A stretch of 64,000 nucleotides of DNA. It comes from Candidatus Bruticola sp. GTDB taxonomy: Bacteria > Vulcanimicrobiota > Xenobia > Xenobiales > Xenobiaceae. The DNA is taken from contig JBJEGD010000004.1 in assembly GCA_051874735.1 (NCBI GenBank), positions 110,071 to 174,070 of the forward strand. The letters run 5' to 3'. The notes beneath the pieces are model-generated. The model ran no database searches. It was not told the DNA's origin and was given only the letters and a program-made list of their open reading frames with translations. Positions 1 through 64,000 of this stretch are shown piece by piece. The first letter of the stretch is position 1, and every line of letters starts with the position of its first letter. The position numbers were made by a program, and so were the translations under genes.

Positions 1-197
1 TTTTTGCGCAGCATGGCAATGTGATGTCCTCCGCCGCAACCTACATCGAGGACCGTTCCATTGATAGGAATTTCAAAAAATTGGCTGGCAAAGTGGAATA
101 AAGGTATATGCTCTTTATTCATGCGCCGTAGAACGTAAGCTCCTCCCCATTTTATGCCGGGATTTGCAAAATTATGCATCCATTGCTTAAAAAACAC
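1..197 (-). CDS. Class I SAM-dependent methyltransferase, 5' part only (runs off the window start)
   Basis: Not in the ORF track; manual minus-strand translation from GTG at 197 (GGAG upstream; alternative ATG at 179) gives ...MHNFANPGIKWGGAYVLRRMNKEH...GTVLDVGCGGGHHIAMLRK, containing SAM-binding motif I (VLDVGCGGG). Confidence 0.8.
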   Translation of the reverse strand, partial: MFFKQWMHNFANPGIKWGGAYVLRRMNKEHIPLFHFASQFFEIPINGTVLDVGCGGGHHIAMLRK

Positions 198-314
198 AGG
201 TCAAAAATCTCCGCTGCTTATAAAAAATAAGGCAAAAAAGCTGCGCTGAAAATTATACCACATACATATGACAAACTGAAAAATCTTAGATAGTAAAATG
301 GAATGTTTAAAACT

Positions 315-1595
315 CTATAGTGACGATTTTGTTTCTATGCTGTTAGCAAAAACGTTGAGCTTAATATGATCTCCAGGAAAACGGCAGCAATTAGTCATAG
401 TCGGTTGAAAATATCGATAGTTTACAGGTTCATCCCATTCATAAAAAACATTGTGTCCGCATTGAAGCAGCAGATTATGGATAATTATCACCCAAGCGGC
501 TGTTATAATTAGCTTGTGCCAGTTTAATGAGGATAAATAATTTATTCCTATAGCTGTGAGCAGCGCAAAGGCTGGCATAATAAAAATGAGATTGCGGGTA
601 ATAATCAGAGGTTGAATTAGTATGGATAAGATTACATGCAGCAGCAAAGGTACTACTAACCACGCAGCCAAAGTTAAATAGAGCAAATCCCCTTTATTAT
701 GATATTCTTGCCAAGCTCTGTATAGACCGGCTATTAAAAAAATCAGTATTGAGAGTAAAGTAACTATTGAACTAATAGAATATAAATATTCTTTTAAACC
801 AGCCTGACTGCAAAAAATATTTACTCCCAGTTGCCAACTTAATTCAGGATAGCTGTCCATTCTGGCTAGAGCTCCCCGATCAAAAAACGGCATTGGCAGA
901 GCTGTAGCTAAGGCTGTTAAAATTGAAGCTATTAAACCGGACTTTAAACGCACTCTAGCTGGATCTTTTGTAGAAGTGCGTTTTATAGCTAAACTTAGAA
1001 TTAGCCAATGAGCCGGCAGTAAAGTAATATTGTTTAAACTAATACCGATGTTAACTGCGGACATCACTATATATAGAAGCCAATTTTTTATATTGGGTTT
1101 GGCTAAAATATTAAAAAGTATTATGGTTAAAAGAATAGCAGCCAAAAGACTAAAAATGTGGTAGCGCAAATAATTTGAGTAGTATTGATGACATCCGTTA
1201 ATGCTGAGTAGGGCAACAGCTAGTAAAGAGATCCAGATAGAGGAGCAGCGCTTTCCTAAATGAAATAATGCCCACAAACTTAATATCCCCCCTATAAGTG
1301 AGCTAAAGCGATAGGCTGAAGTGGTTATATCGCCCAATACTAGACAGCAGAACTCCTGCCAAGGATGCTGAATAAATTTATAATAGAATATGCCGTTAAT
1401 TTCTATGGGCTCAGCTCCATGCTCGGGATATATATATTCGCTTATAGAGCGGAAAGCAAGCGTATTGGTGCCTGGTTCATCTCGATATAAGCCGCAGCCC
1501 CTAAATTGGCCTGACCTAATAAAAAAAGCTCCGCTTAGCAGACATAATAAAAGGAAATATATGGTAATTTTAGTGTACAGAGAAGAAAATGTCAT
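315..1595 (-). CDS. Polytopic membrane glycosyltransferase, GT-C fold (PMT/ArnT/GT39-like)
   Basis: 426 aa, about 10 hydrophobic segments; DE pair after TM1 (LYRDEP), QHP, RFSSLIGGI and YSNYLRYH segments typical of GT39/ArnT-like proteins. Overlaps the upstream TatD gene by 4 nt. Confidence 0.6.
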   Translation of the reverse strand: MTFSSLYTKITIYFLLLCLLSGAFFIRSGQFRGCGLYRDEPGTNTLAFRSISEYIYPEHGAEPIEINGIFYYKFIQHPWQEFCCLVLGDITTSAYRFSSLIGGILSLWALFHLGKRCSSIWISLLAVALLSINGCHQYYSNYLRYHIFSLLAAILLTIILFNILAKPNIKNWLLYIVMSAVNIGISLNNITLLPAHWLILSLAIKRTSTKDPARVRLKSGLIASILTALATALPMPFFDRGALARMDSYPELSWQLGVNIFCSQAGLKEYLYSISSIVTLLSILIFLIAGLYRAWQEYHNKGDLLYLTLAAWLVVPLLLHVILSILIQPLIITRNLIFIMPAFALLTAIGINYLSSLNWHKLIITAAWVIIIHNLLLQCGHNVFYEWDEPVNYRYFQPTMTNCCRFPGDHIKLNVFANSIETKSSL

Positions 1596-2389
1596 AATTT
1601 AAAAAGTAAGCGTAAGTTATTTAAACAGCAGTTTTGAAAGTAACTACTTTCTACATTCCAATATGGGGCCATTGTTTGAGCTAAATTAAAAATTTGCTGC
1701 TGATTTAGCAATCCCCAGGGAGCATCGCTTTCCAAAATTAAGTTTTGTACGGGAATAACCTCAGCTAATAATTTTAATTTAACAGCAGAGGGACTGTTAG
1801 CCGAAGCTGTAGCGGCAGTGATGATTCGGCTGTTAAGGGAAATAAAAAATTTCATATTAATTAGACGTTTTCCTAATTCAGGACTGCCCCAGAATGAGTG
1901 AATGAGTAGTTTAGGACTATTCAAAAATTCACATCTTTTAAATTCGGCCAGCATTTCAAATAGTTGGTTGTAGGCTTTTACGCAGTGAATAACCGCGGGT
2001 AGTTGATATTTAGCGGCCAGACAGTACTGGCGGTAAAAAAGTTCTTTTTGTAAAGCAAGATCTGCTTGGGGGTTGTGTATACGGTCGAAGCCTATTTCTC
2101 CTATACCGCAAGGCAGAGATGTCTCTTGGAGCAAACTTTCTAAAATATGCAGCCAATCATTTATTTTACGGGCACCGTTGTGCCTTGAATTCGATTCTGC
2201 GGCCGCTTGCCAGGGATGAATGCCCAAAACGAAAGGACTTCCAGTCTCTTTCCCCCAACGGCGCAGCTCTTCCCATTGCTGAGGAGATGAGGAGGCGCCC
2301 ACACCTTTAATTTTATAAATATTTGCTTTATGGTTATTCTCTGCTTTAGCAAGGCAGTCTAGAGGATGAAAATGGCCGTCTAAGAGCAA
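1592..2389 (-). CDS. tatD: TatD family metallo-hydrolase/DNase
   Basis: Motifs DGHFH, GIHPW, GEIGFD, VIHCVKA, LIHSF, LESDAP. Confidence 0.88.
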   Translation of the reverse strand: MLLDGHFHPLDCLAKAENNHKANIYKIKGVGASSSPQQWEELRRWGKETGSPFVLGIHPWQAAAESNSRHNGARKINDWLHILESLLQETSLPCGIGEIGFDRIHNPQADLALQKELFYRQYCLAAKYQLPAVIHCVKAYNQLFEMLAEFKRCEFLNSPKLLIHSFWGSPELGKRLINMKFFISLNSRIITAATASANSPSAVKLKLLAEVIPVQNLILESDAPWGLLNQQQIFNLAQTMAPYWNVESSYFQNCCLNNLRLLFKL

Positions 2390-2579
2390 GTTGTTGTATT
2401 TCTCCTTGTTGCTGGGGACCGTTATATTTTTGGCGTTATTATATAGCTTGGTGAGTTAAAGTTTGCAATATATCAAAGATTCAAGGTTGCAAAAAGGATC
2501 TGGCTCCCTTATTAGGAAGCTCTTTTGCGTTTGCTGAAAGGCATCTTATTTTTGCCATGCTGAATTGGAGGAATATAAT

Positions 2580-3092
2580 ATGAAAATTACTGAGGCTATC
2601 GCTAAGCGCCGCAGTGTCCGCCGTTATAAAGCTGGAGAGGTTATTCCTCGCGAACATTTTAAGCAAATTTTAGAGGCAGCTATGATGGCGCCTAGTGCCT
2701 GTAATTCTCGTCCTTGGGAGTTTTACGTAGTCTCCGATCGCCAGACTCTCAATCGTTTGCAGAAGGTTATGCCTTATGCTTCTATGCTCAGTACTGCTTC
2801 GGCCGCTATAGTTGTTTACGCTTTGCCTGAAGTACAGAAGGGTGGCATCCCTGAAGGATATTGGGTGGTAGATTGCGGAGCCTGCACAGAAAATATTCTT
2901 TTGGAAGCCGCCAATTTGGGATACGGAACTTGTTGGTGCGGAGTCTATCCCAAAGAGAAAAATATTGAGGGTATATGCTCTGTATTAGGTACTAAGGGAG
3001 TGCCCTACAGCTTAATAGCTATAGGTGTGCCTGATGAAGATCCAGCAGCTAGAGGTCATTACGAAGCCTCTAAAGTTCACTTTATTGAATAA
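2580..3092 (+). CDS. Nitroreductase family protein
   Basis: RRSVRRY, APSACNSRPWEF, LGYGTCWCG motifs; ATG 2580 follows GGAGG, so preferred over TTG 2565. Confidence 0.92.
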   Translation: MKITEAIAKRRSVRRYKAGEVIPREHFKQILEAAMMAPSACNSRPWEFYVVSDRQTLNRLQKVMPYASMLSTASAAIVVYALPEVQKGGIPEGYWVVDCGACTENILLEAANLGYGTCWCGVYPKEKNIEGICSVLGTKGVPYSLIAIGVPDEDPAARGHYEASKVHFIE

Positions 3093-3126
3093 TTATATAC
3101 CCTTTAGTTGCTGAGGGGCCGCCCAT

Positions 3127-3170
3127 AAGGGCCCTGCGTTCTTTATAAGAATAAAAAACGCAGGGCCCTT
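3127..3170. terminator. Bidirectional intrinsic terminator between convergent genes
   Basis: Perfect 14-bp inverted repeat AAGGGCCCTGCGTT / AACGCAGGGCCCTT between the stops at 3092 (+) and 3175 (-). Confidence 0.75.
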
Positions 3171-3174
3171 TACT

Positions 3175-5733
3175 TTAGTTGTTTACAACGCGTTTAAAAG
3201 CTTCAACGACTTGGGGATCGAAAGCTGAACCGGAACCACCTGAGATAATTTCCACTGCATCGTGAGCACTATAAGTTTTGCTGCCAGGACGCCGCTGCGT
3301 TAAGGCTTCAAAAGCATCGCATACAGCAATAATGCGCGCTGCTATAGGTATACGATCGCCGGTTAGACTATCTGGCCCTCCACGTCCGTCCCAGCGTTCG
3401 TGATGCGCTCTAACTACGGGACAGAGAGCACGCAGGCTTGGAACAGTATTGATAATCTCTTCGCTGAAGCGAGCGTGATCTTTAAATAAATCGTACTCCT
3501 CTGTTTCCAGATGGCGTATGGTTTGCAACAGCCATTCTGGCCAACGCAAGCGGCGAGCCCCCTTTTCATGAAGAGTTTGCATATACTCCTCAGAAGTCAA
3601 ATAATTGTAAAGCTCATTGAGCTTCTCAGGGCTCTCTTGCTGCATAAGTATGTCCAATTCACCTATATCTTTGAACATTGAACCATACTCGATTTGACGG
3701 CGCGTCCTAATATCTTCAATTTTCATTTCAGCAGCAATTTTGCTACCCAATTCCGCTGTTCTGACAAAATGATCGTAAGCGACCCGTCCTCCTAAACGAA
3801 TCATCATAATAGCTCCGTTGATAGCTTTCTCTTCAGCATTCTGCACACCAGTTTGAGAATCGTAAAGCTGTTGAAAGAGATCAGAAATAACTGGCCTCTC
3901 AGCGGCGTTGCTGGCACCGTAACGTCGGCTGCTGGCTGGAATATATTTAGTGCGCATACCTTCCATATGCAGCGGAGCTTTGAAGCTGAGTAAGAATCTG
4001 CCAATCCACCCGGTGTCAATGGCGCCCAGATATTCAGGCAAAGGCAGAGATGTTGAGGAAAAATGAAGTGGATATTTAGTATCTAGAGCCTTCATGCGCT
4101 TAGAGTCGGCATCTTTAATCAGACTTTCTTCTTCGCTGTCAGAGCCATAATAACCGCAGGCTTGACTAAGCTTTAGCATGTTTGCTCGATTGGTATTTAC
4201 AGCCATAGCGGAACTTAAAGAAGATGACCTGAGGCTGCTTCTGCCCGATGACGACATAGAGTTGCCCAGCATACCGTCTGAAACCATTTTTATAGGAGTA
4301 CTGCTGCGAGCAATCTGTCTTTTGACTCTAGGCTGGAATAAATAATCTAGTATCGGAGAAAAGACTGGCAAACGTGAATTAGCGGGTCGCCCTCCAAAAT
4401 TAAGAGCTAATTCTAAGCGAATCTTGGCCATAGGCACACTTGAATCAACTGGAATACTAGCTTGCTGATAGTCCGCTTGCCCTGCTGCTGTTTTTTTCTG
4501 AGACTGAGAGTTCATAGCAAAGGGCATATTCGCTTGACGGAATGCTGGTATTGAAGGTATCGTCATAGACGCATTCCCCAACTGAGCGGTGCCTGGAGCT
4601 GTTATGGGTTTGCCTACTAAAGGAGGCAAAGTTGAAGCTTGGGGAGTGGCATTTAAGGCAAAGTTTGCCGTGGCATTTTCAGCAACAGCTGGTGTAGCAT
4701 TACTATTTGAATCTGGAACAGTGGTTCCCTCTTCTTTAGGTTCCGAATCTGCATCGGGGGTGGTAATTTCGTTATTTATAGAAGGAATGAGGGGAATCTG
4801 TCCAGCTTTAGGAGTGAAAGTGGAGGCAAAAACTAACTTATGTTCTTCATTAGCTTGAGCTCTAGCTTCTTTGCGGCTTATTTCACGAAAAGGCGACTTG
4901 GTAAGCTGATTCATAATCAATTTACTTGAAGAGGCTTGAAGTTGCGGAGCCGCATTGGGATTTTGTAGAGGGGTAGAAGCTAATGGAGTAAAAGGAGTAG
5001 CCTTAGAGAAAACCTTGCGAGGGGCTACCTTAGGAATGTAAGTCTGATTGTTGCCTTCCTCTTCTTCTTTTTTCTTAGCTGCACTGCGAAGTGTATAAGG
5101 CAAAGCTTCTTGTTTCAAAGTTTGCTTAGCCCAAGACGTATTTTTATCAACACTGCCGCTAAGATCGATGCGTTGTCTAGCTGCCGTTTCATTTAGAATA
5201 ACTTGAGTTCTGTCTAGCTGCCGCTCAGAACTGACTCCGCGCAGTATGTCTTCAATATTGACTTCCTTTTCCAGCAATTCCGCTCCACTGGGTAACTCTG
5301 GCTCGGGGACATACTTAAGATGCTGAGCAGAAATAAGAGCTGTTTTTAAGCTTTCTGATTCTTTAGGCGGAGTAGCGGCAGCGCTTATAGGAGATGTCGT
5401 TTTAGATGCGCTAAGATCGCGCAGCTTCTTAAGAGTTTCTGAATTGAAAGAGTCATTGGGAGCTTTTTGCAGTTCTTCATCGCCGTCTGATCCTATAGGG
5501 GTATTCTTTAAATAGGCCCTAATTTTTTTATTTAATTCATCGTATATAGACAGAAGCTCTTTAGGAGTAGGCGGAGGGGATTTTTTCTTAGGCTTAGAAC
5601 CGGGCAAATTATTGTTAATGTCGGGGCTGCCGGTTCCGCTTGCAGAAGCACGGGATATTCCTAAAGAAGCAGAATTTTTCAGGCCACTGTTGTTTTGGGA
5701 CGATGACGAATTGTTATGATTGCTTAATGTCAT
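3175..5733 (-). CDS. HD-GYP-like protein, degenerate motifs, with a long low-complexity N-terminus
   Basis: C-terminal ~220 aa carries HHERWDGRGGPD, IPIAARIIAVCDAFEALT and FDPQVV; HD reads KD (MFKDIG). N-terminal ~550 aa is S/P/A/N-rich. Confidence 0.8.
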   Translation of the reverse strand: MTLSNHNNSSSSQNNSGLKNSASLGISRASASGTGSPDINNNLPGSKPKKKSPPPTPKELLSIYDELNKKIRAYLKNTPIGSDGDEELQKAPNDSFNSETLKKLRDLSASKTTSPISAAATPPKESESLKTALISAQHLKYVPEPELPSGAELLEKEVNIEDILRGVSSERQLDRTQVILNETAARQRIDLSGSVDKNTSWAKQTLKQEALPYTLRSAAKKKEEEEGNNQTYIPKVAPRKVFSKATPFTPLASTPLQNPNAAPQLQASSSKLIMNQLTKSPFREISRKEARAQANEEHKLVFASTFTPKAGQIPLIPSINNEITTPDADSEPKEEGTTVPDSNSNATPAVAENATANFALNATPQASTLPPLVGKPITAPGTAQLGNASMTIPSIPAFRQANMPFAMNSQSQKKTAAGQADYQQASIPVDSSVPMAKIRLELALNFGGRPANSRLPVFSPILDYLFQPRVKRQIARSSTPIKMVSDGMLGNSMSSSGRSSLRSSSLSSAMAVNTNRANMLKLSQACGYYGSDSEEESLIKDADSKRMKALDTKYPLHFSSTSLPLPEYLGAIDTGWIGRFLLSFKAPLHMEGMRTKYIPASSRRYGASNAAERPVISDLFQQLYDSQTGVQNAEEKAINGAIMMIRLGGRVAYDHFVRTAELGSKIAAEMKIEDIRTRRQIEYGSMFKDIGELDILMQQESPEKLNELYNYLTSEEYMQTLHEKGARRLRWPEWLLQTIRHLETEEYDLFKDHARFSEEIINTVPSLRALCPVVRAHHERWDGRGGPDSLTGDRIPIAARIIAVCDAFEALTQRRPGSKTYSAHDAVEIISGGSGSAFDPQVVEAFKRVVNN

Positions 5734-5863
5734 AGCTGGCTCACCTGCAAAATAAGGTACAGTTTGTACTGTTAAGCACTATTTGTACTGTAGGCTCTTA
5801 CAGTATATGAGGTTATAAGAAAATTACGGCAATATTAGGCCTAAAAGATTATTTTTTTTACAA

Positions 5864-6463
5864 TTACAATCTGTCGTCGCCCTGAAAGTCATCTGGATCT
5901 AAATTGTTTATGAATTGTGATAAAGTGTCGTCTTCTTCAGTAAGTTCTTCGATAACATTTGTTGGGGCCGAAGATTTAGGTAGTTCCTGATCTTCTTTGT
6001 CTGCATCTTCACGGCCTACGTAAAAGACGTCTTCATCAGCAGCAGGAGCATCAAAGCTTATACCTTTAATGCCTTCTGAGAGTAGTACTTCTTCTTCGGC
6101 ATAAATAGGAGCTCCCGTTCTCAAAGCTACAGCTATACTGTCAGACGGTCGGGCGTCAATAGAAATTTCCTGTCCATCTTTTACTAAAGTCAGTTTGGCA
6201 TAAAAAGTACTGCGCACGACCTTAGTGATTATTACCTCTTTAAGTGAGGCACCGAGCTCTTCAATGATAGTTTTTATTAAATCGTGAGAAGTAGGACGAG
6301 GCACCTCGGTGCCTTCCATAGCTAAAGCAATAGCTGTAGCTTCGAATACGCCGATAGTTATGGGAAGACTATGACCCTGGCTCTCGTCTGTGAGAATAAC
6401 TACAGGGTCGTGGGCGATAAGATCTATACCTAATTTATAGACTTGCATCCTGCGAAGAGCCAT
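5864..6463 (-). CDS. Bifunctional nuclease family protein (DUF151/BFN) with acidic tail
   Basis: LPITIGVFEA, PRPTSHDL, FYAKL, IDARPSDSIAVALRTGAPIY. Confidence 0.92.
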   Translation of the reverse strand: MALRRMQVYKLGIDLIAHDPVVILTDESQGHSLPITIGVFEATAIALAMEGTEVPRPTSHDLIKTIIEELGASLKEVIITKVVRSTFYAKLTLVKDGQEISIDARPSDSIAVALRTGAPIYAEEEVLLSEGIKGISFDAPAADEDVFYVGREDADKEDQELPKSSAPTNVIEELTEEDDTLSQFINNLDPDDFQGDDRL

Positions 6464-6658
6464 ATATGGGGGAAACCTTTCACTGCGGGAACATGTATTT
6501 TTATCCCGTTTCTTCTTTCTATTATTAAAGGAACAGTTTCGACTAGTGCTTTCTAGATCCTAGTTATAAGTATGAAACTATAAAATAGTATCAGATAGAA
6601 GGCGGAGATCTTTTTAGATAGTAGAAAGGCAAGTTTTCAATTAGGAGTTTTTATCAAT

Positions 6659-7309
6659 ATGGAAGACAATTATTTACAGCTGGTTCTAATAGGAGAAAGC
6701 GAGAATTTTATATCCTGGGGTCTGCTTTTATCTAGAAAAGGATTTACTTTAAGCGGTGTTTATTTGCCGCAGCGCTGGGCCGCTTTGGCCAGTGTGCTAC
6801 TATTAGGATGCCCAGCTTATACAAATATAGAAGAGACTGCCGCTTCCGGAAACATCATTTTTATTGAGAGAAGTTTTTGGGCCCAATTGTCTGAAGAAAA
6901 TAAAAGTAAAATGTTAAATTTAGATGAAAGTAACTGCGCCCCCAATGAAACCTGCCCAATTAATAAATCGGTGGTGCTGATCGATTTCCTCGGGGAAGGG
7001 CCGACATTTAGCTCAAAAGAAGCAGCAACTAAAGCTTTTGAGGCCCCTAACGATTTACAGGCTTTTGTTGATAAAACTGCTTCCAGTTGGCAGTGGTATC
7101 TGCTTAAGATAGCTGGCTCCCTCTCTGAAGCTGGACGCGATATCTTGCGAGTAGATGAAATGTGCTGTGGACGAGCTCATGAACCTAATCCTTGTCAAGA
7201 TTATTCCCTAGATTGCTCTGGACTTAGTTTTCTTTTAAAAAGTTTAAAAGCGGAAGAAAACGAGAGCTGTGGAGTTAAGAACATTTTAGAAAAATTGCTA
7301 GATTGCTGA
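6659..7309 (+). CDS. Hypothetical protein; N-terminus resembles a degenerate Rossmann-like domain
   Basis: 216 aa ORF with AGGAG RBS; LQLVLIG...LLSRKGFTLSGVY resembles a beta-alpha-beta unit but lacks GxGxxG. Confidence 0.5.
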   Translation: MEDNYLQLVLIGESENFISWGLLLSRKGFTLSGVYLPQRWAALASVLLLGCPAYTNIEETAASGNIIFIERSFWAQLSEENKSKMLNLDESNCAPNETCPINKSVVLIDFLGEGPTFSSKEAATKAFEAPNDLQAFVDKTASSWQWYLLKIAGSLSEAGRDILRVDEMCCGRAHEPNPCQDYSLDCSGLSFLLKSLKAEENESCGVKNILEKLLDC

Positions 7310-7434
7310 GATCTTAACGCTTCATTGGCATTGATTTACTCAGGTAGATAATTTTGCTGTTTGGAAGGCTAGGCTTTTACTTGAAGCCATAGAAAGTAAA
7401 GCTGGCGCGTTAATTTACATAGAGGTATTTTTTT

Positions 7435-8157
7435 GTGGGTGAGCGTTTTTCCGTCGCTGTAGTTACCGATTGGCAGGGGACGGCCGGTCCTGCTATCTGC
7501 AATGCTTTAATTCAAGCCGGCTTCAGCGTTTTAATTAATGGGCCCCAGGAGGTACTCTTTAATATCCCTCCTTCCGATGCTATGGGCAAAGTTTTAGCTC
7601 AGCCTTTCGATACGACTAATGAACAGGAAGTACAAGAAACTTTTTTGACCTGTGCTAATCACTTGGGAGGCATTGACGTCTTAGTTAACAATAACTACTT
7701 CTGGAATGATGCTGCTTTGGGTGATATTACCGAAAAAATGTGGGAAGAAGTCATCAATCGCGGTTTAAAAAGTACTTTTTATTGCAGTAGAGCAGCTAGC
7801 CGTTTTATGAAGACTCAGGGCTACGGTAAGATTATCAATGTCATTAGTTCTTCGGCATTTAACGGTGTTTACACTCAATTCGCTTCAGTGTGTGCCGGTA
7901 TCCATTCCTTAACAAAATCGTTGGCCAAAGAATTGGCTCCAGAAGTTAGGGTAAATTCTGTAGCTCCAGGCTTGATCGACGAGCCTTGGATTGATGAAGG
8001 TGGTAAGGAGCTCAGGGAAATGCTGGTGCGCGATGTTTTGTTAAAGCGTCTTTGTTCCAACGATGATATTGCTGAAGCTGTAAATTATTTAGCTTGTGGC
8101 GCCGATTTTATGACTGGCCAAATGCTGGTGTTAGACGGCGGTGAATGTTTGCATTGA
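7435..8157 (+). CDS. SDR-family (FabG-like) protein lacking catalytic residues
   Basis: GGIDVLVNN, GKIINVISS, LTKSLAKELAPEVRVNSVAPG and FMTGQMLVLDGG define the fold; YxxxK is replaced by FASVC. Confidence 0.85.
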   Translation: MGERFSVAVVTDWQGTAGPAICNALIQAGFSVLINGPQEVLFNIPPSDAMGKVLAQPFDTTNEQEVQETFLTCANHLGGIDVLVNNNYFWNDAALGDITEKMWEEVINRGLKSTFYCSRAASRFMKTQGYGKIINVISSSAFNGVYTQFASVCAGIHSLTKSLAKELAPEVRVNSVAPGLIDEPWIDEGGKELREMLVRDVLLKRLCSNDDIAEAVNYLACGADFMTGQMLVLDGGECLH

Positions 8158-8253
8158 TTATTGATGAACCTGAAGCAGTTGCCGCTAGCCGTGAGGCTTT
8201 TAGTCACAGTGTGTGAATTATAGGCGCTTTATAGGCGCTCATAATAAAAAAAT

Positions 8254-10698
8254 ATGGATTATTTTATGAAAAGCAAGTCTGTTGAGACGCTTATTATACG
8301 CTGCATATTACCGTTGTTAATATTTATTTTAAGCAGTTGTTTATCAGCCTATGCTCAAGACCAGGACTGGTTTGCCTCTGGTGACAGCGATTCTGTTTCT
8401 TTTTACGATAAGGAGGCGCCTTATATAAGCCTAGGCTTAGGTCCAAATAATTTGGGCAAAAAGTCTTCTTCAAATATAACGCGGATCGATTCTTTAGAAG
8501 GCACAGTAGTCGACTTTGATAATAAAGAGCGGGAGATTCTTTATAGAACTGATAACAACAATTATTTAAGTGGCTCTTATTTTATTTCTTTACAAAAGCA
8601 TTGGCTGAGCAGTGTCAATTTAACAGCAAAGCGGTTAGTAGCTCAGAAGGCTGTCAAAAACGATGAAGCCAAGGTAATTTTAGTTAGAGATAAGTTCGCT
8701 GTCCTGCGCCAAGAAAATTCTTTTTCTGTTTTCCGCCAGGATAATTTACAGCTTTTATGGGAGCGAGACTTCTCATCTGAATTCGGTTTAATCGCTAGTA
8801 ATATAGGTGTATGGCCGGAACAAATGGTCTTAATTGGCCAAGCTGAAGGTCAAAAATCTTTTATTTGTGCCTCAGTAAACTTGGCTGACGGTCAGATCCG
8901 CTGGAAAAAAACATTATCGGGTCTCTTCGCAGATTTAGCGGTTTCATCTCAGTTTGTTTACTTGGCCTTTACTGAAGAGAATGGCTACAATTCTAGTCAG
9001 GTTCACGGAGCTAAAGGTACTATTTGTTCACTGTCGCTTAGTAACGGTAGGATGAGCTCCAGTAGACAAATAATAGGGCTATATCGTTTTTATGCAGGTC
9101 CAAATAGGCTTCTGACTATTTCCTGCAGTGATTACGGAGCAAAAACTGCCTATGTTATGGAACTTTATTCTACCGATTTGCAGCTCTTAAATAGCATTGG
9201 CATAAGTTTTCTGCCTCAATGGGTAAATTTTAGTTCTAAGCAAATTAGGGCTCTTTACTCCGATTTAGATTCTTTGGAACGCTGGAATTTATGCGTACTT
9301 TCAGCTGAAGATGGAAAAGTACTCTCCCATTTTGAAATAAGCAATAAGTTATATCAGCTGGTATGCGATAGAGATAATGTTTGGTTTTTTATAGGTATTG
9401 ATAATGCTGTCGCTGTATACTTGTTGCAAGATAACGAGCTAATCTCAGTGACAGAATGCTCATTTGACATGGAAGACAGCCCTTATTTAGGGTGTAGTGC
9501 TCTGATTTTAGGTAATAATCTTTATGCTTGGGGTAAAAGAGCTAACTCTGCTGTTTTATCTATTGCGGCTTTAGATCTTAAGAGCAGGCGCCGTTTAGGC
9601 TGGAGTAGTAAAAATTTAGACTCGGCTTCTCTTATCCCTTGTGGTAATTCTCTGGCTATGGTGTCTGTAGATAACGATCGTTTTACCGGCGAAGTTGTCA
9701 GCCGTATTAAACTTATCGATTTCAAAAAGGGTGGATTTTCGTTTACATCTGAGCCGATTAAAGGTCAAATCGTATCTTTCGGAGGAGATAGGGCTTTGTC
9801 TGCTGCTAGGTCGGTTCTGCGCAAGCGGCACCTTGAGGTTCACGATGACGCTTTAATATATCTGGCTTCTTCTGGGGGAGAGCTGACACTTCTGAGCCAA
9901 AACGGTAAAATTTTGACACGTCCTTTGAGGAGCATATTTTTTGATTGGACAAAGCTAAATAATTTTTGCGGAGTTATTCTTTTAACTGGGTGTATTCTAT
10001 GGTATATAGCCCAGGCTAATCGGGGAAAGAAGCTCTTTATACGTGAAATAGCTGGTTTGAGTGCTCTAGATGAAGCCGTCGGCAGGGCTACTGAAATGGG
10101 GCGTCCGGTGCTGTATATACCTGGAGTCGGGGAGATAGATGATACGCAGACTATGGCCGCTCTTTCAGTTTTAGGCAAGGTTAGCAGCTGCACCGCCGAG
10201 TATGGTTGCTCTATTATGGTGCCTAACTGCAGCCCTGTAGTAATGTCTATGGCTCAAGATGTCGTCAGTCAATCTTATTTAAAGGCCGGATGTCCCGATT
10301 CTTACGTTAGTGATAATATCTGCTATTTATCCGGTGAACAGTTTGGATTCGCTGCGGGGGTGTGCGGTATTATGGTGAGGGAGAGACCAGCGGCTGTCCT
10401 CTACATGGGCACGTTTTTAGCTGAGGCCTTAATGCTGGCGGAAACTGGTAATTCTACAGGAGCCATACAAATTGCTGGTACAGCTAGCGCTTCTCAACTA
10501 CCTTTCTTTGTGGCCGCTTGTGATTACACACTTATTGGTGAGGAACTTTATGCCGCCTCCGCTTATCTTTCCAATGATCCTATGCAGATAGGCTCATTAA
10601 AGGGGCAGGATGCTGCTAAAGCGGCTATTATGGTGCTTATTATCGCAGGTATAATTTGCCTCAGCTGCGGAGGCCATTGGATCTCCTATCTTTGGTAG
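8254..10698 (+). CDS. Membrane protein: signal peptide, beta-propeller-like exported region, TM helix and C-terminal DUF6754 domain
   Basis: Signal ending AYA-Q; PQQ/BamB-like blade segments (QLLWERDF, NLADGQIRWKK, SAEDGKVL); C-terminal IREIAGLSALDEAVGRATEMGRPV...LIGEELYAASAYLS...GQD recognised as DUF6754 from memory. Confidence 0.75.
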   Translation: MDYFMKSKSVETLIIRCILPLLIFILSSCLSAYAQDQDWFASGDSDSVSFYDKEAPYISLGLGPNNLGKKSSSNITRIDSLEGTVVDFDNKEREILYRTDNNNYLSGSYFISLQKHWLSSVNLTAKRLVAQKAVKNDEAKVILVRDKFAVLRQENSFSVFRQDNLQLLWERDFSSEFGLIASNIGVWPEQMVLIGQAEGQKSFICASVNLADGQIRWKKTLSGLFADLAVSSQFVYLAFTEENGYNSSQVHGAKGTICSLSLSNGRMSSSRQIIGLYRFYAGPNRLLTISCSDYGAKTAYVMELYSTDLQLLNSIGISFLPQWVNFSSKQIRALYSDLDSLERWNLCVLSAEDGKVLSHFEISNKLYQLVCDRDNVWFFIGIDNAVAVYLLQDNELISVTECSFDMEDSPYLGCSALILGNNLYAWGKRANSAVLSIAALDLKSRRRLGWSSKNLDSASLIPCGNSLAMVSVDNDRFTGEVVSRIKLIDFKKGGFSFTSEPIKGQIVSFGGDRALSAARSVLRKRHLEVHDDALIYLASSGGELTLLSQNGKILTRPLRSIFFDWTKLNNFCGVILLTGCILWYIAQANRGKKLFIREIAGLSALDEAVGRATEMGRPVLYIPGVGEIDDTQTMAALSVLGKVSSCTAEYGCSIMVPNCSPVVMSMAQDVVSQSYLKAGCPDSYVSDNICYLSGEQFGFAAGVCGIMVRERPAAVLYMGTFLAEALMLAETGNSTGAIQIAGTASASQLPFFVAACDYTLIGEELYAASAYLSNDPMQIGSLKGQDAAKAAIMVLIIAGIICLSCGGHWISYLW

Positions 10699-10720
10699 CT
10701 TGTTTTAAAGGATTATATAT

Positions 10721-11383
10721 ATGAAGCGTGAGATTCCGCTGCTGATTACTTTCATTGCCGGCTTGGTAATGATAGTGCAGTTTTACAGTTACCCTCTGAA
10801 TTGGCTGGGCGACCTGTTTAATGATTTTTATAATATTATCCTTACCTTTGCCTTTATATTAGGGGCTTTGAGTCTTTTTGCCGTTAATGGTAAAAAAATT
10901 ATGTCGCAGACTCCTGGCTGGGGATACAACTGTGTATTGCTGCTGTCTTTAATAGTAACATTAATTTGTGGCCTTTTTCTGGCTCCGCATGGCAAGTTAC
11001 CTACCGACGAGGGGACAGCCTTCAGCTGGATTTTTGATCATATATTTACCCCTCTGTCGGCAGCTACTTACAGTTTGTTGGCCTTTTATATCGCTTCAGC
11101 TTCTTTCAGAGCTTTTCGGGCCAGATCTTGGGAAGCAGCTTTGCTGCTAGTTACTGCGTTCATCGTCATGCTTTTCCGCGTTCCTTTAGGTGAACATCTG
11201 TGGCAGATGTTACCTATAGTAGGTCAATATGATATAGCTAAATTTATTGAAGATTGGTTAATGGGCACTTTCAATGCCGCTGGTCAGCGGGCTATTCTCT
11301 TAGGAGCCTCAGTCGGATTGATTTCTGTATCTTTAAAAATATTGCTAGGTATTGAGCGATCTTATTTAGGAGGCTCCGATTAA
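10721..11383 (+). CDS. Conserved integral membrane protein (about 5-6 TM) of the DUF6754/GlmL cluster
   Basis: 220 aa, mostly hydrophobic; SLLAFYIASASFRAFRAR and RAILLGASVG...LLGIERSYLG; stop overlaps next start (TAATG). Confidence 0.75.
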   Translation: MKREIPLLITFIAGLVMIVQFYSYPLNWLGDLFNDFYNIILTFAFILGALSLFAVNGKKIMSQTPGWGYNCVLLLSLIVTLICGLFLAPHGKLPTDEGTAFSWIFDHIFTPLSAATYSLLAFYIASASFRAFRARSWEAALLLVTAFIVMLFRVPLGEHLWQMLPIVGQYDIAKFIEDWLMGTFNAAGQRAILLGASVGLISVSLKILLGIERSYLGGSD

Positions 11384-12216
11384 TGTTAGCTAAGTTGTCA
11401 AATTTGGATAGGCGCTGGATTTTTTTTGCTCTAGCCTTATGTGTGATTATTCCTCTTGTTTGGCCGCTTCAGCTGCGGATAGAGCCTAGTCCGCTCAGCA
11501 TCAAATTTTATGAAACTGTAGAAAATTTGCCAGAAAATTCCTGCGTTTGCATGTCGTTCGATTATGGACCAGGCACTAAGGTAGAGTGTCATCCTATGGC
11601 TGTAGCCATGTTGCGCCACCTTTTCCGCCGCAAATGCAAAGTCGTATGCATAGCCTTGTGGCCTGAAGGCAGTCTTTTTGCTAGAGAAGCATTGCAAGAA
11701 GCAGCCAAAGAATATGAAGCCGTATATGGTGAAGATTATGTCAACTTAGGCTACAAAAATGGAGGAGAGGTTATACTTAAGGCTATAGGGGAAGATTTTG
11801 GCTCAATATATACGTCAGATTTTTCTGGTCGTCGTTTGTCTGATTTGCCTATTATGAATAGAGTCGTTGGATGGGATAGTTTTGATTTAGTCTGCGATTG
11901 GTCTATGGGGCGTCCTGGTCTAGCTGAATTCGTTCGTGTGGTTGTTGGCCAATATAATCGTCCTTTATTGGCTGGTACTACAGCCGTAACTACTCCTGAG
12001 GCTTATCCTTTTTTGAATTCTGGACAATTAATTGGTCTATTAGGTGGTTTGCGCGGAGCCAGCGAGTATGAAGTGCTGATAGGCATGAAGGGCGGTCAAG
12101 CTTCGCGGGGTATCGATGCTCAATCTATGGCCCATTTTTTTGTGGCTTTTCTGATCGTTTTAGCCAATTTAATATACTTTGCCCAATGCTGGCATAAAAA
12201 AAATACTAGAAACTAG
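11383..12216 (+). CDS. Membrane protein (TM - alpha/beta domain - TM), distant DUF6754 paralog
   Basis: 277 aa; N- and C-terminal TM; FDYGP, YGEDYVNLGY, GLLGGLRGASEYE, DAQS; translationally coupled to the upstream gene. Confidence 0.72.
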   Translation: MLAKLSNLDRRWIFFALALCVIIPLVWPLQLRIEPSPLSIKFYETVENLPENSCVCMSFDYGPGTKVECHPMAVAMLRHLFRRKCKVVCIALWPEGSLFAREALQEAAKEYEAVYGEDYVNLGYKNGGEVILKAIGEDFGSIYTSDFSGRRLSDLPIMNRVVGWDSFDLVCDWSMGRPGLAEFVRVVVGQYNRPLLAGTTAVTTPEAYPFLNSGQLIGLLGGLRGASEYEVLIGMKGGQASRGIDAQSMAHFFVAFLIVLANLIYFAQCWHKKNTRN

Positions 12217-12240
12217 CTGTAGAGAGGCTGCGGATCTATT

Positions 12241-12888
12241 ATGGAAGCTCATTCATTAAGTGACCTTATAGGAATGTGGATAGGTGTTTGCCTGACTATG
12301 TGCATTTTCAGCTTTCTCTATAAGGATAATCCTCTGTACAGATTAGCTGAGCATATTTTTGTTGGAGTCTCTGCCGGCTATTGGATGTGCATTGGGTACT
12401 GGCAGGTGATTTACCCTAACTTGATTTTGAAACTGCAGAGTGGCGATTGGCGCTATTTAATAGCAGCCGTACTCAGTATTATGCTTTTAGCTAGAGTCGT
12501 GCCCAAGTATGCTTGGATTAGCCGTTGGCCTTTAGCCTTTATGGTCGGTATTTTCGCTGGCTATAACATAGTCTATACCATGGAAGCCCAGGTTATTCGA
12601 CAGCTTGAGGCTACGGTTGTGCCACTTTGGGGATGCCCAGATTTCGCGACTTTTTTATCAAATTTGATTATTGCAGTTGGGGTCTTAAGCGGCCTGATGT
12701 ATTTCTATTTTTCTAAAGAACATAAGGGAACTTTTTGGGGTAAAACTGCTAAAATAGGCATAGGAGTGCTGATGATCTCCTTTGGAGCTGCCTTCGGGTA
12801 CACCGTTATGGCCAGAATTTCTTTGCTGATAGGGCGGGTTATGTACATTCAGGATGTATGGCAGGCTACTGTTAACTTCTTCCGTTAG
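12241..12888 (+). CDS. Conserved integral membrane protein (about 5-6 TM) of the DUF6754/GlmL cluster
   Basis: 215 aa; SFLYKDNPLYRLAEHIFVGVSAGY, YFYFSKEH, ISFGAAFGYTVMARISLLIGR. Confidence 0.75.
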   Translation: MEAHSLSDLIGMWIGVCLTMCIFSFLYKDNPLYRLAEHIFVGVSAGYWMCIGYWQVIYPNLILKLQSGDWRYLIAAVLSIMLLARVVPKYAWISRWPLAFMVGIFAGYNIVYTMEAQVIRQLEATVVPLWGCPDFATFLSNLIIAVGVLSGLMYFYFSKEHKGTFWGKTAKIGIGVLMISFGAAFGYTVMARISLLIGRVMYIQDVWQATVNFFR

Positions 12889-13001
12889 ATTTGTCTATTT
12901 TGGGCTACAGTTGAGCTCGAAAATATTTTTAAATCTTGAATTATAGCTTTTTGTGGTTCTATTTGAAACATATTAGTTAGGGGGTAAGAATTTAAGTAAG
13001 T

Positions 13002-14147
13002 ATGCTGAATATGGAAAACCATCGATACCGCAGTTCGTTTCACGCTAATACTGGACCCGATCATGAAGAAGTTGCAGATAGCTATACTCATGAAGTTGAA
13101 AGTAGCGAGCCACATCAAGAGGGGGCCTCTGTACCCTTAAGTTTTGTAAATAATTCCCCCAGAAATCAGATACTTTCCGTAATATTTAAGTTTTGTTCCC
13201 GTATTTACAAGAAAATTTTAAGATCACTTCCTGGTAATATCGATGGTCAACTGCCGGGTAGATTTAAACTGCTCTATTCACTGTCATTTTTTATATTGTT
13301 TTTGGGATTTATTGCCTATCCTTTGGTGTTCCCATATATAGATGATGATGTAAGTTTGTATTGTACATTAGGCAGTTCTATGTCTTTTTTTATTAGTTTT
13401 ATTATTCTAATTTCGCCTAGTTATGATCCTCCTGAAGAGTATATCGAAGATGATTATGAAACGGCCATAGAATCTTCTTTTTCTGAAGAAGAGTCTGAAC
13501 CACTTACAATTGAATATTCTTATTCGCATTTCCAATATCTAATTTATACTTTGATAGCTGCTGCTATGGCTGCTATTGGCTACTACCTTATGATTTGTAT
13601 TTATATATACATGCAAAAATATTATTTAAACGATGCTTTAAATGTGAGTACGTCAATACACGTCATTGTGGCTATATTTATAGTGGTTGCCTCGTTTCTA
13701 ACTTTTGGCAATTATTACCAAGAAACAGCTGTGATAACTTTGACAAATGAGGGTATAAAAGGAAAAATTAAGGGGCTTTTCTCTCTCAAAGATATAAAGG
13801 AAAGTTTTTACGCATCATTAGGACTCGGGAGTGTTCATGTCGATAGAGATGAGCTTCCCTCCGATTTGTTAGAAATGATCCCTTCTCTCCCCGTTCAAGA
13901 TGAACTGGACTGGGAGTATTTTAAAGCTTTTTCCGTTCATCATGAGTGCATTGTATTGTGGTCCAAGCCTCCAGAAGAAAATTTTATGAGCCTGTTGTAC
14001 ATCACCGTAGGAGCAAGCCTTGAGCTAAATCCTTCAATGCGCTTATTTATTCCGCAAAATGATCTTCAAAAAGTAACTAACTTTTTGTCCCATAAGCTAA
14101 AACAAGTGAAGTTCTATCCCAACGCCAGTCTTATTTACAGAATGTAA
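13002..14147 (+). CDS. Hypothetical membrane protein (about 4 TM) with C-terminal YcxB/bPH-like domain
   Basis: 381 aa, AT-rich; two TM hairpins separated by an acidic linker; ITLTNEGI...LDWEYFKAFS...IVLW...LFIP. Confidence 0.6.
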   Translation: MLNMENHRYRSSFHANTGPDHEEVADSYTHEVESSEPHQEGASVPLSFVNNSPRNQILSVIFKFCSRIYKKILRSLPGNIDGQLPGRFKLLYSLSFFILFLGFIAYPLVFPYIDDDVSLYCTLGSSMSFFISFIILISPSYDPPEEYIEDDYETAIESSFSEEESEPLTIEYSYSHFQYLIYTLIAAAMAAIGYYLMICIYIYMQKYYLNDALNVSTSIHVIVAIFIVVASFLTFGNYYQETAVITLTNEGIKGKIKGLFSLKDIKESFYASLGLGSVHVDRDELPSDLLEMIPSLPVQDELDWEYFKAFSVHHECIVLWSKPPEENFMSLLYITVGASLELNPSMRLFIPQNDLQKVTNFLSHKLKQVKFYPNASLIYRM

Positions 14148-14245
14148 ACATTTGTAAGTCTTTTTTGTCGCGAATATCAAACTTCAGTAGTTTATAATGG
14201 GATAAAGCTAGTGTAGCTTTAGAACGAACAAAGGGAATATGGGCA

Positions 14246-14914
14246 ATGGTAGATTATTTGCACATAATTAGAAACACAAATTTTACACAACATGTAAATT
14301 ATTTAACTTCTCCAGATTATCTAGTTATAGATCATAAAGTCTTCCGGGGACGCGGTTTGGCGAAATTGTGGTATATGTTAAAACCGTTGGTAGCGATAAT
14401 TATATTTGTGGCTTTATTTACATATGTAATGAACTTTAATGTTGGAGAATTTGAGCTTACTATTGCTTTCATTGTCCTTGCTTTGGCCTTATTTATAATA
14501 TTTGGGGGCTCTGATGATGGCGATTTTGATGTGAATTTAATATTCAGTGAGACTGGGCTGACTATGTTAGTTAATTCCCAAAATGGGCGGACTAATATGA
14601 TTAAACATTACCCCACTTTCGCAAGTGTATCTGGTGAAATGGCTTGGTCTCAGTTTAAAAGCTATTCTATAGTGCATCACGAGAAGCGAGGAACTGTTTC
14701 TATTAGGCTATGGCTGATTGATGAGCCTGATAGCTGCTCTTACGATGAACTTAAGCTTAAAGAGCGACGTAATGTTGCTGTTGAATTCTTCCTTAATCCC
14801 ATAGATAATCGCTATATCAAACTGGGAGATTGTAAAATTACAGAACTTAAAGCTGGCGTCAAATTTCTGCAGGAACATTTGCCTTTGTATTCTGAATTTA
14901 AAGTCAGCGATTAG
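14246..14914 (+). CDS. Hypothetical membrane protein (2 TM) with YcxB/bPH-like domain
   Basis: 222 aa; TM hairpin then LIFSETGL...MAWSQFKSYS...IRLW; AAGGGA upstream. Confidence 0.6.
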   Translation: MVDYLHIIRNTNFTQHVNYLTSPDYLVIDHKVFRGRGLAKLWYMLKPLVAIIIFVALFTYVMNFNVGEFELTIAFIVLALALFIIFGGSDDGDFDVNLIFSETGLTMLVNSQNGRTNMIKHYPTFASVSGEMAWSQFKSYSIVHHEKRGTVSIRLWLIDEPDSCSYDELKLKERRNVAVEFFLNPIDNRYIKLGDCKITELKAGVKFLQEHLPLYSEFKVSD

Positions 14915-15044
14915 CTTCCGCCTCATATTAACAAAGGCTGGAATAGCTTTTTTTCATAAGAAAATAGGTGGATGCTGCAGCGGTTGAGCCTATATCATTT
15001 TTCTATATGGCAACTGTCTGAAAGTTTGTGTATAGGGTATAAGT

Positions 15045-15545
15045 TTGAGTAAAAAACATTATAAAAACAAGCAGAGCAATTCTAAAAATAAAGAAATTGC
15101 TTTGCCTTTAATTATTAGGCAGCATCCTGCCGTTAAGCGCCCTTGGTTGACTGCAGTTATTGTTCTTTTTTTGTTATTGATGATCTTCTCTATGTTCAGT
15201 TCTAAAGGAGGCTGGAGTAGTCTGCTAGTTCCGGCAGTTTTACTAGTGGTTATACTGCATGGCCTTATTCCTTATTTCGTTCCCACTACTTACACTTTTA
15301 CTAAAGAACAGATCGAAGTGCGCCGTTTTGGTAAGCCTTCTGTGTTTAAGTGGGATGATTACCGCGCCTATTCTATGCAGAGCAATGGTTTTGTGCTTTG
15401 GATGGAAATGCATCCTGCCTCCAAAAGTTCTTCATTTTCCAAATATTTTAAAAGTTTGCGAAACTCTGTTTTTATTCCCCTCGATGAGGAATCTATGCAA
15501 ATAGTTGAACCTCTGATTTCTCGCAAGTTAGTCAAGACCGATTAA
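15045..15545 (+). CDS. Membrane protein (2 TM) with YcxB/bPH-like domain
   Basis: 166 aa; TM hairpin then PYFVPTTYTFTKEQIEVR...FKWDDYRAYS...FVLW...VFIP. Confidence 0.68.
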   Translation: MSKKHYKNKQSNSKNKEIALPLIIRQHPAVKRPWLTAVIVLFLLLMIFSMFSSKGGWSSLLVPAVLLVVILHGLIPYFVPTTYTFTKEQIEVRRFGKPSVFKWDDYRAYSMQSNGFVLWMEMHPASKSSSFSKYFKSLRNSVFIPLDEESMQIVEPLISRKLVKTD

Positions 15546-15557
15546 TTAATAAGTGAT

Positions 15558-15875
15558 ATGAATATAAATTGGCGGGAAATGTGGTCCCTACAAGAACCTG
15601 TGTCTTCTGAAACTGAGCAGGCTAAAGTGGAAAATGATGTAAATCGATTAGCTCAGTTGGTAGTTTCCAGCCATTTAGGAGTTCCGGCTCTTTGGTTTTT
15701 GGAATCGTGCCGTCCGCTCCATTTTATAGGCAGTCAAGCTTTGTTTTTTCTTTCACCGGCTGCCAATATGTTCGGCTGGGGTGATTTATGTCGCCAGATG
15801 GCTAAAATTGCGGAGCAGCCTTCTCAAATGGAAGCTTTGATGGAAGCTATCGAGCAATTGGAAATTCAAAAATAA
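15558..15875 (+). CDS. Small conserved hypothetical helical protein
   Basis: 105 aa; VPALWFLESCRPLHFIGSQALFFLSP core; stop overlaps the ATPase start (TAATG). Confidence 0.7.
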   Translation: MNINWREMWSLQEPVSSETEQAKVENDVNRLAQLVVSSHLGVPALWFLESCRPLHFIGSQALFFLSPAANMFGWGDLCRQMAKIAEQPSQMEALMEAIEQLEIQK

Positions 15876-17677
15876 TGAACAGCACGATAAATAAAGATTC
15901 AATCGTTTCAATATTGGCTACAGATTGTGGCAGTACTACTACCAAAGCTATTCTCATAGAAAAGGGGCCTGAAGGTTTTCGCTTAAGAGCCAGAGGCGAG
16001 GCGCCTACCACTGTAGAAGCACCAGCTGAAGACGTCACTCAAGGTGTGCGCAATGCTGTTATGGAGCTTTCAGAAATTACTGGTCGCCCTCTTATCGATG
16101 ATAAAGGTGAGCTGATTAAGCCTTACGATGGCAAGCAAGGAATAGATATTTATCTCTCCACTTCGTCTGCGGGTGGTGGTTTGCAAATGATGGTAGCTGG
16201 AGTTGTGGCCAAAATGAGTACGGAGAGTGCTCAAAGGGCCGCTCTAGGTGCTGGAGCTGTCGTGATGGAAACCCTCTCTTGTAATGATTCGCGCCGTCCT
16301 TATGAAAAAATAGAAATTATTCGAAAACTTCGGCCGGATATGGTACTTCTTTCTGGCGGAGTTGATGGCGGGGTTCAGAAACATGTAGTGGAAATGGCTC
16401 AAATATTTGGAGCTGCCGATCCGCGGCCTCGTTTAGGGGTAAATTATAAATTACCAGTTATTTTTGCCGGCAATCGGGACGTCCGCGAACAAGTAAAAAA
16501 AATATTAGGACATAAAACTGCTCTGGAAATAGTTGATAACATTCGGCCTACTATGGAACGGGAAAACTTACAGCCCGCCCGTTTGAAAATTCAAAGTCAA
16601 TTTTTAGAACATGTTATGGCGCATGCTCCAGGTTATCCCAAACTGATGGCTATGACTGACGAGCCCATTATGCCTACTCCGGCAGCAGTTGGCATGATTA
16701 TGCAAAAAATTGCCTCAACTCGATCGATAAATATACTTGGCGTTGATATCGGTGGAGCTACAACTGACGTTTTTTCTGTTTTTGACGGCAATTTCAATCG
16801 CACAGTCTCGGCCAATTACGGTATGAGCTACTCGATATCTAATGTTGTGGCCGAAGCTGGTTTAAATAATGTTTTGCGTTGGGTACCCTTTGCAGTTGAA
16901 GAAGCTAAGCTGCGCAACAGTATAAAAAATAAAATGATTCGTCCTACTTCTATTCCTTTTCTTATAGAAGATTTGGAAATAGAACAGGCTATTTGTCGAG
17001 AAGCTTTGCGCTTATCCTTTGAGCAGCACGCTCTCTTAGCTGATGGATTAAAGGGAGTTCAGCACCAAGCTGAGATAGGCTCTATCTTTAATCAGGGGGA
17101 AAAGAAAAGTTTAATTGATCCGATGCGTTTAGATATGCTTATAGGTTCAGGTGGCGTACTTTCTCATGCTCCGGAACGTTGGCAGACCGCTTGGATGTTA
17201 ATAGATTCGTATCTTCCCTGCGGTGTGACTCAACTGGCTGTAGATTCCATATTTATGATGCCGCAATTAGGTGTGCTTTCGGCTATTATGCCTGAAGCTG
17301 CCGCCTATGTTTTTGAAAAAGATTGTCTGATAGAGTTAGGCACTTGCATTGCTCCGCGTTTTACCAATGGACGGGCAGTAGCTGAGGGACAGGAAATTCT
17401 CAAAGTTGAATTTAGCCATGGTGAAACTTTAGTATTGCACATGGGTGAGATTATTGTGCGTAAGTTGCCCGTTGGAGAGAGCTTGCAGGCACGTTTAGTT
17501 CCTATAGGACGGACTGATATTGGAGCTGGAGCCGGTCGAGAAGCAGAATTTACTTTGAAGGGCGGTACTACTGGTCTTATTTTTGACGGTCGAGGGAGGG
17601 CTCCGTTTGTGCTGCCTGCAGAACGTTCAGAGCTTGTCAAAAAACTTCAGGAATGGAAGGCGGCTTTTAAAAAATAA
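15875..17677 (+). CDS. GlmL/MutL (glutamate mutase L)-family ASKHA-fold ATPase
   Basis: Phosphate-1 ATDCGSTTTKA, TSSAGGGLQM, LSGGVDGG, phosphate-2 VDIGGATTDVFS, adenosine motif IGSGGVLSHAP, C-terminal GLIFDGRGR. Confidence 0.85.
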   Translation: MNSTINKDSIVSILATDCGSTTTKAILIEKGPEGFRLRARGEAPTTVEAPAEDVTQGVRNAVMELSEITGRPLIDDKGELIKPYDGKQGIDIYLSTSSAGGGLQMMVAGVVAKMSTESAQRAALGAGAVVMETLSCNDSRRPYEKIEIIRKLRPDMVLLSGGVDGGVQKHVVEMAQIFGAADPRPRLGVNYKLPVIFAGNRDVREQVKKILGHKTALEIVDNIRPTMERENLQPARLKIQSQFLEHVMAHAPGYPKLMAMTDEPIMPTPAAVGMIMQKIASTRSINILGVDIGGATTDVFSVFDGNFNRTVSANYGMSYSISNVVAEAGLNNVLRWVPFAVEEAKLRNSIKNKMIRPTSIPFLIEDLEIEQAICREALRLSFEQHALLADGLKGVQHQAEIGSIFNQGEKKSLIDPMRLDMLIGSGGVLSHAPERWQTAWMLIDSYLPCGVTQLAVDSIFMMPQLGVLSAIMPEAAAYVFEKDCLIELGTCIAPRFTNGRAVAEGQEILKVEFSHGETLVLHMGEIIVRKLPVGESLQARLVPIGRTDIGAGAGREAEFTLKGGTTGLIFDGRGRAPFVLPAERSELVKKLQEWKAAFKK

Positions 17678-17679
17678 AT

Positions 17680-18819
17680 ATGAGCAGTGCTTATGTCCCC
17701 GGTCTAAAAGTTACCGATCAAATTGAATTAAAAATAGAGCGTCGTTTACCCCTGAAAGGGAATGTAATTGTCAAAAAAGGGGATAGAGTCCGCTGGAATA
17801 CTGTGGTGGCCAATACTTTCTTACCTGGAAGTGTAGAAATAGTTAATGTAGCTGCTAAGTTAGGAGTTGCTCCAGGTGAAGTTAGCCGGATTATGCTCAA
17901 ACAGGAGGGTGATACCGTATTAAAAGGTGATATTTTAGCTAGCAGCAAAGGATTTTTGGGTTTTTTTAAGTCTAATATTTTAGCGCCAATTAATGGTACT
18001 GTAGAGTCTGTGTCTGATGTGAGTGGTTTAGTAGTACTGCGGGCTGCTTCAGTACCGGTAGAAATAAAAGCCTATGTTGACGGAATTATAGAAGAAATTC
18101 TTCCTGAAGAGGGAGTGATTATCAAAACTGTTGCCTCTTATGTACAGGGGATTTTCGGCATAGGCGGAGAGACGGCAGGGGAACTATTTACCTTTACAGA
18201 CTCAGCTCAGGAAGAAATGAAAATTGAAAAATTGAGCTTTGAGCATAAGGGTAAAATTTTAGTAGGTGGTTCTTTAGTAACTGCCGAGTTTTTGCGCCGT
18301 GCTGTGGATATAGGAGTCCGGGCTGTAATAGTTGGCGGAATTTCTGATGCTGATTTAGCCGATTTCTTGGGCTTTGATTTAGGAGTAGCTATTACCGGAT
18401 CTGAAAATAAAGGTATTACTTTAATTATTACTGAGGGATTCGGTACTATAGCTATGGCGGAGCGTACTTTTGCTTTGCTTAAGCGTTATGCTGGCCGATG
18501 GGCTTCTGTTTCCGGAGCTACACAGATCAGAGCTGGAGTTATACGTCCGGAAATAATTGTCGCCAAAAACGAGGACGAGCAGGTGCAATTTCAGGAAAAA
18601 GCATCAGTCGCTCCTTGTATATCCGGACTGAGAGTCGGTTCTAGGGTTCGTTTAATTCGCGATCCTGATTTCGGTAAGCTAGCTAAAGTTACAGAGCTTC
18701 CGCACGAAGCTCAGCTTATACCTACTGGAGCTAAAGTTCGTGTAGCCAAAGTTGAGTTAGATGACGGCCGCTGTTTGTCTTTGCCTAGAGCTAATTTAGA
18801 AATTATAGAGGACCACTAA
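17680..18819 (+). CDS. Conserved hypothetical protein with barrel-sandwich-hybrid repeats, central alpha/beta domain and KOW/SH3-like C-terminus
   Basis: VIVKKGDRV; EGDTVLKGDILA...ILAPINGTV; QGIFGIGGE; LIITEGFG; GATQIRAGVIRPE; LRVGSRVRLIRDPDFGKLAKV; starts 2 nt after the ATPase stop. Confidence 0.75.
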   Translation: MSSAYVPGLKVTDQIELKIERRLPLKGNVIVKKGDRVRWNTVVANTFLPGSVEIVNVAAKLGVAPGEVSRIMLKQEGDTVLKGDILASSKGFLGFFKSNILAPINGTVESVSDVSGLVVLRAASVPVEIKAYVDGIIEEILPEEGVIIKTVASYVQGIFGIGGETAGELFTFTDSAQEEMKIEKLSFEHKGKILVGGSLVTAEFLRRAVDIGVRAVIVGGISDADLADFLGFDLGVAITGSENKGITLIITEGFGTIAMAERTFALLKRYAGRWASVSGATQIRAGVIRPEIIVAKNEDEQVQFQEKASVAPCISGLRVGSRVRLIRDPDFGKLAKVTELPHEAQLIPTGAKVRVAKVELDDGRCLSLPRANLEIIEDH

Positions 18820-18903
18820 AAAGTATTCTTTTTTTATTGCATCGGCAGGTATAAAGCTTATTTTGTAGGTAAGTGAAAGCAATATCAGTTGAGGTTTTTG
18901 CTT

Positions 18904-20802
18904 GTGAAAATTAACGATAATATAGGTGAAGCTAACGAAATCAGCTCTGTAAAAGAACAAGTTGGAAGCGAATTTCCGATAAATCAGGCAATATTGGAGT
19001 GGGCAAAAACTACCAATACCAATGTAAAAACTTTGCCCGAGCTTATCCGGCGTACTGTAGATACTTACGGCAACAGTCCCTATCTGGGAGTTAGAGTCGG
19101 CAGTGAGTATATTTTTAAAACCTACAATGAAATTTACCAGGAGATAGTTTTTTTTGCTTCAGCTCTGTTAGGTATTGGCTGCCAGCCTGGAGATATGGTC
19201 GCTAATTTCTCTTCTAACTGTGTAGAATGGGCTGTAGTGGACTTCGGTTCGTCCCATGTAAAATGTATTCACGTACCCATGTACGCTACTTTGAGTCAAA
19301 GCGAGTTTGCCTATATTGTTAAAGATTGTGGAGCGAAAGTACTTTTTGTTCTAACTCAGGAGCAATTCAGCAAAGCTTTAGCTGTTGAAAGCGAACTTCC
19401 TGATTTGAAGCATATTGTAGTATCTTCGTCTGTCAGTTTAGAAGGTATTCACAGTAGTAAGCAACTTTGGACTTGGTCTGAGTTTTTAAGTTATGGTCGG
19501 GTTCATCTTAACAGTTACCAGGCTTGCATAGAAGACAGGGTCAGTTCCATAAAGACTACCGATGTAACTAGTATTATTTATACTTCAGGTACTACTGGCA
19601 ATCCCAAAGGGGTCATGCTTATGCATGGCAATTTCTGTAGCCAGGTTGATTCTTTAGATAAAATTATCGATATTACGCATGAAGATGTTCACTTATCATT
19701 TTTGCCTCTATCTCATGTGTTTGAGCGCATATTTTTTTATCTAAACAGCTATAAAGGGGCTTCTTTAGGCTTCGCTCAAAATTTAATTACTGTATTGCAG
19801 GACATGCAGGTTTTGCGTCCCACAACTTTTACTAGTGTGCCGGCTCTCTACATAAAAATTCACGATCGCGCTATTTCTCGCATGACCGGTTTTAAGAGCA
19901 AACCTTTCAAATGGGCTATGAAGGTGGGACGATCTTACAATGCTAATAAGCGCTTAGGCAAAGTTGATAAAGCTGGTCGTATCATTCACGCTATTACTCG
20001 TAGAATGCTATTTAGCGATTTATTTAAAAAATTCGGCGGTCGCATCCGTTTGTTCGTTTCTGGCGGTGCTCCTCTGCCTGCCAATGTTTGTGAGTTTTTC
20101 CTCGATTTAGGCTTTACTATGCGTGAGGGGTATGGCTTAACTGAAACTAGTCCAGTTATTTGTATAAACAGGGCTACTGATATTTGTCCAGGATCGGTAG
20201 GCGAACCAGTCTTCTACAGCCAGGTTAAGATTGCCGAAGATGGTGAAATCCTCACTAAAGGTCCTAATGTCATGCGCGGTTATTTTAAGAATTTGGAGGA
20301 TACTCAAGAAGTTATAGACAGTGAAGGCTGGTTCCATACTGGTGATGTCGGTTATATGGAGGATAACAAAGTATTTATTACCGATCGCAAGAAAAATCTT
20401 TTAGTTTTGTCTAATGGGAAGAACGTAGCTCCTAGCCAGATTGAAGCGGCTATTTTGAAGAGCGAATGGATTACTTCTGCCGTTTTGGTTGGTAATAACC
20501 GCAGCTGCGTAGGCGCTATTATCGTACCTAATTTTGAAAAACTGCGATCCTTCTGCGAAAAGAAAAATATAACTGCAGAAACTAATCGTGAAATGGTCAA
20601 TCATGCTGCAGTACAAGAAATTATCTGCAGTGAAATCAACGAAGCCTGCGATTCTTTCTCGTCTTATGAGAAAGTTAAGCGTTTTTATATTTCAGATCGC
20701 GATTTCTCTTTTGCTATGGGAGAACTGACGCCTACTCAAAAAGTGAAGCGCCGCGAAGTTGAAAAGAATTTCAGCGCTGAGATAGATAAAATGTTTGGCT
20801 AA
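18904..20802 (+). CDS. fadD: Long-chain fatty acid--CoA ligase (AMP-dependent synthetase)
   Basis: IIYTSGTTGNPKGVML, FLPLSHVFER, EGYGLTET, WFHTGDVG, ITDRKK, GKNVAP, ELTPTQKVKR; GTG 18904 follows GAGGT (ORF track start 18889). Confidence 0.9.
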   Translation: MKINDNIGEANEISSVKEQVGSEFPINQAILEWAKTTNTNVKTLPELIRRTVDTYGNSPYLGVRVGSEYIFKTYNEIYQEIVFFASALLGIGCQPGDMVANFSSNCVEWAVVDFGSSHVKCIHVPMYATLSQSEFAYIVKDCGAKVLFVLTQEQFSKALAVESELPDLKHIVVSSSVSLEGIHSSKQLWTWSEFLSYGRVHLNSYQACIEDRVSSIKTTDVTSIIYTSGTTGNPKGVMLMHGNFCSQVDSLDKIIDITHEDVHLSFLPLSHVFERIFFYLNSYKGASLGFAQNLITVLQDMQVLRPTTFTSVPALYIKIHDRAISRMTGFKSKPFKWAMKVGRSYNANKRLGKVDKAGRIIHAITRRMLFSDLFKKFGGRIRLFVSGGAPLPANVCEFFLDLGFTMREGYGLTETSPVICINRATDICPGSVGEPVFYSQVKIAEDGEILTKGPNVMRGYFKNLEDTQEVIDSEGWFHTGDVGYMEDNKVFITDRKKNLLVLSNGKNVAPSQIEAAILKSEWITSAVLVGNNRSCVGAIIVPNFEKLRSFCEKKNITAETNREMVNHAAVQEIICSEINEACDSFSSYEKVKRFYISDRDFSFAMGELTPTQKVKRREVEKNFSAEIDKMFG

Positions 20803-20817
20803 TTTTCCGCTTTTCGG

Positions 20818-21669
20818 TTAGCTTTTAATAGCTCCAGAGGTAATGCCTTTTATAAAGTGCTTTTGAATAGCCAGAAAAAATATTATCATAGGCAAAGCGG
20901 CCAAAAATGATCCTGCAGCCACGACCCGGAAATCGCTGTCAAAACTTGAGGACAGATAAGCTAGGCCTACGCTGATAGGGTAAAATTTTTCCGATTTTAA
21001 AATTACTAGTGGCCATAAGAAAGAGTTCCAGTTAGCTGTGAAGGCAAAGAGGGCTGCTGTCGAAAGCACCGGCATATTTAAAGGAAGACAAACGTGATAA
21101 AAAATAGCCCATTCGCCGCATCCATCCAGTCTGGCAGCATCTTCTAATTCTCGGGGAATGTTGAGAAATGCTTGACGGCATAGCAATACCGTAAAAACAC
21201 TGACGGCGCCGGGAAGAATGACTCCTAGAACAGTATCGTAAAGTCCTAAGGCTCTTATGGTAGTAAAATTTATAATGGTGTTAGCCTGACTAGGCAAAGC
21301 TAAGACGGCTGCCAATACTAACATGACAGCCTCTTTGCCTTTAAAAGTTAAACGGGCCAGGGGATAGGCTGCTAAAGCTGCTATACTTACTTCTAGTAGC
21401 ACCCCTAAAATACAATACAGAACGGTGTTGATAAAAAAACGAAGCAAAGGCAGCTGGTTATTAGCTGCAAACAGGCGCTCATAATATGCAGAGGTCCATC
21501 GCGTTGGCCAAAGCAAATGCAGTCCTGTTCCATAAACTCCATCAGCTTTCCAAGAAGTTATGAATAACCACCAAAATGGCATGATGGATATTGTACAGAC
21601 TACAAAGACAAGGAGCCATCGGGGAGCTGAACTCCATATTTTTTTTATATTTGTGCGCTTATTTATCAA
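20818..21669 (-). CDS. Carbohydrate ABC transporter permease (MalG-like)
   Basis: AAYPLAR, EAA loop IPRELEDAARLDG, WNSFLWP, QKHFIKGITSGAIK. Confidence 0.92.
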   Translation of the reverse strand: MINKRTNIKKIWSSAPRWLLVFVVCTISIMPFWWLFITSWKADGVYGTGLHLLWPTRWTSAYYERLFAANNQLPLLRFFINTVLYCILGVLLEVSIAALAAYPLARLTFKGKEAVMLVLAAVLALPSQANTIINFTTIRALGLYDTVLGVILPGAVSVFTVLLCRQAFLNIPRELEDAARLDGCGEWAIFYHVCLPLNMPVLSTAALFAFTANWNSFLWPLVILKSEKFYPISVGLAYLSSSFDSDFRVVAAGSFLAALPMIIFFLAIQKHFIKGITSGAIKS

Positions 21670-21680
21670 TTTTAGGCCAA

Positions 21681-22115
21681 TTATTCAAAGCAGCAGTTCT
21701 TATCTAGAGCATTTTTTTTCTTCTTTTTTACGCCCTGGCTGCATTCGGCGCATATGCCGTATAAAAATACCACATGCTCATCTACGCTGAAACCGCTGGG
21801 AATATCATGAGTGTCAGCCCCAATACAGCAGTCTATTTCATAAACTTTTCCACAAGCCTTGCAGTGAAAATGATGGTGATGATGTTTACCGGAAAGCTCA
21901 TAGCGCATGCCTTCGCCAGGTAGTTCAACAGTTTTAAATACACCCTCTTCAGTAAGGTACTTTACACTGCGGTAAACGGTAGCTATACCTAAACTAGGAA
22001 GATACTGCTGAGCTACTTGTAAAATTTCTTGTGGAGATAAGGGGCGATCTGCGTCCTGGACGACTTGGCAGATAATCTTTCTCTGTTTCGTTCCGCGTCG
22101 GACAACTTTACTCAC
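21681..22115 (-). CDS. Fur family transcriptional regulator
   Basis: TKQRKII, GIATVYR, HHHHHFHCKACG, YGICAEC. Confidence 0.92.
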   Translation of the reverse strand: MSKVVRRGTKQRKIICQVVQDADRPLSPQEILQVAQQYLPSLGIATVYRSVKYLTEEGVFKTVELPGEGMRYELSGKHHHHHFHCKACGKVYEIDCCIGADTHDIPSGFSVDEHVVFLYGICAECSQGVKKKKKNALDKNCCFE

Positions 22116-22204
22116 AATAGACCTCTTTTTTTATTGTCGAAAATATTCTACAGCCAGATGACAGGCTAAACGCATAAGCAATTAGCATTTTATGTTAAAA
22201 GACA

Positions 22205-22246
22205 AATAAATACCAGAGCAGCATAAAGAATGCTCTGGTATTTATT
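22205..22246 (-). terminator. Intrinsic terminator after the 22311-24278 gene
   Basis: Perfect 16-bp inverted repeat AATAAATACCAGAGCA / TGCTCTGGTATTTATT. Confidence 0.75.
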
Positions 22247-22310
22247 ATATTTGAGTTATATATCAAGATGTTGACAAATTAATTGCATATTTTGAGATTT
22301 AAGAACATAG

Positions 22311-24278
22311 TTAGGGATGAGAAAAGGTAAAGGTCTGATCTTTGGAAGTAAATTTTCTGCTCCATTTATCAGAAACTTCACGGGAGTGACGTCCGCGGCT
22401 TTTCCAAGTGATAGTAATGTTGTAGTTTTCGTTTAAAGCAGCATCATCGCAAACGAGCTCAACGTAAGCGTTGCCTGTGTCATCCCACCAAGTATTTTGC
22501 CAATGTTTACTGAGGTCGCCATCTTGAGTTACCTCAATTTTATAAACATAGAGACGTCGTTCTCTGGGACCTACGCGCATACTCTCAGCTTTGACTACAA
22601 AGTTTCCAGTTTGGCGCACTTCTTTGGAGTTTTTATTTCCTCCCTCAGAGTTTTTAGGAGAAAGCTCTACTTTTATTTTTTTAGTTTGACCAGAATTTAT
22701 AGCTATTTTACCTTTGCCAGTATTGTAACCGTTTTTAGAGACGGAAATGCTAATCTGGCGATCGGAAGGAACATTGCTAATGGAAAAACAGCCAAGGGTA
22801 TCAGTTAAAGCTCGCTGACCGCTGCTGAGAGTAACTCTAGCTCTTTTTATCGGTCGGCCGTTAGAAGAAACTACTTCACCAGTAAGAGAAGAACTGCCTG
22901 TAAGGCTTGGCAACCCGCCGCTAAGTAAGAAATTGGCGTCATCGTCATCAGTTGGAAGTATCGCTTTTGAACTTTTGCTAATTTGTCTTTGCTGTTGAGC
23001 CTCAAAAGAAGCTTCACTAGGAGAAACAGCTTTTACTTGTTTTTTTGAATTTGAAGAGGCGCTGCTAGAGCTGCTCTTGGTGGTATTGTCAATGTCATGT
23101 TCAATGTCAGCAATGTGATCGTCGATATAGCTAAATTTTTTTGTATTAGCATTTGTCTTAAGTGAGACTTTCTTAGATGAAGCTGTTGAATTTTTAGGTG
23201 AAGTAGCAGCAGATTTTGCTATAGTAGAGGAAGTCACATTATGTTTGGAAGAAGCTGCAACTGTGGCCTTAGTTAAATTATTGTTCTGATTCGAAAATGA
23301 TATTAAACTGGCCGAACTGGGACAGCCTTGAACACTGACTCGTAAAGAACCTGAGTTCACTCCGTTGGGAACTTTAAACTTAATGTAATTAGGCTGCCAG
23401 TCAAGGATACAGCTGTTGGGTAAAGGCATGCCTGCAATGGAGACGGTTCCTGTCTCTAAGCTACCTAAGCGAGAGCCTTTAATAAAGACGATATCTCCCG
23501 TTGATGGAGAGGATGGAGTTATTTGGGTTATTTCAGGGAAATTTTGAGCTGATAAATCAAGATTCCAGTTTAACTTCAGAGGCTCGCGACAGTATATCGC
23601 AAAAATTTGGCCTGGATTTACAAGGTTATTGAGGCTCTTGCCAGTTTTGGTCCACTGACCATTGACGAAAGTTCCGGAATGGGATGATATCCAGGTTCTC
23701 TGTGGCCAGCTGCTCCTTTCTTTAAGATCGATAGGAACTATAGTTTGGCCGCTGAGATTGGTGAGTGTGCTGAGCTGATTGGAAACTGTCTTCATACTGG
23801 GAAGACCAATTAAGTTCCAACCGGGAGTCAGTTTAGTTGAGGTGCGCTGAGCCGACTTTTGACTGTTAGTGAAGTAAATGGTGCAAGGTGAATCTGCATA
23901 GGTAAGATAGGCGATACCAGGCTCCAAGCTTTGAGGATTATTTACAGGATCGATAGGTATATAGGAAATACCGCTCATTTTATAGAGCATACGTTTGAGT
24001 CCCCAGACGGAGTCTACTTTTTTGACTGGAAATGATATGATCTGCCAACCAGCTGCAGTACTTATGGAGTTCGCTTTGCCTACAGCAGGAGGGGCCGTTT
24101 GCAGTGAATAGTTTATAATGGGGGGAGGTAGCGAAGGCAGAGGAGGCGGTGTCTCCTGACTAATCGCCTGGGCTGCAGCTTTGTGGCTCATTGAGCAGCT
24201 TAATAAGAATACTGCTATCAGGATAAACACATAACTTGCCCGCAGTTTAGGCAAGCTGCTCAGCGTTTTAATTTTCAC
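22311..24278 (-). CDS. Secreted multidomain protein with IPT/TIG and carboxypeptidase-regulatory-like (CnaB-type) domains
   Basis: Signal ending AAA-Q; repeated GW(Q/N)(I/L)I motifs; PEITQITPSS...GDIVFIKGSRLG...IKFKVP (IPT); LTGEVVSSNGRPIKRARV...TDTLGCFSISNVP...SKNGY; Ser/Lys-rich linker. Confidence 0.7.
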   Translation of the reverse strand: MKIKTLSSLPKLRASYVFILIAVFLLSCSMSHKAAAQAISQETPPPLPSLPPPIINYSLQTAPPAVGKANSISTAAGWQIISFPVKKVDSVWGLKRMLYKMSGISYIPIDPVNNPQSLEPGIAYLTYADSPCTIYFTNSQKSAQRTSTKLTPGWNLIGLPSMKTVSNQLSTLTNLSGQTIVPIDLKERSSWPQRTWISSHSGTFVNGQWTKTGKSLNNLVNPGQIFAIYCREPLKLNWNLDLSAQNFPEITQITPSSPSTGDIVFIKGSRLGSLETGTVSIAGMPLPNSCILDWQPNYIKFKVPNGVNSGSLRVSVQGCPSSASLISFSNQNNNLTKATVAASSKHNVTSSTIAKSAATSPKNSTASSKKVSLKTNANTKKFSYIDDHIADIEHDIDNTTKSSSSSASSNSKKQVKAVSPSEASFEAQQQRQISKSSKAILPTDDDDANFLLSGGLPSLTGSSSLTGEVVSSNGRPIKRARVTLSSGQRALTDTLGCFSISNVPSDRQISISVSKNGYNTGKGKIAINSGQTKKIKVELSPKNSEGGNKNSKEVRQTGNFVVKAESMRVGPRERRLYVYKIEVTQDGDLSKHWQNTWWDDTGNAYVELVCDDAALNENYNITITWKSRGRHSREVSDKWSRKFTSKDQTFTFSHP

Positions 24279-24523
24279 CGATTTTTATCTCCCAATCATT
24301 AAAAATACTCAAAAAATCTTTCTTCAAACAACTCAAGGCTAAAAAAACTTACAGATAAAGCAAAAACTCGAGCTGTATATTACTTAAAGTTTAGCAACAT
24401 TCAGCAATTTCTAAAAGTAGAAAGTAATAATGAAGTTCCACTATTCTGTGTAAAAAATATTTTAAGTTAAAAATATGTTGAAAATTTTTGCAGAAAGTCT
24501 TTTCAGCTAGTTGGACATTCTTC

Positions 24524-25747
24524 TTATAACGGTAAGTTTGCCCTGTATATGTTGTCACTTACTTGAGGATCTTTTTCTAGACTTCGACTGGCTTCTATTA
24601 TGGCCTTACTTAAATCGCTGAGTTTAAGATTGGGGGATTGGGGGAGAAAATAGATAGAGTTAGCAAAGTGGCGTCCTAAAGTTTGGCTGGCTGCCGTTAT
24701 AGCTAAGCAATCTGTATAATTTATGGGTAAATTAGAGTTTTGGAGCTTGCGCTGTAACTTATCGGAAAGAACTGGAGCTGGATTGATAGTAGCTAAATTG
24801 GTACTTCTATAGAAGTGCTCCCAAGCTAGCAAACATTGGTAAAAGGCTTGACTAAAGCGTTCGCTGTACATATGGGGATCGGAATGAGGCCTATGATTTT
24901 CCGTTTGCTGCCATTGGTCTTGTGCTAAGTCTCGTATGGGATAGTCTGAACGGTTAGGATCTAAACTTTCTCCTATGGCTGTGAGTTTATTGGAAATGGC
25001 CCCCAAAGCCCTTTGGCGCAGGACGTCCCAAAGTATCTCCGGTTCTTGCCAAGCGGATAATAACGAGCAGCAGTCTGCAAAAGCTTCGTGAGCAGCTGAC
25101 GTCTCAAAATCTTGATAATTATATTGGTGGCAGCTATCGAGAATGGCATGGCCGGTTTCGTGACTGATACTGTCGGGATGGATGTATTCTGGCATATTAC
25201 TTACACCTATACATTTAAAAGGCGACTGCTGATAAAAGGGCTGTTGGCTGCTGAGCTTAGGGTGGCCAACAACTATAGGCAGAGGTTGATCGGCTAATAT
25301 AAATTCTTGCCCTAAGTTATAAGAGAAGGAGTCGAGCGCTTTTTGAGCACTTTGTAGAGCTTGAAGGTGAGAACCGCTGCAAATAGCCTGTTCGCCTTTC
25401 ACGCGAGGTAGTACGTTGTCTAGATTGCGCTCGGGTCCGTAGTGCCATACTTCAAAGTTTTTGTTTTTGGCTACAACTGGTACGGGCCAATGTTCATAAA
25501 ACTTGCGCCATTGTATAGCGGCGGAATTGTCTGGGGCGTCCAGAGTCGACTCGCTGAGCGAGTTATTTTCTTTATCAGTTTGTATAGTTAAAATTTCCCA
25601 AGAATCTAATTCTTCGTTAATTTCACCTGCTTTATGAGGTGAAGCGTGAGAGCGGCAGTTGATATTGAAACCGCTTAAGTTTTGGTAAGCCGAACGTCCA
25701 ACTGCCGCGCTGATTTGGTACATAAATTTAAATCCCCCCCTATACAA
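24524..25747 (-). CDS. Gluzincin-type zinc metallopeptidase (M4/M36-like)
   Basis: ISHETGHAILD (HExxH) followed by AAHEAFAD (third ligand), later PH.YS..FS.AFY; start may be the second Met. Confidence 0.65.
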   Translation of the reverse strand: MYRGGFKFMYQISAAVGRSAYQNLSGFNINCRSHASPHKAGEINEELDSWEILTIQTDKENNSLSESTLDAPDNSAAIQWRKFYEHWPVPVVAKNKNFEVWHYGPERNLDNVLPRVKGEQAICSGSHLQALQSAQKALDSFSYNLGQEFILADQPLPIVVGHPKLSSQQPFYQQSPFKCIGVSNMPEYIHPDSISHETGHAILDSCHQYNYQDFETSAAHEAFADCCSLLSAWQEPEILWDVLRQRALGAISNKLTAIGESLDPNRSDYPIRDLAQDQWQQTENHRPHSDPHMYSERFSQAFYQCLLAWEHFYRSTNLATINPAPVLSDKLQRKLQNSNLPINYTDCLAITAASQTLGRHFANSIYFLPQSPNLKLSDLSKAIIEASRSLEKDPQVSDNIYRANLPL

Positions 25748-26017
25748 GTCGTCAGCTTAAGCTCAAAACATTGTTCTGTGTAGATAGGCAATCGCGCAGA
25801 ACAATTCCGCTGCTTTAGACTGACTGCTTGTATTGAAATTGTAAATGTTATGTTTTAACAAACTGAAGCCCCAATAATGCCAATATATTGACAGCATATT
25901 AAAAGTATGTAATATAGGGCGCTCAAGATTATTTAGGGGAGATTTAGCTAATAGCCAAAAAGAGCCCAACAAAATAGATGTGGAACGAGAAAAACAGCTA
26001 CCTATTTTAATATAGAA

Positions 26018-27130
26018 TTAAATGTCGTCGTCTGGATCTTCTTCACCCGGATTGGGCACCGGATCGGGGGTGTCGTCTTCTGGCTCTAGTGGCTGGGGAA
26101 GTAGCTCTTCTTCATCGAAGGAAGCTGCGCTTTGAATAAGTTCTTCTTTAATTTTAGCTGCTTGGGCTTCCGCCTCACGGGTCATATTCAAAAGCTCATC
26201 TTCGCTGCTGCTGGCCTGAAGTATTTCCTGAGCTGCTGCCAAAGCCGCTGCTTGAGCTTCTGCCTGCATTTTTGCTTGGCGCTCAGCTTCTTTGGCGGCT
26301 TTGCGGGCTGCAATCGTCTGACGTGCTTCTTCTTCAGCCTTTAAAATGATATGCAGCACACTGACAGCCTGCTCAATGAAGCGGTTGATCTCTGCTAGTT
26401 TCTCATCGCTTATAGTGTCTCCGTAGGTGGAGCCGCGCACTAAAATAGCCGTACGATCAGCACTACCTGTAAAAGATTTCAGTTCAATAAAACCGCTTAT
26501 TTCACGCCAAGTAACCAGCAATTCATGACTAGTAACCGCCATAACCTTGCCGGTAAGATTCATGCCGTTTTTAAGTTTCAGCGCCACCGCTGTGCCAGGA
26601 TCGCCTATGGAGCCAGATTTAGCCAACCACTTCGTCAACCCATCTTCATCTTTATAGTAGTGCATAAGGCGGCTGTTTTCATATGGAGCGGTGATAATAG
26701 CAAAGAATGTACGCCGATTTTTATTCCAAAAATTTTCAACGTAGGTTTTGAATAAGGCTAGAGACATCTCCCAGCCCGATTTGGCATCTCCGGCTCCCGC
26801 TTGCCCCTCAGCTCCGGGACCTGTCTCGACAATTTCTACGCGACAGCCGTTGCCGTAAGCGCGGATAGATATATTGAGCGTTTGAGTACCCATACCGGGA
26901 ATAAGCGACTTCATGACCACTTTTTTGGGTGGGATGATGGTGGGCAGATAGTAATCGATATTGAAGCCGAATTTCTCCCAAGTCATGGTTAAAGTACCAC
27001 CATAGCCGGGCCAGCCCACAACTTTGTCGCAGAACCAGCGAGACAAATGCTCTGGTTCTGTCCAAGCTTCAAAGGCGCGCTCTGGTGCTACCTTAGTAAT
27101 TGTGTATCGTCTGATCTCGGGGACGCTCAT
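26018..27130 (-). CDS. SRPBCC/AHA1 (START-like) tandem-domain protein with coiled-coil and acidic tail
   Basis: APERAFEAWTEPEHLSRWF, GWEMSL, second repeat EDGLTKWL; C-terminal EAK-rich helix and D/E/P tail. Confidence 0.78.
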   Translation of the reverse strand: MSVPEIRRYTITKVAPERAFEAWTEPEHLSRWFCDKVVGWPGYGGTLTMTWEKFGFNIDYYLPTIIPPKKVVMKSLIPGMGTQTLNISIRAYGNGCRVEIVETGPGAEGQAGAGDAKSGWEMSLALFKTYVENFWNKNRRTFFAIITAPYENSRLMHYYKDEDGLTKWLAKSGSIGDPGTAVALKLKNGMNLTGKVMAVTSHELLVTWREISGFIELKSFTGSADRTAILVRGSTYGDTISDEKLAEINRFIEQAVSVLHIILKAEEEARQTIAARKAAKEAERQAKMQAEAQAAALAAAQEILQASSSEDELLNMTREAEAQAAKIKEELIQSAASFDEEELLPQPLEPEDDTPDPVPNPGEEDPDDDI

Positions 27131-27327
27131 AGAACTTGCTAAGTTCGCTTGATATTAATTAATTCCTAGTTCCTTAGGAGTCGCTGTTGATATTGTATTT
27201 CCCTGCTGAAAAGCTATTTAGTTCCTTTAATTCTAGGCTTGGATTGCGCAGTCGACTATATAACTTGCCTTTAAAGCTGTGGAGCGGTATTGTATACGCC
27301 TATACCGATTTTTATGAGAGGTCCGCC

Positions 27328-29232
27328 ATGTACACCTTTATTGCTGCTCCTATTTTTCACTCTACTGCTCAACCATACTGCTGTCGTCTGGACGACGGTT
27401 GTTTGGTAGTGCGGGTACGCGTAAATAAAGGTTTGGCGGCAGATAAAGTTTTTGTTCGCATTGTTCCGGAAGGTGAAGAAATTTGTGTCCGTGCTGTTAA
27501 GCTTAATCGGAAAAATTTTTCTATAGCTAAGCGTTTCTCTGAAGATTGGGAATGGTGGGAAGCCAATTTAAAAGTGGAAGTTCCCCTTCTCAATTATCGT
27601 TTTATCTGCGTAACCGCTTCGGGTACTTTCAACTACAATGCTAAAGGACTTTGTTCCCATACTCCGTTAGACAGAGATGATTTTAAAATTTCTTTCCTGA
27701 ATGAGCCGCCTCAATGGGTAGAAGATAGTATTTTTTACCAAATTTTCCCCGATCGTTTCTGCTGCGGAGATAGTTCAACAAATGTCAAAGACGGTGAGTA
27801 CAGTCTTGCTGGACAGACTGTACGGGCTTTCGACTGGGAAGCTCCTTTAGATAAAAGTTGCGGCAATGTTTCCTTTTATGGTGGAGATTTACCTGGCATT
27901 ACGGCTAAACTTCCTTATTTGCAGGAGCTAGGGATCAACGCTCTTTATCTTAATCCTATTTTTACATCTCCCAGCAATCATAAATATGATGTAGCTGATT
28001 ATTATAATGTCGATCCTCATTTTGGAGGCAATGACGCGTTAGCTGAACTGCGTCGCGCCTCTAGTCTTATCAATATGCGTTTGGTACTAGATCTAGTACC
28101 TAATCATTGTGGAAATCAAAACACTTGGTTCAAAAAAGCTCAGACGGATAAAAATTCTTTAGAGTATGCTTTTTTTACCTTCTATAATGATAATCCTGAA
28201 CAGTACGAAATGTGGCTGGGAGTGCGTACTTTACCTCGTTTGAATTACTGCTCTCAGGAGCTGCGCAAGAGAATGTATTTGGATTGTAAGTCCGTTATGC
28301 GACGCTGGTTGCTTCCTCCGTACTCTATTGACGGATGGCGTATTGATGTCGCTAATATGCTGGCTCGACAAAAAATGGATCAGTTGGGCCATGAAATCGG
28401 CAAAGAAATGCGTCGGGCCGTTAAAGAAGAAAATTCTCAAGCTTGGATTCTGGGAGAACAGTTTTTTGATCCTAGCGATTACCAGCAGGGTGACGAGTTC
28501 GATGCTTCTATGAATTATAGAGCCTTCTGCATGCCTGTGAATCAGTGGATGGCTGGTTTTGATTTCGAAGGATTTAAGGGCCACGAGTGGGGCTGCACGA
28601 CGGCTTTGAGCAGTTCTGATTTAGCAGAACAGATGCAGAGCTTCAGAGCTGCTATCCCTGAGAAGAACGCTTTAAATATGCTGAATTTAGTCGGCAGTCA
28701 CGATCTGCCTCGTGTTAAGACTTTTAATCAAGGAAGGGCTGATAAAGCTGCAGCTTTATATACTATGCTGTTTGCCTATCAGGGAGTACCCTGTATATAT
28801 TACGGTGATGAAATAGGCCTGGAGGGAGGCCCAGACCCTGATAATCGTCGCACTATGATTTGGGATGAGGATAAGTGGGACAAAAACATGCTGTCTCTTA
28901 TGAAGCGTCTTTGTGTCGTGCGCAAGCAGAGCTCTGCTCTGCGCCGTGGTGGGCTGCAGTGGCTTATAGCTCAAGATAACAGTTTAGTGTTTATGCGTGA
29001 AGATAAGCATTCCCGGGCTATATGCACGATAGTTAGGGAAGGCCAAGAAAGTCAGTCTAAGTGCCCCAAGGCGTCGATTGAGTATCTGTCGATTCCTGTG
29101 CAGGCGGCTGCTTTAGCTGAAGGAGTTAAGTTCCGCGGAGCTGTTAGTGGTAAAATTGCTCAAGTAAAAAATGGTTGTTTAGCTATTCTTCCTTCTTGTT
29201 TAGGAGCCGAAATTTGGCTGGAAGAACCTTAA
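27328..29232 (+). CDS. GH13 maltodextrin glucosidase / neopullulanase-like enzyme
   Basis: FYQIFPDRF, YGGDLPGI, SNHKYD, catalytic GWRIDVA / LGEQF / GSHD, IYYGDEIG, DPDNRR; ATG 27328 follows GAGAGG. Confidence 0.92.
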   Translation: MYTFIAAPIFHSTAQPYCCRLDDGCLVVRVRVNKGLAADKVFVRIVPEGEEICVRAVKLNRKNFSIAKRFSEDWEWWEANLKVEVPLLNYRFICVTASGTFNYNAKGLCSHTPLDRDDFKISFLNEPPQWVEDSIFYQIFPDRFCCGDSSTNVKDGEYSLAGQTVRAFDWEAPLDKSCGNVSFYGGDLPGITAKLPYLQELGINALYLNPIFTSPSNHKYDVADYYNVDPHFGGNDALAELRRASSLINMRLVLDLVPNHCGNQNTWFKKAQTDKNSLEYAFFTFYNDNPEQYEMWLGVRTLPRLNYCSQELRKRMYLDCKSVMRRWLLPPYSIDGWRIDVANMLARQKMDQLGHEIGKEMRRAVKEENSQAWILGEQFFDPSDYQQGDEFDASMNYRAFCMPVNQWMAGFDFEGFKGHEWGCTTALSSSDLAEQMQSFRAAIPEKNALNMLNLVGSHDLPRVKTFNQGRADKAAALYTMLFAYQGVPCIYYGDEIGLEGGPDPDNRRTMIWDEDKWDKNMLSLMKRLCVVRKQSSALRRGGLQWLIAQDNSLVFMREDKHSRAICTIVREGQESQSKCPKASIEYLSIPVQAAALAEGVKFRGAVSGKIAQVKNGCLAILPSCLGAEIWLEEP

Positions 29233-29403
29233 ATTTTGTCATCCAGAGGGTGAATATGCTTTGTAAACTAACTCGACACAGTTTATAAAATGCATATTTT
29301 CCCCTTTATTGTGTGCAGGACAAGCTTGGGGCATGTCTAAAGTAGCGCGAGTTTGTTACTAACACCTGTTATTTGTCAACATTATTTTTGGAGTGTATGT
29401 ACT

Positions 29404-30612
29404 GTGGCTGACATTAACCTCGATAAAGTAAAAGAAATTATTACTAAGTTAGAAGCCAATCCTACCGAGCTTTACAATAACAGCTTTTTTATCACTTGGC
29501 GTTATCCTAAAGAGACGATCAATGCTGTTCTCTTAGTGGCTGAAGCTCTGCAGCGTTTGAATCGTGCCGGTAAATCGGTAAAAGTTTTCGATACTGGTCT
29601 GGGCCTTTCCATATTCCGCGATAAGTCCACTCGCACTCGTTACTCTTTTAAATCCGCCTGCAATATGCTCGGCTTAGGTACTGAGGAACTCGATGAGAGT
29701 ACTTCTCAGATTGCTCATGGAGAAACTGTTCGTGAGACTGCTACTATGATTTCCTTCCTCACTGAAGTTATCGGCATTCGCGATGACATGTTCATCGGTG
29801 AGGGCCATCGTTATCAGAAGGAAATGTCAGATTCTATTCAGGAGAGTTACGAACACGGTATCCTTCCTAATCGCACTTCCGTGGTAAACTTGCAGTGCGA
29901 CCTTGACCATCCTACTCAGGCTTTAGCCGACCTGAGCCACATTATTGAGCGTTTTGGCGGAGTTGAGAATCTGCGCGGTAAAAAAGTAGCCATGACTTGG
30001 GCTTACTCTCCCAGCTATGGCAAGCCTCTCTCTGTGCCTCAGGGTATTATAGGCTTGATGAGCCGTTTCGGTATGGATGTCAGCTTGGCCTATCCTGAAG
30101 GGTACGACCTGTTGGAAGAGCCAGTTGAAGCTGCTCGCAAGTTCTCCCAGGAGACTGGCGGAAGCTTTAAGATTACCCACTCTATGGAAGAAGCTTTTGA
30201 AAATGCCGATATAGTCTATCCTAAGAGCTGGGCTCCTTTTACCGTTATGCAGGAGAGAACTGAGCTGCTTCGTTCCGGTCGTGCTTCTGAGCTCAAGGCC
30301 TTAGAGGAGAGAGCTTTAGCTCACAATGCTACCCATAAAGATTGGGAATGCACCGAAGAAATGATGAAACTCACTCGCGGTGGCAAAGCTCTTTATTGCC
30401 ATTGCTTGCCTGCCGATATCAGCGGCGTAAGCTGCAAGGAAGGTGAGTGCGCTGCTTCTGTATTTGAGCGCTATCGTTTAGATACTTATGCTGAGGCCGC
30501 TCATAAGCCCTTCGTGATTGCTGCTATGATCTTGCTGACCCGCTTCCAGGATCCGGTCAAGACTTTAGTTCAGCTTCTTGAAAGAGACAGAGAGCGCCGC
30601 ATTGTCCGCTAA
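29404..30612 (+). CDS. ygeW: Knotted carbamoyltransferase YgeW
   Basis: FRDKSTRTR, HGETVRETA, NLQCDLDHPTQ, WAYSPSYGKPLSVPQG, HCLPADI; GTG 29404 after TGGAG. Confidence 0.93.
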   Translation: MADINLDKVKEIITKLEANPTELYNNSFFITWRYPKETINAVLLVAEALQRLNRAGKSVKVFDTGLGLSIFRDKSTRTRYSFKSACNMLGLGTEELDESTSQIAHGETVRETATMISFLTEVIGIRDDMFIGEGHRYQKEMSDSIQESYEHGILPNRTSVVNLQCDLDHPTQALADLSHIIERFGGVENLRGKKVAMTWAYSPSYGKPLSVPQGIIGLMSRFGMDVSLAYPEGYDLLEEPVEAARKFSQETGGSFKITHSMEEAFENADIVYPKSWAPFTVMQERTELLRSGRASELKALEERALAHNATHKDWECTEEMMKLTRGGKALYCHCLPADISGVSCKEGECAASVFERYRLDTYAEAAHKPFVIAAMILLTRFQDPVKTLVQLLERDRERRIVR

Positions 30613-30631
30613 TTCTTAATTAGCCCAGCAT

Positions 30632-30670
30632 ACTGCTTGTGACTTACTCAGTCATGAGCAGTTTTTTTTT
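30632..30670 (+). terminator. Intrinsic terminator of ygeW
   Basis: ACTGCTTGTGACT / AGTCATGAGCAGT stem (G-U pairs) followed by T9. Confidence 0.8.
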
Positions 30671-30691
30671 ATGCTTTTATGTCGCTGATCT

Positions 30692-30737
30692 AAAGAAAAA
30701 TCCGCCCTTACTTTTTGCTGTAATGTGGTAAGGGCGA
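30692..30737 (-). terminator. Intrinsic terminator of the HtrA gene
   Basis: CGCCCTTAC / GTAAGGGCG stem with an A-rich run on its left (U tract on the minus strand). Confidence 0.6.
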
Positions 30738-30791
30738 ATTCCGGACAGCTTTAAAATTTTTGGCCACTTCAAGCTGTTATGCTGAAAGCAA

Positions 30792-32225
30792 TTATTTGTC
30801 TTTCTCTACTTTTGAAGTGTCAGCCGCTCCGTAAGTAGAGGTATCTATCAGACAGAAAACCTTAATTTGGCCGCGTTTTGCAGTAATAAGGAAATGCTTG
30901 TCGTTTTTGACGCTATTTAAAGCTTCCTTTAAATCTTTGGAATCGTGAATCGGTTTATCGTTAATTTTGGTGATAACGTCGCCTACTGAAAGGCCGGCTG
31001 TGGCTGCAGCAGAGCCTTTTTCTATTTTCGAGACCAGCATGCCGTCGCGTCCGAGCAGGCGGTATTCCAGTTCAGCGCTTACCGTAATTTCATTAGCGAT
31101 AAAGCCGTAGCTAGTTTCAATGTCGTTCGTACTGACGTTGGGCTGAACTCCCAAAATGGCTGTAGTTTCAAACTTTTTGCCATTGCGGCTGTATTCTATA
31201 GGCACCTTCGCATTAGGCAACAGCTGAGCTACTTCAAGTTTTACGCGATTTAAAGCTTCGTCTGTATCGGCATTGACCGGTTTATTGTTCAGCTTAGTTA
31301 TAACATCTCCGCTGCGCAAACCGGCTTTATAAGCTGGGCTGTCTTTGGTCGTATCGCTTACTAATAAACCTCGCAGGGTGGGCTGCTTAATAAAAGCGGC
31401 ATACTCTTCAGTAAAGGGCTGCATAAATACGCCCAGCCAGCCGCGCTGAATATGTCCTTCAACTTCCAAGCGACTGTCTACATCTTTGACTATGTTCGAA
31501 GGAATGGTGAAGCCTTGGCCTCTTCCAACTCCGATCGAATTAATGCCTATCACTTCGCCATTCATATTGACAAGAGGACCGCCGGAGTTTCCAGGATCTA
31601 TCATGGCGTCAATTTGAATAAAATCGTTAATTAAGGGCACTCCATTGTCTGCTCCAGGAATAAAGCGTCCTTTGCCGCTGACAATACCGAAAGATACTGT
31701 GCGGTCAAAGCCATACGGATTGCCGACAGCTATAATCCACTCACCTACCTGCACCTTGTCAGAGTCAGCCAGCTGGGCGTAAGGTAATTCTCTGGTTGGT
31801 TTTATCTTGAGGAAGGCCAAGTCTGTTTGTTGGTCATCGCGAATGATTTCCGCTGTGTATTTACTCTTGTCATCGAGGATAACTGTAATAAGCTGAGCTT
31901 TATCTATCACGTGGTAATTAGTGACAATCTTTCCATCAGAAGAAAGAATTAAACCACTACCAGTAGCCTTGCGTCTTTGATTACCCACTTTAGAAAGTAC
32001 TTCAATGTGAACGACAGTACTCTTGATATGGTCTGATATTTTGATTATATGCTCTTGCATACTGTTAAAAAGAGCATGGCCAGGACTTATTGTCTGGGCT
32101 TTGTCCGGCATATCGGCCCAAGACGCAGCTGGGGCGGCTAAACAAGCTGCGGAAACTACAGTTACAAGTAAACCTCTAAAAAATAAAGGGAAATTTTTCA
32201 TAGTACTTTGCTTTTTCGCAATCAA
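30792..32225 (-). CDS. degP: HtrA/DegP-family periplasmic serine protease with two PDZ domains
   Basis: Signal peptide; triad VTNYHVI / TDLA / IDPGNSGGPL; PDZ segments SPAYKAGLRSGDVI and SAAATAGLSVGDVI. Confidence 0.9.
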   Translation of the reverse strand: MIAKKQSTMKNFPLFFRGLLVTVVSAACLAAPAASWADMPDKAQTISPGHALFNSMQEHIIKISDHIKSTVVHIEVLSKVGNQRRKATGSGLILSSDGKIVTNYHVIDKAQLITVILDDKSKYTAEIIRDDQQTDLAFLKIKPTRELPYAQLADSDKVQVGEWIIAVGNPYGFDRTVSFGIVSGKGRFIPGADNGVPLINDFIQIDAMIDPGNSGGPLVNMNGEVIGINSIGVGRGQGFTIPSNIVKDVDSRLEVEGHIQRGWLGVFMQPFTEEYAAFIKQPTLRGLLVSDTTKDSPAYKAGLRSGDVITKLNNKPVNADTDEALNRVKLEVAQLLPNAKVPIEYSRNGKKFETTAILGVQPNVSTNDIETSYGFIANEITVSAELEYRLLGRDGMLVSKIEKGSAAATAGLSVGDVITKINDKPIHDSKDLKEALNSVKNDKHFLITAKRGQIKVFCLIDTSTYGAADTSKVEKDK

Positions 32226-32273
32226 TAATTTTAGCCCTGCACCAAAAATAGCCTGTAAGCGTAGACGCTTTAT

Positions 32274-35200
32274 CTATATGGGCTTTCTGTCTTGTTGCCA
32301 GCGCGCTTCTAGCCATTGAGCCAGACCAGGAGGGACAATTTTAGCAACAGCTGATTTTAAATCGAGACCTTTCTTCATGTATTCAATAATTTTATACTTC
32401 CAGGATGACCAGCTGTTTTCCAAATCGCGAAGCATGTCTGCTTGTAGATGTACAATTTGCTTGTTAAGCTGCAGTTTATAAAAAGACGACTTGGGATTAT
32501 CTAAGTATGAAGTGCTGGCCTGATTGTCTGGAGCCATAGCCTCCAACCAGGCGCTAATTCCTTGAGAATTGATCTGCTCTTGGCGCCATTTACCCAATTC
32601 ATTATAAAAGCGCCCTTCGAATATCAGGGCTTCTACGGGATTGGCAAATACTTGGAGACAGGCCCTAACTGAAGTTAGATCGTGCCATTTGTTACTAGTC
32701 AAGCGCAGTTCATCATCGGAAGAATTAAAGTTCTCCTTTTCCTGCAGCACACCGAATTTGAAAGCTGCAGCCAGCAAGTTGACTGCACTCATATAAGTGC
32801 GCTTATCAACAGTTATAAGCGAATTAAATTTGATATCTTTGCGTATTTGCACTGCCCGTGTATTGCGGACTAAAGAGGTTAGGTAGGCGTCTTTGTAGTC
32901 TGAAAGCTCTAAATCATTTAAAGTAAAGCCGCTGAAGATTTCGACTATGTCTATAGTTTCAAATTCGGGCTCATCGATGAACGATATCGGAAGTGAAGAA
33001 CTCGTTGCGCTCAAGGCCTGATTTAGAGTTTTGGCTTGATTTTGACGTTCGCTTTGATTTTGATCTGAGGCTACCGGTTGGGGATTGAGGCAGTATGAGG
33101 CTAATATTTGCTTTTGAGCTGCGTCATCCGTGGTGTTTAATGGTTGGGTATAACAGAAATAGGAAGAAATTTCGTTATTTATAGCTGTCAGCTTGCGGCT
33201 GAGTTTATCTCCGGGATAGCGGGATAAAAATTCACCGGCAGGTTGAGGCTCATCTATAGGGTACAGATTAGTTACTATGCGGTTCAGTTCAGAAATCCAT
33301 TCTTCTTGCGTATAGTTTTGCGGTAGATCGAGTAAATTAAAATTGGTCACCTGATCGAGAGCTTTTATAAGAAGCATGAGATCTGGAGGCGAGGAATGGG
33401 CTGCAATAAAGCTGACGGCCTCTTGCTTAGAAATTAAGGGTTCATCGCTGTCCTCTAAAACCTGATTATATAAATGGCGGTTTGAGTTTTTTAAATGAGT
33501 TAATGATTCATCTAAGAAGCTGCGCAGTTGTTCGAGCTTTTTTACTGTTTGGTCGCAGACGCCAATCATGTTGAAAAAAGCATTTACTTCTTCTCGGCCT
33601 ACATAGCTGATAAAAACGTTTTTATAATATTCGGCAATAACTTTTCCCGCTTCTTTAAGTGGAGTGAAGTCTACTTGCCGGGTGAGTTTTTTCCACAGTG
33701 AAGGTTTAAAGGAGGCCAGATCACTGATCGCTTGGTTTTTCAATTCCTCTAGGCGTATTATTTCTGATTTTGCACTATTAGTACGTTCGTGTAGAGCACT
33801 CAGACTGAAAGAAAGTTGTTTATTTATTTCTTCGGCCATATGGTGCATAGTTATACCGTTATGCTGTCGGTTTACCGTATCACTTACAGCATTGCTCATG
33901 CCTACTATAAAATCGTCGCTGAGGTCTTTAGTTACGGATGACAAAGCACTGAAAAATTCTGGTTTAGTTTCGCAGCTAACTGCCAGCTCTTTTAGTTCTT
34001 GATCGAAGGCTTGGCAGTATTTTACTAATTCGTCTCCGTATATGGGATTCTGGTACAGGGGCTCGAGTTTATTCTTTATAAATGAATCTGAGTCGTAAAT
34101 ACCACCTTCAGTATGACACCAGCACTCAGTATAACGCTTATGTACTTCGAAAGAGTCCAGATGGCGGGACTTAATAAAATCTTTACCTAATTCGGTTCCG
34201 CGGATACTGTTCTGATCCAGATCCTGTTCAAAAAATAAATTGAATAATTTTGAAACAACCGTTTGACTAGATAAAAGGCGGGCCACAGTAGCAATTTTGC
34301 GAGCTGGATAAGCTATTTGGTAAGAATGAAGATCAGCGTAGCTACTGCTTTTACTATTTTGGTAAAAAGAAATTGAGGCCTTTTCTCTTTGTTCTTTATT
34401 TTGAGCTTCAGTTAACTGTTGCTGCAGAACTCGATACAGCTTGTCTCCTTCTAGGTTCCAATAAGTAAGGCGCACTAGAATATGGGATAAGGATCGCCAT
34501 TCTTTTTCATCGTTAAATTTATCTAGGCTGTTGAAGATAACTGAATCGTAAGCAGGCTGATTAAACACTTTGAGATTAACCGAATTTTTAGATTTGGGGA
34601 CTGTCTGTTCCGTGTGCACTTCTTGGCTATGGTTTTGCTCTTGGCCCAGTCCGGGGTTAATATTGCGAACATTTTCTGCTAGACATATGTCTAATTTGGC
34701 TAGGATCTCTGCTGTGCTTTCATCGCGTTTGTTGGCTTTGCTTTCATCTTCCGGAATTTCCCACTGCTCAATTTCTGCAAAATCGCAGGCGAAGTCATAG
34801 GCTGACCCGCTCATCCAGTGGTCTAGTTCAATCAAACTCGCATAAACATTTGCCGCCGCTGCTTCAGATTCCGGCATAGTTTGGGAGTAAGGAAGCAGGG
34901 CGGCAACTTCTCCCTTAAGGTTTAATTCCTCAAGCTGCAGGCGAATTAAGTAAGCTAGATCGGCATGAGCGGCGCCGGTACCTCCGCCTAATGAAGCACA
35001 GACAATAATTTTGAGACATAAATTTTCTTCTGATCTGTGCTCTTGAGTAAGTTCTATAAGAGCGTCTTTGATAGCTTGGGACGCTTGGGCGATATTAATA
35101 ATAAAAGCCAGGCGGCCTAAAGCTCTACAGCCGAAAAGTCCGCTGCCAGACTCGATAGTCATAGGAAAATTAGGCAGCCAACCGTTCAAAACGGGCGATT

Positions 35201-35423
35201 GAGAGCGCATCTGAATGGCTCGGGAAGCTTTGGCAGTATCTAGGAAAATAGTTTTAAGTAGCGGAGAGTGGGGAAAGGAATCAAGTAGCGATTTAGTTGT
35301 GTCTAAAAGCAAACCTCTGATCGAATCAGTATAAGACTCTTCCATAGTGCTTATGGCTTTATTCACAGCTTGACAGCCTATGTTGCCTAAACCTACAAAT
35401 AAAAATTTGGCAGTGTTTTTCAC
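32274..35423 (-). CDS. Tubulin-like (Tubulin_2 family) domain protein with long helical C-terminal region
   Basis: LFVGLGNIG, LLLDT, RALGRLAF, CASLGGGTGA, AANVYASLIELDHW, PAYD; about 700 aa mostly helical tail. Confidence 0.8.
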   Translation of the reverse strand: MKNTAKFLFVGLGNIGCQAVNKAISTMEESYTDSIRGLLLDTTKSLLDSFPHSPLLKTIFLDTAKASRAIQMRSQSPVLNGWLPNFPMTIESGSGLFGCRALGRLAFIINIAQASQAIKDALIELTQEHRSEENLCLKIIVCASLGGGTGAAHADLAYLIRLQLEELNLKGEVAALLPYSQTMPESEAAAANVYASLIELDHWMSGSAYDFACDFAEIEQWEIPEDESKANKRDESTAEILAKLDICLAENVRNINPGLGQEQNHSQEVHTEQTVPKSKNSVNLKVFNQPAYDSVIFNSLDKFNDEKEWRSLSHILVRLTYWNLEGDKLYRVLQQQLTEAQNKEQREKASISFYQNSKSSSYADLHSYQIAYPARKIATVARLLSSQTVVSKLFNLFFEQDLDQNSIRGTELGKDFIKSRHLDSFEVHKRYTECWCHTEGGIYDSDSFIKNKLEPLYQNPIYGDELVKYCQAFDQELKELAVSCETKPEFFSALSSVTKDLSDDFIVGMSNAVSDTVNRQHNGITMHHMAEEINKQLSFSLSALHERTNSAKSEIIRLEELKNQAISDLASFKPSLWKKLTRQVDFTPLKEAGKVIAEYYKNVFISYVGREEVNAFFNMIGVCDQTVKKLEQLRSFLDESLTHLKNSNRHLYNQVLEDSDEPLISKQEAVSFIAAHSSPPDLMLLIKALDQVTNFNLLDLPQNYTQEEWISELNRIVTNLYPIDEPQPAGEFLSRYPGDKLSRKLTAINNEISSYFCYTQPLNTTDDAAQKQILASYCLNPQPVASDQNQSERQNQAKTLNQALSATSSSLPISFIDEPEFETIDIVEIFSGFTLNDLELSDYKDAYLTSLVRNTRAVQIRKDIKFNSLITVDKRTYMSAVNLLAAAFKFGVLQEKENFNSSDDELRLTSNKWHDLTSVRACLQVFANPVEALIFEGRFYNELGKWRQEQINSQGISAWLEAMAPDNQASTSYLDNPKSSFYKLQLNKQIVHLQADMLRDLENSWSSWKYKIIEYMKKGLDLKSAVAKIVPPGLAQWLEARWQQDRKPI

Positions 35424-35494
35424 TTTGTTTTATTCTCTCCACTCTACGGGGTAGTAATACAAGGCATACGGTGGCAAAATCGCCACGGTTAAAA

Positions 35495-36277
35495 TTAATT
35501 GAGCAAATTCAATAAACGCTTGCCGAAAAGGTTACAGGCGTTGGCTGATGTCTGCTCAGCCAAGGCTTCAGGGGTTATGCCCCGCAGATTGGCAATGTAA
35601 TCTAGCGTGTATTTAATCCAGGCCGGATGACATACTCGCCCTCTTTGGGGAATAGGTGCCAGATAAGGGCCGTCTGTTTCAATAAGTAGCCTATCCGCGG
35701 GACATTTTGCTGCTATTTCTGCGACATTTTTAAGCTTAGGAAAAGTTACCATTCCTGTTATGCCGATATAAAAACCTAAATTTAAGTAATCCTGTGCTGT
35801 CTGCCAGTCGGAGCTGCAGCAATGCACAACCCCACCGGCTGTGGGCTTGCCGAATTTATAAATAAAATTCAGCATATCCTGGTCAGCTTCACGAATATGG
35901 AGAATTACTGGTAACTTCGCTTTCTCCGCTAAAGCAAAGTTCGCCTGTAGACATTTTTGTTGCTGCTGTGGAGAAGAAAAACTGTAATGATAATCCAGGC
36001 CTATTTCTCCTACAGCAACAGCTTGTGGCAGTAATCGCTCTATTTGTTCCAGATTATACTGATTAAGCTTGTCGGCCTCATGAGGATGTATTCCCACTGC
36101 AGGAAGAATTGCTGTTTCTTGTTGGCTCATCATAACTGCGCTTTCCGAAGAAGGCAGGTCTGTGCCTGGAACAATAAAAGCCTTGAGGCCGCTGCTTTTG
36201 CCTTCTGCTATAAGTTGTTGCCAATTATCCTTGTATTCTTCGCTGTTAAGATGAATATGAGTGTCTACAATATGCAT
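35495..36277 (-). CDS. tatD: TatD family hydrolase (YcfH-like)
   Basis: VDTHIHL, GIHPH, GEIGLDYHY, ILHIREA, VVHC, IETDGPYLAP; ATG 36277 preferred over GTG 36304. Confidence 0.92.
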   Translation of the reverse strand: MHIVDTHIHLNSEEYKDNWQQLIAEGKSSGLKAFIVPGTDLPSSESAVMMSQQETAILPAVGIHPHEADKLNQYNLEQIERLLPQAVAVGEIGLDYHYSFSSPQQQQKCLQANFALAEKAKLPVILHIREADQDMLNFIYKFGKPTAGGVVHCCSSDWQTAQDYLNLGFYIGITGMVTFPKLKNVAEIAAKCPADRLLIETDGPYLAPIPQRGRVCHPAWIKYTLDYIANLRGITPEALAEQTSANACNLFGKRLLNLLN

Positions 36278-36656
36278 TTGCAGTAACAAGTTCTTTCTCG
36301 GCACCTTAGTTTTTATAGGCCGCTGCAGTTAGAACTGCGGATAGAAAAATATATTTGAAGTTATAAATTCAGTTTTTAGGAACTAAATTTATTATAAAAA
36401 AAGTTTCTATACAGATACTTTCTTACCTTGCTTAAAGGTTATAATGCCTAACGTTAGCCCTGTATATCTTTATCACAAATAACGGCATCGTCTATTTTTT
36501 ATTATTAGAAAAGATAAAAAACTCCCAAATGACATGTTAGTTAGCGACTGAAATTTTGCTTGAAGGCTGGCAGAAGGCTAAGAAAGATTATAGAGAGAAG
36601 GTACCTTTAATATATTAAAATAATATTTGATTATCGATTAGTTCTGTGAGAAAAAT

Positions 36657-38924
36657 ATGCCAGGGTGGGATAATTTGGCATTATCGGCGATTATGTACAA
36701 AAATTTATGGATTTTTACATTTTTAATTGCTTGTTTATTATGTTTAGTAGCTGTCCGGAGTGCATGGGCTGAGCCTGCTGGGGATAATGATGGAGTGTCT
36801 CCTGTTTTGATTAAAATTCCCGATGACTCTATTGAGGAAAAGGCTCAGCCCATAACTAGTTCTTCGAGTTCAAAAACTTCTGTATCTCAGAGTGCTCCTG
36901 CTAAAGAAGCGCCTGCTGCTAAAAATACCTCCAAAAGCAAGGTCAAAACTTCCACCAGCAGTAAAAAAGCATCCCGAACTTCTGGAGGCTTTCCGTGGGG
37001 GAAAAAATATAGCCGCACCAGTTTAAAAAAACATCGGGCCCCTTCTGTACCAGCACCTACTGAAGCTCCTTCACCATATAAGAATGGTAAAAATACCTCA
37101 GACTCTGATACTTCATCAGGTAACGTCAAAAAAGCCTCTGGAGCTTCGGCTACGATAAATAATGTTAGAAAAGGACGGAATATCAGCTCTAAACAAGCAT
37201 CTTCAGATTTGCCTGCTCAAATTGTAATTGGTCCGCCTAAAAATATTACTGTTCTGGCCAAGGGACGAACTTATCCTTTATCGATCCGCACAACCGGCAT
37301 TGAAGACGAATATTTTGTACCTATCGAAGCTGCCGGGATAAAATCGATTGCTTCTCTATTTGGAGCTTCGTCTTGGATTTGGAGTAAGGAGAGCCAGACT
37401 TTAAGTGTAACAAAAAACGGACGTACCAATACTTTAAAAGTAGATCAGTTAAAGTTAGCTGACGAGTTGGGAGGGCGAACGCTCGATGTTGGTATTAGAG
37501 AGATAAACGGTCAATACTGCTGTCCTATTTCTATTTTAGAAGATTTCTTAGATGTACGTGTAACCGTTGATGGAACTAAAGGTAAAGGTTGGATTGAACC
37601 TTTAATTACTTCGGTGCGTTTAGACGGCAGCGGGTCTAATCTAACACTTAATGTTAATGCTAGCGCGCCAGTTTCTTTCTCTACTTTTAAATTGTCTAAG
37701 CCAGATCGTTATGTTATCGATATAGATGGTGGTGTTTTAGATACTTCCAGTTTGAGAGTAAATCATCCCGAAATTGGGGATATTCGTTTAGGCCAGTTTA
37801 CCTTAGGACCGGCTGTGTCGCGTATCGTCGTGCCTACAAACACTAAACTGAATATTACCCCTCCAGTCAGCCGCACGGGAACTGATTTTAAGTTCGCCAT
37901 CAGCTTACCTAGAGCTTCAGTGGCTCAATATAAAAATGAAAAGGTTACCAGCTGTGAAGTCGGCCGTTTTGGAAGTTCAGGCAACGTCAGTAGTAGCGTT
38001 ACTATCGGTTTCAGCGGTCCTGTAATGTATGAGTGGCAGCGCCTGGCCGAGAATAAAAACCGATTCGTCATCGACTTTAAACGGGTAATTTTTCCTGAGA
38101 ATAAAATTTCCAAAAAAATATCTGGCAAGCTGGTTGAACAGGTTCGCATTTCTCAGTATGCAGCTAAACCTGTGCCTATAACGCGCGTAGTTCTCGATTT
38201 GAGCGATGCTGCTGGAGTTAAAGTGAGTTCAGGGCGTACGGCTAACAGCATATGTTTAGAAATTTCAGAGGACAAGATAAATCTTGATACGGCGGCTATG
38301 AGCGGTTCTGGCAGTCTGAGCAGTACTTATGCCTATACTAATGCAGGAGGTGGCAAAACTGTCTGTATAGACGCCGGACATGGCGGCTCAGACTCCGGAT
38401 GTGTAAGCGGTGCTTACGGTTATATGGAAAAGGATATTACTTTAGATATATGTATGAAGTTAGCAGACAACCTGCGACGTCGTGGCTGGAACGTAATTTT
38501 AACTAGAGAGACTGATCGTGACGTCACTTGGGCCGGCTCTTCTAATAGCCAGGAATTGGGAGCGCGTGTAGATATTGGGGCCAAGGGAGGGGCCGATATT
38601 TTTGTAAGCGTTCACTGCAATGCGGCTGCTTCAAGTTCTGCTGAAGGTACTTCTTTGCACGTTTACAAACGTAGCGACCGAGCGTTGGCTGAATGTATGC
38701 ATCCTCATATTATGAAAGCTTCCGGGCGCTATGACCGCGGTATTCAACAGGATCGCTTTTTCGTTTTAGTTCATTCGCAGATGCCTGCGGTGTTAGTAGA
38801 AACAGCCTTTTTAAGTAACAGCACAGAAGCACGCCTTTTAGGAGATCCTAATTACCGTCAATCTATAGCTGATGGTTTGGCTGATGGTATATGTTCTTAT
38901 GCCTCTAGATATTTGCATAAGTAG
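36657..38924 (+). CDS. N-acetylmuramoyl-L-alanine amidase (Amidase_3) with AMIN domains
   Basis: Signal ending AWA-E; S/K/P-rich linker; AMIN-like PDRYVIDI and NRFVIDF...TRVVLDL; catalytic IDAGHGG, EKDI, SVHCNA, VLVETAF. Confidence 0.9.
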   Translation: MPGWDNLALSAIMYKNLWIFTFLIACLLCLVAVRSAWAEPAGDNDGVSPVLIKIPDDSIEEKAQPITSSSSSKTSVSQSAPAKEAPAAKNTSKSKVKTSTSSKKASRTSGGFPWGKKYSRTSLKKHRAPSVPAPTEAPSPYKNGKNTSDSDTSSGNVKKASGASATINNVRKGRNISSKQASSDLPAQIVIGPPKNITVLAKGRTYPLSIRTTGIEDEYFVPIEAAGIKSIASLFGASSWIWSKESQTLSVTKNGRTNTLKVDQLKLADELGGRTLDVGIREINGQYCCPISILEDFLDVRVTVDGTKGKGWIEPLITSVRLDGSGSNLTLNVNASAPVSFSTFKLSKPDRYVIDIDGGVLDTSSLRVNHPEIGDIRLGQFTLGPAVSRIVVPTNTKLNITPPVSRTGTDFKFAISLPRASVAQYKNEKVTSCEVGRFGSSGNVSSSVTIGFSGPVMYEWQRLAENKNRFVIDFKRVIFPENKISKKISGKLVEQVRISQYAAKPVPITRVVLDLSDAAGVKVSSGRTANSICLEISEDKINLDTAAMSGSGSLSSTYAYTNAGGGKTVCIDAGHGGSDSGCVSGAYGYMEKDITLDICMKLADNLRRRGWNVILTRETDRDVTWAGSSNSQELGARVDIGAKGGADIFVSVHCNAAASSSAEGTSLHVYKRSDRALAECMHPHIMKASGRYDRGIQQDRFFVLVHSQMPAVLVETAFLSNSTEARLLGDPNYRQSIADGLADGICSYASRYLHK

Positions 38925-39019
38925 AACTGCAGGGAAACTGAGCTTTTGCTGAGTTGCGATGTCCCTTTCAAATAAAGGCAGGCAGGAAGCCATGTTCTAT
39001 CTGCTGAATGGTGGAGGCT

Positions 39020-40756
39020 ATGAATATGAATAGCTCGGAACGCCTCCAAGCAGCTTTGGCGGGGGCAGAGGTCGACAGGCCTCCTTTTTCTTTTTGGTAC
39101 AATTTTGGTTTGCAACATATGTCTGGCGATGCAGTCGCCGATATCCATATCGCTTTTGCCAGACGTTTTGAACTCGATTATCTTCGGGTTATGAACTCCT
39201 ATCCTTATCCTTTATCGAGTCTGCGCAGTTTTGATAAAGCCAGTGATTTTCTGCAGATTCCTAGTATTGTAGCTGAAGAAGGATTTTGGGGACATCAGTT
39301 GCGCGCTTTAGATAAAATAGTGCGCTATTTTAAAAATCAGATATGGGTGGTAGATTCTGTTGATAGTCCTTGGACAGTTTTATGTAAGCTGTCTAGCCCT
39401 GAGATGGTTTTAAACGCTGCTCGTCGCCGTCCGGAAATAATTAAAGCTGTTCTTGACGTAATTTCTTCTTCTCAAGCTAAATATGTAGCCAAAGCTATCG
39501 ATATAGGTGTCAACGGCATCTTTTTCACCTTAACAGAGGCTGCTTACGATATATTGGATCCTCTAAGTCATGAGGAATTATGCCAACCTTACAATAATAG
39601 AGTTTTGGAAGCTGCCGCTTCTGCTCCGTTTAATATTTTGCGTATTGACAGCAAGCGTCTCTATTTTGATACTCTGAAATCTTATCGTACTCAAGTCGTG
39701 AGCTGGCCTCATTTTTCTGTAAAGCAGTCGTTACGCGGCGGTGCTAGCGAGTGGAAACGCTCTGTTATCGGAGGCATTAATCACGAAACTATCGCCCACG
39801 AAAGTCCCAATAATATAAACGCTTATTTTGAAAAATACGCCGAAGAATTTTTCCAGCCCAACATTATTATCGGCCCAAGTGGTATCCTGCCTTCTGACAT
39901 ATCGCCTTATGTTTTAGACGGCATAGGAGATGCTGTTAGAAGATTGCCAGGATTAGGACGTTTCCTGCGCAATTCTGTGGCTAGAGAGAAAGAAGCTGAG
40001 CATAAGCTCAATATGGAAGAATATTACAGCTCTAGGCCTGTTAAAGAAGAACTGCGCAACTACAGCCGCCGTGAAAAAACGTTGGTGCGTGCTGATGGTT
40101 TTACTGAAGAGCTTTCTGAAGGTAAGTCTGATAGAGAAGAGGCCGCTGGGCTGTCTTTAGATAATCAAGATTTTTCTGATTCTGAAGCTCCGGTAGCTCA
40201 GAATATAAATACTCAAGCTGAAGAGGCGTCGGAGGAACCTAACGGAACAGCTGCCTCTGAAAATGAACCTGTCAGATCGGGAAGAGCGCCTCGCTGGGCT
40301 GCTCGTTTAGTCAGGCGTGATTATGAACGAGAAGATGGGGCTGAATATTCCTCTAAATTATCCAAAGATGATCCTCGCCGTTTCGATATGGCTTATAGGC
40401 AAAATGATAAGAGCGGACGCCGTGGCGATAATGAGCAACGTAGTGAGCGTCCGGCCGGTCGCAGGGAAGGTCGCCGTGGAAGTAGTTCCTCCAACCGCGA
40501 CGGTCAACGCATCAGTCGTGCCAAACAATTCCGTGAAGGTGGGCGTCGTTCCAGCAGTTCCTTTGTCAAGAACTCTGAACGCAGAGAGCGCTTCAGTTCA
40601 AAGCGAGCTGGCCGCGATGATTATCACACTGAGCGTTTTGGCGGCAGAGAAGGGCGTTACAGTAAAAATAGCAACAGTTATAAGGGACGCCGTGAGCGTC
40701 AAAATAGCGGCGGTGGAGTAAAGAGAATTCGCATCACTCGCGATCGTCGATCTTAA
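39020..40756 (+). CDS. Uroporphyrinogen decarboxylase/MtaA-like TIM-barrel protein with long acidic then Arg-rich disordered tail
   Basis: MNSSERLQAALAGAEVDRPPFSFW, SPWT, GVNGIFF, VIGGIN; about 260-aa tail; ATG 39020 follows GGAGG. Confidence 0.78.
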   Translation: MNMNSSERLQAALAGAEVDRPPFSFWYNFGLQHMSGDAVADIHIAFARRFELDYLRVMNSYPYPLSSLRSFDKASDFLQIPSIVAEEGFWGHQLRALDKIVRYFKNQIWVVDSVDSPWTVLCKLSSPEMVLNAARRRPEIIKAVLDVISSSQAKYVAKAIDIGVNGIFFTLTEAAYDILDPLSHEELCQPYNNRVLEAAASAPFNILRIDSKRLYFDTLKSYRTQVVSWPHFSVKQSLRGGASEWKRSVIGGINHETIAHESPNNINAYFEKYAEEFFQPNIIIGPSGILPSDISPYVLDGIGDAVRRLPGLGRFLRNSVAREKEAEHKLNMEEYYSSRPVKEELRNYSRREKTLVRADGFTEELSEGKSDREEAAGLSLDNQDFSDSEAPVAQNINTQAEEASEEPNGTAASENEPVRSGRAPRWAARLVRRDYEREDGAEYSSKLSKDDPRRFDMAYRQNDKSGRRGDNEQRSERPAGRREGRRGSSSSNRDGQRISRAKQFREGGRRSSSSFVKNSERRERFSSKRAGRDDYHTERFGGREGRYSKNSNSYKGRRERQNSGGGVKRIRITRDRRS

Positions 40757-40781
40757 GGTCTTCTATTTATATGTTGATTAA

Positions 40782-40818
40782 GCAGCCTCGAATTTGAAAG
40801 AATTCTGAGGCTGCCTTT
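40782..40818. terminator. Probable bidirectional terminator
   Basis: GCAGCCTCGAATT / AATTCTGAGGCTGC imperfect stem between convergent stops at 40756 and 40840. Confidence 0.6.
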
Positions 40819-40839
40819 AGTTTTGAGCTAGTATCAGTC

Positions 40840-41379
40840 CTAGCGTGTTTTATGGACTGTCGCTGTCGGGAGTATTGGGGCCAGATAACGTAGCGACCAG
40901 ATGATTAACCAAGTATATACGGGTATATGAAACAGTTGAGCTGGCAAAGAAGCCCAACTAATTAAATGCCAAGTATGTAACCAGCTTTCGGTAGGTTGGA
41001 AGAGCATATGTTGAAATATAGGCACCATAAAGAACTTAGTAATTATTTGTCCAGTGGCTACAGCAGCTAGCATTCTCAACCAAGATATATTGTGCTTATT
41101 TAAAAGTTTGGCAGGTATATATCCAGTTAATCCTTGAGTGATGGTAAAACCGGGGAAATAAGGGCCGCTGGGAAATATAACCCATCCTAAAATATCACTT
41201 ATAGCCCCCACCCAGAATCCCGCTTCTGCTCCCAAAATAAAACCTGAGAGAATAATAGGAAAAGCTACAAACCTAAAAAAACCGTGAAAAATAGGCGGGG
41301 TCGGTAGGGCTCGCAGAGTAAGAGTAATGGCGATAAAAACAGCCATGTAGGTTATTTTAGAAATTTTAGAAGCAGGCAA
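40840..41379 (-). CDS. folT: ECF transporter S component, folate (FolT) family
   Basis: About 6 TM; PIILSGFILG...VGAISDILG...SGPYFPGFTITQGLTG is the FolT-type signature. Start uncertain (TTG). Confidence 0.8.
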   Translation of the reverse strand: MPASKISKITYMAVFIAITLTLRALPTPPIFHGFFRFVAFPIILSGFILGAEAGFWVGAISDILGWVIFPSGPYFPGFTITQGLTGYIPAKLLNKHNISWLRMLAAVATGQIITKFFMVPIFQHMLFQPTESWLHTWHLISWASLPAQLFHIPVYTWLIIWSLRYLAPILPTATVHKTR

Positions 41380-41544
41380 GGAATTTATGACATATTTATT
41401 TTAGATTGGGGAACAAACATTTTTATTATATATTAATTAGAGTCAGGGGGAACAGTTTTACTATGTTGGTAACTATTACTTGTTGTGATTTATTGAAAAA
41501 ATTGTGAGAACTGGAACCGAAAGAATAAGCTGAGAGCGTGTAGC

Positions 41545-43182
41545 ATGAATTTTTTTTACTCAAAAAACTGGCTTTTGCTTTGTGCGGCTGCAGCAACCGC
41601 CTTAAGCCTAACCCAATCCGCCCGTTGTTCGTCTGGAGCGAATGAGGTACCTGCTCAGACTGCAGAGGCAGTATCTGGGCAAGTTCAAAGTACGGCATCT
41701 GTTTCTCAAAAAAGTGTACGTGACAGCTATACATCTTTGATGTTGAATGATCTAGAGAAAATGAAGCAATTTCGCAAAGAAGCTTCTATTCCCGATGACG
41801 CCGCTGAGTTGACTCTTTTTCAGGCTGAAGAATATGCATTAAAGTGCAGTCCTATTTTGCAATCCAGCAAATATTCGGCCATGGTGACTCATGAACAGCT
41901 AGGCCAATGGCTTAGTAATATTTATCCTTCAATATCTTTTTCTGCTGGTTTTACTCACAGCGGTATGTTCGCTAATCAAAGTGAGCGGTCTATGACCGAT
42001 CCTATCACTGGACAAACTATTAGTGTCTCTTCCGGAGGAGGCAATAATTCTAGCAGCCGTGTCAATACAGGGATTACTGTAAGCCAGAATTTAATTGACT
42101 TGAGTCGGCGTCCCCTTCTGCGCAGAGCAGAATTAGCTGAGGCTGCCGCTTTAGCTGAGTTAGAGGCTCAACGTCAGGAGGTTCTGCTCAACGTCCGTAA
42201 ATCCTGGTTTGCCTGTTATGTCGATCAGACGATGTTAGTTATTGCATTGGAAAATGTACACAACAAAGAAGCTCGTCTCTATGAAGCTCGTCAGCATTAT
42301 GAGACTGGTTTAAAGGCTAAATCAGAAGTTGTTAGTGCTGAATCTGATTTGGCCGCTGCTCAGCATGAAGTAGTTAAGGCTAAAACGCAGCTTTTAGTTG
42401 ACTGGGTAACTTTAAACGTCAGTATGGGCCGTTCAGAAGCTGAGCCTTATCAGCTTCGTTTAGACCCTTATTGGGAGCATTTTGAACAGATAGATTCGGA
42501 AAAGCTAATAAAAACTGCTATGTCGCATCGGGCTGAGTTGCTTGGTTCGCAAATCGCTTTGCGCTCAGCTCTCAATGAACTTGATGTTATACGCAGTGAT
42601 TATTATCCAACTCTTAAAGCTAGCGGTTCATTGGGCGGAAGTGGCTCTCTCTCTCCTTTTGAGGGCAACTGGAGTTTAGGGGTTAGTTTAAACTGGTCGC
42701 TCTTTGACGGCTATTTGCGCCGTTATGAGGAAAGTGCGCAAAAAATTAAAGCTAGAGCTTTGGCAGAAGACTTTCAGAATCAGCGTTTAAAAATTTATCA
42801 AGAAGTTAAGAGTGCTGAAGTTTCACTTCGTCAATCTAAAGCTTCAATTTCTTCTGCAGAAGCTGCTATGGCTTCAGCAAAAGAAAAATATCGCTTGGCA
42901 GCTGCTCGCTATAAAGTCGGTATTGGTACCAATGTAGAGGTATCAGATGCGGAAGTAAGTTTAGTTCAAGCTCAGTCTGATTATGCCTCAGCTTTAAATG
43001 ATCTGCGTGTAGCTAAAGCTGTCATGATAAAAGCTTTGGGAGTAAATGATATGGATAATCTTCCAGAAATTTCTGAAGAAATACGTTTAGATGAAGTGCC
43101 TGAACTGCCGCAGCCCTTTAACAGCGGTGCTTCGGCTGAAAAAATAAAAGCTGAATTCCCAAGCCTTGGAGAGAATAAATAA
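41545..43182 (+). CDS. tolC: TolC family outer membrane efflux protein
   Basis: Signal peptide; LTL..A...AL; YPSISFS and YYPTL repeats; LNWSLFDG; RYKVGIGTNVEVSDA. Confidence 0.88.
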   Translation: MNFFYSKNWLLLCAAAATALSLTQSARCSSGANEVPAQTAEAVSGQVQSTASVSQKSVRDSYTSLMLNDLEKMKQFRKEASIPDDAAELTLFQAEEYALKCSPILQSSKYSAMVTHEQLGQWLSNIYPSISFSAGFTHSGMFANQSERSMTDPITGQTISVSSGGGNNSSSRVNTGITVSQNLIDLSRRPLLRRAELAEAAALAELEAQRQEVLLNVRKSWFACYVDQTMLVIALENVHNKEARLYEARQHYETGLKAKSEVVSAESDLAAAQHEVVKAKTQLLVDWVTLNVSMGRSEAEPYQLRLDPYWEHFEQIDSEKLIKTAMSHRAELLGSQIALRSALNELDVIRSDYYPTLKASGSLGGSGSLSPFEGNWSLGVSLNWSLFDGYLRRYEESAQKIKARALAEDFQNQRLKIYQEVKSAEVSLRQSKASISSAEAAMASAKEKYRLAAARYKVGIGTNVEVSDAEVSLVQAQSDYASALNDLRVAKAVMIKALGVNDMDNLPEISEEIRLDEVPELPQPFNSGASAEKIKAEFPSLGENK

Positions 43183-44765
43183 TGAAGCGGTTCCTGATAA
43201 TTTTAATCATTGTTGTCATTGCTGTGGGCGGGGGATGGCTGTTGATGCGTTCGATCCATTCCGGCAGCGGTAATGTGTTTCGAACAGCCCAAGTTCGACG
43301 GGGTGACATTCAGTCAGTCGTGACAGCTACAGGTGAGCTTACTGCTGTGACTGCTGTCGATGTCGGCTCCGAGGTGTCCGGTGTAATTGACAAAATTTTT
43401 GTAGAACATAACTCCACTGTAAAAAAAGGACAGATTCTGGCCCAAATAAATCCGGAAACTTTACAAGCTCAGGTCGATAAAGCTGAGGCGAGTTTAGCTC
43501 GTTCCCGTTCTTCTTATGATAGTGCTGTTTCTGATGCTGAAAATTCCAAAGCTGTAGTCAGGAAGGCTGAGGCTTCCTTACTTTCTCAGCAAGCTCAGGC
43601 TAAAAAAAGTCAGGCTGAAGTTGAAAATGCGCGTGCTAATTTAGCAAATTCCCAGGCTAATCTGCATACAGCTAAAGCTAATTTAGCTAAAAGCGAAGCT
43701 GAATATAATAATGCTCGAGCTAATTATGAACGTTGGAATAAGCTTTTTATTCAAGATTTAGTTTCTCGCAGTGAACGCGACGATGCCTATACTTCTATGA
43801 TTACTAATAGAGCTGCTGTAGATGCTTCAAAAGCGAGTCTTGAAGCGGCTGCTGCTTCGGTGAAGAGTGCCGAAATTAATTTGCAGTCAGCTATGATCAG
43901 TTTTGAAGGAGCCCAAGCTGATGTAGAGGCCGCCCGCCTGCAGGTGGAATCTAGCCGTAATGCAGCCGCTTCTTCTGAAGCTGCTGTAGTCGGAGCCGCC
44001 GCTGATGTTCAGCAAGCTGAAGCCAGCTTAAACTCTGCTAAGGTCGACCTTAGCAAAACCAGTATTACCTCACCTATTGACGGTATTGTATTGAGTATTG
44101 AGGTCTCTGAAGGACAGACAGTCGCCTCTCAGTATCAGACCCCTGAGCTTTTCAAATTGGCTCAAAATTTAGATTCTATGCAGGTAGAGGCCACTGTTGA
44201 TGAAGCTGATATTGGCCAAATCAATGTTGGCGATGTGGCCAGTTTTACGGTAGACGCCTGGCCTAATAAAGTTTTTGAAGGCAAGGTACAAGAAGTTCGT
44301 AAGGCTGCGGAAACTACTAATAACGTGGTCACTTTTCCAGTAATTATTTCTACTAATAATCCTGATATGTGCCTGATTCCCGGTATGACCGCTACGGTTA
44401 GTATTCAAACTGTCAAGCACAGTGATATCCTTTTAGTCCCTAGTGCTTCTTTGCGTTTTAAGCCCAGCGATTCTGTGGAAATTGTCAACAAAGAAGAACG
44501 TTCCCAAAATAAAGAGCGGGCTGAGTCTGTTGGCGAGGCTGTGGCGGCGAGCAAGAAGGCTATTCGTGCTCTTTATATTGAAGACAAAGATGATCCAACA
44601 AAATTAGTGCGTGTAGAAGTAACCACAGGATTGACTGATGGTAGTAGGACAGAAGTAACTTCTTCCGAGCTCAAAGAAGGCGACCGTGTAGTAATAGGCA
44701 GTACTGATAAAAGCCTAGTAAAATCGAGCAGCAGCAATAAAAAGCGCGGCGGCCCTCCGTTCTAA
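43182..44765 (+). CDS. Periplasmic adaptor subunit (MacA/HlyD-like) with extended alpha-hairpin
   Basis: N-terminal TM; ATGEL...VDVGSEVSG; ITSPIDGIV; VDEADIG; long Ala-rich coiled coil; TAATG coupling to tolC. Confidence 0.9.
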   Translation: MKRFLIILIIVVIAVGGGWLLMRSIHSGSGNVFRTAQVRRGDIQSVVTATGELTAVTAVDVGSEVSGVIDKIFVEHNSTVKKGQILAQINPETLQAQVDKAEASLARSRSSYDSAVSDAENSKAVVRKAEASLLSQQAQAKKSQAEVENARANLANSQANLHTAKANLAKSEAEYNNARANYERWNKLFIQDLVSRSERDDAYTSMITNRAAVDASKASLEAAAASVKSAEINLQSAMISFEGAQADVEAARLQVESSRNAAASSEAAVVGAAADVQQAEASLNSAKVDLSKTSITSPIDGIVLSIEVSEGQTVASQYQTPELFKLAQNLDSMQVEATVDEADIGQINVGDVASFTVDAWPNKVFEGKVQEVRKAAETTNNVVTFPVIISTNNPDMCLIPGMTATVSIQTVKHSDILLVPSASLRFKPSDSVEIVNKEERSQNKERAESVGEAVAASKKAIRALYIEDKDDPTKLVRVEVTTGLTDGSRTEVTSSELKEGDRVVIGSTDKSLVKSSSSNKKRGGPPF

Positions 44766-44779
44766 AGGATTAGGTTGTT

Positions 44780-45997
44780 ATGAGTTGGCTTATGATTATG
44801 CGCATTGCAGGCTTAGCTCTGCTGCGCAATAAAATGCGTTCTTTTCTGACAATGCTCGGTATCATTATTGGCGTTTCCACGGTAATTACTATGGTCGCTT
44901 TAGGTACGGGCACGCAGAATCGTATTCAATCTAGCATTGCTAATTTAGGAACAAATACTATCACCGTATCTGCTTGGGCTGTACGTCAGGGAGGAGCCCG
45001 CAGCGGTGCTTACGGCAGTTCCCGTCTAACTGTTCAAGACTGCGAGGCTTTGGAAAAAGCTGTGCCTAACTTGGCCAATATTAGTCCTATGACTCAAAAT
45101 ACGGCGCAGATTATCTTTCAAGAGCAAAACTGGTCTACTACAGTGGTGGGATGTGCTGAAAGTTATCAGGCTATCAAAAGTTGGGAACTGACTCGAGGTC
45201 GTTTTATTACTGATGAAGATGTGCGTGCTCGAGTAAAAGTTTGCGTGCTCGGTTCTACTGTGGCTGATGAGCTGTTTCTTGGTGTCGATCCGGTGGGGCA
45301 GAGTGTGCGTATCAATAAAATTCCTGTATTGGTTGTGGGCGTTTTAAAATCTAAAGGTGACGGAGGTTTCGGTCCCAGCCAAGATGATACCGTTTTGGTA
45401 CCTTACACTACTGCTATGTTTCGCCTTTTCAGTTTGCGCTACATACGCAATATTCAATGTTCTGCCTCGAGTAAAGAAACAGTAGATTCATGCGTAGAGG
45501 ATATTACTACTATTTTACGTGCCCGTCATCGTTTACAAGAAAGTGATGAGGACGATTTCCGGGTTAGTACTCAGGCAGAGTTAGCCAGTATGATGGAAGA
45601 ATCGACGCAGACATTCACGTTATTTTTGGGCGGCATTGCTTCTGTTTCGCTGCTGGTTGGCGGTATTGGCATTATGAATATAATGTTAGTTTCTGTAACA
45701 GAAAGAATTAGGGAAATAGGCATCCGTATGGCCTTAGGAGCTAAAGGCAGTGATATTTTACGTCAGTTCCTGGTAGAGTCTCTGATGCTTAGCGTAATTG
45801 GTGGTATTATCGGGGTAATTTTTGCCTTTTTATTGACTTCGTTGGCTGCTCATTTTATGTCTATGAGTATGATGATCTCTCCGACAGCTATTATAGTTGC
45901 CGTACTGTTCTCAGCTACGGTGGGTGTCTTCTTTGGTCTTTACCCAGCCGTGCAAGCCTCTAAGCTCGATCCCATTCAGGCTTTACGCCATGAGTAG
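44780..45997 (+). CDS. MacB-family ABC transporter permease (no fused ATPase)
   Basis: RNKMRSFLTMLGIIIGV, GGIGIMNIMLVSVTERIREIGIRMALGA, FGLYPA...LDPIQALRHE. Confidence 0.93.
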   Translation: MSWLMIMRIAGLALLRNKMRSFLTMLGIIIGVSTVITMVALGTGTQNRIQSSIANLGTNTITVSAWAVRQGGARSGAYGSSRLTVQDCEALEKAVPNLANISPMTQNTAQIIFQEQNWSTTVVGCAESYQAIKSWELTRGRFITDEDVRARVKVCVLGSTVADELFLGVDPVGQSVRINKIPVLVVGVLKSKGDGGFGPSQDDTVLVPYTTAMFRLFSLRYIRNIQCSASSKETVDSCVEDITTILRARHRLQESDEDDFRVSTQAELASMMEESTQTFTLFLGGIASVSLLVGGIGIMNIMLVSVTERIREIGIRMALGAKGSDILRQFLVESLMLSVIGGIIGVIFAFLLTSLAAHFMSMSMMISPTAIIVAVLFSATVGVFFGLYPAVQASKLDPIQALRHE

Positions 45998-46029
45998 CTG
46001 ATATCCGCACCAATCCTTACGATCAAATT

Positions 46030-46076
46030 AGGCTCTGCAAATTGGAACTTAGTTTCCAGCTGCAGAGCCTTTTTTT
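46030..46076 (+). terminator. Intrinsic terminator of the tolC-macA-macB operon
   Basis: AGGCTCTGCA / TGCAGAGCCT stem with inner TGGAA/TTCCA pairing, followed by a T run. Confidence 0.85.
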
Positions 46077-46276
46077 CAGAGAAAATAGCTGTTGCCGACC
46101 TTTCTATATACGCTTGAAGCAGGGATAAACTAGGCTTAAAGTTAAAATTACTTTATAACGTATTAGCATCGCGATATCACTGAAATAATATATCGAAAAA
46201 AAACTTTTTGTGCACAAATAACTTCCTTTGTTGTGTTAAAATGTGCAGAGAATACCAGAGTTGAGAGCTGCTATTT

Positions 46277-48550
46277 ATGATTCATCCTGCTTTACCTGAA
46301 ATAAAAGAAACTGTCTGTGAGACTGAGCACAGCTGCGCTCCGCTCAATGTCATTGGTCGGTCTGCTTTTCGTCCTGATGCTCCTGGTAAACTTACAGGAC
46401 AGGCCAAATACATAAACGATATATCTGTACACAATATGCTTTACGGGGCTGTCGTGCGCAGTCGTTATGCCAAGGCTCGTATAAAGCGTATCGATACTTC
46501 TAAAGCAGAACAAATGGCTGGCGTATGCTGCATTATGAGCAGCAAAGATCTTCCGGGACCTAACTACATCCCTTTGGTTCGCTGCGATTTGCCGCTTTTA
46601 GCTGACGGGGAAGTGAATTTCGCGGCGCAGCCTGTAGCTTTGGTAGCAGCCGAAACTCTAGAGGAAGCTCAGGCCGCCGCAGCTGCTGTAGAAGTTGAAT
46701 ATGAAGAACTTGAACCTGTTTTATCTATCGATGAAGGGTTGAAAAAAAATTGGATCCTTTGGCACTACCAGCAGTTCAAAGGAGACGTCGATAGTGTTTT
46801 TAACAATCCTGAGCCTGGATTGCATATTTATGAGTCTGTATATACCACTTCTCACCAAGAACATGCTTATTTGGAAACGAATGGCGTTCTGGTTATGCCT
46901 GACGACCGCAGCGGTTGGGTTGTCTACGGTTCTATGCAGTGCCCATTTTATGTGCAGAAAGCGGTTGCCGTAGTTCTAGGCATCGATTTTCAGAAGGTTA
47001 GAGTTATTCAAACGGTAACCGGTGGCGGTTTCGGCGGTAAAGAAGATGCCCCTAGCACTCCTGCCAGTTTAGCTGCAGTACTGAGCTGGAAAACTGGTCG
47101 CCCTATTAAGTTAATATACGGCCGAGAAGAAGACATGGAGTCAATGACTAAACGTCATCCCTCCCGCACAGTTTTTAAAAGTGCAGTCGATAAAAATGGC
47201 CGTATTAAGGCTGTAGACATTCACTATTATGTGGACGGCGGTGCTTACTTAACGCTTTCTAGTATCGTACTTTGGCGTGGTATGCTCCATGCAGGAGGCC
47301 CCTACAATATTCCTAATTTGCGTACTTTGGCCGATGCTGTCGGTTCAAATACTGCACCAAACGGAGCTTTTAGAGGTTTCGGTCAGCCTCAGGTTGTATT
47401 TGCGGCCGATGCCCACTGGGACGACGTCGCCTGCCAGATAGGTATGGATCCTATTGAGTTTAGAAGGATCAATATGCTGCATGTGGGTGACAAGCTTACC
47501 AGCGGTCAGCTCTTGGTAGAGTCGGTTGGCTTCGATGAAGTTGTTGATAAGGTTAAACAAGTAGTCGAATACGATAAAATCAAGGCTTTACCTAAGCATA
47601 AGGGAGATCGTTTCCAGCGCGGCATCGGTTTCTCAGTAAGTCATTACGGGGTTGGCTTGGGGGCTAATGGTGGGCCTAACAATTTCTCCTCTGCCAATGT
47701 TGTCGTTGGTTCTGATGGTTCTGTGCGTGTAGCTGTAGGTACTACGGAAATAGGCCAGGGTATGACTACTGTGCTGTTACAGATAGCTTCTGAAGTGTTG
47801 TGCTGTCCTTACGATCGCATTTATCTTACCGATTCCGATACTGCGCAGGTTCCTGACTCCGGCCCAACTGTAGCCAGCCGCACCACTTTGTGCGCCGGTC
47901 GAGCTGTGCAAGACGCCTGCAGGCAAATTAGGCGGCGTATGGACGATTTCCTTGAGGGCAAAGAAGCTATGGATTGGAAGGAGTCGGTTACAGCTTGCTG
48001 GATTGGCGGGGTGCACATGGCTGCTCAGGGGTACTCCCGCCCAGGTTACAAGCAAACTTTTGAGGATCAGTATGGTCAGGGTGATGCTTATGAAGTTTAC
48101 ACTTGGTGTGCTAATGCTGCCGATGTAACCGTAGATACTTGGACTGGCGAAGTCAAAATTAATCGTTTTGTTAGTGGTCAAGATATCGGACGGGCTTTAA
48201 ATCCGGCTTTGGTAGAGGGACAAATTCAAGGCGGAGCTCTTCAGGGTATAGGTTATACTCTTATGGAGGAATATAAATTCGATAAAGGTCGGATTCTCAA
48301 CAATAATTTATCTACTTATATTTTGCCTACCTCTACCGATGTACCGGAAATCGTTCCTGTCATAGTGGAGCACAATTATTCTTGGGGACCTTTTGGAGCC
48401 AAAGGATTCGGAGAAACCCCCTTAGTGCCTGTAGCTCCGGCCATTATTAATGCTATTGCCAATGCTGTCAATATACGCCTTAAACATCTGCCGGCCACTC
48501 CCGAAAGAGTTTGGGAAGCCCTGCACAATTCAGGAGTTGCACAATTATGA
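46277..48550 (+). CDS. Xanthine dehydrogenase family, molybdopterin-binding subunit
   Basis: QEHAYLE, GGGFGGKED, AFRGFG, EIGQG, ASRTT, EGQIQGG, GAKGFGE. Confidence 0.93.
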   Translation: MIHPALPEIKETVCETEHSCAPLNVIGRSAFRPDAPGKLTGQAKYINDISVHNMLYGAVVRSRYAKARIKRIDTSKAEQMAGVCCIMSSKDLPGPNYIPLVRCDLPLLADGEVNFAAQPVALVAAETLEEAQAAAAAVEVEYEELEPVLSIDEGLKKNWILWHYQQFKGDVDSVFNNPEPGLHIYESVYTTSHQEHAYLETNGVLVMPDDRSGWVVYGSMQCPFYVQKAVAVVLGIDFQKVRVIQTVTGGGFGGKEDAPSTPASLAAVLSWKTGRPIKLIYGREEDMESMTKRHPSRTVFKSAVDKNGRIKAVDIHYYVDGGAYLTLSSIVLWRGMLHAGGPYNIPNLRTLADAVGSNTAPNGAFRGFGQPQVVFAADAHWDDVACQIGMDPIEFRRINMLHVGDKLTSGQLLVESVGFDEVVDKVKQVVEYDKIKALPKHKGDRFQRGIGFSVSHYGVGLGANGGPNNFSSANVVVGSDGSVRVAVGTTEIGQGMTTVLLQIASEVLCCPYDRIYLTDSDTAQVPDSGPTVASRTTLCAGRAVQDACRQIRRRMDDFLEGKEAMDWKESVTACWIGGVHMAAQGYSRPGYKQTFEDQYGQGDAYEVYTWCANAADVTVDTWTGEVKINRFVSGQDIGRALNPALVEGQIQGGALQGIGYTLMEEYKFDKGRILNNNLSTYILPTSTDVPEIVPVIVEHNYSWGPFGAKGFGETPLVPVAPAIINAIANAVNIRLKHLPATPERVWEALHNSGVAQL

Positions 48551-49104
48551 GTGAGAAAAATTTTCGGTTGCAGTGTACCGTTAATGGTCATCCTATAGAT
48601 AAAATGGTCGATCCTAGCGCGCGCCTTCTGGATACGCTGCGCCATGAACTTCACCTTACCGGCGTCAAAGAAGGCTGCGGCAAAGGCGAGTGCGGGGCCT
48701 GTACTATTTTTATGGACGGCAAGCCTGTTGACTCCTGTTTAGTTATGACTATTCAAGCTCAGGGACATAGGCTGGTAACTATTGAGGGATTAGCCTTTGA
48801 AGGTCGCCTCGATTCTGTACAGCAAATGTTTGTGGAAGAGGCCAGTGTGCAGTGCGGTTTCTGTATTCCCGGCATGGTTATGGCTGCCCGCGCACTTATA
48901 GAGGAAAATCCCAATCCTTCTCTCGATGAAATACGCCACGCTTTAGGCGGTAATATCTGCCGCTGCACTGGCTATCATAAAATTTTCCGGGCGGTGATGA
49001 GAGCTGCAGCCATTGAAAGGGAGTTGCGCCAATCTGGTCAGCCTTCAGGACTCAAAGATATTGAAGGAATTCATCCTGCACCGTCCGCTGATATAGACGA
49101 CTAA
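48547..49104 (+). CDS. Xanthine dehydrogenase family, (2Fe-2S) subunit
   Basis: GCGKGECGACT...SC and QCGFC...NICRCTGY; ATGA overlap with the upstream stop sets the start at 48547. Confidence 0.93.
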   Translation: MSEKNFRLQCTVNGHPIDKMVDPSARLLDTLRHELHLTGVKEGCGKGECGACTIFMDGKPVDSCLVMTIQAQGHRLVTIEGLAFEGRLDSVQQMFVEEASVQCGFCIPGMVMAARALIEENPNPSLDEIRHALGGNICRCTGYHKIFRAVMRAAAIERELRQSGQPSGLKDIEGIHPAPSADIDD

Positions 49105-49127
49105 GCACATTAAGGAGCACCTTATTT

Positions 49128-49991
49128 ATGAATTTGCAGGTACAGCGTTTTACTGAATTGGGAGCTCTGCTGCAAGCTGCCGAAAGTTGCCAGGAAAAAA
49201 TTTTCTATTTGGCTGGCGGTACAGATCTTATGGTTCAGCGGGCAGCTGGTTTACTTCCCCCTGCTGTTTGGATGGATATTTCCGATATACCCGATCTGCA
49301 TGGCATAAGGTGCAGTCAGGGTAAAATAACCATCGGTTCCGGTGTATCGCACCACGAAATTATGCGCAGCCGTTTGCTGCAAAAGTATGCTCCTGCTTTA
49401 GTACAAGCTAGTTCTAATGTGGGTGGGCCTCAAGTGCGTTCCCGAGGTACAATCGGCGGCAATTTAGGTAACGGATCGCCAGCGGCGGATACTGTGCCAG
49501 CTCTGTATAGCTTGGGAGCTGAAGTTAATATTGTCTCTTTGCACAAAGAACGAAGCGTTAAGGTGGAAGATTTCACTTTGCGCCCTCGTCGTACGGTTCT
49601 TGAACCTGGGGAGATTATTTATAGCATATCTTTTCCTGCTCGCGAGAATATGCGCGGAGTGTGGAACGCCAAAGCTCAGCGTAATTCGTTGGCTATAAGT
49701 AAAATTAATATCGGCTTAAGTTATATACTAAAAGATAAAGAACCCAATGAAATTTCTTTTAGCTATTTAGGCTTAGCTTTCGGTTCTGTAGGGTTGACTG
49801 TGCTGAGAGCACCTCGCACCGAAGAGTTCCTTTTAGCAAACAATTTAACTGAGAATATTCTTAAGAAGGCAGCTCATTTGGCTTCAGAAGAGGTGAAGCC
49901 TATTTCCGATATTCGTTCTACTGCTGAATATAGGCGTTCTATGGCTAAGGTGTTGCTATACGATGCTCTGAGCAATTTGTTAGTAAAGTAG
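49128..49991 (+). CDS. Xanthine dehydrogenase family, FAD-binding subunit
   Basis: LAGGTDL, RGTIGGNLGNGSPAAD, PISDIRSTAEYR; AAGGAG RBS. Confidence 0.92.
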   Translation: MNLQVQRFTELGALLQAAESCQEKIFYLAGGTDLMVQRAAGLLPPAVWMDISDIPDLHGIRCSQGKITIGSGVSHHEIMRSRLLQKYAPALVQASSNVGGPQVRSRGTIGGNLGNGSPAADTVPALYSLGAEVNIVSLHKERSVKVEDFTLRPRRTVLEPGEIIYSISFPARENMRGVWNAKAQRNSLAISKINIGLSYILKDKEPNEISFSYLGLAFGSVGLTVLRAPRTEEFLLANNLTENILKKAAHLASEEVKPISDIRSTAEYRRSMAKVLLYDALSNLLVK

Positions 49992-50009
49992 TATAGGCAT
50001 CAATATAAA

Positions 50010-50058
50010 AAAGGCCGCTGTCTGAACTAGTTCGTAACTAACACAGACAGCGGCCTTT
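50010..50058. terminator. Bidirectional intrinsic terminator
   Basis: Perfect 15-bp inverted repeat AAAGGCCGCTGTCTG / CAGACAGCGGCCTTT between convergent genes. Confidence 0.85.
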
Positions 50059-50084
50059 ATTGTGTATTATTTGTGCAGAGTATA

Positions 50085-50510
50085 TTACTCAACTTCTAAG
50101 CGAATTTTCATAGAATTAGTACGTTTGTGTCCGCTAGTTTGGACGAAATGCAGCTCGCCAGAGCCTCTAGCGTTGCTGCTGGAAGAGTCGAAATAAAATA
50201 CTTTGCACCCTGTTTCCGGATTTTCAGCAGAAGGCTGCTGAAATTTTTCAACGCCGGCTAAGGGAAAGTGTTTGCTGGTCCGAGTCAGTTCTGTTTCGAT
50301 AGAAAGCTCACCGCCTGTGGGAAACTCAATTCCGAACAGTCCGGTGTTGTAATCTATTTCCAGTATGCATGGCTGTGCAGGATAGATCCGCCCTTTTTTC
50401 TTTAGTTCTTTGTATAGAGGTGAGGGCGGGCGATGCAGAGTGGGGACTGATAGGGGAGTGGCCGACAACTTATGCCTCCGGCATGTGTATTGCATAACAG
50501 CAGGCTTCAA
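50085..50510 (-). CDS. Hypothetical protein
   Basis: 141 aa ORF filling the gap between the radical SAM gene and the terminator; beta-rich C-terminal half; start uncertain. Confidence 0.45.
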   Translation of the reverse strand: MKPAVMQYTCRRHKLSATPLSVPTLHRPPSPLYKELKKKGRIYPAQPCILEIDYNTGLFGIEFPTGGELSIETELTRTSKHFPLAGVEKFQQPSAENPETGCKVFYFDSSSSNARGSGELHFVQTSGHKRTNSMKIRLEVE

Positions 50511-50575
50511 AACCGTAAAGCTGCTGTTTGCTGAATTTTGGGCAGTCTCTATGAAAAAGACTGTCCGACACTAGT

Positions 50576-51997
50576 TTATTTTTTAGGGATACGCCGTGTC
50601 TGTGCGGACCACCAGCGCTCGCGCTCTATGTTAGCTTCCGAACCAGACTCATGCATACCTATATCAACAGCTATTTCCCCTTTGCCGCAATAGTTGCCAA
50701 TTTGTCTATCAACATTCAGGGGATCGCAAGCTGTAATATAACCTATGAGAAGTGGGGCGTGAGGAAGCTGGCTCAAGTTCCAGCCTAGCTTTAAACGCAC
50801 AAACAAGCTAAAAAAGTCGGGCAGCAGTTTTAGCGTCTTTAGGCTAAGCAGCGAAAAACCTAGACGCAGAAACCACATGAACTTATCGAAGATCGTTTGT
50901 ACTTGGGGAAGCATATCTAAAACAGGTTCAACTCTACTCCAATCGACAAAGTCGGAAATGGACATGAACTGCTTGTTAGATCTGATTAGAAGGTTGTGCT
51001 GCACGTACAGACACTTGCGCACCCCAAGGAAGGAGAGCAAAGCGAAGTATAGCTTTTGGAAAAAGAAGCATTCCTGCCTAGGACAGAGACCGCCGCTTTG
51101 TTGATGGACTAAGTCTATAACTTGATCTGGCATCAGCAGATCTTGGCTGTCTCGGAAATAGCCCAGGGCTCTTGTACCCAAAAACATTACTTCACGAACA
51201 AAATTGTGTTCTCTGGCATAGTCGAGCACTTTGCCTATTTCTTTTTCGTTGCAGTTGGGCATAATAACCATTACCAAACTAACGGCTATGCCCAGATCTT
51301 GAAGATTTTTGAGCGTTTTTAGTTTAGTGTGAGTTAGGCGAGCGCCTCTTATGCGCATATAAGCGTCGTCATCAAAACCATCGAACTGAAGGAAAACTTC
51401 GTCTAGACCAGCTTCTTTAAGAGACTTGGCATAGTTGTAATCAGCTAATTTTATGCCGTTGGTGTGCAAAGAAGCGATATGACCGCGTTTATGAATTTCA
51501 TTTAAAAATTCAGGCAGATTTTGACAAAGAGTCGGTTCTGCAGAAATAAGATCTATCTTCAGCTTGCGTCCTTTATTTCGTTCCATAAAGGCTACAAGTT
51601 GTTCTAATTTTAAGTCGGGAATTGGAGGCGGGGCCTGATTAGTATTTGAATCGGCACTGGCCAAACAGATAGGACATTGCAAATTGCATTTTTCTGTCAT
51701 GCGCACTAAGTAATCGCGCTGTCTCAATTCTTTGCCTTGCATTACTTCAAAAAAGTAATTATCCAGGGGAACATAATAATCGGCATGTTCAGAAATTAGG
51801 CATTTAGAAAGGCCGTGTTCGGGACATTCCTTGTATAAGTAGATCTTGCCGTCGTTCTCCGCCGTATAAGCGGGGACATCGCGCAGGCAGGTTGGGCACA
51901 CCGAAGCGGTTCTGCGTATAATTTTTAAATTCGTATCCATTGGAAAATTCCCGAAAATATCCGACAATTTGATTTGCTTTAAAAAGCTTTTGAGCAT
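50576..51997 (-). CDS. Radical SAM protein of the MJ0619/Tes-like family, divergent
   Basis: N-terminal CPTC...CPEHG, CNLQCPIC, HTNGIKL, EAGLDEVFLQFDG; true start may be Met at 51940. Confidence 0.85.
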   Translation of the reverse strand: MLKSFLKQIKLSDIFGNFPMDTNLKIIRRTASVCPTCLRDVPAYTAENDGKIYLYKECPEHGLSKCLISEHADYYVPLDNYFFEVMQGKELRQRDYLVRMTEKCNLQCPICLASADSNTNQAPPPIPDLKLEQLVAFMERNKGRKLKIDLISAEPTLCQNLPEFLNEIHKRGHIASLHTNGIKLADYNYAKSLKEAGLDEVFLQFDGFDDDAYMRIRGARLTHTKLKTLKNLQDLGIAVSLVMVIMPNCNEKEIGKVLDYAREHNFVREVMFLGTRALGYFRDSQDLLMPDQVIDLVHQQSGGLCPRQECFFFQKLYFALLSFLGVRKCLYVQHNLLIRSNKQFMSISDFVDWSRVEPVLDMLPQVQTIFDKFMWFLRLGFSLLSLKTLKLLPDFFSLFVRLKLGWNLSQLPHAPLLIGYITACDPLNVDRQIGNYCGKGEIAVDIGMHESGSEANIERERWWSAQTRRIPKK

Positions 51998-52143
51998 ATA
52001 CTGGGAATCCTGCTTATAGCTTTTAAGAAAATGATTTTTTGCGGTTCAAAGTATGCAGGCCTACCTAATATATGGCAGAATTTTTTAATAGATTTTTTAG
52101 GTAATCACCTAAGATATATAAAGAGCTGGCTGTATACTGAGCT

Positions 52144-53829
52144 TTGTGTGGGGATATTTTAGTCTTTATGAATCTTAAATTGTTTTTTAAGCGAGTAGCT
52201 GTTTTAGGGACTGTAGTTTCGCTTTTTTGGGGCTGCAGTTTCGACGTCCAAGCTCAGGGCGTTTGGCGTAAAGTAAAGGGTAGGGATCGCACACATGTAG
52301 TTCAAGCTGGCGAAAATCTCTATACTATAGCCCAGAATTATGGCTTAGCTATTGAACATCTGGCCTTTGCTAACGATCGTGATCCTAACAATATAAATGT
52401 CGCTCCAGGTACGTCTCTCATTATTCCAGGACGCCGAGTTCTGCCAAGTAATCCTCCACAAAATGGATTAGTAGTTAATCTACCTGAAAGAGGAGTATTT
52501 CTGTTTCGCAACGGAAGCTTTGAGAAGTTTTATCCTATCGCTATTGGGCAAAGCGGCAAATTTGAAACTCCGTGTGGCAACTATGTTATAGAATCGCGTA
52601 CTAAAGACCCTGCTTGGTTCCCGCCTGAATGGGCTGGCTTAAAAGATGAGGTTGTACCTGCGGGACCAGATAATCCTTTGGGCGATCGTTGGATAGGAAT
52701 TAGTGCGCCTGGTATAGGATTTCATTCGACAACCTCTCCAATGTCAATTGGCCAGTCCGTTTCTCATGGATGTATGAGAATGTATCCCAATTCTGTACAT
52801 GAGCTTTTTGAAAAGGTACAAGTTGGTTGGCCAGTACGCATAGACTATGAAATTTCCAAAATTGGTTGCGACTACGACGAAGATCGTTATTATTTAGCTG
52901 TTTTCCCCGACGTTTACAATCGTCAAGCTCCAAATTCTTCAGTAAAGAATACTTTGCGTCAGGCCGGTTTAGAAGCTTCTGAGTCTGACTTAGGCTATTT
53001 TGCTAAAACGGACGGAGTGTGCAAAGAACTTTATGTTAGTAGCGTAAGTGTTTCAGTTGGTACTGAACGTCTAAAAGATTGGCCAGTAGAGCCATCTATG
53101 ATTGACGGCACAATTTGGGGTTCTCCTAAAATAGCAGCCGCTGTAGGTCTAAATGTAGAATGGGACAACTACAATCAGGTTGTGAAAGTCAGTCGCAGTA
53201 AAGATATCCTTTATTTCCCCATTTATGATGATTACGTCTTAGATTTTAACGAAGTCCCTGTAGGCTGTAGGGCTTGGGTTGCCGGAAAAGCCCGTAAAAT
53301 AGGGGCGGTTACCGTTATCCCGCTTCGTCCAGTTCTGAAAGCCTTTAATGTGCCCAATCAGTGGATTGAGGAAGAAAGGGAACTGCGCATATCTACTTTG
53401 CCTAAAAGCAAAGCTGCTGTGAAAAAAGTTCAGTCTTCTGCTGCCAAGTCTGAGCCAAAATCTGGTATGAAGTCTGCTTCTAAATCTGAAGTTAAGGATT
53501 CTCAATCTAGTGAAAAACAGCTTCAGCCTTCTTCTGCAGTTGAGGCTTCTGAAGTTGATAAAGTTCCTGTTGGCGAAGAGCAAGTCAACAAAAATTTACC
53601 GAAGCCATCGACTGATGGAAAAGGAGCTTCTTCGAAAAATGGGGTTAATTCTGTGCAGGAAGAAAAACAAGAATTGACTCCTATTGTGCCTCAGACCGCT
53701 CCGTTGCCGGAAGAAAAATTATCTTCACCCGAAGATGAGCCTGATAGAGCTAAATATCGCTCTTGGCATCAGAATAAAACGCAAAATCAGCACTCAGATC
53801 AGCAAAATGACAAAGTTGGTATTGAGTAA
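52144..53829 (+). CDS. L,D-transpeptidase with LysM, a copper-amine-oxidase-N-like domain and a disordered tail
   Basis: LysM HVVQAGENLYTIAQNYG; VVNLPE, YPIAIG, GPDNPLG, FHST...SHGCMRM; VIPLRPVLKAF...W; start probably the internal Met at 52168. Confidence 0.9.
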   Translation: MCGDILVFMNLKLFFKRVAVLGTVVSLFWGCSFDVQAQGVWRKVKGRDRTHVVQAGENLYTIAQNYGLAIEHLAFANDRDPNNINVAPGTSLIIPGRRVLPSNPPQNGLVVNLPERGVFLFRNGSFEKFYPIAIGQSGKFETPCGNYVIESRTKDPAWFPPEWAGLKDEVVPAGPDNPLGDRWIGISAPGIGFHSTTSPMSIGQSVSHGCMRMYPNSVHELFEKVQVGWPVRIDYEISKIGCDYDEDRYYLAVFPDVYNRQAPNSSVKNTLRQAGLEASESDLGYFAKTDGVCKELYVSSVSVSVGTERLKDWPVEPSMIDGTIWGSPKIAAAVGLNVEWDNYNQVVKVSRSKDILYFPIYDDYVLDFNEVPVGCRAWVAGKARKIGAVTVIPLRPVLKAFNVPNQWIEEERELRISTLPKSKAAVKKVQSSAAKSEPKSGMKSASKSEVKDSQSSEKQLQPSSAVEASEVDKVPVGEEQVNKNLPKPSTDGKGASSKNGVNSVQEEKQELTPIVPQTAPLPEEKLSSPEDEPDRAKYRSWHQNKTQNQHSDQQNDKVGIE

Positions 53830-53890
53830 AGGCCTTTAATTTATAGCTTGTCATACTGTAGGTTATAAACAAGTTAGGAGACAATGAGCT

Positions 53891-54415
53891 GTGTTATTCA
53901 GAAAATATTTAACACAAGCTGCTGCCGTTGGTTTGTTAATTACAGCAGCTGCTTGTACTGGGAGTACGCCTGACGGACCTAATCCGGGCAATATTGTTCC
54001 TGGCACAGGCATTAAGGAAGTTTCTTTATTCGATACAGAGAAACAAGTCGTCAATACTTTAGGAGAACCTAAAACTTGTACAAAGAATCCGTTTAATTCT
54101 TCGAATGTAATTGTGCAGTATCCAGATAAAGGGATAGAAATTTCTTATCTTAATGGAGTTGTAGGCAGCATTCTACTCTATGCTCCGGGAAATAAAGATG
54201 GCGTGGCCTGGCAGACTTACCAGGGAGCAACCTCTGAGGGATTGTGGCCTGAATCTAATCTTAAAACAATTAAGAGCAAACTGGGGGCCCCTCTTAAGGA
54301 GCTTCCTCAAGCTGTTGTCTATCCGGGGTTATGGATTCGTCTCGATACTAAAGGAAATGTTGAAAGTTTCAGCATAAGCAAAGATGAAGCTAGTCAGTTA
54401 AAAAACTTAGAGTAA
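53891..54415 (+). CDS. Putative lipoprotein with a two-fold internal repeat
   Basis: Lipobox-like ITAAAC, AGGAG RBS; repeats ...VVNTLGEP and ...IKSKLGAP each followed by YP. Confidence 0.65.
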   Translation: MLFRKYLTQAAAVGLLITAAACTGSTPDGPNPGNIVPGTGIKEVSLFDTEKQVVNTLGEPKTCTKNPFNSSNVIVQYPDKGIEISYLNGVVGSILLYAPGNKDGVAWQTYQGATSEGLWPESNLKTIKSKLGAPLKELPQAVVYPGLWIRLDTKGNVESFSISKDEASQLKNLE

Positions 54416-54450
54416 CCCTTTACAAAGTGAAATTATAATTACTGTCAGAT

Positions 54451-54500
54451 AAAAAAAACGCCTGTCTTATCTTTTCACAAGATTAAGTTGGCGTTTTTTT
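54451..54500. terminator. Bidirectional intrinsic terminator
   Basis: AAAAAAACGCC...GGCGTTTTTTT with inner CTT/AAG pairing between convergent genes. Confidence 0.75.
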
Positions 54501-54521
54501 ATGACAATTTTGAAATTAAAA

Positions 54522-55007
54522 CTAGGCTTGAGTTAAAGCGTTCAAATCATGTTTGGCATAAGGGTTATTGGGATCGAGTTCCAAAGCTTTTTTTAGACTC
54601 TCGATTGCCTCTTCTTTTTTACCTTTTTGAGCCATAACGTTACCACGTAGATAATGGATCATGGTATTGTTGTCGTCTAGAGCGGAGGCCTGAGCTAACT
54701 GCTCTAAGGCTAAATCTAGGTAAGCGCCGCCCTTTTGAGCGTATAGATTAGCGAGCATTACCCAGCCGTCAATATTCATAAAGTTTTCACGCAGGCTTTT
54801 CTGAATAAAATCGACAGCAGGATCTATGAAACCTGCCGCTCCGTAAATTTCTGCTAGTTTGTAGAGCACTTCCGCATCGCGGGGATCGAATTTGTAAGCT
54901 TCAGTAAACTCTTGAATTGCTTCGTTAATCTCTCCAGCCTCATAACTGCGTTTGCCGCGTTCGCGATGAAGTTCAGCCATGCGATAATGTTCGTTACTCA
55001 TTGTCAT
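54522..55007 (-). CDS. Tetratricopeptide repeat protein
   Basis: About 4 TPR units, e.g. AIESLKKALELDPNN. Confidence 0.88.
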   Translation of the reverse strand: MTMSNEHYRMAELHRERGKRSYEAGEINEAIQEFTEAYKFDPRDAEVLYKLAEIYGAAGFIDPAVDFIQKSLRENFMNIDGWVMLANLYAQKGGAYLDLALEQLAQASALDDNNTMIHYLRGNVMAQKGKKEEAIESLKKALELDPNNPYAKHDLNALTQA

Positions 55008-55100
55008 AGTAAAACTACCCTCTACTACATAAGTTCTCTCTCAAGTACCTTTCTTCTATCATGAGCAATAAACCTTTATAACAGGGTTTTTATCAATTTT

Positions 55101-56180
55101 TCAGCTTTTATTTTTATCTGTTTTATCAGAGAATTTGAGCCAGTTATTTTTATCAATCCACTCGATAGTTTTGTTGGCCCAATAGGTATGAACTAATCCG
55201 TTGGGGTGGTTGCCGAAATTGCCGCCTACTCTGTAAGCACTTGTATTTAATTTTTTATTGCCGATATTAACTAGGTAGGGAGAAAGACCATCTTCTATTT
55301 CTTTGTTATTTCCCGGCCCCATACTAGGATCCATATTGAAAGCAACAAATTTCACGTGGTGAAGAGAGGCCGTTTTTTGCATCTCTTCAATTAGGGCTGA
55401 GGATAACTTATTATATCGCCGATACCGTTTGATTTCTGGCTGGCGCTGATAAAAATTGTACATGGTTAAATAGTAGTAATAGCGGAAGAAAGTGTAAGCA
55501 GAAGAACTGAGAGATATAAAATTCTCCAATTTATAGTAAGGGTAAGTGCGCAGTCTTCCGAATATGTCGAAGTCCGCATAGGGGGCTTGACGATACCTGC
55601 CGTGGGGACCAGATAAAAGGCAGTATTTAGAATTGCGACGCCCGTGATCTTTGATAAAATAATAAATTACTCCGTCGTAATGGCGTTGCTCCAACCAATA
55701 TTGCATCATTAGTAGGCATTGTAAAGTTCCATATCCTTTGACGCCAAAATTATCAAAGCGTGTACGCGGATAATGTTCGTTCAATTTCCAAACTAAAGTT
55801 TCTTCGTCTGCTACTCCCATTCCGTATGTTTGTGAACAACCAACTACTAAAATACGAGAGTCGTAATCTTTTTTTTCTTCCGGGCTGCTGCGCCGGGAGG
55901 TGTCCATATTCGTGTGCTCTACTACGTTGGGGTCTTCGCTGGAAATAACAGCTCCTCTGAAAGATATATGATCGGTCAACTGCTGCAGATCGTAGAGCGG
56001 ATCGACTTTTTTTATATTAGCCATCTGCCCAGGAGCGTATCCGTGGACACGCAAATATACTTCAGCCTGTAAAAACAGGAAGAGGGCAAAGACAACTGCT
56101 AAATATACGGTACGGTGCCAGTTTCGGCTAGGAGTTACAAGCTTCCGCCAATTAAATTTTGATTTATTGCTATTTGACAT
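55101..56180 (-). CDS. Membrane-anchored SGNH/GDSL hydrolase-like protein
   Basis: N-terminal TM; block I ILVVGCSQTYGMG, block II NFGVKGYGT, C-terminal GNHPN. Confidence 0.72.
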   Translation of the reverse strand: MSNSNKSKFNWRKLVTPSRNWHRTVYLAVVFALFLFLQAEVYLRVHGYAPGQMANIKKVDPLYDLQQLTDHISFRGAVISSEDPNVVEHTNMDTSRRSSPEEKKDYDSRILVVGCSQTYGMGVADEETLVWKLNEHYPRTRFDNFGVKGYGTLQCLLMMQYWLEQRHYDGVIYYFIKDHGRRNSKYCLLSGPHGRYRQAPYADFDIFGRLRTYPYYKLENFISLSSSAYTFFRYYYYLTMYNFYQRQPEIKRYRRYNKLSSALIEEMQKTASLHHVKFVAFNMDPSMGPGNNKEIEDGLSPYLVNIGNKKLNTSAYRVGGNFGNHPNGLVHTYWANKTIEWIDKNNWLKFSDKTDKNKS

Positions 56181-56198
56181 TTCTGGGAAATTAATTGA

Positions 56199-57896
56199 TT
56201 AAAGAGGGTAAATATCCCCTGTCCATTCTAGTTCCAGGCCTTGTTCTATGAGCCAATTTTGAAATTTTTGCAAAATTTCGGGGCGTTGGCGTATTTCCGC
56301 TGGTAATAGATTCTCTGCCAAACAGTAAGCGGCACACAGAGCCGCTGACTCTCCTGTATTCCATTCGACAGGATGCAGTCGGTAGCATCCGTTGGTTATA
56401 TGGGTTACAGAGAGATTCTTACCTCCAGCTAACAAATTGTCTGTATCACAGGGAATTAACGCTCCTAAGGGAATTTGGAAGGGTAGAGCGCTAATATCTA
56501 TGTAATTGTCGCCTCCAGAGGAAGGATGAAGATCTAGACGGTAGGCCCCTATACCTACGCTGTCTGAGAATTGGGCGGCTTTTACGGTTGACGCTTTTAA
56601 ACCAGTTAAAGCACAGCGAGCTTCTAAGCTTACATGCTGCTCCAACACGGTAAAGTGTCCTTTGATGCGCCGAGATTCGCGTATATAAGGAGCTGCCGCT
56701 AGGCCGTCGTTTGTTTTCGTAATATCGGGACGCAAAGCTAAACCTGGCCAGCCTTGTCCGCCATCATCTCTAGGAGCTTCTGTCTGCATCCAATAAAGCA
56801 TACTTAAGCTTAAAGAGCGGGCACCTGCTAGGTGTTCATTTTTCTCCCCTTCAGATACATCGATAATGTTGCCAAGCATATAATCGATTTGAGGCCAGTT
56901 AACTAAAACTATATCGGAAGTCTGAGGCGCATATTGGAAATTCTTAGCGTAAGATATACGTCTGAAAGTCCACAAATCCATGGGGCCGCGTTCCGGCTGA
57001 GGATTTACAGGGTCAAAAGTGCGTACTACTGGTTCTAGGGTAATGGGATGAGTAGCCTGCCAGGATAGCAAAGGCCCACCCCAACTTGGATTAACGGCAG
57101 GTATATAGGAACGCCAAAATTCATAATCAGCCGGTTTGTCAATTACGCTATGGCGTTTAGGCTGATAGTCAATAACAAAGCACCAAGATATGGCTTGCTG
57201 ATTTTGAGGATCAGCAACCAAGGGAGCATGGGGCTCCTGAGTTTCCTTTTGGGATTCACTGCCTATCGCATAAGCTGTTTGGGCTAAAGGCAGCAAATCG
57301 CCAGTTTCGGTGGCATCGATAAAATAAGGAGCGTTAATAGAGTACAGTCGGACATCTGTCGCTTTATGAGCGTACATTGAGTCTGCTAAAGGTTCCGTTA
57401 TTTTTTGTTTAACTAGAACAGCAGTAATTCTATTCTGCACTCTCTCTGCTTGTATGGGATCAGTTCTGAGGAGCACGGTTAACTGACCTGAACTCAAGTA
57501 AGGACGAAGAATAGCCTCAATTATAGAAGAACTGACTGATGGTTCGTGGCATAAAGCTGAAACACAGCCTTGACCGGGATTGAGCTTGGGCCAGTTTTCC
57601 TTAGCTTCGCTGCTGAGCGGATACCACTGCTTATAGTAAGAGCGTATATATTGACGGAATAGCCTATAAGATCGGGTGGCTCCGCGTGATTCAATCCAAG
57701 GATGCTCGTCTGGAGGGACAGCTTGAGAGGTAAATTGACCACCTAGGCGATCGCAGCTATCTGTTATAATCACTTTCAGACCTTGGCGCAAAGCTGCCCA
57801 AGCGGCTGCAAAACCTCCGGTGCCCCCGCCGATAATGGCCAGTTGGCAATTAAGTATATCTGATTGTGGCCAACTTTTTAGAGCTTGGCTTGTCAT
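56199..57896 (-). CDS. FAD-dependent oxidoreductase (FAD_oxidored family)
   Basis: IIGGGTGG, LGGQFTSQAVPPDEH, IDATETGDLL, PYIRESRRI, GCYRLHPVEWNTGE; GAGGAG RBS. Confidence 0.88.
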   Translation of the reverse strand: MTSQALKSWPQSDILNCQLAIIGGGTGGFAAAWAALRQGLKVIITDSCDRLGGQFTSQAVPPDEHPWIESRGATRSYRLFRQYIRSYYKQWYPLSSEAKENWPKLNPGQGCVSALCHEPSVSSSIIEAILRPYLSSGQLTVLLRTDPIQAERVQNRITAVLVKQKITEPLADSMYAHKATDVRLYSINAPYFIDATETGDLLPLAQTAYAIGSESQKETQEPHAPLVADPQNQQAISWCFVIDYQPKRHSVIDKPADYEFWRSYIPAVNPSWGGPLLSWQATHPITLEPVVRTFDPVNPQPERGPMDLWTFRRISYAKNFQYAPQTSDIVLVNWPQIDYMLGNIIDVSEGEKNEHLAGARSLSLSMLYWMQTEAPRDDGGQGWPGLALRPDITKTNDGLAAAPYIRESRRIKGHFTVLEQHVSLEARCALTGLKASTVKAAQFSDSVGIGAYRLDLHPSSGGDNYIDISALPFQIPLGALIPCDTDNLLAGGKNLSVTHITNGCYRLHPVEWNTGESAALCAAYCLAENLLPAEIRQRPEILQKFQNWLIEQGLELEWTGDIYPL

Positions 57897-58176
57897 AATT
57901 TAAGGCTCCTCAACTTTCTCTGTTCAGCTAAAAAATCGGCCAGGAACAATTGAACTTCGTATGATGTGTGTTTTTCTTCGCTATCGTTACATTTAATATC
58001 CCGCCTCAACGAACCCTTAGTCCGTTTTTTTGCTAAGAAAATGCAGGCGCTAATGGTGAGGCGGAATTGAAGCATACTGTGAAGTTATTCAGATTAAACC
58101 TATCTAGCCATTTAGCTAAAGGTAGATAAGCCAGAATAGCCGGGGCTACTTTGCTAGGAGTCTGCACCAGAAGTGT

Positions 58177-59883
58177 TTACGTTTTTTTCTTGGTAGCTGA
58201 GTTGCGCACCAAAATAGGGCTGTATTGCTTGGTACGTACATCCTGGATAAATTCTTCAATGTTTGCATCTTTTACTTTTAGTAAGACTAAAATATCACGC
58301 ATCATAGTTAAGCAGGCTTCGTATTCCGGAACTAAAGCTTCGCTACATCCGTGTTTGACTAGCTCCTTCATATGCTCCAGGCTGCGAGCTCTAGCCATAA
58401 CCTTGAGCTTAGGATTCAAATAAGTAACAGATTCCTGCACCATAGTTGAGTCTATAGAGTCAGGAATAGTAATAATCATGAGGGCCGCTTCTTCTACATT
58501 GGCCGCTTTGAGCAGATCTGAGGAGGCGGCATTCCCCCCGATTACCTGGTAGCCATCTTCTTTGGCTTTTTTAACTCTTTGGGGATGAGATTCTATGATG
58601 AGAATTTCTGTCGTATCGGGAATAGCCTCGGCCAAGAAACTACCCATAGAACCGTAACCTACGATAATAGCATGATTTTTAAACCCGATTTTGGGCACAT
58701 TCATGTTATTTATTGGCTTAGTGTTCGTTCTCTTTCTCCACCATTTGTAAATCGGATCGGCCATGTTAGCGAAGAAGGGAGTAATAGCAATAGTAATGGC
58801 GGCCACGGTTATGCTTAAAAGATAGATCTCTTTAGTTATGCCTTGGCTAGAAATTCCCGTTCTGGCTAATACGAAGGCAAATTCGCCCACTTGGAACATG
58901 TACAGACCTACTGCTATAGGCATGATATTAACGTAGCCGAAAATTCTAGTAATAGTGCCGAAAATCATCACTTTGCCGATTAACAGTACAAGTATAGATA
59001 TGCTAATTTGTACCCAGTGATTGACAATAAATTGGGGTTGAATCAGCATGCCTACTGAGCAGAAAAAGAGTAGTGAAAATAGGTCGCGCAAAGGAGTAAT
59101 TTCACTTAAAGCATGGTGGCTGAAATCGGAGCGGGAAAGGATCATACCTGCTAAAAATGCACCGAAAGCGAAGGATAAGCCTATGGTATAGGTAAGCAGA
59201 CCCAGTCCTAAGCCTATGGCCAAAACTGTAACCATAAAGAGTTCGCGAGAACCTAAAGCTGCAATTTTGGCGATAAATTTAGGCATAGCTGTGGAACCGA
59301 TAGCAACTACAAATCCTATAAGTACGACAGATTTGATAATAGCCATACCTAAAATATCCATTCCTTGGCTAAGATTATTGAGCTCAGGCAGCAGAATAAT
59401 CATAGGAATCACTGCTAAATCTTGGATGATAAGTATAGCTGTCATTACTTGGCTGGATAGAGTGCCAGTTAGTCCTTTTTCACCTAAAATTTTGAGTACT
59501 ACCATGGTGCTGGATACGGAAATTATGCATCCGAACCATATACAATGTACCCAGTTCCAGCCAAAACAGGCTCCTAAGGCTCCTCCTAAAACTATGCTGG
59601 CTAAAATTTGCAGCGGAGTTCCTATGAGAGCAATTTTTTTAACAGGTGACAGTCGCTCTACTGGAAATTCTAAGCCGGCACTGAACAGTAACAAAGCTAC
59701 GCCTATATCGGCTAAAACTTCTATCTGTTCTACATGGACCACTTTAGGGCCGATAGTATTAGGGCCAATGAGTATGCCAGCCACGATATATCCTAATAGA
59801 GCCGGCATTTTAAAACGCTGTGCTATAAGGCCGCAAACTAGAGCGGCTACAACAATTTGTACAATATCTCCAGCTATACCCAT
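58177..59883 (-). CDS. CPA2 cation:proton antiporter with TrkA-N (RCK) domain (YbaL/KefC-like)
   Basis: GYIVAGILIGP, GVALLLFSAGLEF, SSTMVVLK, IIQDL, FGAFLAG, QVGEFAFVL; IIVGYGSMG. Confidence 0.92.
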   Translation of the reverse strand: MGIAGDIVQIVVAALVCGLIAQRFKMPALLGYIVAGILIGPNTIGPKVVHVEQIEVLADIGVALLLFSAGLEFPVERLSPVKKIALIGTPLQILASIVLGGALGACFGWNWVHCIWFGCIISVSSTMVVLKILGEKGLTGTLSSQVMTAILIIQDLAVIPMIILLPELNNLSQGMDILGMAIIKSVVLIGFVVAIGSTAMPKFIAKIAALGSRELFMVTVLAIGLGLGLLTYTIGLSFAFGAFLAGMILSRSDFSHHALSEITPLRDLFSLLFFCSVGMLIQPQFIVNHWVQISISILVLLIGKVMIFGTITRIFGYVNIMPIAVGLYMFQVGEFAFVLARTGISSQGITKEIYLLSITVAAITIAITPFFANMADPIYKWWRKRTNTKPINNMNVPKIGFKNHAIIVGYGSMGSFLAEAIPDTTEILIIESHPQRVKKAKEDGYQVIGGNAASSDLLKAANVEEAALMIITIPDSIDSTMVQESVTYLNPKLKVMARARSLEHMKELVKHGCSEALVPEYEACLTMMRDILVLLKVKDANIEEFIQDVRTKQYSPILVRNSATKKKT

Positions 59884-59931
59884 GAGTTTTTCCTTTTTTT
59901 CTAATTTCTTATTATGATAAGTTCGAGAGGT

Positions 59932-61935
59932 TCAATTTAGCGTTTCACCTAGAACAGATTTATCTATTAAATAAATCGAGGCTTGTGAGTCTCTATAAAC
60001 AGGTGAACCGTATATTTTGCTTAGTTGTTTGTTGAAGTTATCGTAGACCTCTTTGCCATGTTGGGGCGCTAACCAGGCACAATTAGCCCGATGCACTATT
60101 AAGTAGCGTAAACCGTCTTTAAAAACTAACTCAGCATCTTTTTTTACTATATACTTATTTACAGTGCCTGCTTTTAAATCTTGATTAGTAGATGAATCGG
60201 AAGTCTTGCTGAATCTGGAGGGGCTAGTGTCGCCCATAAATTGCTGGGGCAATTTTTCTTGTCCATATAGCACTTCCGAACTGCCCTCATTAGGATAAGG
60301 CTTAGTGATGAAACCAGAACTGCAAGTTTTATTTAGCAGCAGAAACTGAGCTATATAGCTGTTGTTACGGGCCAACCAGCTTAAAGAACGTTTCCCATGG
60401 GCCGAAGGGGAACCGTGTAAAAATTGAGTTTGCCAAACGTTGGTACAGTAACCTAAAGGCAAATCTAGAGAAGCGTACTTAGGAGTTTGAGCGGCTAAGA
60501 AAACACACCAATCTGGTACCGATACTTTGAAAGCAGGGTAATAGCTTTGCTTGATTTGCTGACTGGTTGAAAAAAGTTCGTTTTCTCGACAACTGATGCT
60601 GAGAAGTACTGTTAATAACGTTAATCCTATAGCTACGAGGTTTTGCCAGCAGCGTTTGTTTAGTGATGAATCTTTCCAATTCTGCCAAGTGCGGCATATA
60701 AATAATGTTAAGCTAATAATCAGGCAGTTTATTGCTAAAGGCCATACTGTTTGTGGAGTTCGCCAGTAAAAAATCAGATTTGTTAATTTAGCTAGCCAGG
60801 CCAAAGGTGCTTGTATAGGGCGACCTTGAGTATCTAGTAATAAAACGCCATTCCAATTTAAATAAGGTCCTAAGCCGATTAAAATAAAAAATGAGGCTAA
60901 CCACAGCCATATTAGGGCTGAATTCTGTTGAAATTTACGGCTTAGCGGTATGGAAAACAGCATTAAAATTAAAATTGGACTTATGAGGGAAGAACCGTGC
61001 TTTATTGTGAGGCTTTTACCTTCTTGCTGAGGTGTAAAAGTTAAATGGCTCATGCGCTCAAAGGCTCGGTTTTCTTCTGCGTTTATATTAAGCTGCGCTG
61101 TATTTTGGTAACGCTGCAAATCCGGATCGACATGCAACACATAAAAGGCCGCAGGACAAGCCGCTAGTCCTGTAAAGCATACGCAGACAGTCAAGCGTTT
61201 TAGCGAAATTTTATCTAAATATGGTCCTCTGACAAAAGTTAAAGCTAAACCGGCTAAGGTTAGGCCTGCGGCCCAAATCCAGTAGACTCCTGCAGCAGCT
61301 ATAACAGATATAGAAAGGAGAACGTAGGCAGATAGTGGAGCTGGGCGAGTTTCAGATAAGTCTTTTGAGTTGTGGACAGTAAATATGGAAGCAGCAGCGA
61401 CTAACGACAACGAGACAGGCAAACTAAATAGCTGCGGCAGGTGGCCCCAATTTATCATTTGAACAGTATATGGGGACATAAGAAAAGGTAGGCCGCTGAG
61501 CCAGGAAAGCAGCCAGACATAAGGCCTTCGGCGGTAGTCAGTTAGCTGAGAATCGGTCGTTCCCAAATATAGCACAGCCCAAGAGCTTCCCAAGGCGCTT
61601 AGCCAAATGGCACTGAGCAGGCTCATGTTCCACCAAGCGGGCCAACTGCACAACATTTGCCAGAAGCAGCCAATTAGTGTGTGTAGGTACGATTTATGGG
61701 TTATAACTAAATTTATGTTAAGAGGAAATTCCCAAGCTTGACTGGTTAATGGAAAATTTCCCTCCTTTAAACTGTCTAATACGCTTCTGTTGAGCACCAT
61801 CTCGTCAAAAGTATCATCAGTTACGGCGCCCAAAACGACATTGTCACCCGCTTGCCAAATTGGCAGTGTAAGAACTAACAATATTATTACATAGGTTAAG
61901 GCTATAACACCTAGCGGGCAGCAGATACGTTTCAT
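59932..61935 (-). CDS. Polytopic membrane protein, probable GT-C-like glycosyltransferase / YfhO-like
   Basis: 667 aa, about 11 TM; acidic DD in first loop, FP, SPY...GHLP, LGPYL, C-terminal soluble LDLP...LRYLIVH. Confidence 0.5.
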   Translation of the reverse strand: MKRICCPLGVIALTYVIILLVLTLPIWQAGDNVVLGAVTDDTFDEMVLNRSVLDSLKEGNFPLTSQAWEFPLNINLVITHKSYLHTLIGCFWQMLCSWPAWWNMSLLSAIWLSALGSSWAVLYLGTTDSQLTDYRRRPYVWLLSWLSGLPFLMSPYTVQMINWGHLPQLFSLPVSLSLVAAASIFTVHNSKDLSETRPAPLSAYVLLSISVIAAAGVYWIWAAGLTLAGLALTFVRGPYLDKISLKRLTVCVCFTGLAACPAAFYVLHVDPDLQRYQNTAQLNINAEENRAFERMSHLTFTPQQEGKSLTIKHGSSLISPILILMLFSIPLSRKFQQNSALIWLWLASFFILIGLGPYLNWNGVLLLDTQGRPIQAPLAWLAKLTNLIFYWRTPQTVWPLAINCLIISLTLFICRTWQNWKDSSLNKRCWQNLVAIGLTLLTVLLSISCRENELFSTSQQIKQSYYPAFKVSVPDWCVFLAAQTPKYASLDLPLGYCTNVWQTQFLHGSPSAHGKRSLSWLARNNSYIAQFLLLNKTCSSGFITKPYPNEGSSEVLYGQEKLPQQFMGDTSPSRFSKTSDSSTNQDLKAGTVNKYIVKKDAELVFKDGLRYLIVHRANCAWLAPQHGKEVYDNFNKQLSKIYGSPVYRDSQASIYLIDKSVLGETLN

Positions 61936-62042
61936 AACTTTCAGAAAAGAACGATTCCCTTTGTTGGGCTGGCTCTTATATTCGTAGGCCAGTGCTATTA
62001 AAACTCTAAGTTGGGAAATAGTCCGATTCAGCTGGAGTCAGT

Positions 62043-64000
62043 CTATTCATTTAGAATAGGTTTTAAAAATTTACCTGTCCATGAGTTCGGATTGTTGGCT
62101 ATTTCTTCTGGAGTTCCGCAGTCTACCATACTCCCTCCTTGATCTCCCCCGCCAGGTCCTAAATCTATAAGCCAATCGCAACATTTTATAACGTCGAGAT
62201 TATGTTCGATAATAATTATGGTCGCCCCAGCTTCAGCTAGCCTGTTCAGTACTTTTATAAGCTTAGCTATATCTTCAAAATGTAGACCTGTGGTAGGTTC
62301 ATCTAAAATGTAAAGCGTACTTCCTAAAGCTCGTTTAGATAGTTCGCTGGATAGTTTGATGCGTTGGGCTTCACCTCCGGAGAGAGTGGAGGCCGGTTGT
62401 CCTAAACGTAAATATCCTAAACCGACGTCGGTTAGCATTTTGAGTTTAGAATGTATGCCACTGTAGTTAGCGAAGAACTGAAGCCCCTCCTCAATCGTCA
62501 TGTCGAGGACTTCTGCAATAGTTAGTCCTTTAAAACGCACCTCTAAAGTTTCCCGATTGTATCTCTTGCCTTGGCAAACTTCACACGGTACGCAGACGTC
62601 GGGCAAAAAGTTCATCTCTATTTTAAGCACACCTTGCCCTTGACAAGCTTCGCAGCGTCCTCCTTTAATATTGCAGGAAAAACGACCCGGTTTATAACCG
62701 CGCATTTTAGCTTCTGGAGCAGCGGCAAACAGCTTTCTAATAGCGTCGAACAAGCCAGTATAGGTGGCTGGGTTAGAGCGAGGAGTGCGCCCAATAGGCA
62801 TTTGATCGACATTAATAATTTTGTCGATGAGTTCTGCTCCTTCTAAGCGATCACACTGATCTAGGGCAGAGCCTGCCGGTCTAGACAGATTTTTACAGAG
62901 CACCTCATTTACTAAAGTGCTTTTTCCTGAGCCCGATACACCCGTTATACCAGTAATTATTCCCAGAGGAAATTCGGCGTCGAGGTGGCGGAGATTATTT
63001 TTTCTACATCCGTACAGACGGAGCGCTCCTCTGTTGGGGGATCGGCGCTGCTTCGGCAGAGGTATAGTTCTTTCTCCTCTTAAATAGGCTCCAGTTAAAG
63101 AGTTAGGTTCATTTAGCACGTCCCGTAAACTGCCTGAGACAACAACTTCTCCTCCGTGAACTCCTGCGCCCGGTCCTATGTCAACCAGGTAATCGGCAGC
63201 TCGAATAGTGTCTTCGTCGTGTTCTACTACGATTAGAGTGTTGCCTAAATCGCGCAGATGCTTGAGAGTTTGCAGTAATTTCTGGTTATCTCGCTGGTGC
63301 AAACCGATAGAAGGTTCATCTAGAATGTAAAGTACTCCCATAAGTCCAGAGCCGATTTGCGTAGCTAAGCGAATACGTTGAGCTTCTCCTCCAGACAGAG
63401 TTGAAGTCGGTCTGCTTAGGTTTAAGTAATCGAGGCCTACGTTGATTAAAAATTGAAAGCGCCCTTTTAATTCATTAAGAATAGGTTTGGCAATAGCTTG
63501 GTTTTTAGATGATAAAGTTAAATTTTCCAACCATTCTAAAGCTTTTATAGCTGATTTAGTGCAAAACTCATGAATATTTAGTCCATTGATGCTTACGCTT
63601 AGAGCCTCTTTTCTTAAACGGGACCCCTGGCAGGAGGGACAGAGTGAAGAAACCATAAAGCGTCCCATCTCTGCTACAGCCGGCTCATAATCAGTTTCTT
63701 TAAAACGTTTCTCCAGTATAGGCAAAGCCCCAGCAAAGTTAGGAATGTCTGCGGATGAAGAGCAGCAGCCGTATAAAATTAAATGTTGTTTTTGCTGATC
63801 CAGTTCGCACCAAGGAGTATCTAAATCGACAATTCCGCAATCCGCTAGTTTGAAAAGCTGACTCCAAAACCAAGTTTCCCGCATATGATAGCGCATAGAA
63901 TGGACAGGCTTGCCCCAAGGAGCTAGTGCTCCCTCGTTCAAGCTCAACGATTTATTGGGAATAATTAAATCTATATCAAATTCAGAGACAACGCCTAAAC
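62043..64000 (-). CDS. uvrA: Excinuclease ABC subunit A, 3' part (5' end outside the window)
   Basis: Two LSGGEAQRI signatures, GVSGSGKST, DEPSIGLH/DEPTTGLH, CxxC zinc fingers; frame stays open to the window end (LGVVSEFDIDLIIPNKS). Confidence 0.97.
   Translation of the reverse strand, partial: LGVVSEFDIDLIIPNKSLSLNEGALAPWGKPVHSMRYHMRETWFWSQLFKLADCGIVDLDTPWCELDQQKQHLILYGCCSSSADIPNFAGALPILEKRFKETDYEPAVAEMGRFMVSSLCPSCQGSRLRKEALSVSINGLNIHEFCTKSAIKALEWLENLTLSSKNQAIAKPILNELKGRFQFLINVGLDYLNLSRPTSTLSGGEAQRIRLATQIGSGLMGVLYILDEPSIGLHQRDNQKLLQTLKHLRDLGNTLIVVEHDEDTIRAADYLVDIGPGAGVHGGEVVVSGSLRDVLNEPNSLTGAYLRGERTIPLPKQRRSPNRGALRLYGCRKNNLRHLDAEFPLGIITGITGVSGSGKSTLVNEVLCKNLSRPAGSALDQCDRLEGAELIDKIINVDQMPIGRTPRSNPATYTGLFDAIRKLFAAAPEAKMRGYKPGRFSCNIKGGRCEACQGQGVLKIEMNFLPDVCVPCEVCQGKRYNRETLEVRFKGLTIAEVLDMTIEEGLQFFANYSGIHSKLKMLTDVGLGYLRLGQPASTLSGGEAQRIKLSSELSKRALGSTLYILDEPTTGLHFEDIAKLIKVLNRLAEAGATIIIIEHNLDVIKCCDWLIDLGPGGGDQGGSMVDCGTPEEIANNPNSWTGKFLKPILNE

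Follow-up and report, generated by a model that had tools for sequence, protein, structure and literature searches.

A ten-gene locus of a gut bacterium is a lineage-expanded copy of a widespread, conserved and undescribed module that is probably an ATP-coupled membrane machine

ATPases of the ASKHA fold include the diol and glycerol dehydratase reactivases and the corrinoid activases, and FtsA and PilM act as polymers or as nucleotide-dependent platforms. Because we know of no ASKHA-powered transporter, the prior for assigning transport to such a protein is low. The locus described here contains an ASKHA ATPase of the GlmL/MutL type, which carries the mistaken database label of a helper for vitamin-B12 enzymes, together with a set of membrane proteins. 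The components of the conserved module matched no characterised system. In line with the preliminary description, our literature search for the cluster returned no characterisation or publication, and the module is widespread and highly conserved without a prior description in the literature found.

The locus lies in the window, the whole 64,000-nt stretch of Candidatus Bruticola sp. DNA that was analysed. It consists of ten open reading frames, all on the plus strand (Table 1), as had been proposed from the letters alone. The junctions had also been read correctly: TAATG stop/start overlaps of 1 nt each occur at 11383 and 15875, and the remaining core junctions, given as 2-24 nt, measure 22, 24, 12 and 2 nt. 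The gaps flanking the extra genes g5 and g6 are 113, 98 and 130 nt. A hairpin in the 113-nt gap could act as a partial stop that separates the membrane cassette from g5 and g6. Because the region holds no more terminator-like sites than shuffled sequence does (13 found versus 12.6 expected), the hairpin is a lead only. The three Pfam matches behind the proposed DUF6754, GlmL-type ATPase and barrel-sandwich hybrid assignments (DUF6754, MutL/GlmL and RnfC_N) are real, and hydropathy bears out the further membrane proteins. The claim of a ten-gene conserved unit stood as to co-conservation across genomes but not as to number: the conserved module consists of eight proteins (DUF6754, g2, g3, g4, g7, g8, the long GlmL-type ATPase and a three-domain partner), and g5 and g6 are lineage-specific. 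The ten genes are a lineage-expanded copy of this system in one gut bacterium.

Table 1. Features of the locus (positions in the window)
Feature	Position	Strand	Description
g1, first cassette gene	8254..10698	+	814 aa; PF20539 match
g2, second cassette gene	10721..11383	+	polytopic, 6 predicted TM helices, N-in/C-in
g3, third cassette gene	11383..12216	+	bitopic; start overlaps g2 stop
g4, fourth cassette gene	12241..12888	+	polytopic, 5-6 TM helices (hydropathy)
Terminator-like hairpin	12898..12922	+	9 pairs and T-rich tail, 3' of g4
g5, lineage-specific g7 paralogue	13002..14147	+	381 aa, 4 TM helices, C-terminal motif domain
g6, second lineage-specific g7 paralogue	14246..14914	+	222 aa, TM hairpin, C-terminal motif domain
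g7, conserved linker	15045..15545	+	166 aa, TTG start
g8, small soluble protein	15558..15875	+	105 aa; stop overlaps ATPase start
Long GlmL/MutL-type ASKHA ATPase	15875..17677	+	600 aa; PF13941 match
Partner protein	17680..18819	+	379 aa, three domains, AF2 model pLDDT 85.3

The four-protein cassette (DUF6754, g2, g3 and g4) is inherited as a unit. Across 75 metagenome loci, every DUF6754 gene that had 2.6 kb or more of sequence behind it (64/64) was followed by g2, g3 and g4 in that order, and the same order was found in 18 of 20 loci of the window's phylum; one exception was cut by a contig end (L059), and at the other tblastn found DUF6754 alone (L062). In g1, DUF6754 covers residues 562-810 (E 4.6e-112), and TM segments are predicted at 12-30, 568-586 and 787-805. 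The first of these is a signal/anchor; it leads into a variable, exported stretch of some 530 aa and then the DUF6754 unit, in which two TM segments are predicted to enclose some 200 aa on the cytoplasmic side. Identity is 55-65% across phyla in the DUF6754 part, and 48-73% within the genus in the N-terminal part. The proposed propeller-DUF6754 fusion was therefore upheld for DUF6754, but the propeller is weak: all PQQ_2/BamB matches of the N-terminal part were below threshold (PQQ_2 16.1 bits versus a cut-off of 27.6; Atlas score 0.89). The topology of g2 was predicted from hydropathy and from alignment-averaged K+R counts of 10.6 in even and 4.6 in odd loops. This protein had no sequence match in Pfam, NCBIfam or the PDB and fell only into unnamed clusters in the Atlas; g4 likewise gave no match in a PDB sequence search. 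In g3, both short tails (K+R 3.3 and 4.4) are predicted to be cytoplasmic, whereas a domain of some 220 aa is placed on the outer face. Tandem paralogues of g3 are 27-45% identical, the lowest value among the four cassette proteins, and judged by sequence g3 is the most variable of them. Its family comprises 1663 clusters (50% identity) at E<=1e-30, and some relatives carry large inserts, e.g. CARDB or HEAT repeats. Natural g3-g4 fusions of 579-598 aa occur in three representative clusters (P0391, P0420 and P0443).

The C-terminal domains of g5 and g6 share the motif W-x-x-[FY]-[KR]-x-[FY]-S, and g5, g6 and g7 show weak mutual similarity; g5 had no Pfam match. Sister species carry the same motif and arrays of 3-7 paralogous genes, and g5 is only 42% identical to its counterpart at locus L004, while the ATPase of that locus is 95% identical. 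On this evidence both g5 and g6 are g7 paralogues specific to the lineage. In the predicted layout of g7, a TM hairpin lies between a basic N-terminal tail and a domain of some 87 aa; the abundance of K/R at the two ends (7.9 and 15.6) places both in the cytoplasm. This domain is possibly PH-like, as had been suggested, on the weak grounds that 4 of 20 family members matched bPH_6 (best E 6.8e-4); YcxB and DUF6585 were each matched by 4/20 as well. In loci of the window's phylum and in metagenome loci g7 adjoins g8, which has no TM segment by hydropathy and has a conserved core in an alignment of 16-21 orthologues.

In the ATPase, PF13941 (MutL/GlmL) covers residues 13-484 (E 3.9e-121) and is followed by a C-terminal extension, likewise conserved, of some 115 aa. 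The protein had been called intact, and its ASKHA phosphate-1, phosphate-2 and adenosine motifs are indeed invariant across 32 orthologues, over which mean column identity is 66%. A PDB sequence search found no relative at E<=0.01. Three natural fusions of about 1333 aa (P0242-P0244, one record named Bacillota) run from a signal peptide through an extracellular M1-type domain, in which HEXXH is joined by a Glu at +18, and one TM helix to the long ATPase; P0241 has the same layout with a TSP3-repeat region. Such fusions put the ATPase at the membrane, behind a TM helix and an extracellular M1-peptidase-like domain. The partner had been described as a barrel-sandwich protein, and that fold is present at residues ~49-123 (RnfC_N 27.7 bits versus a cut-off of 25.6, in agreement with the fold model), but the description was incomplete: a swivelling beta/beta/alpha domain (~130-300) and a KOW/SH3-like domain (~314-378) follow. 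VIA-align related the partner model to the N-terminal domains of NqrA and RnfC (Z 7.8), Enzyme I (Z 9.8), RraA (Z 9.2) and NusG KOW (Z 7.7). The absence of an invariant His from the swivel domain speaks against a PTS-like phosphohistidine route. All 8000 of the 8000 candidate clusters scored matched the partner at E<=1e-5, its identity to proteins of other phyla is 53-56%, and in some lineages partner and ATPase are fused.

Genome by genome, the long ATPase and its partner accompany the cassette, and g7 and g8 are found with one half or the other. Taken together, the region probably encodes an eight-protein ATP-coupled machine at the cytoplasmic membrane that is enlarged in this lineage and unconnected with B12 mutases. 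Its overall function, we infer, is that of an ATP-driven transporter or a force transmitter; the former is a tentative assignment and the latter a rather doubtful one. In the proposed mechanism, g2 and g4 would form the membrane core, with the highly conserved 200-aa DUF6754 domain on its cytoplasmic side; g3 would face outward, as would the variable N-terminal domain that DUF6754 carries in this organism. The ATPase-partner pair would be tethered to the membrane via g7 and g8. Closure of the two ASKHA lobes upon ATP binding and hydrolysis could then be passed through the partner's swivel domain to the cassette on its cytoplasmic side. The cassette would perform work at the outer face, which could be the transport of a substrate through the membrane or a switch in the state of a domain that faces outward, the latter as in FtsEX and MacB. 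The column identity of the ATPase and the cross-phylum identity of the partner with its swivel domain are consistent with a constrained motor. Up to three tandem cassettes, with g3 copies only 27-39% identical, stand beside a single ATPase (L080, L106 and L134). One ATPase can serve up to three diverged cassettes, and therefore the cassettes, above all g3, probably set specificity.

An unlikely alternative is a membrane-bound enzyme complex, in which a hydantoinase-branch ASKHA protein would activate a small-molecule or lipid-linked substrate with ATP in a phosphorylation- or carboxylation-type reaction. Further active sites would come from the partner and the DUF6754 cytoplasmic domain, and the membrane proteins would only anchor the complex or deliver substrate. 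The ATPase has a secondary match to Hydantoinase_A (E 1.2e-05), and the swivel domain resembles those of Enzyme I, rifampin phosphotransferase, the aconitase X small subunit and RraA/HMG aldolase, albeit without a conserved His. DUF6754, the partner and the ATPase are dense in invariant residues (Gly, Asp, Glu, Thr and Cys), and the many polar ones are equally compatible with an enzyme or a motor. However, no neighbour gene, metabolic genes included, recurs beyond the eight-gene module, and the neighbourhoods gave no hint of a substrate. In addition, the variable exported domains on g3 and on the DUF6754 protein, like the fusions to an extracellular peptidase, indicate events at the outer face, and the sharing of a single ATPase by several diverged cassettes also argues against an enzyme complex.

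Still less probable are two independent, often neighbouring systems: a cassette that works by itself or with different partners, and an ATPase-partner-g8 trio that acts on another, soluble target. Cassettes outnumber ATPases in the metagenome loci, and among 21 loci with full flanks the 10 kb around the cassette contained the ATPase in 9 and lacked it in 12. In the phylum of L016, a record titled Armatimonadia, ATPase and DUF6754 are often on separate contigs, or share one at a distance of 1.45 Mb. Nevertheless, ATPase and DUF6754 cassette follow a common pattern of occurrence even where they are unlinked: presence and absence agreed in 97 of 101 genomes of the window's phylum (both 45, PF13941 only 2, DUF6754 only 2, neither 52) and in 80 of 81 of the L016 phylum (both 72, ATPase only 1, DUF6754 only 0, neither 8), counts that overstate independence because genomes within a phylum are related. 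The five mismatches are single genomes, several of them incomplete; in the window's phylum the PF13941-only genomes are 85% and 72% complete, one with just a short paralogue, and the DUF6754-only genomes 75% and 67%. Seven loci carry eight-gene arrays (L077, L086, L090, L142, L143, L147 and L124). In split modules, g7 and g8 swap between the halves, accompanying the cassette in L054, L060, L074 and L136 and the ATPase in L069 and L070, and the fusions described above anchor some ATPases in the membrane.

A chaperone or reactivase, in which the ATPase-partner pair would open the cytoplasmic Rossmann-like DUF6754 domain so that a tightly bound cofactor could enter or be replaced, is very unlikely. 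It would fit the relationship of the ATPase family to GlmL and the alpha/beta first half of the DUF6754 domain, seen in a poor structure model (pLDDT 58.5). The Foldseek match of the partner model to the glycerol dehydratase reactivase 1nbw_A is weak (prob 0.72, E 6.1e-3, TM 0.20, 281 columns), and DUF6754 matched none of the cofactor-binding families searched. Moreover, a riboswitch search of the window and 14 loci found none, cobalamin riboswitches included, and B12-binding proteins of the genome are confined to other contigs. Highly improbable, too, is a membrane-anchored cytoskeleton or scaffold, in which the actin-fold protein would polymerise or act as a platform on cytoplasmic tails. 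The ASKHA fold, the invariance of the N-terminal tails that g3 and g2 have in the cytoplasm and the membrane-proximal, possibly PH-like domain of g7 are consistent with such a structure, but the ATPase belongs to the GlmL/hydantoinase rather than the actin/FtsA branch, the PDB sequence search gave no filament-forming relative, and one constant soluble swivel-domain partner fits a motor or an enzyme better.

That the ATPase is a genuine GlmL, an accessory factor for a coenzyme-B12-dependent mutase encoded elsewhere, is suggested by the PF13941 match and by relatives named 'glutamate mutase L' in source records, but is largely refuted and exceedingly improbable. A Pfam search found no B12 mutase in the window, as had been stated. 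In the 92%-complete genome, Met_asp_mut_E (glutamate mutase), MM_CoA_mutase and Lys-AminoMut_A were not found, the last in a search whose control gave no match anywhere. The view of the ATPase as an orphan was also sustained: it scores below all three NCBIfam cut-offs (GlmL, Or-4 and TIGR01319), and these data support the conclusion that it is not a B12-mutase helper. Sister genomes encode separate short paralogues adjoining B12 mutases (oraS/oraE or glmE); the ATPase is 29-32% identical to these and 59-67% identical to its orthologues in other phyla, and a branch with 100/99 support splits it from the mutase-linked paralogues.

The preliminary description had reported ten co-oriented genes, and each of them was recovered as a plus-strand open reading frame (ORF) in its proposed position. 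They encode a cassette of four membrane proteins (the 814-aa DUF6754 protein, g1, followed by g2, g3 and g4), the proteins g5 to g8 (381, 222, 166 and 105 aa), a 600-aa ASKHA ATPase of the long GlmL/MutL type, and a 379-aa partner protein encoded right after the ATPase. The two proposed TAATG overlaps were likewise present, with one base common to stop and start at 11383 and at 15875, and the remaining junctions were, in gene order, 22, 24, 113, 98, 130, 12 and 2 nt. Hydropathy agreed with the membrane character assigned to the cluster's membrane proteins. The domain matches were also real: Pfam detected DUF6754, the MutL/GlmL family PF13941 and RnfC_N, and the seven other proteins gave nothing above threshold in Pfam or NCBIfam. 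In neither database did any of the ten proteins match a known transport ATPase or permease domain, of the ABC type or otherwise, and the PADLOC defence models gave 0 families for 10/10 proteins at E ≤ 0.01. A promoter and terminator scan of the region returned a count no higher than in shuffles. A search of the full-text literature, with subscription journals outside its coverage, found among the titles and abstracts listed no description of the module or of DUF6754 function, in line with the earlier statement that no functional characterisation was known. In the 14 model control genomes DUF6754 was not matched anywhere and PF13941 nowhere exceeded its cut-off, which would explain why the module has never been studied.

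Genes of the cluster and its surroundings, in window coordinates
Feature	Coordinates	Strand	Remark
Bifunctional-nuclease-domain gene (PF02577)	5864-6463	-	upstream of cluster
216-aa ORF	6659-7309	+	without family match
Short-chain dehydrogenase (SDR)	7435-8157	+	directly upstream of cassette
Cassette (DUF6754 gene, g2, g3, g4)	8254-12888	+	four membrane proteins
g5, g6, g7, g8	13002-15875	+	
FadD11-like AMP-binding acyl-CoA ligase	18889-20802	+	69 nt downstream of cluster
ABC permease	20818-21669	opposite strand	outside cluster

We compared 20 loci around DUF6754 genes of the window's phylum. The order DUF6754-g2-g3-g4 was found in 18 of them, and 7 of the 20 also contained the ATPase gene. 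Of the two exceptions, one locus is cut by a contig end (L059) and the other showed DUF6754 alone by tblastn (L062). A metagenome scan with a DUF6754 alignment returned 625 stretches, 605 of them confirmed as relatives; 75 loci were retained and searched with HMMs built from our alignments. Here g2, g3 and g4 followed in order after every DUF6754 gene that had 2.6 kb or more of sequence downstream (64/64), and the ATPase and partner lay within 10 kb of the cassette in 9 of the 21 loci with full flanks. These results show that the four-gene membrane cassette is inseparable and that the ATPase-partner pair is constant.

The HMM search of the metagenome loci further revealed that g7 and g8 are widely conserved. 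Six loci carried the eight-gene array g7-g8-ATPase-partner-DUF6754-g2-g3-g4 (L077, L086, L090, L142, L143 and L147), and one had the order cassette-g7-g8-ATPase-partner (L124). Where the module was split, g7 and g8 stayed beside the cassette in four loci (L054, L060, L074 and L136) and beside the ATPase in two (L069 and L070). Because they accompany either half when the module splits, g7 and g8 are candidate linkers. In a relative whose ATPase is 95% identical, the counterpart of g5 was 42% and that of g6 51% identical. Both proteins share an architecture and a short C-terminal motif with g7, and genes of their type form tandem arrays of 3 to 7 in sister species. The two genes lie outside the conserved gene set, and the array of g7 paralogues is lineage-specific. 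Cassettes were also multiplied, with up to three in tandem beside a single ATPase gene (L080, L106 and L134), and their g3 copies were the most diverged (27–39% identical).

The presence or absence of the ATPase-partner half matched that of the cassette half. Among 101 genomes sampled from the window's phylum, 47 exceeded the DUF6754 cut-off and 48 that of PF13941, the latter including one borderline case; by strong matches, 45 genomes had both, 2 had PF13941 only, 2 had DUF6754 only and 52 had neither. The two PF13941-only genomes were 85% complete (G076, with the short 503-aa type alone) and 72% complete (G080), and the two DUF6754-only genomes 75% (G078) and 67% (G021). In a second phylum, that of a locus titled Armatimonadia (L016), 72 of 81 genomes had both, 1 had the ATPase only, none had DUF6754 only and 8 had neither. 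In this phylum the two genes usually lay on separate contigs, or shared a contig at a distance of 1.45 Mb, and the matching presence hence does not depend on adjacency. In neither phylum are the counts independent trials, since genomes of one phylum are kin. Together with the eight-gene arrays and the invariable cassette order, the co-occurrence in two phyla bears out, for eight of the ten genes, the expectation that the genes would be conserved together elsewhere.

A survey of 53 longer relatives of the ATPase identified several fusions. Three proteins of about 1333 aa, one of them named Bacillota (P0242–P0244), begin with a signal peptide, followed by an M1-type peptidase domain (HEXXH, with Glu at +18), one transmembrane (TM) helix and the long ATPase. 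A fourth (P0241) shares this layout and has a TSP3-repeat region. A further type, about 1054 aa long and in some cases named Cloacimonetes, combines a zinc ribbon with both ATPase and partner in one chain. These fusions locate the ATPase on the inner side of the membrane and link it with extracellular events.

The most far-reaching reading of the module we regard as possible rather than probable: it may represent a new class of primary membrane machine, in which a shared ASKHA motor, made of the ATPase and its partner and tethered by g7 and g8, powers interchangeable cassettes with specificity-setting outer parts. The broader reading, of an ATP-coupled membrane machine, is moderately likely. 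Nucleotide-driven movement of the cytoplasmic motor would pass through the swivel domain of the partner and the linkers g7 and g8 to the cassette. The cassette would then act on the outer face, by transport or by an FtsEX/MacB-like transmission of force. In a machine of the new class the power would come from an actin/Hsp70-fold ATPase rather than from an ABC, P-type or rotary ATPase. The cassettes would set the specificity, through g3 and the fused outward domains, for uptake, for export or for switching on enzymes outside the cell, for instance the fused M1-type peptidases. The working principle has an analogy in FtsEX/MacB and in ECF transporters, where cytoplasmic ATP hydrolysis is coupled to outward domains, and the peptidase-like fusions and a motor common to several membrane units fit this pattern. 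The ten genes include no ABC ATPase, FtsX or ECF protein, and the likeness is one of function, not of homology. If the coupling holds, it would constitute a new way of driving membrane work with ATP, by an actin/Hsp70-fold motor, and would give a role to thousands of genes annotated as 'hypothetical' or mislabelled 'glutamate mutase L', some of them in gut bacteria. An enzyme complex is a less likely reading, in favor of which the dense invariant residues speak. With identities between phyla of 59–67% for the ATPase, 46–56% for the partner and 44–65% for DUF6754, the module proteins show the conservation of core machinery.

The C-terminal 250 aa of g1 form a full-length member of DUF6754 (PF20539; E = 4.6e-112, aa 562–810 of 814, 373.8 bits against a cut-off of 27, profile 5–253 of 257), a Pfam catalogue entry without known function, to which g1 adds an N-terminal domain of about 530 aa that is predicted to be exported. 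DUF6754 is as widespread as the partner and has many invariant polar residues between two TM helices. Its fold model was poor (pLDDT 58.5, and <50 in the most conserved stretch, aa 154–218 of a 270-aa piece), and a VIA-align fold search with this model returned nothing above Z 6.2. PDB profile searches with the cassette proteins gave 0 matches for DUF6754, 0 for g2, 4 for g3 and 1 for g4, all at E ≥ 0.64. The Atlas yielded only unnamed clusters for g2, and no second family recurred when 72 members of the g3 family and 58 of the DUF6754 family were scanned against Pfam at relaxed thresholds. We also considered DUF6754/g2 and g3/g4 as a duplicated pair; hhalign probabilities of 0.9% and 0.2% gave this no sequence-level support. 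For the N-terminal part of g1, sub-threshold PQQ_2/BamB-type matches and an Atlas PQQ_2 hint below 0.9 make the label 'propeller' only a lead. The same applies to the label 'PH-like' of the TM proteins: 4 of 20 g7 family members matched bPH_6 (best E = 6.8e-4), and the window's g7 matched DUF6585 alone, below threshold (21.2 bits against a cut-off of 27.7). The label 'small helical protein' is likewise no more than a lead.

Hydropathy and K/R counts were used for topology. They suggest six TM helices for g2 with both termini inside; for g3, they suggest an outer domain of 222 aa between two inward-facing tails. Cytoplasmic positions are predicted for the 200-aa domain of DUF6754 and for both ends of g7, and g8 is predicted to be soluble. 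DUF6754 orthologues without a fused domain begin with signal-peptide-like segments, and by the predicted topology the fused N-terminal domains (FN3 by the source's name, and the large one in g1) must be exported. The g3 family comprised 1663 clusters (50% identity) at E ≤ 1e-30, and its listed representatives included three g3-g4 fusions. Some g3 relatives, among them P0394 and P0325, had the outer domain interrupted midway by inserts of 320–555 aa, of which one is made up of HEAT/PBS-lyase-type repeats and one includes CARDB. HEAT repeats are unusual in an exported domain, an observation that bears on the predicted topology of g3.

The partner scored 27.7 bits against the RnfC_N model (PF13375; cut-off 25.6), and all 8000 scored candidate clusters matched it at E ≤ 1e-5. 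Relatives with 53–56% identity, by record name, occur in WOR-3, Armatimonadetes, Chloroflexi, Eremiobacterota, CPR3 and one Thermoplasmata archaeon, and every one of these records is labelled 'hypothetical'. In a PDB profile search it matched only RraA (E = 0.052) and NusG (E = 0.12). The AF2 model (pLDDT 85.3) has three domains, and fold comparison likened them to a barrel-sandwich hybrid (N-termini of NqrA, 4u9o_A, and RnfC, 8ahx_C, Z 7.8), a swivelling beta/beta/alpha domain (Enzyme I, 2wqd_A, Z 9.8, rmsd 2.7, 105 aligned; also RraA, Z 9.2, rifampin phosphotransferase, 5hv1_A, Z 9.2, and the aconitase X small subunit, 8.8) and a KOW/SH3-like domain (NusG, Z 7.7).

The swivelling fold of the middle domain is shared with PTS Enzyme I, PEP synthase-type enzymes and rifampin phosphotransferase. 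The PTS serves several membrane units with one cytoplasmic energy module, and the window's module is possibly alike in this respect. A PTS-like phosphohistidine relay is nevertheless unlikely, because 36 partner sequences had no His in invariant or nearly invariant columns; unlike the phosphohistidine swivel proteins, the partner also lacks a PF00391 match. Moreover, the energy donor here is an ASKHA ATPase rather than a PEP-/ATP-grasp domain, and there is no EII-type membrane protein. An Rnf/Nqr-like complex was rejected as well. The partner shares the N-terminal barrel-sandwich hybrid domain of RnfC and NqrA, a fused relative matches NQRA_N, and in Rnf and Na+-NQR this domain sits in a peripheral cytoplasmic subunit of a membrane complex. 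It is, however, the sole common part: against full-length RnfC (TIGR01945) the partner scored 18.5 bits with a cut-off of 245.95 and has no flavin or Fe-S domains, the ten proteins gave no Rnf-Nqr Pfam match, and PDB searches of the cassette returned no such chain. The large subunit of diol/glycerol dehydratase reactivase combines an ASKHA ATPase with a swivel domain, and both kinds of domain occur in the ATPase and partner, where they are split over two chains with no dehydratase or B12 enzyme nearby; by Foldseek, the partner model matched the glycerol dehydratase reactivase 1nbw_A weakly (E = 6.1e-3, prob 0.72, TM 0.20).

The ATPase shares family PF13941 (E = 3.9e-121, aa 13–484 of 600), the ASKHA fold and intact nucleotide-binding motifs with GlmL/MutL and Or-4, accessory proteins that stand beside the subunits of glutamate mutase and ornithine aminomutase. 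The window's ATPase, in contrast, stands beside membrane proteins, and it has 600 aa with a conserved C-terminal extension where GlmL-type proteins have about 460 aa. In 32 orthologues the nucleotide-binding motifs were invariant, the mean column identity was 66% and the extension was conserved. The protein fell below the cut-offs of NF040745 (224.7 against 475 bits), NF040744 (205.6 against 600 bits) and TIGR01319 (160.6 against 204.05 bits), and a profile sequence search found 0 PDB relatives at E ≤ 0.01.

Pfam detected none of the mutase genes glmS/glmE and oraS/oraE in the window. The window's genome (2.47 Mb, 42 contigs, 92.4% complete) had a single DUF6754 gene, a single PF13941 gene exceeding the cut-off, and no match to Met_asp_mut_E or MM_CoA_mutase; Lys-AminoMut_A was also without a match, in a search whose control was silent as well. 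Nine B12-binding-domain matches lay on contigs other than the window's (C17, C10, C8, C32, C22, C34, C13 and C2; loci L017–L024), in open frames of about 490–590 aa and one of 1235 aa. They presumably belong to methionine synthase and to radical SAM enzymes that depend on B12. B12 is thus used by the organism, although the mutases searched for were not found.

Sister genomes contain additional, short PF13941 genes. In a genome of the same genus (G003), a 463-aa copy lies between a racemase and an ornithine aminomutase pair (OAM_alpha; Lys-AminoMut_A with OAM_dimer and B12-binding), and in one of the same family (G070) a 466-aa copy is directly followed by Met_asp_mut_E (712 bits). The long ATPase was 29–32% identical to these mutase-linked paralogues, compared with 59–67% to long orthologues of other phyla. 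A maximum-likelihood tree separated 3 short proteins, the only short sequences included and all on long branches, from 40 long or fused ones by 4.25 changes per column (support 100/99). These neighbours (OraS/OraE and GlmE), the identities and the tree split indicate that it is the short paralogues, unlike the long form, that go with B12 mutases. The preliminary description had considered that the ATPase might always track a B12 mutase; in genome, neighbourhood and tree, the long form proved independent of such enzymes. At minimum, the long form should no longer be annotated as 'glutamate mutase L'.

In close relatives the array was preserved in full, together with the SDR and acyl-CoA ligase genes on its flanks. 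Apart from the nearest record, whose ATPase is 95% identical, close relatives are by their titles gut and rumen MAGs. Neighbour clustering of 71 loci found, beyond the eight genes, lineage-limited neighbours only: SDR in 7 loci, bifunctional nuclease and ABC ATPase in 6 each, ExbB/ExbD in 5, and FtsX/MacB permease and GcvT/GcvH in 3 each. An Rfam search of window positions 1–30000 gave no match, and 14 loci yielded tRNAs alone and no riboswitch. With no riboswitch, no widely recurring neighbour and no defence-system match, a clue to the substrate is absent.

The SDR gene upstream of the cassette was seen in 7 loci of the window's lineage (57–99% identical) and not in other phyla, and it may be a lineage-specific addition or merely a stable neighbour. 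The acyl-CoA ligase gene after the partner gene was retained in the close relatives L004–L010 (78–87% identical) and not beyond. The 216-aa ORF was 57% identical to its counterpart in L004, compared with 99% for the adjoining SDR, which marks a fast-evolving gene. The bifunctional nuclease family occurred near the cassette in 6 loci (e.g. L046:4974-5522), there beside a MacB-type FtsX permease and an ABC ATPase. One 19-kb locus had the partner gene upstream of the cassette (L092:7333-8457) with no ATPase gene detectable before it; its ATPase may be diverged, displaced or broken. In a high-GC locus (L065), a 1262-aa open frame upstream of the ATPase gene is probably non-coding. In 3 loci (e.g. 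L077:384-1894), the eight-gene array was immediately preceded by glycine-cleavage T and H genes. In the five-locus cluster with ExbB/ExbD, a gene for a protein of about 260–270 aa without a Pfam match was inserted between the ATPase and partner genes (L080:6498-7307, minus strand, and the same place in 4 other loci), and the ExbB and ExbD genes came after the partner gene.
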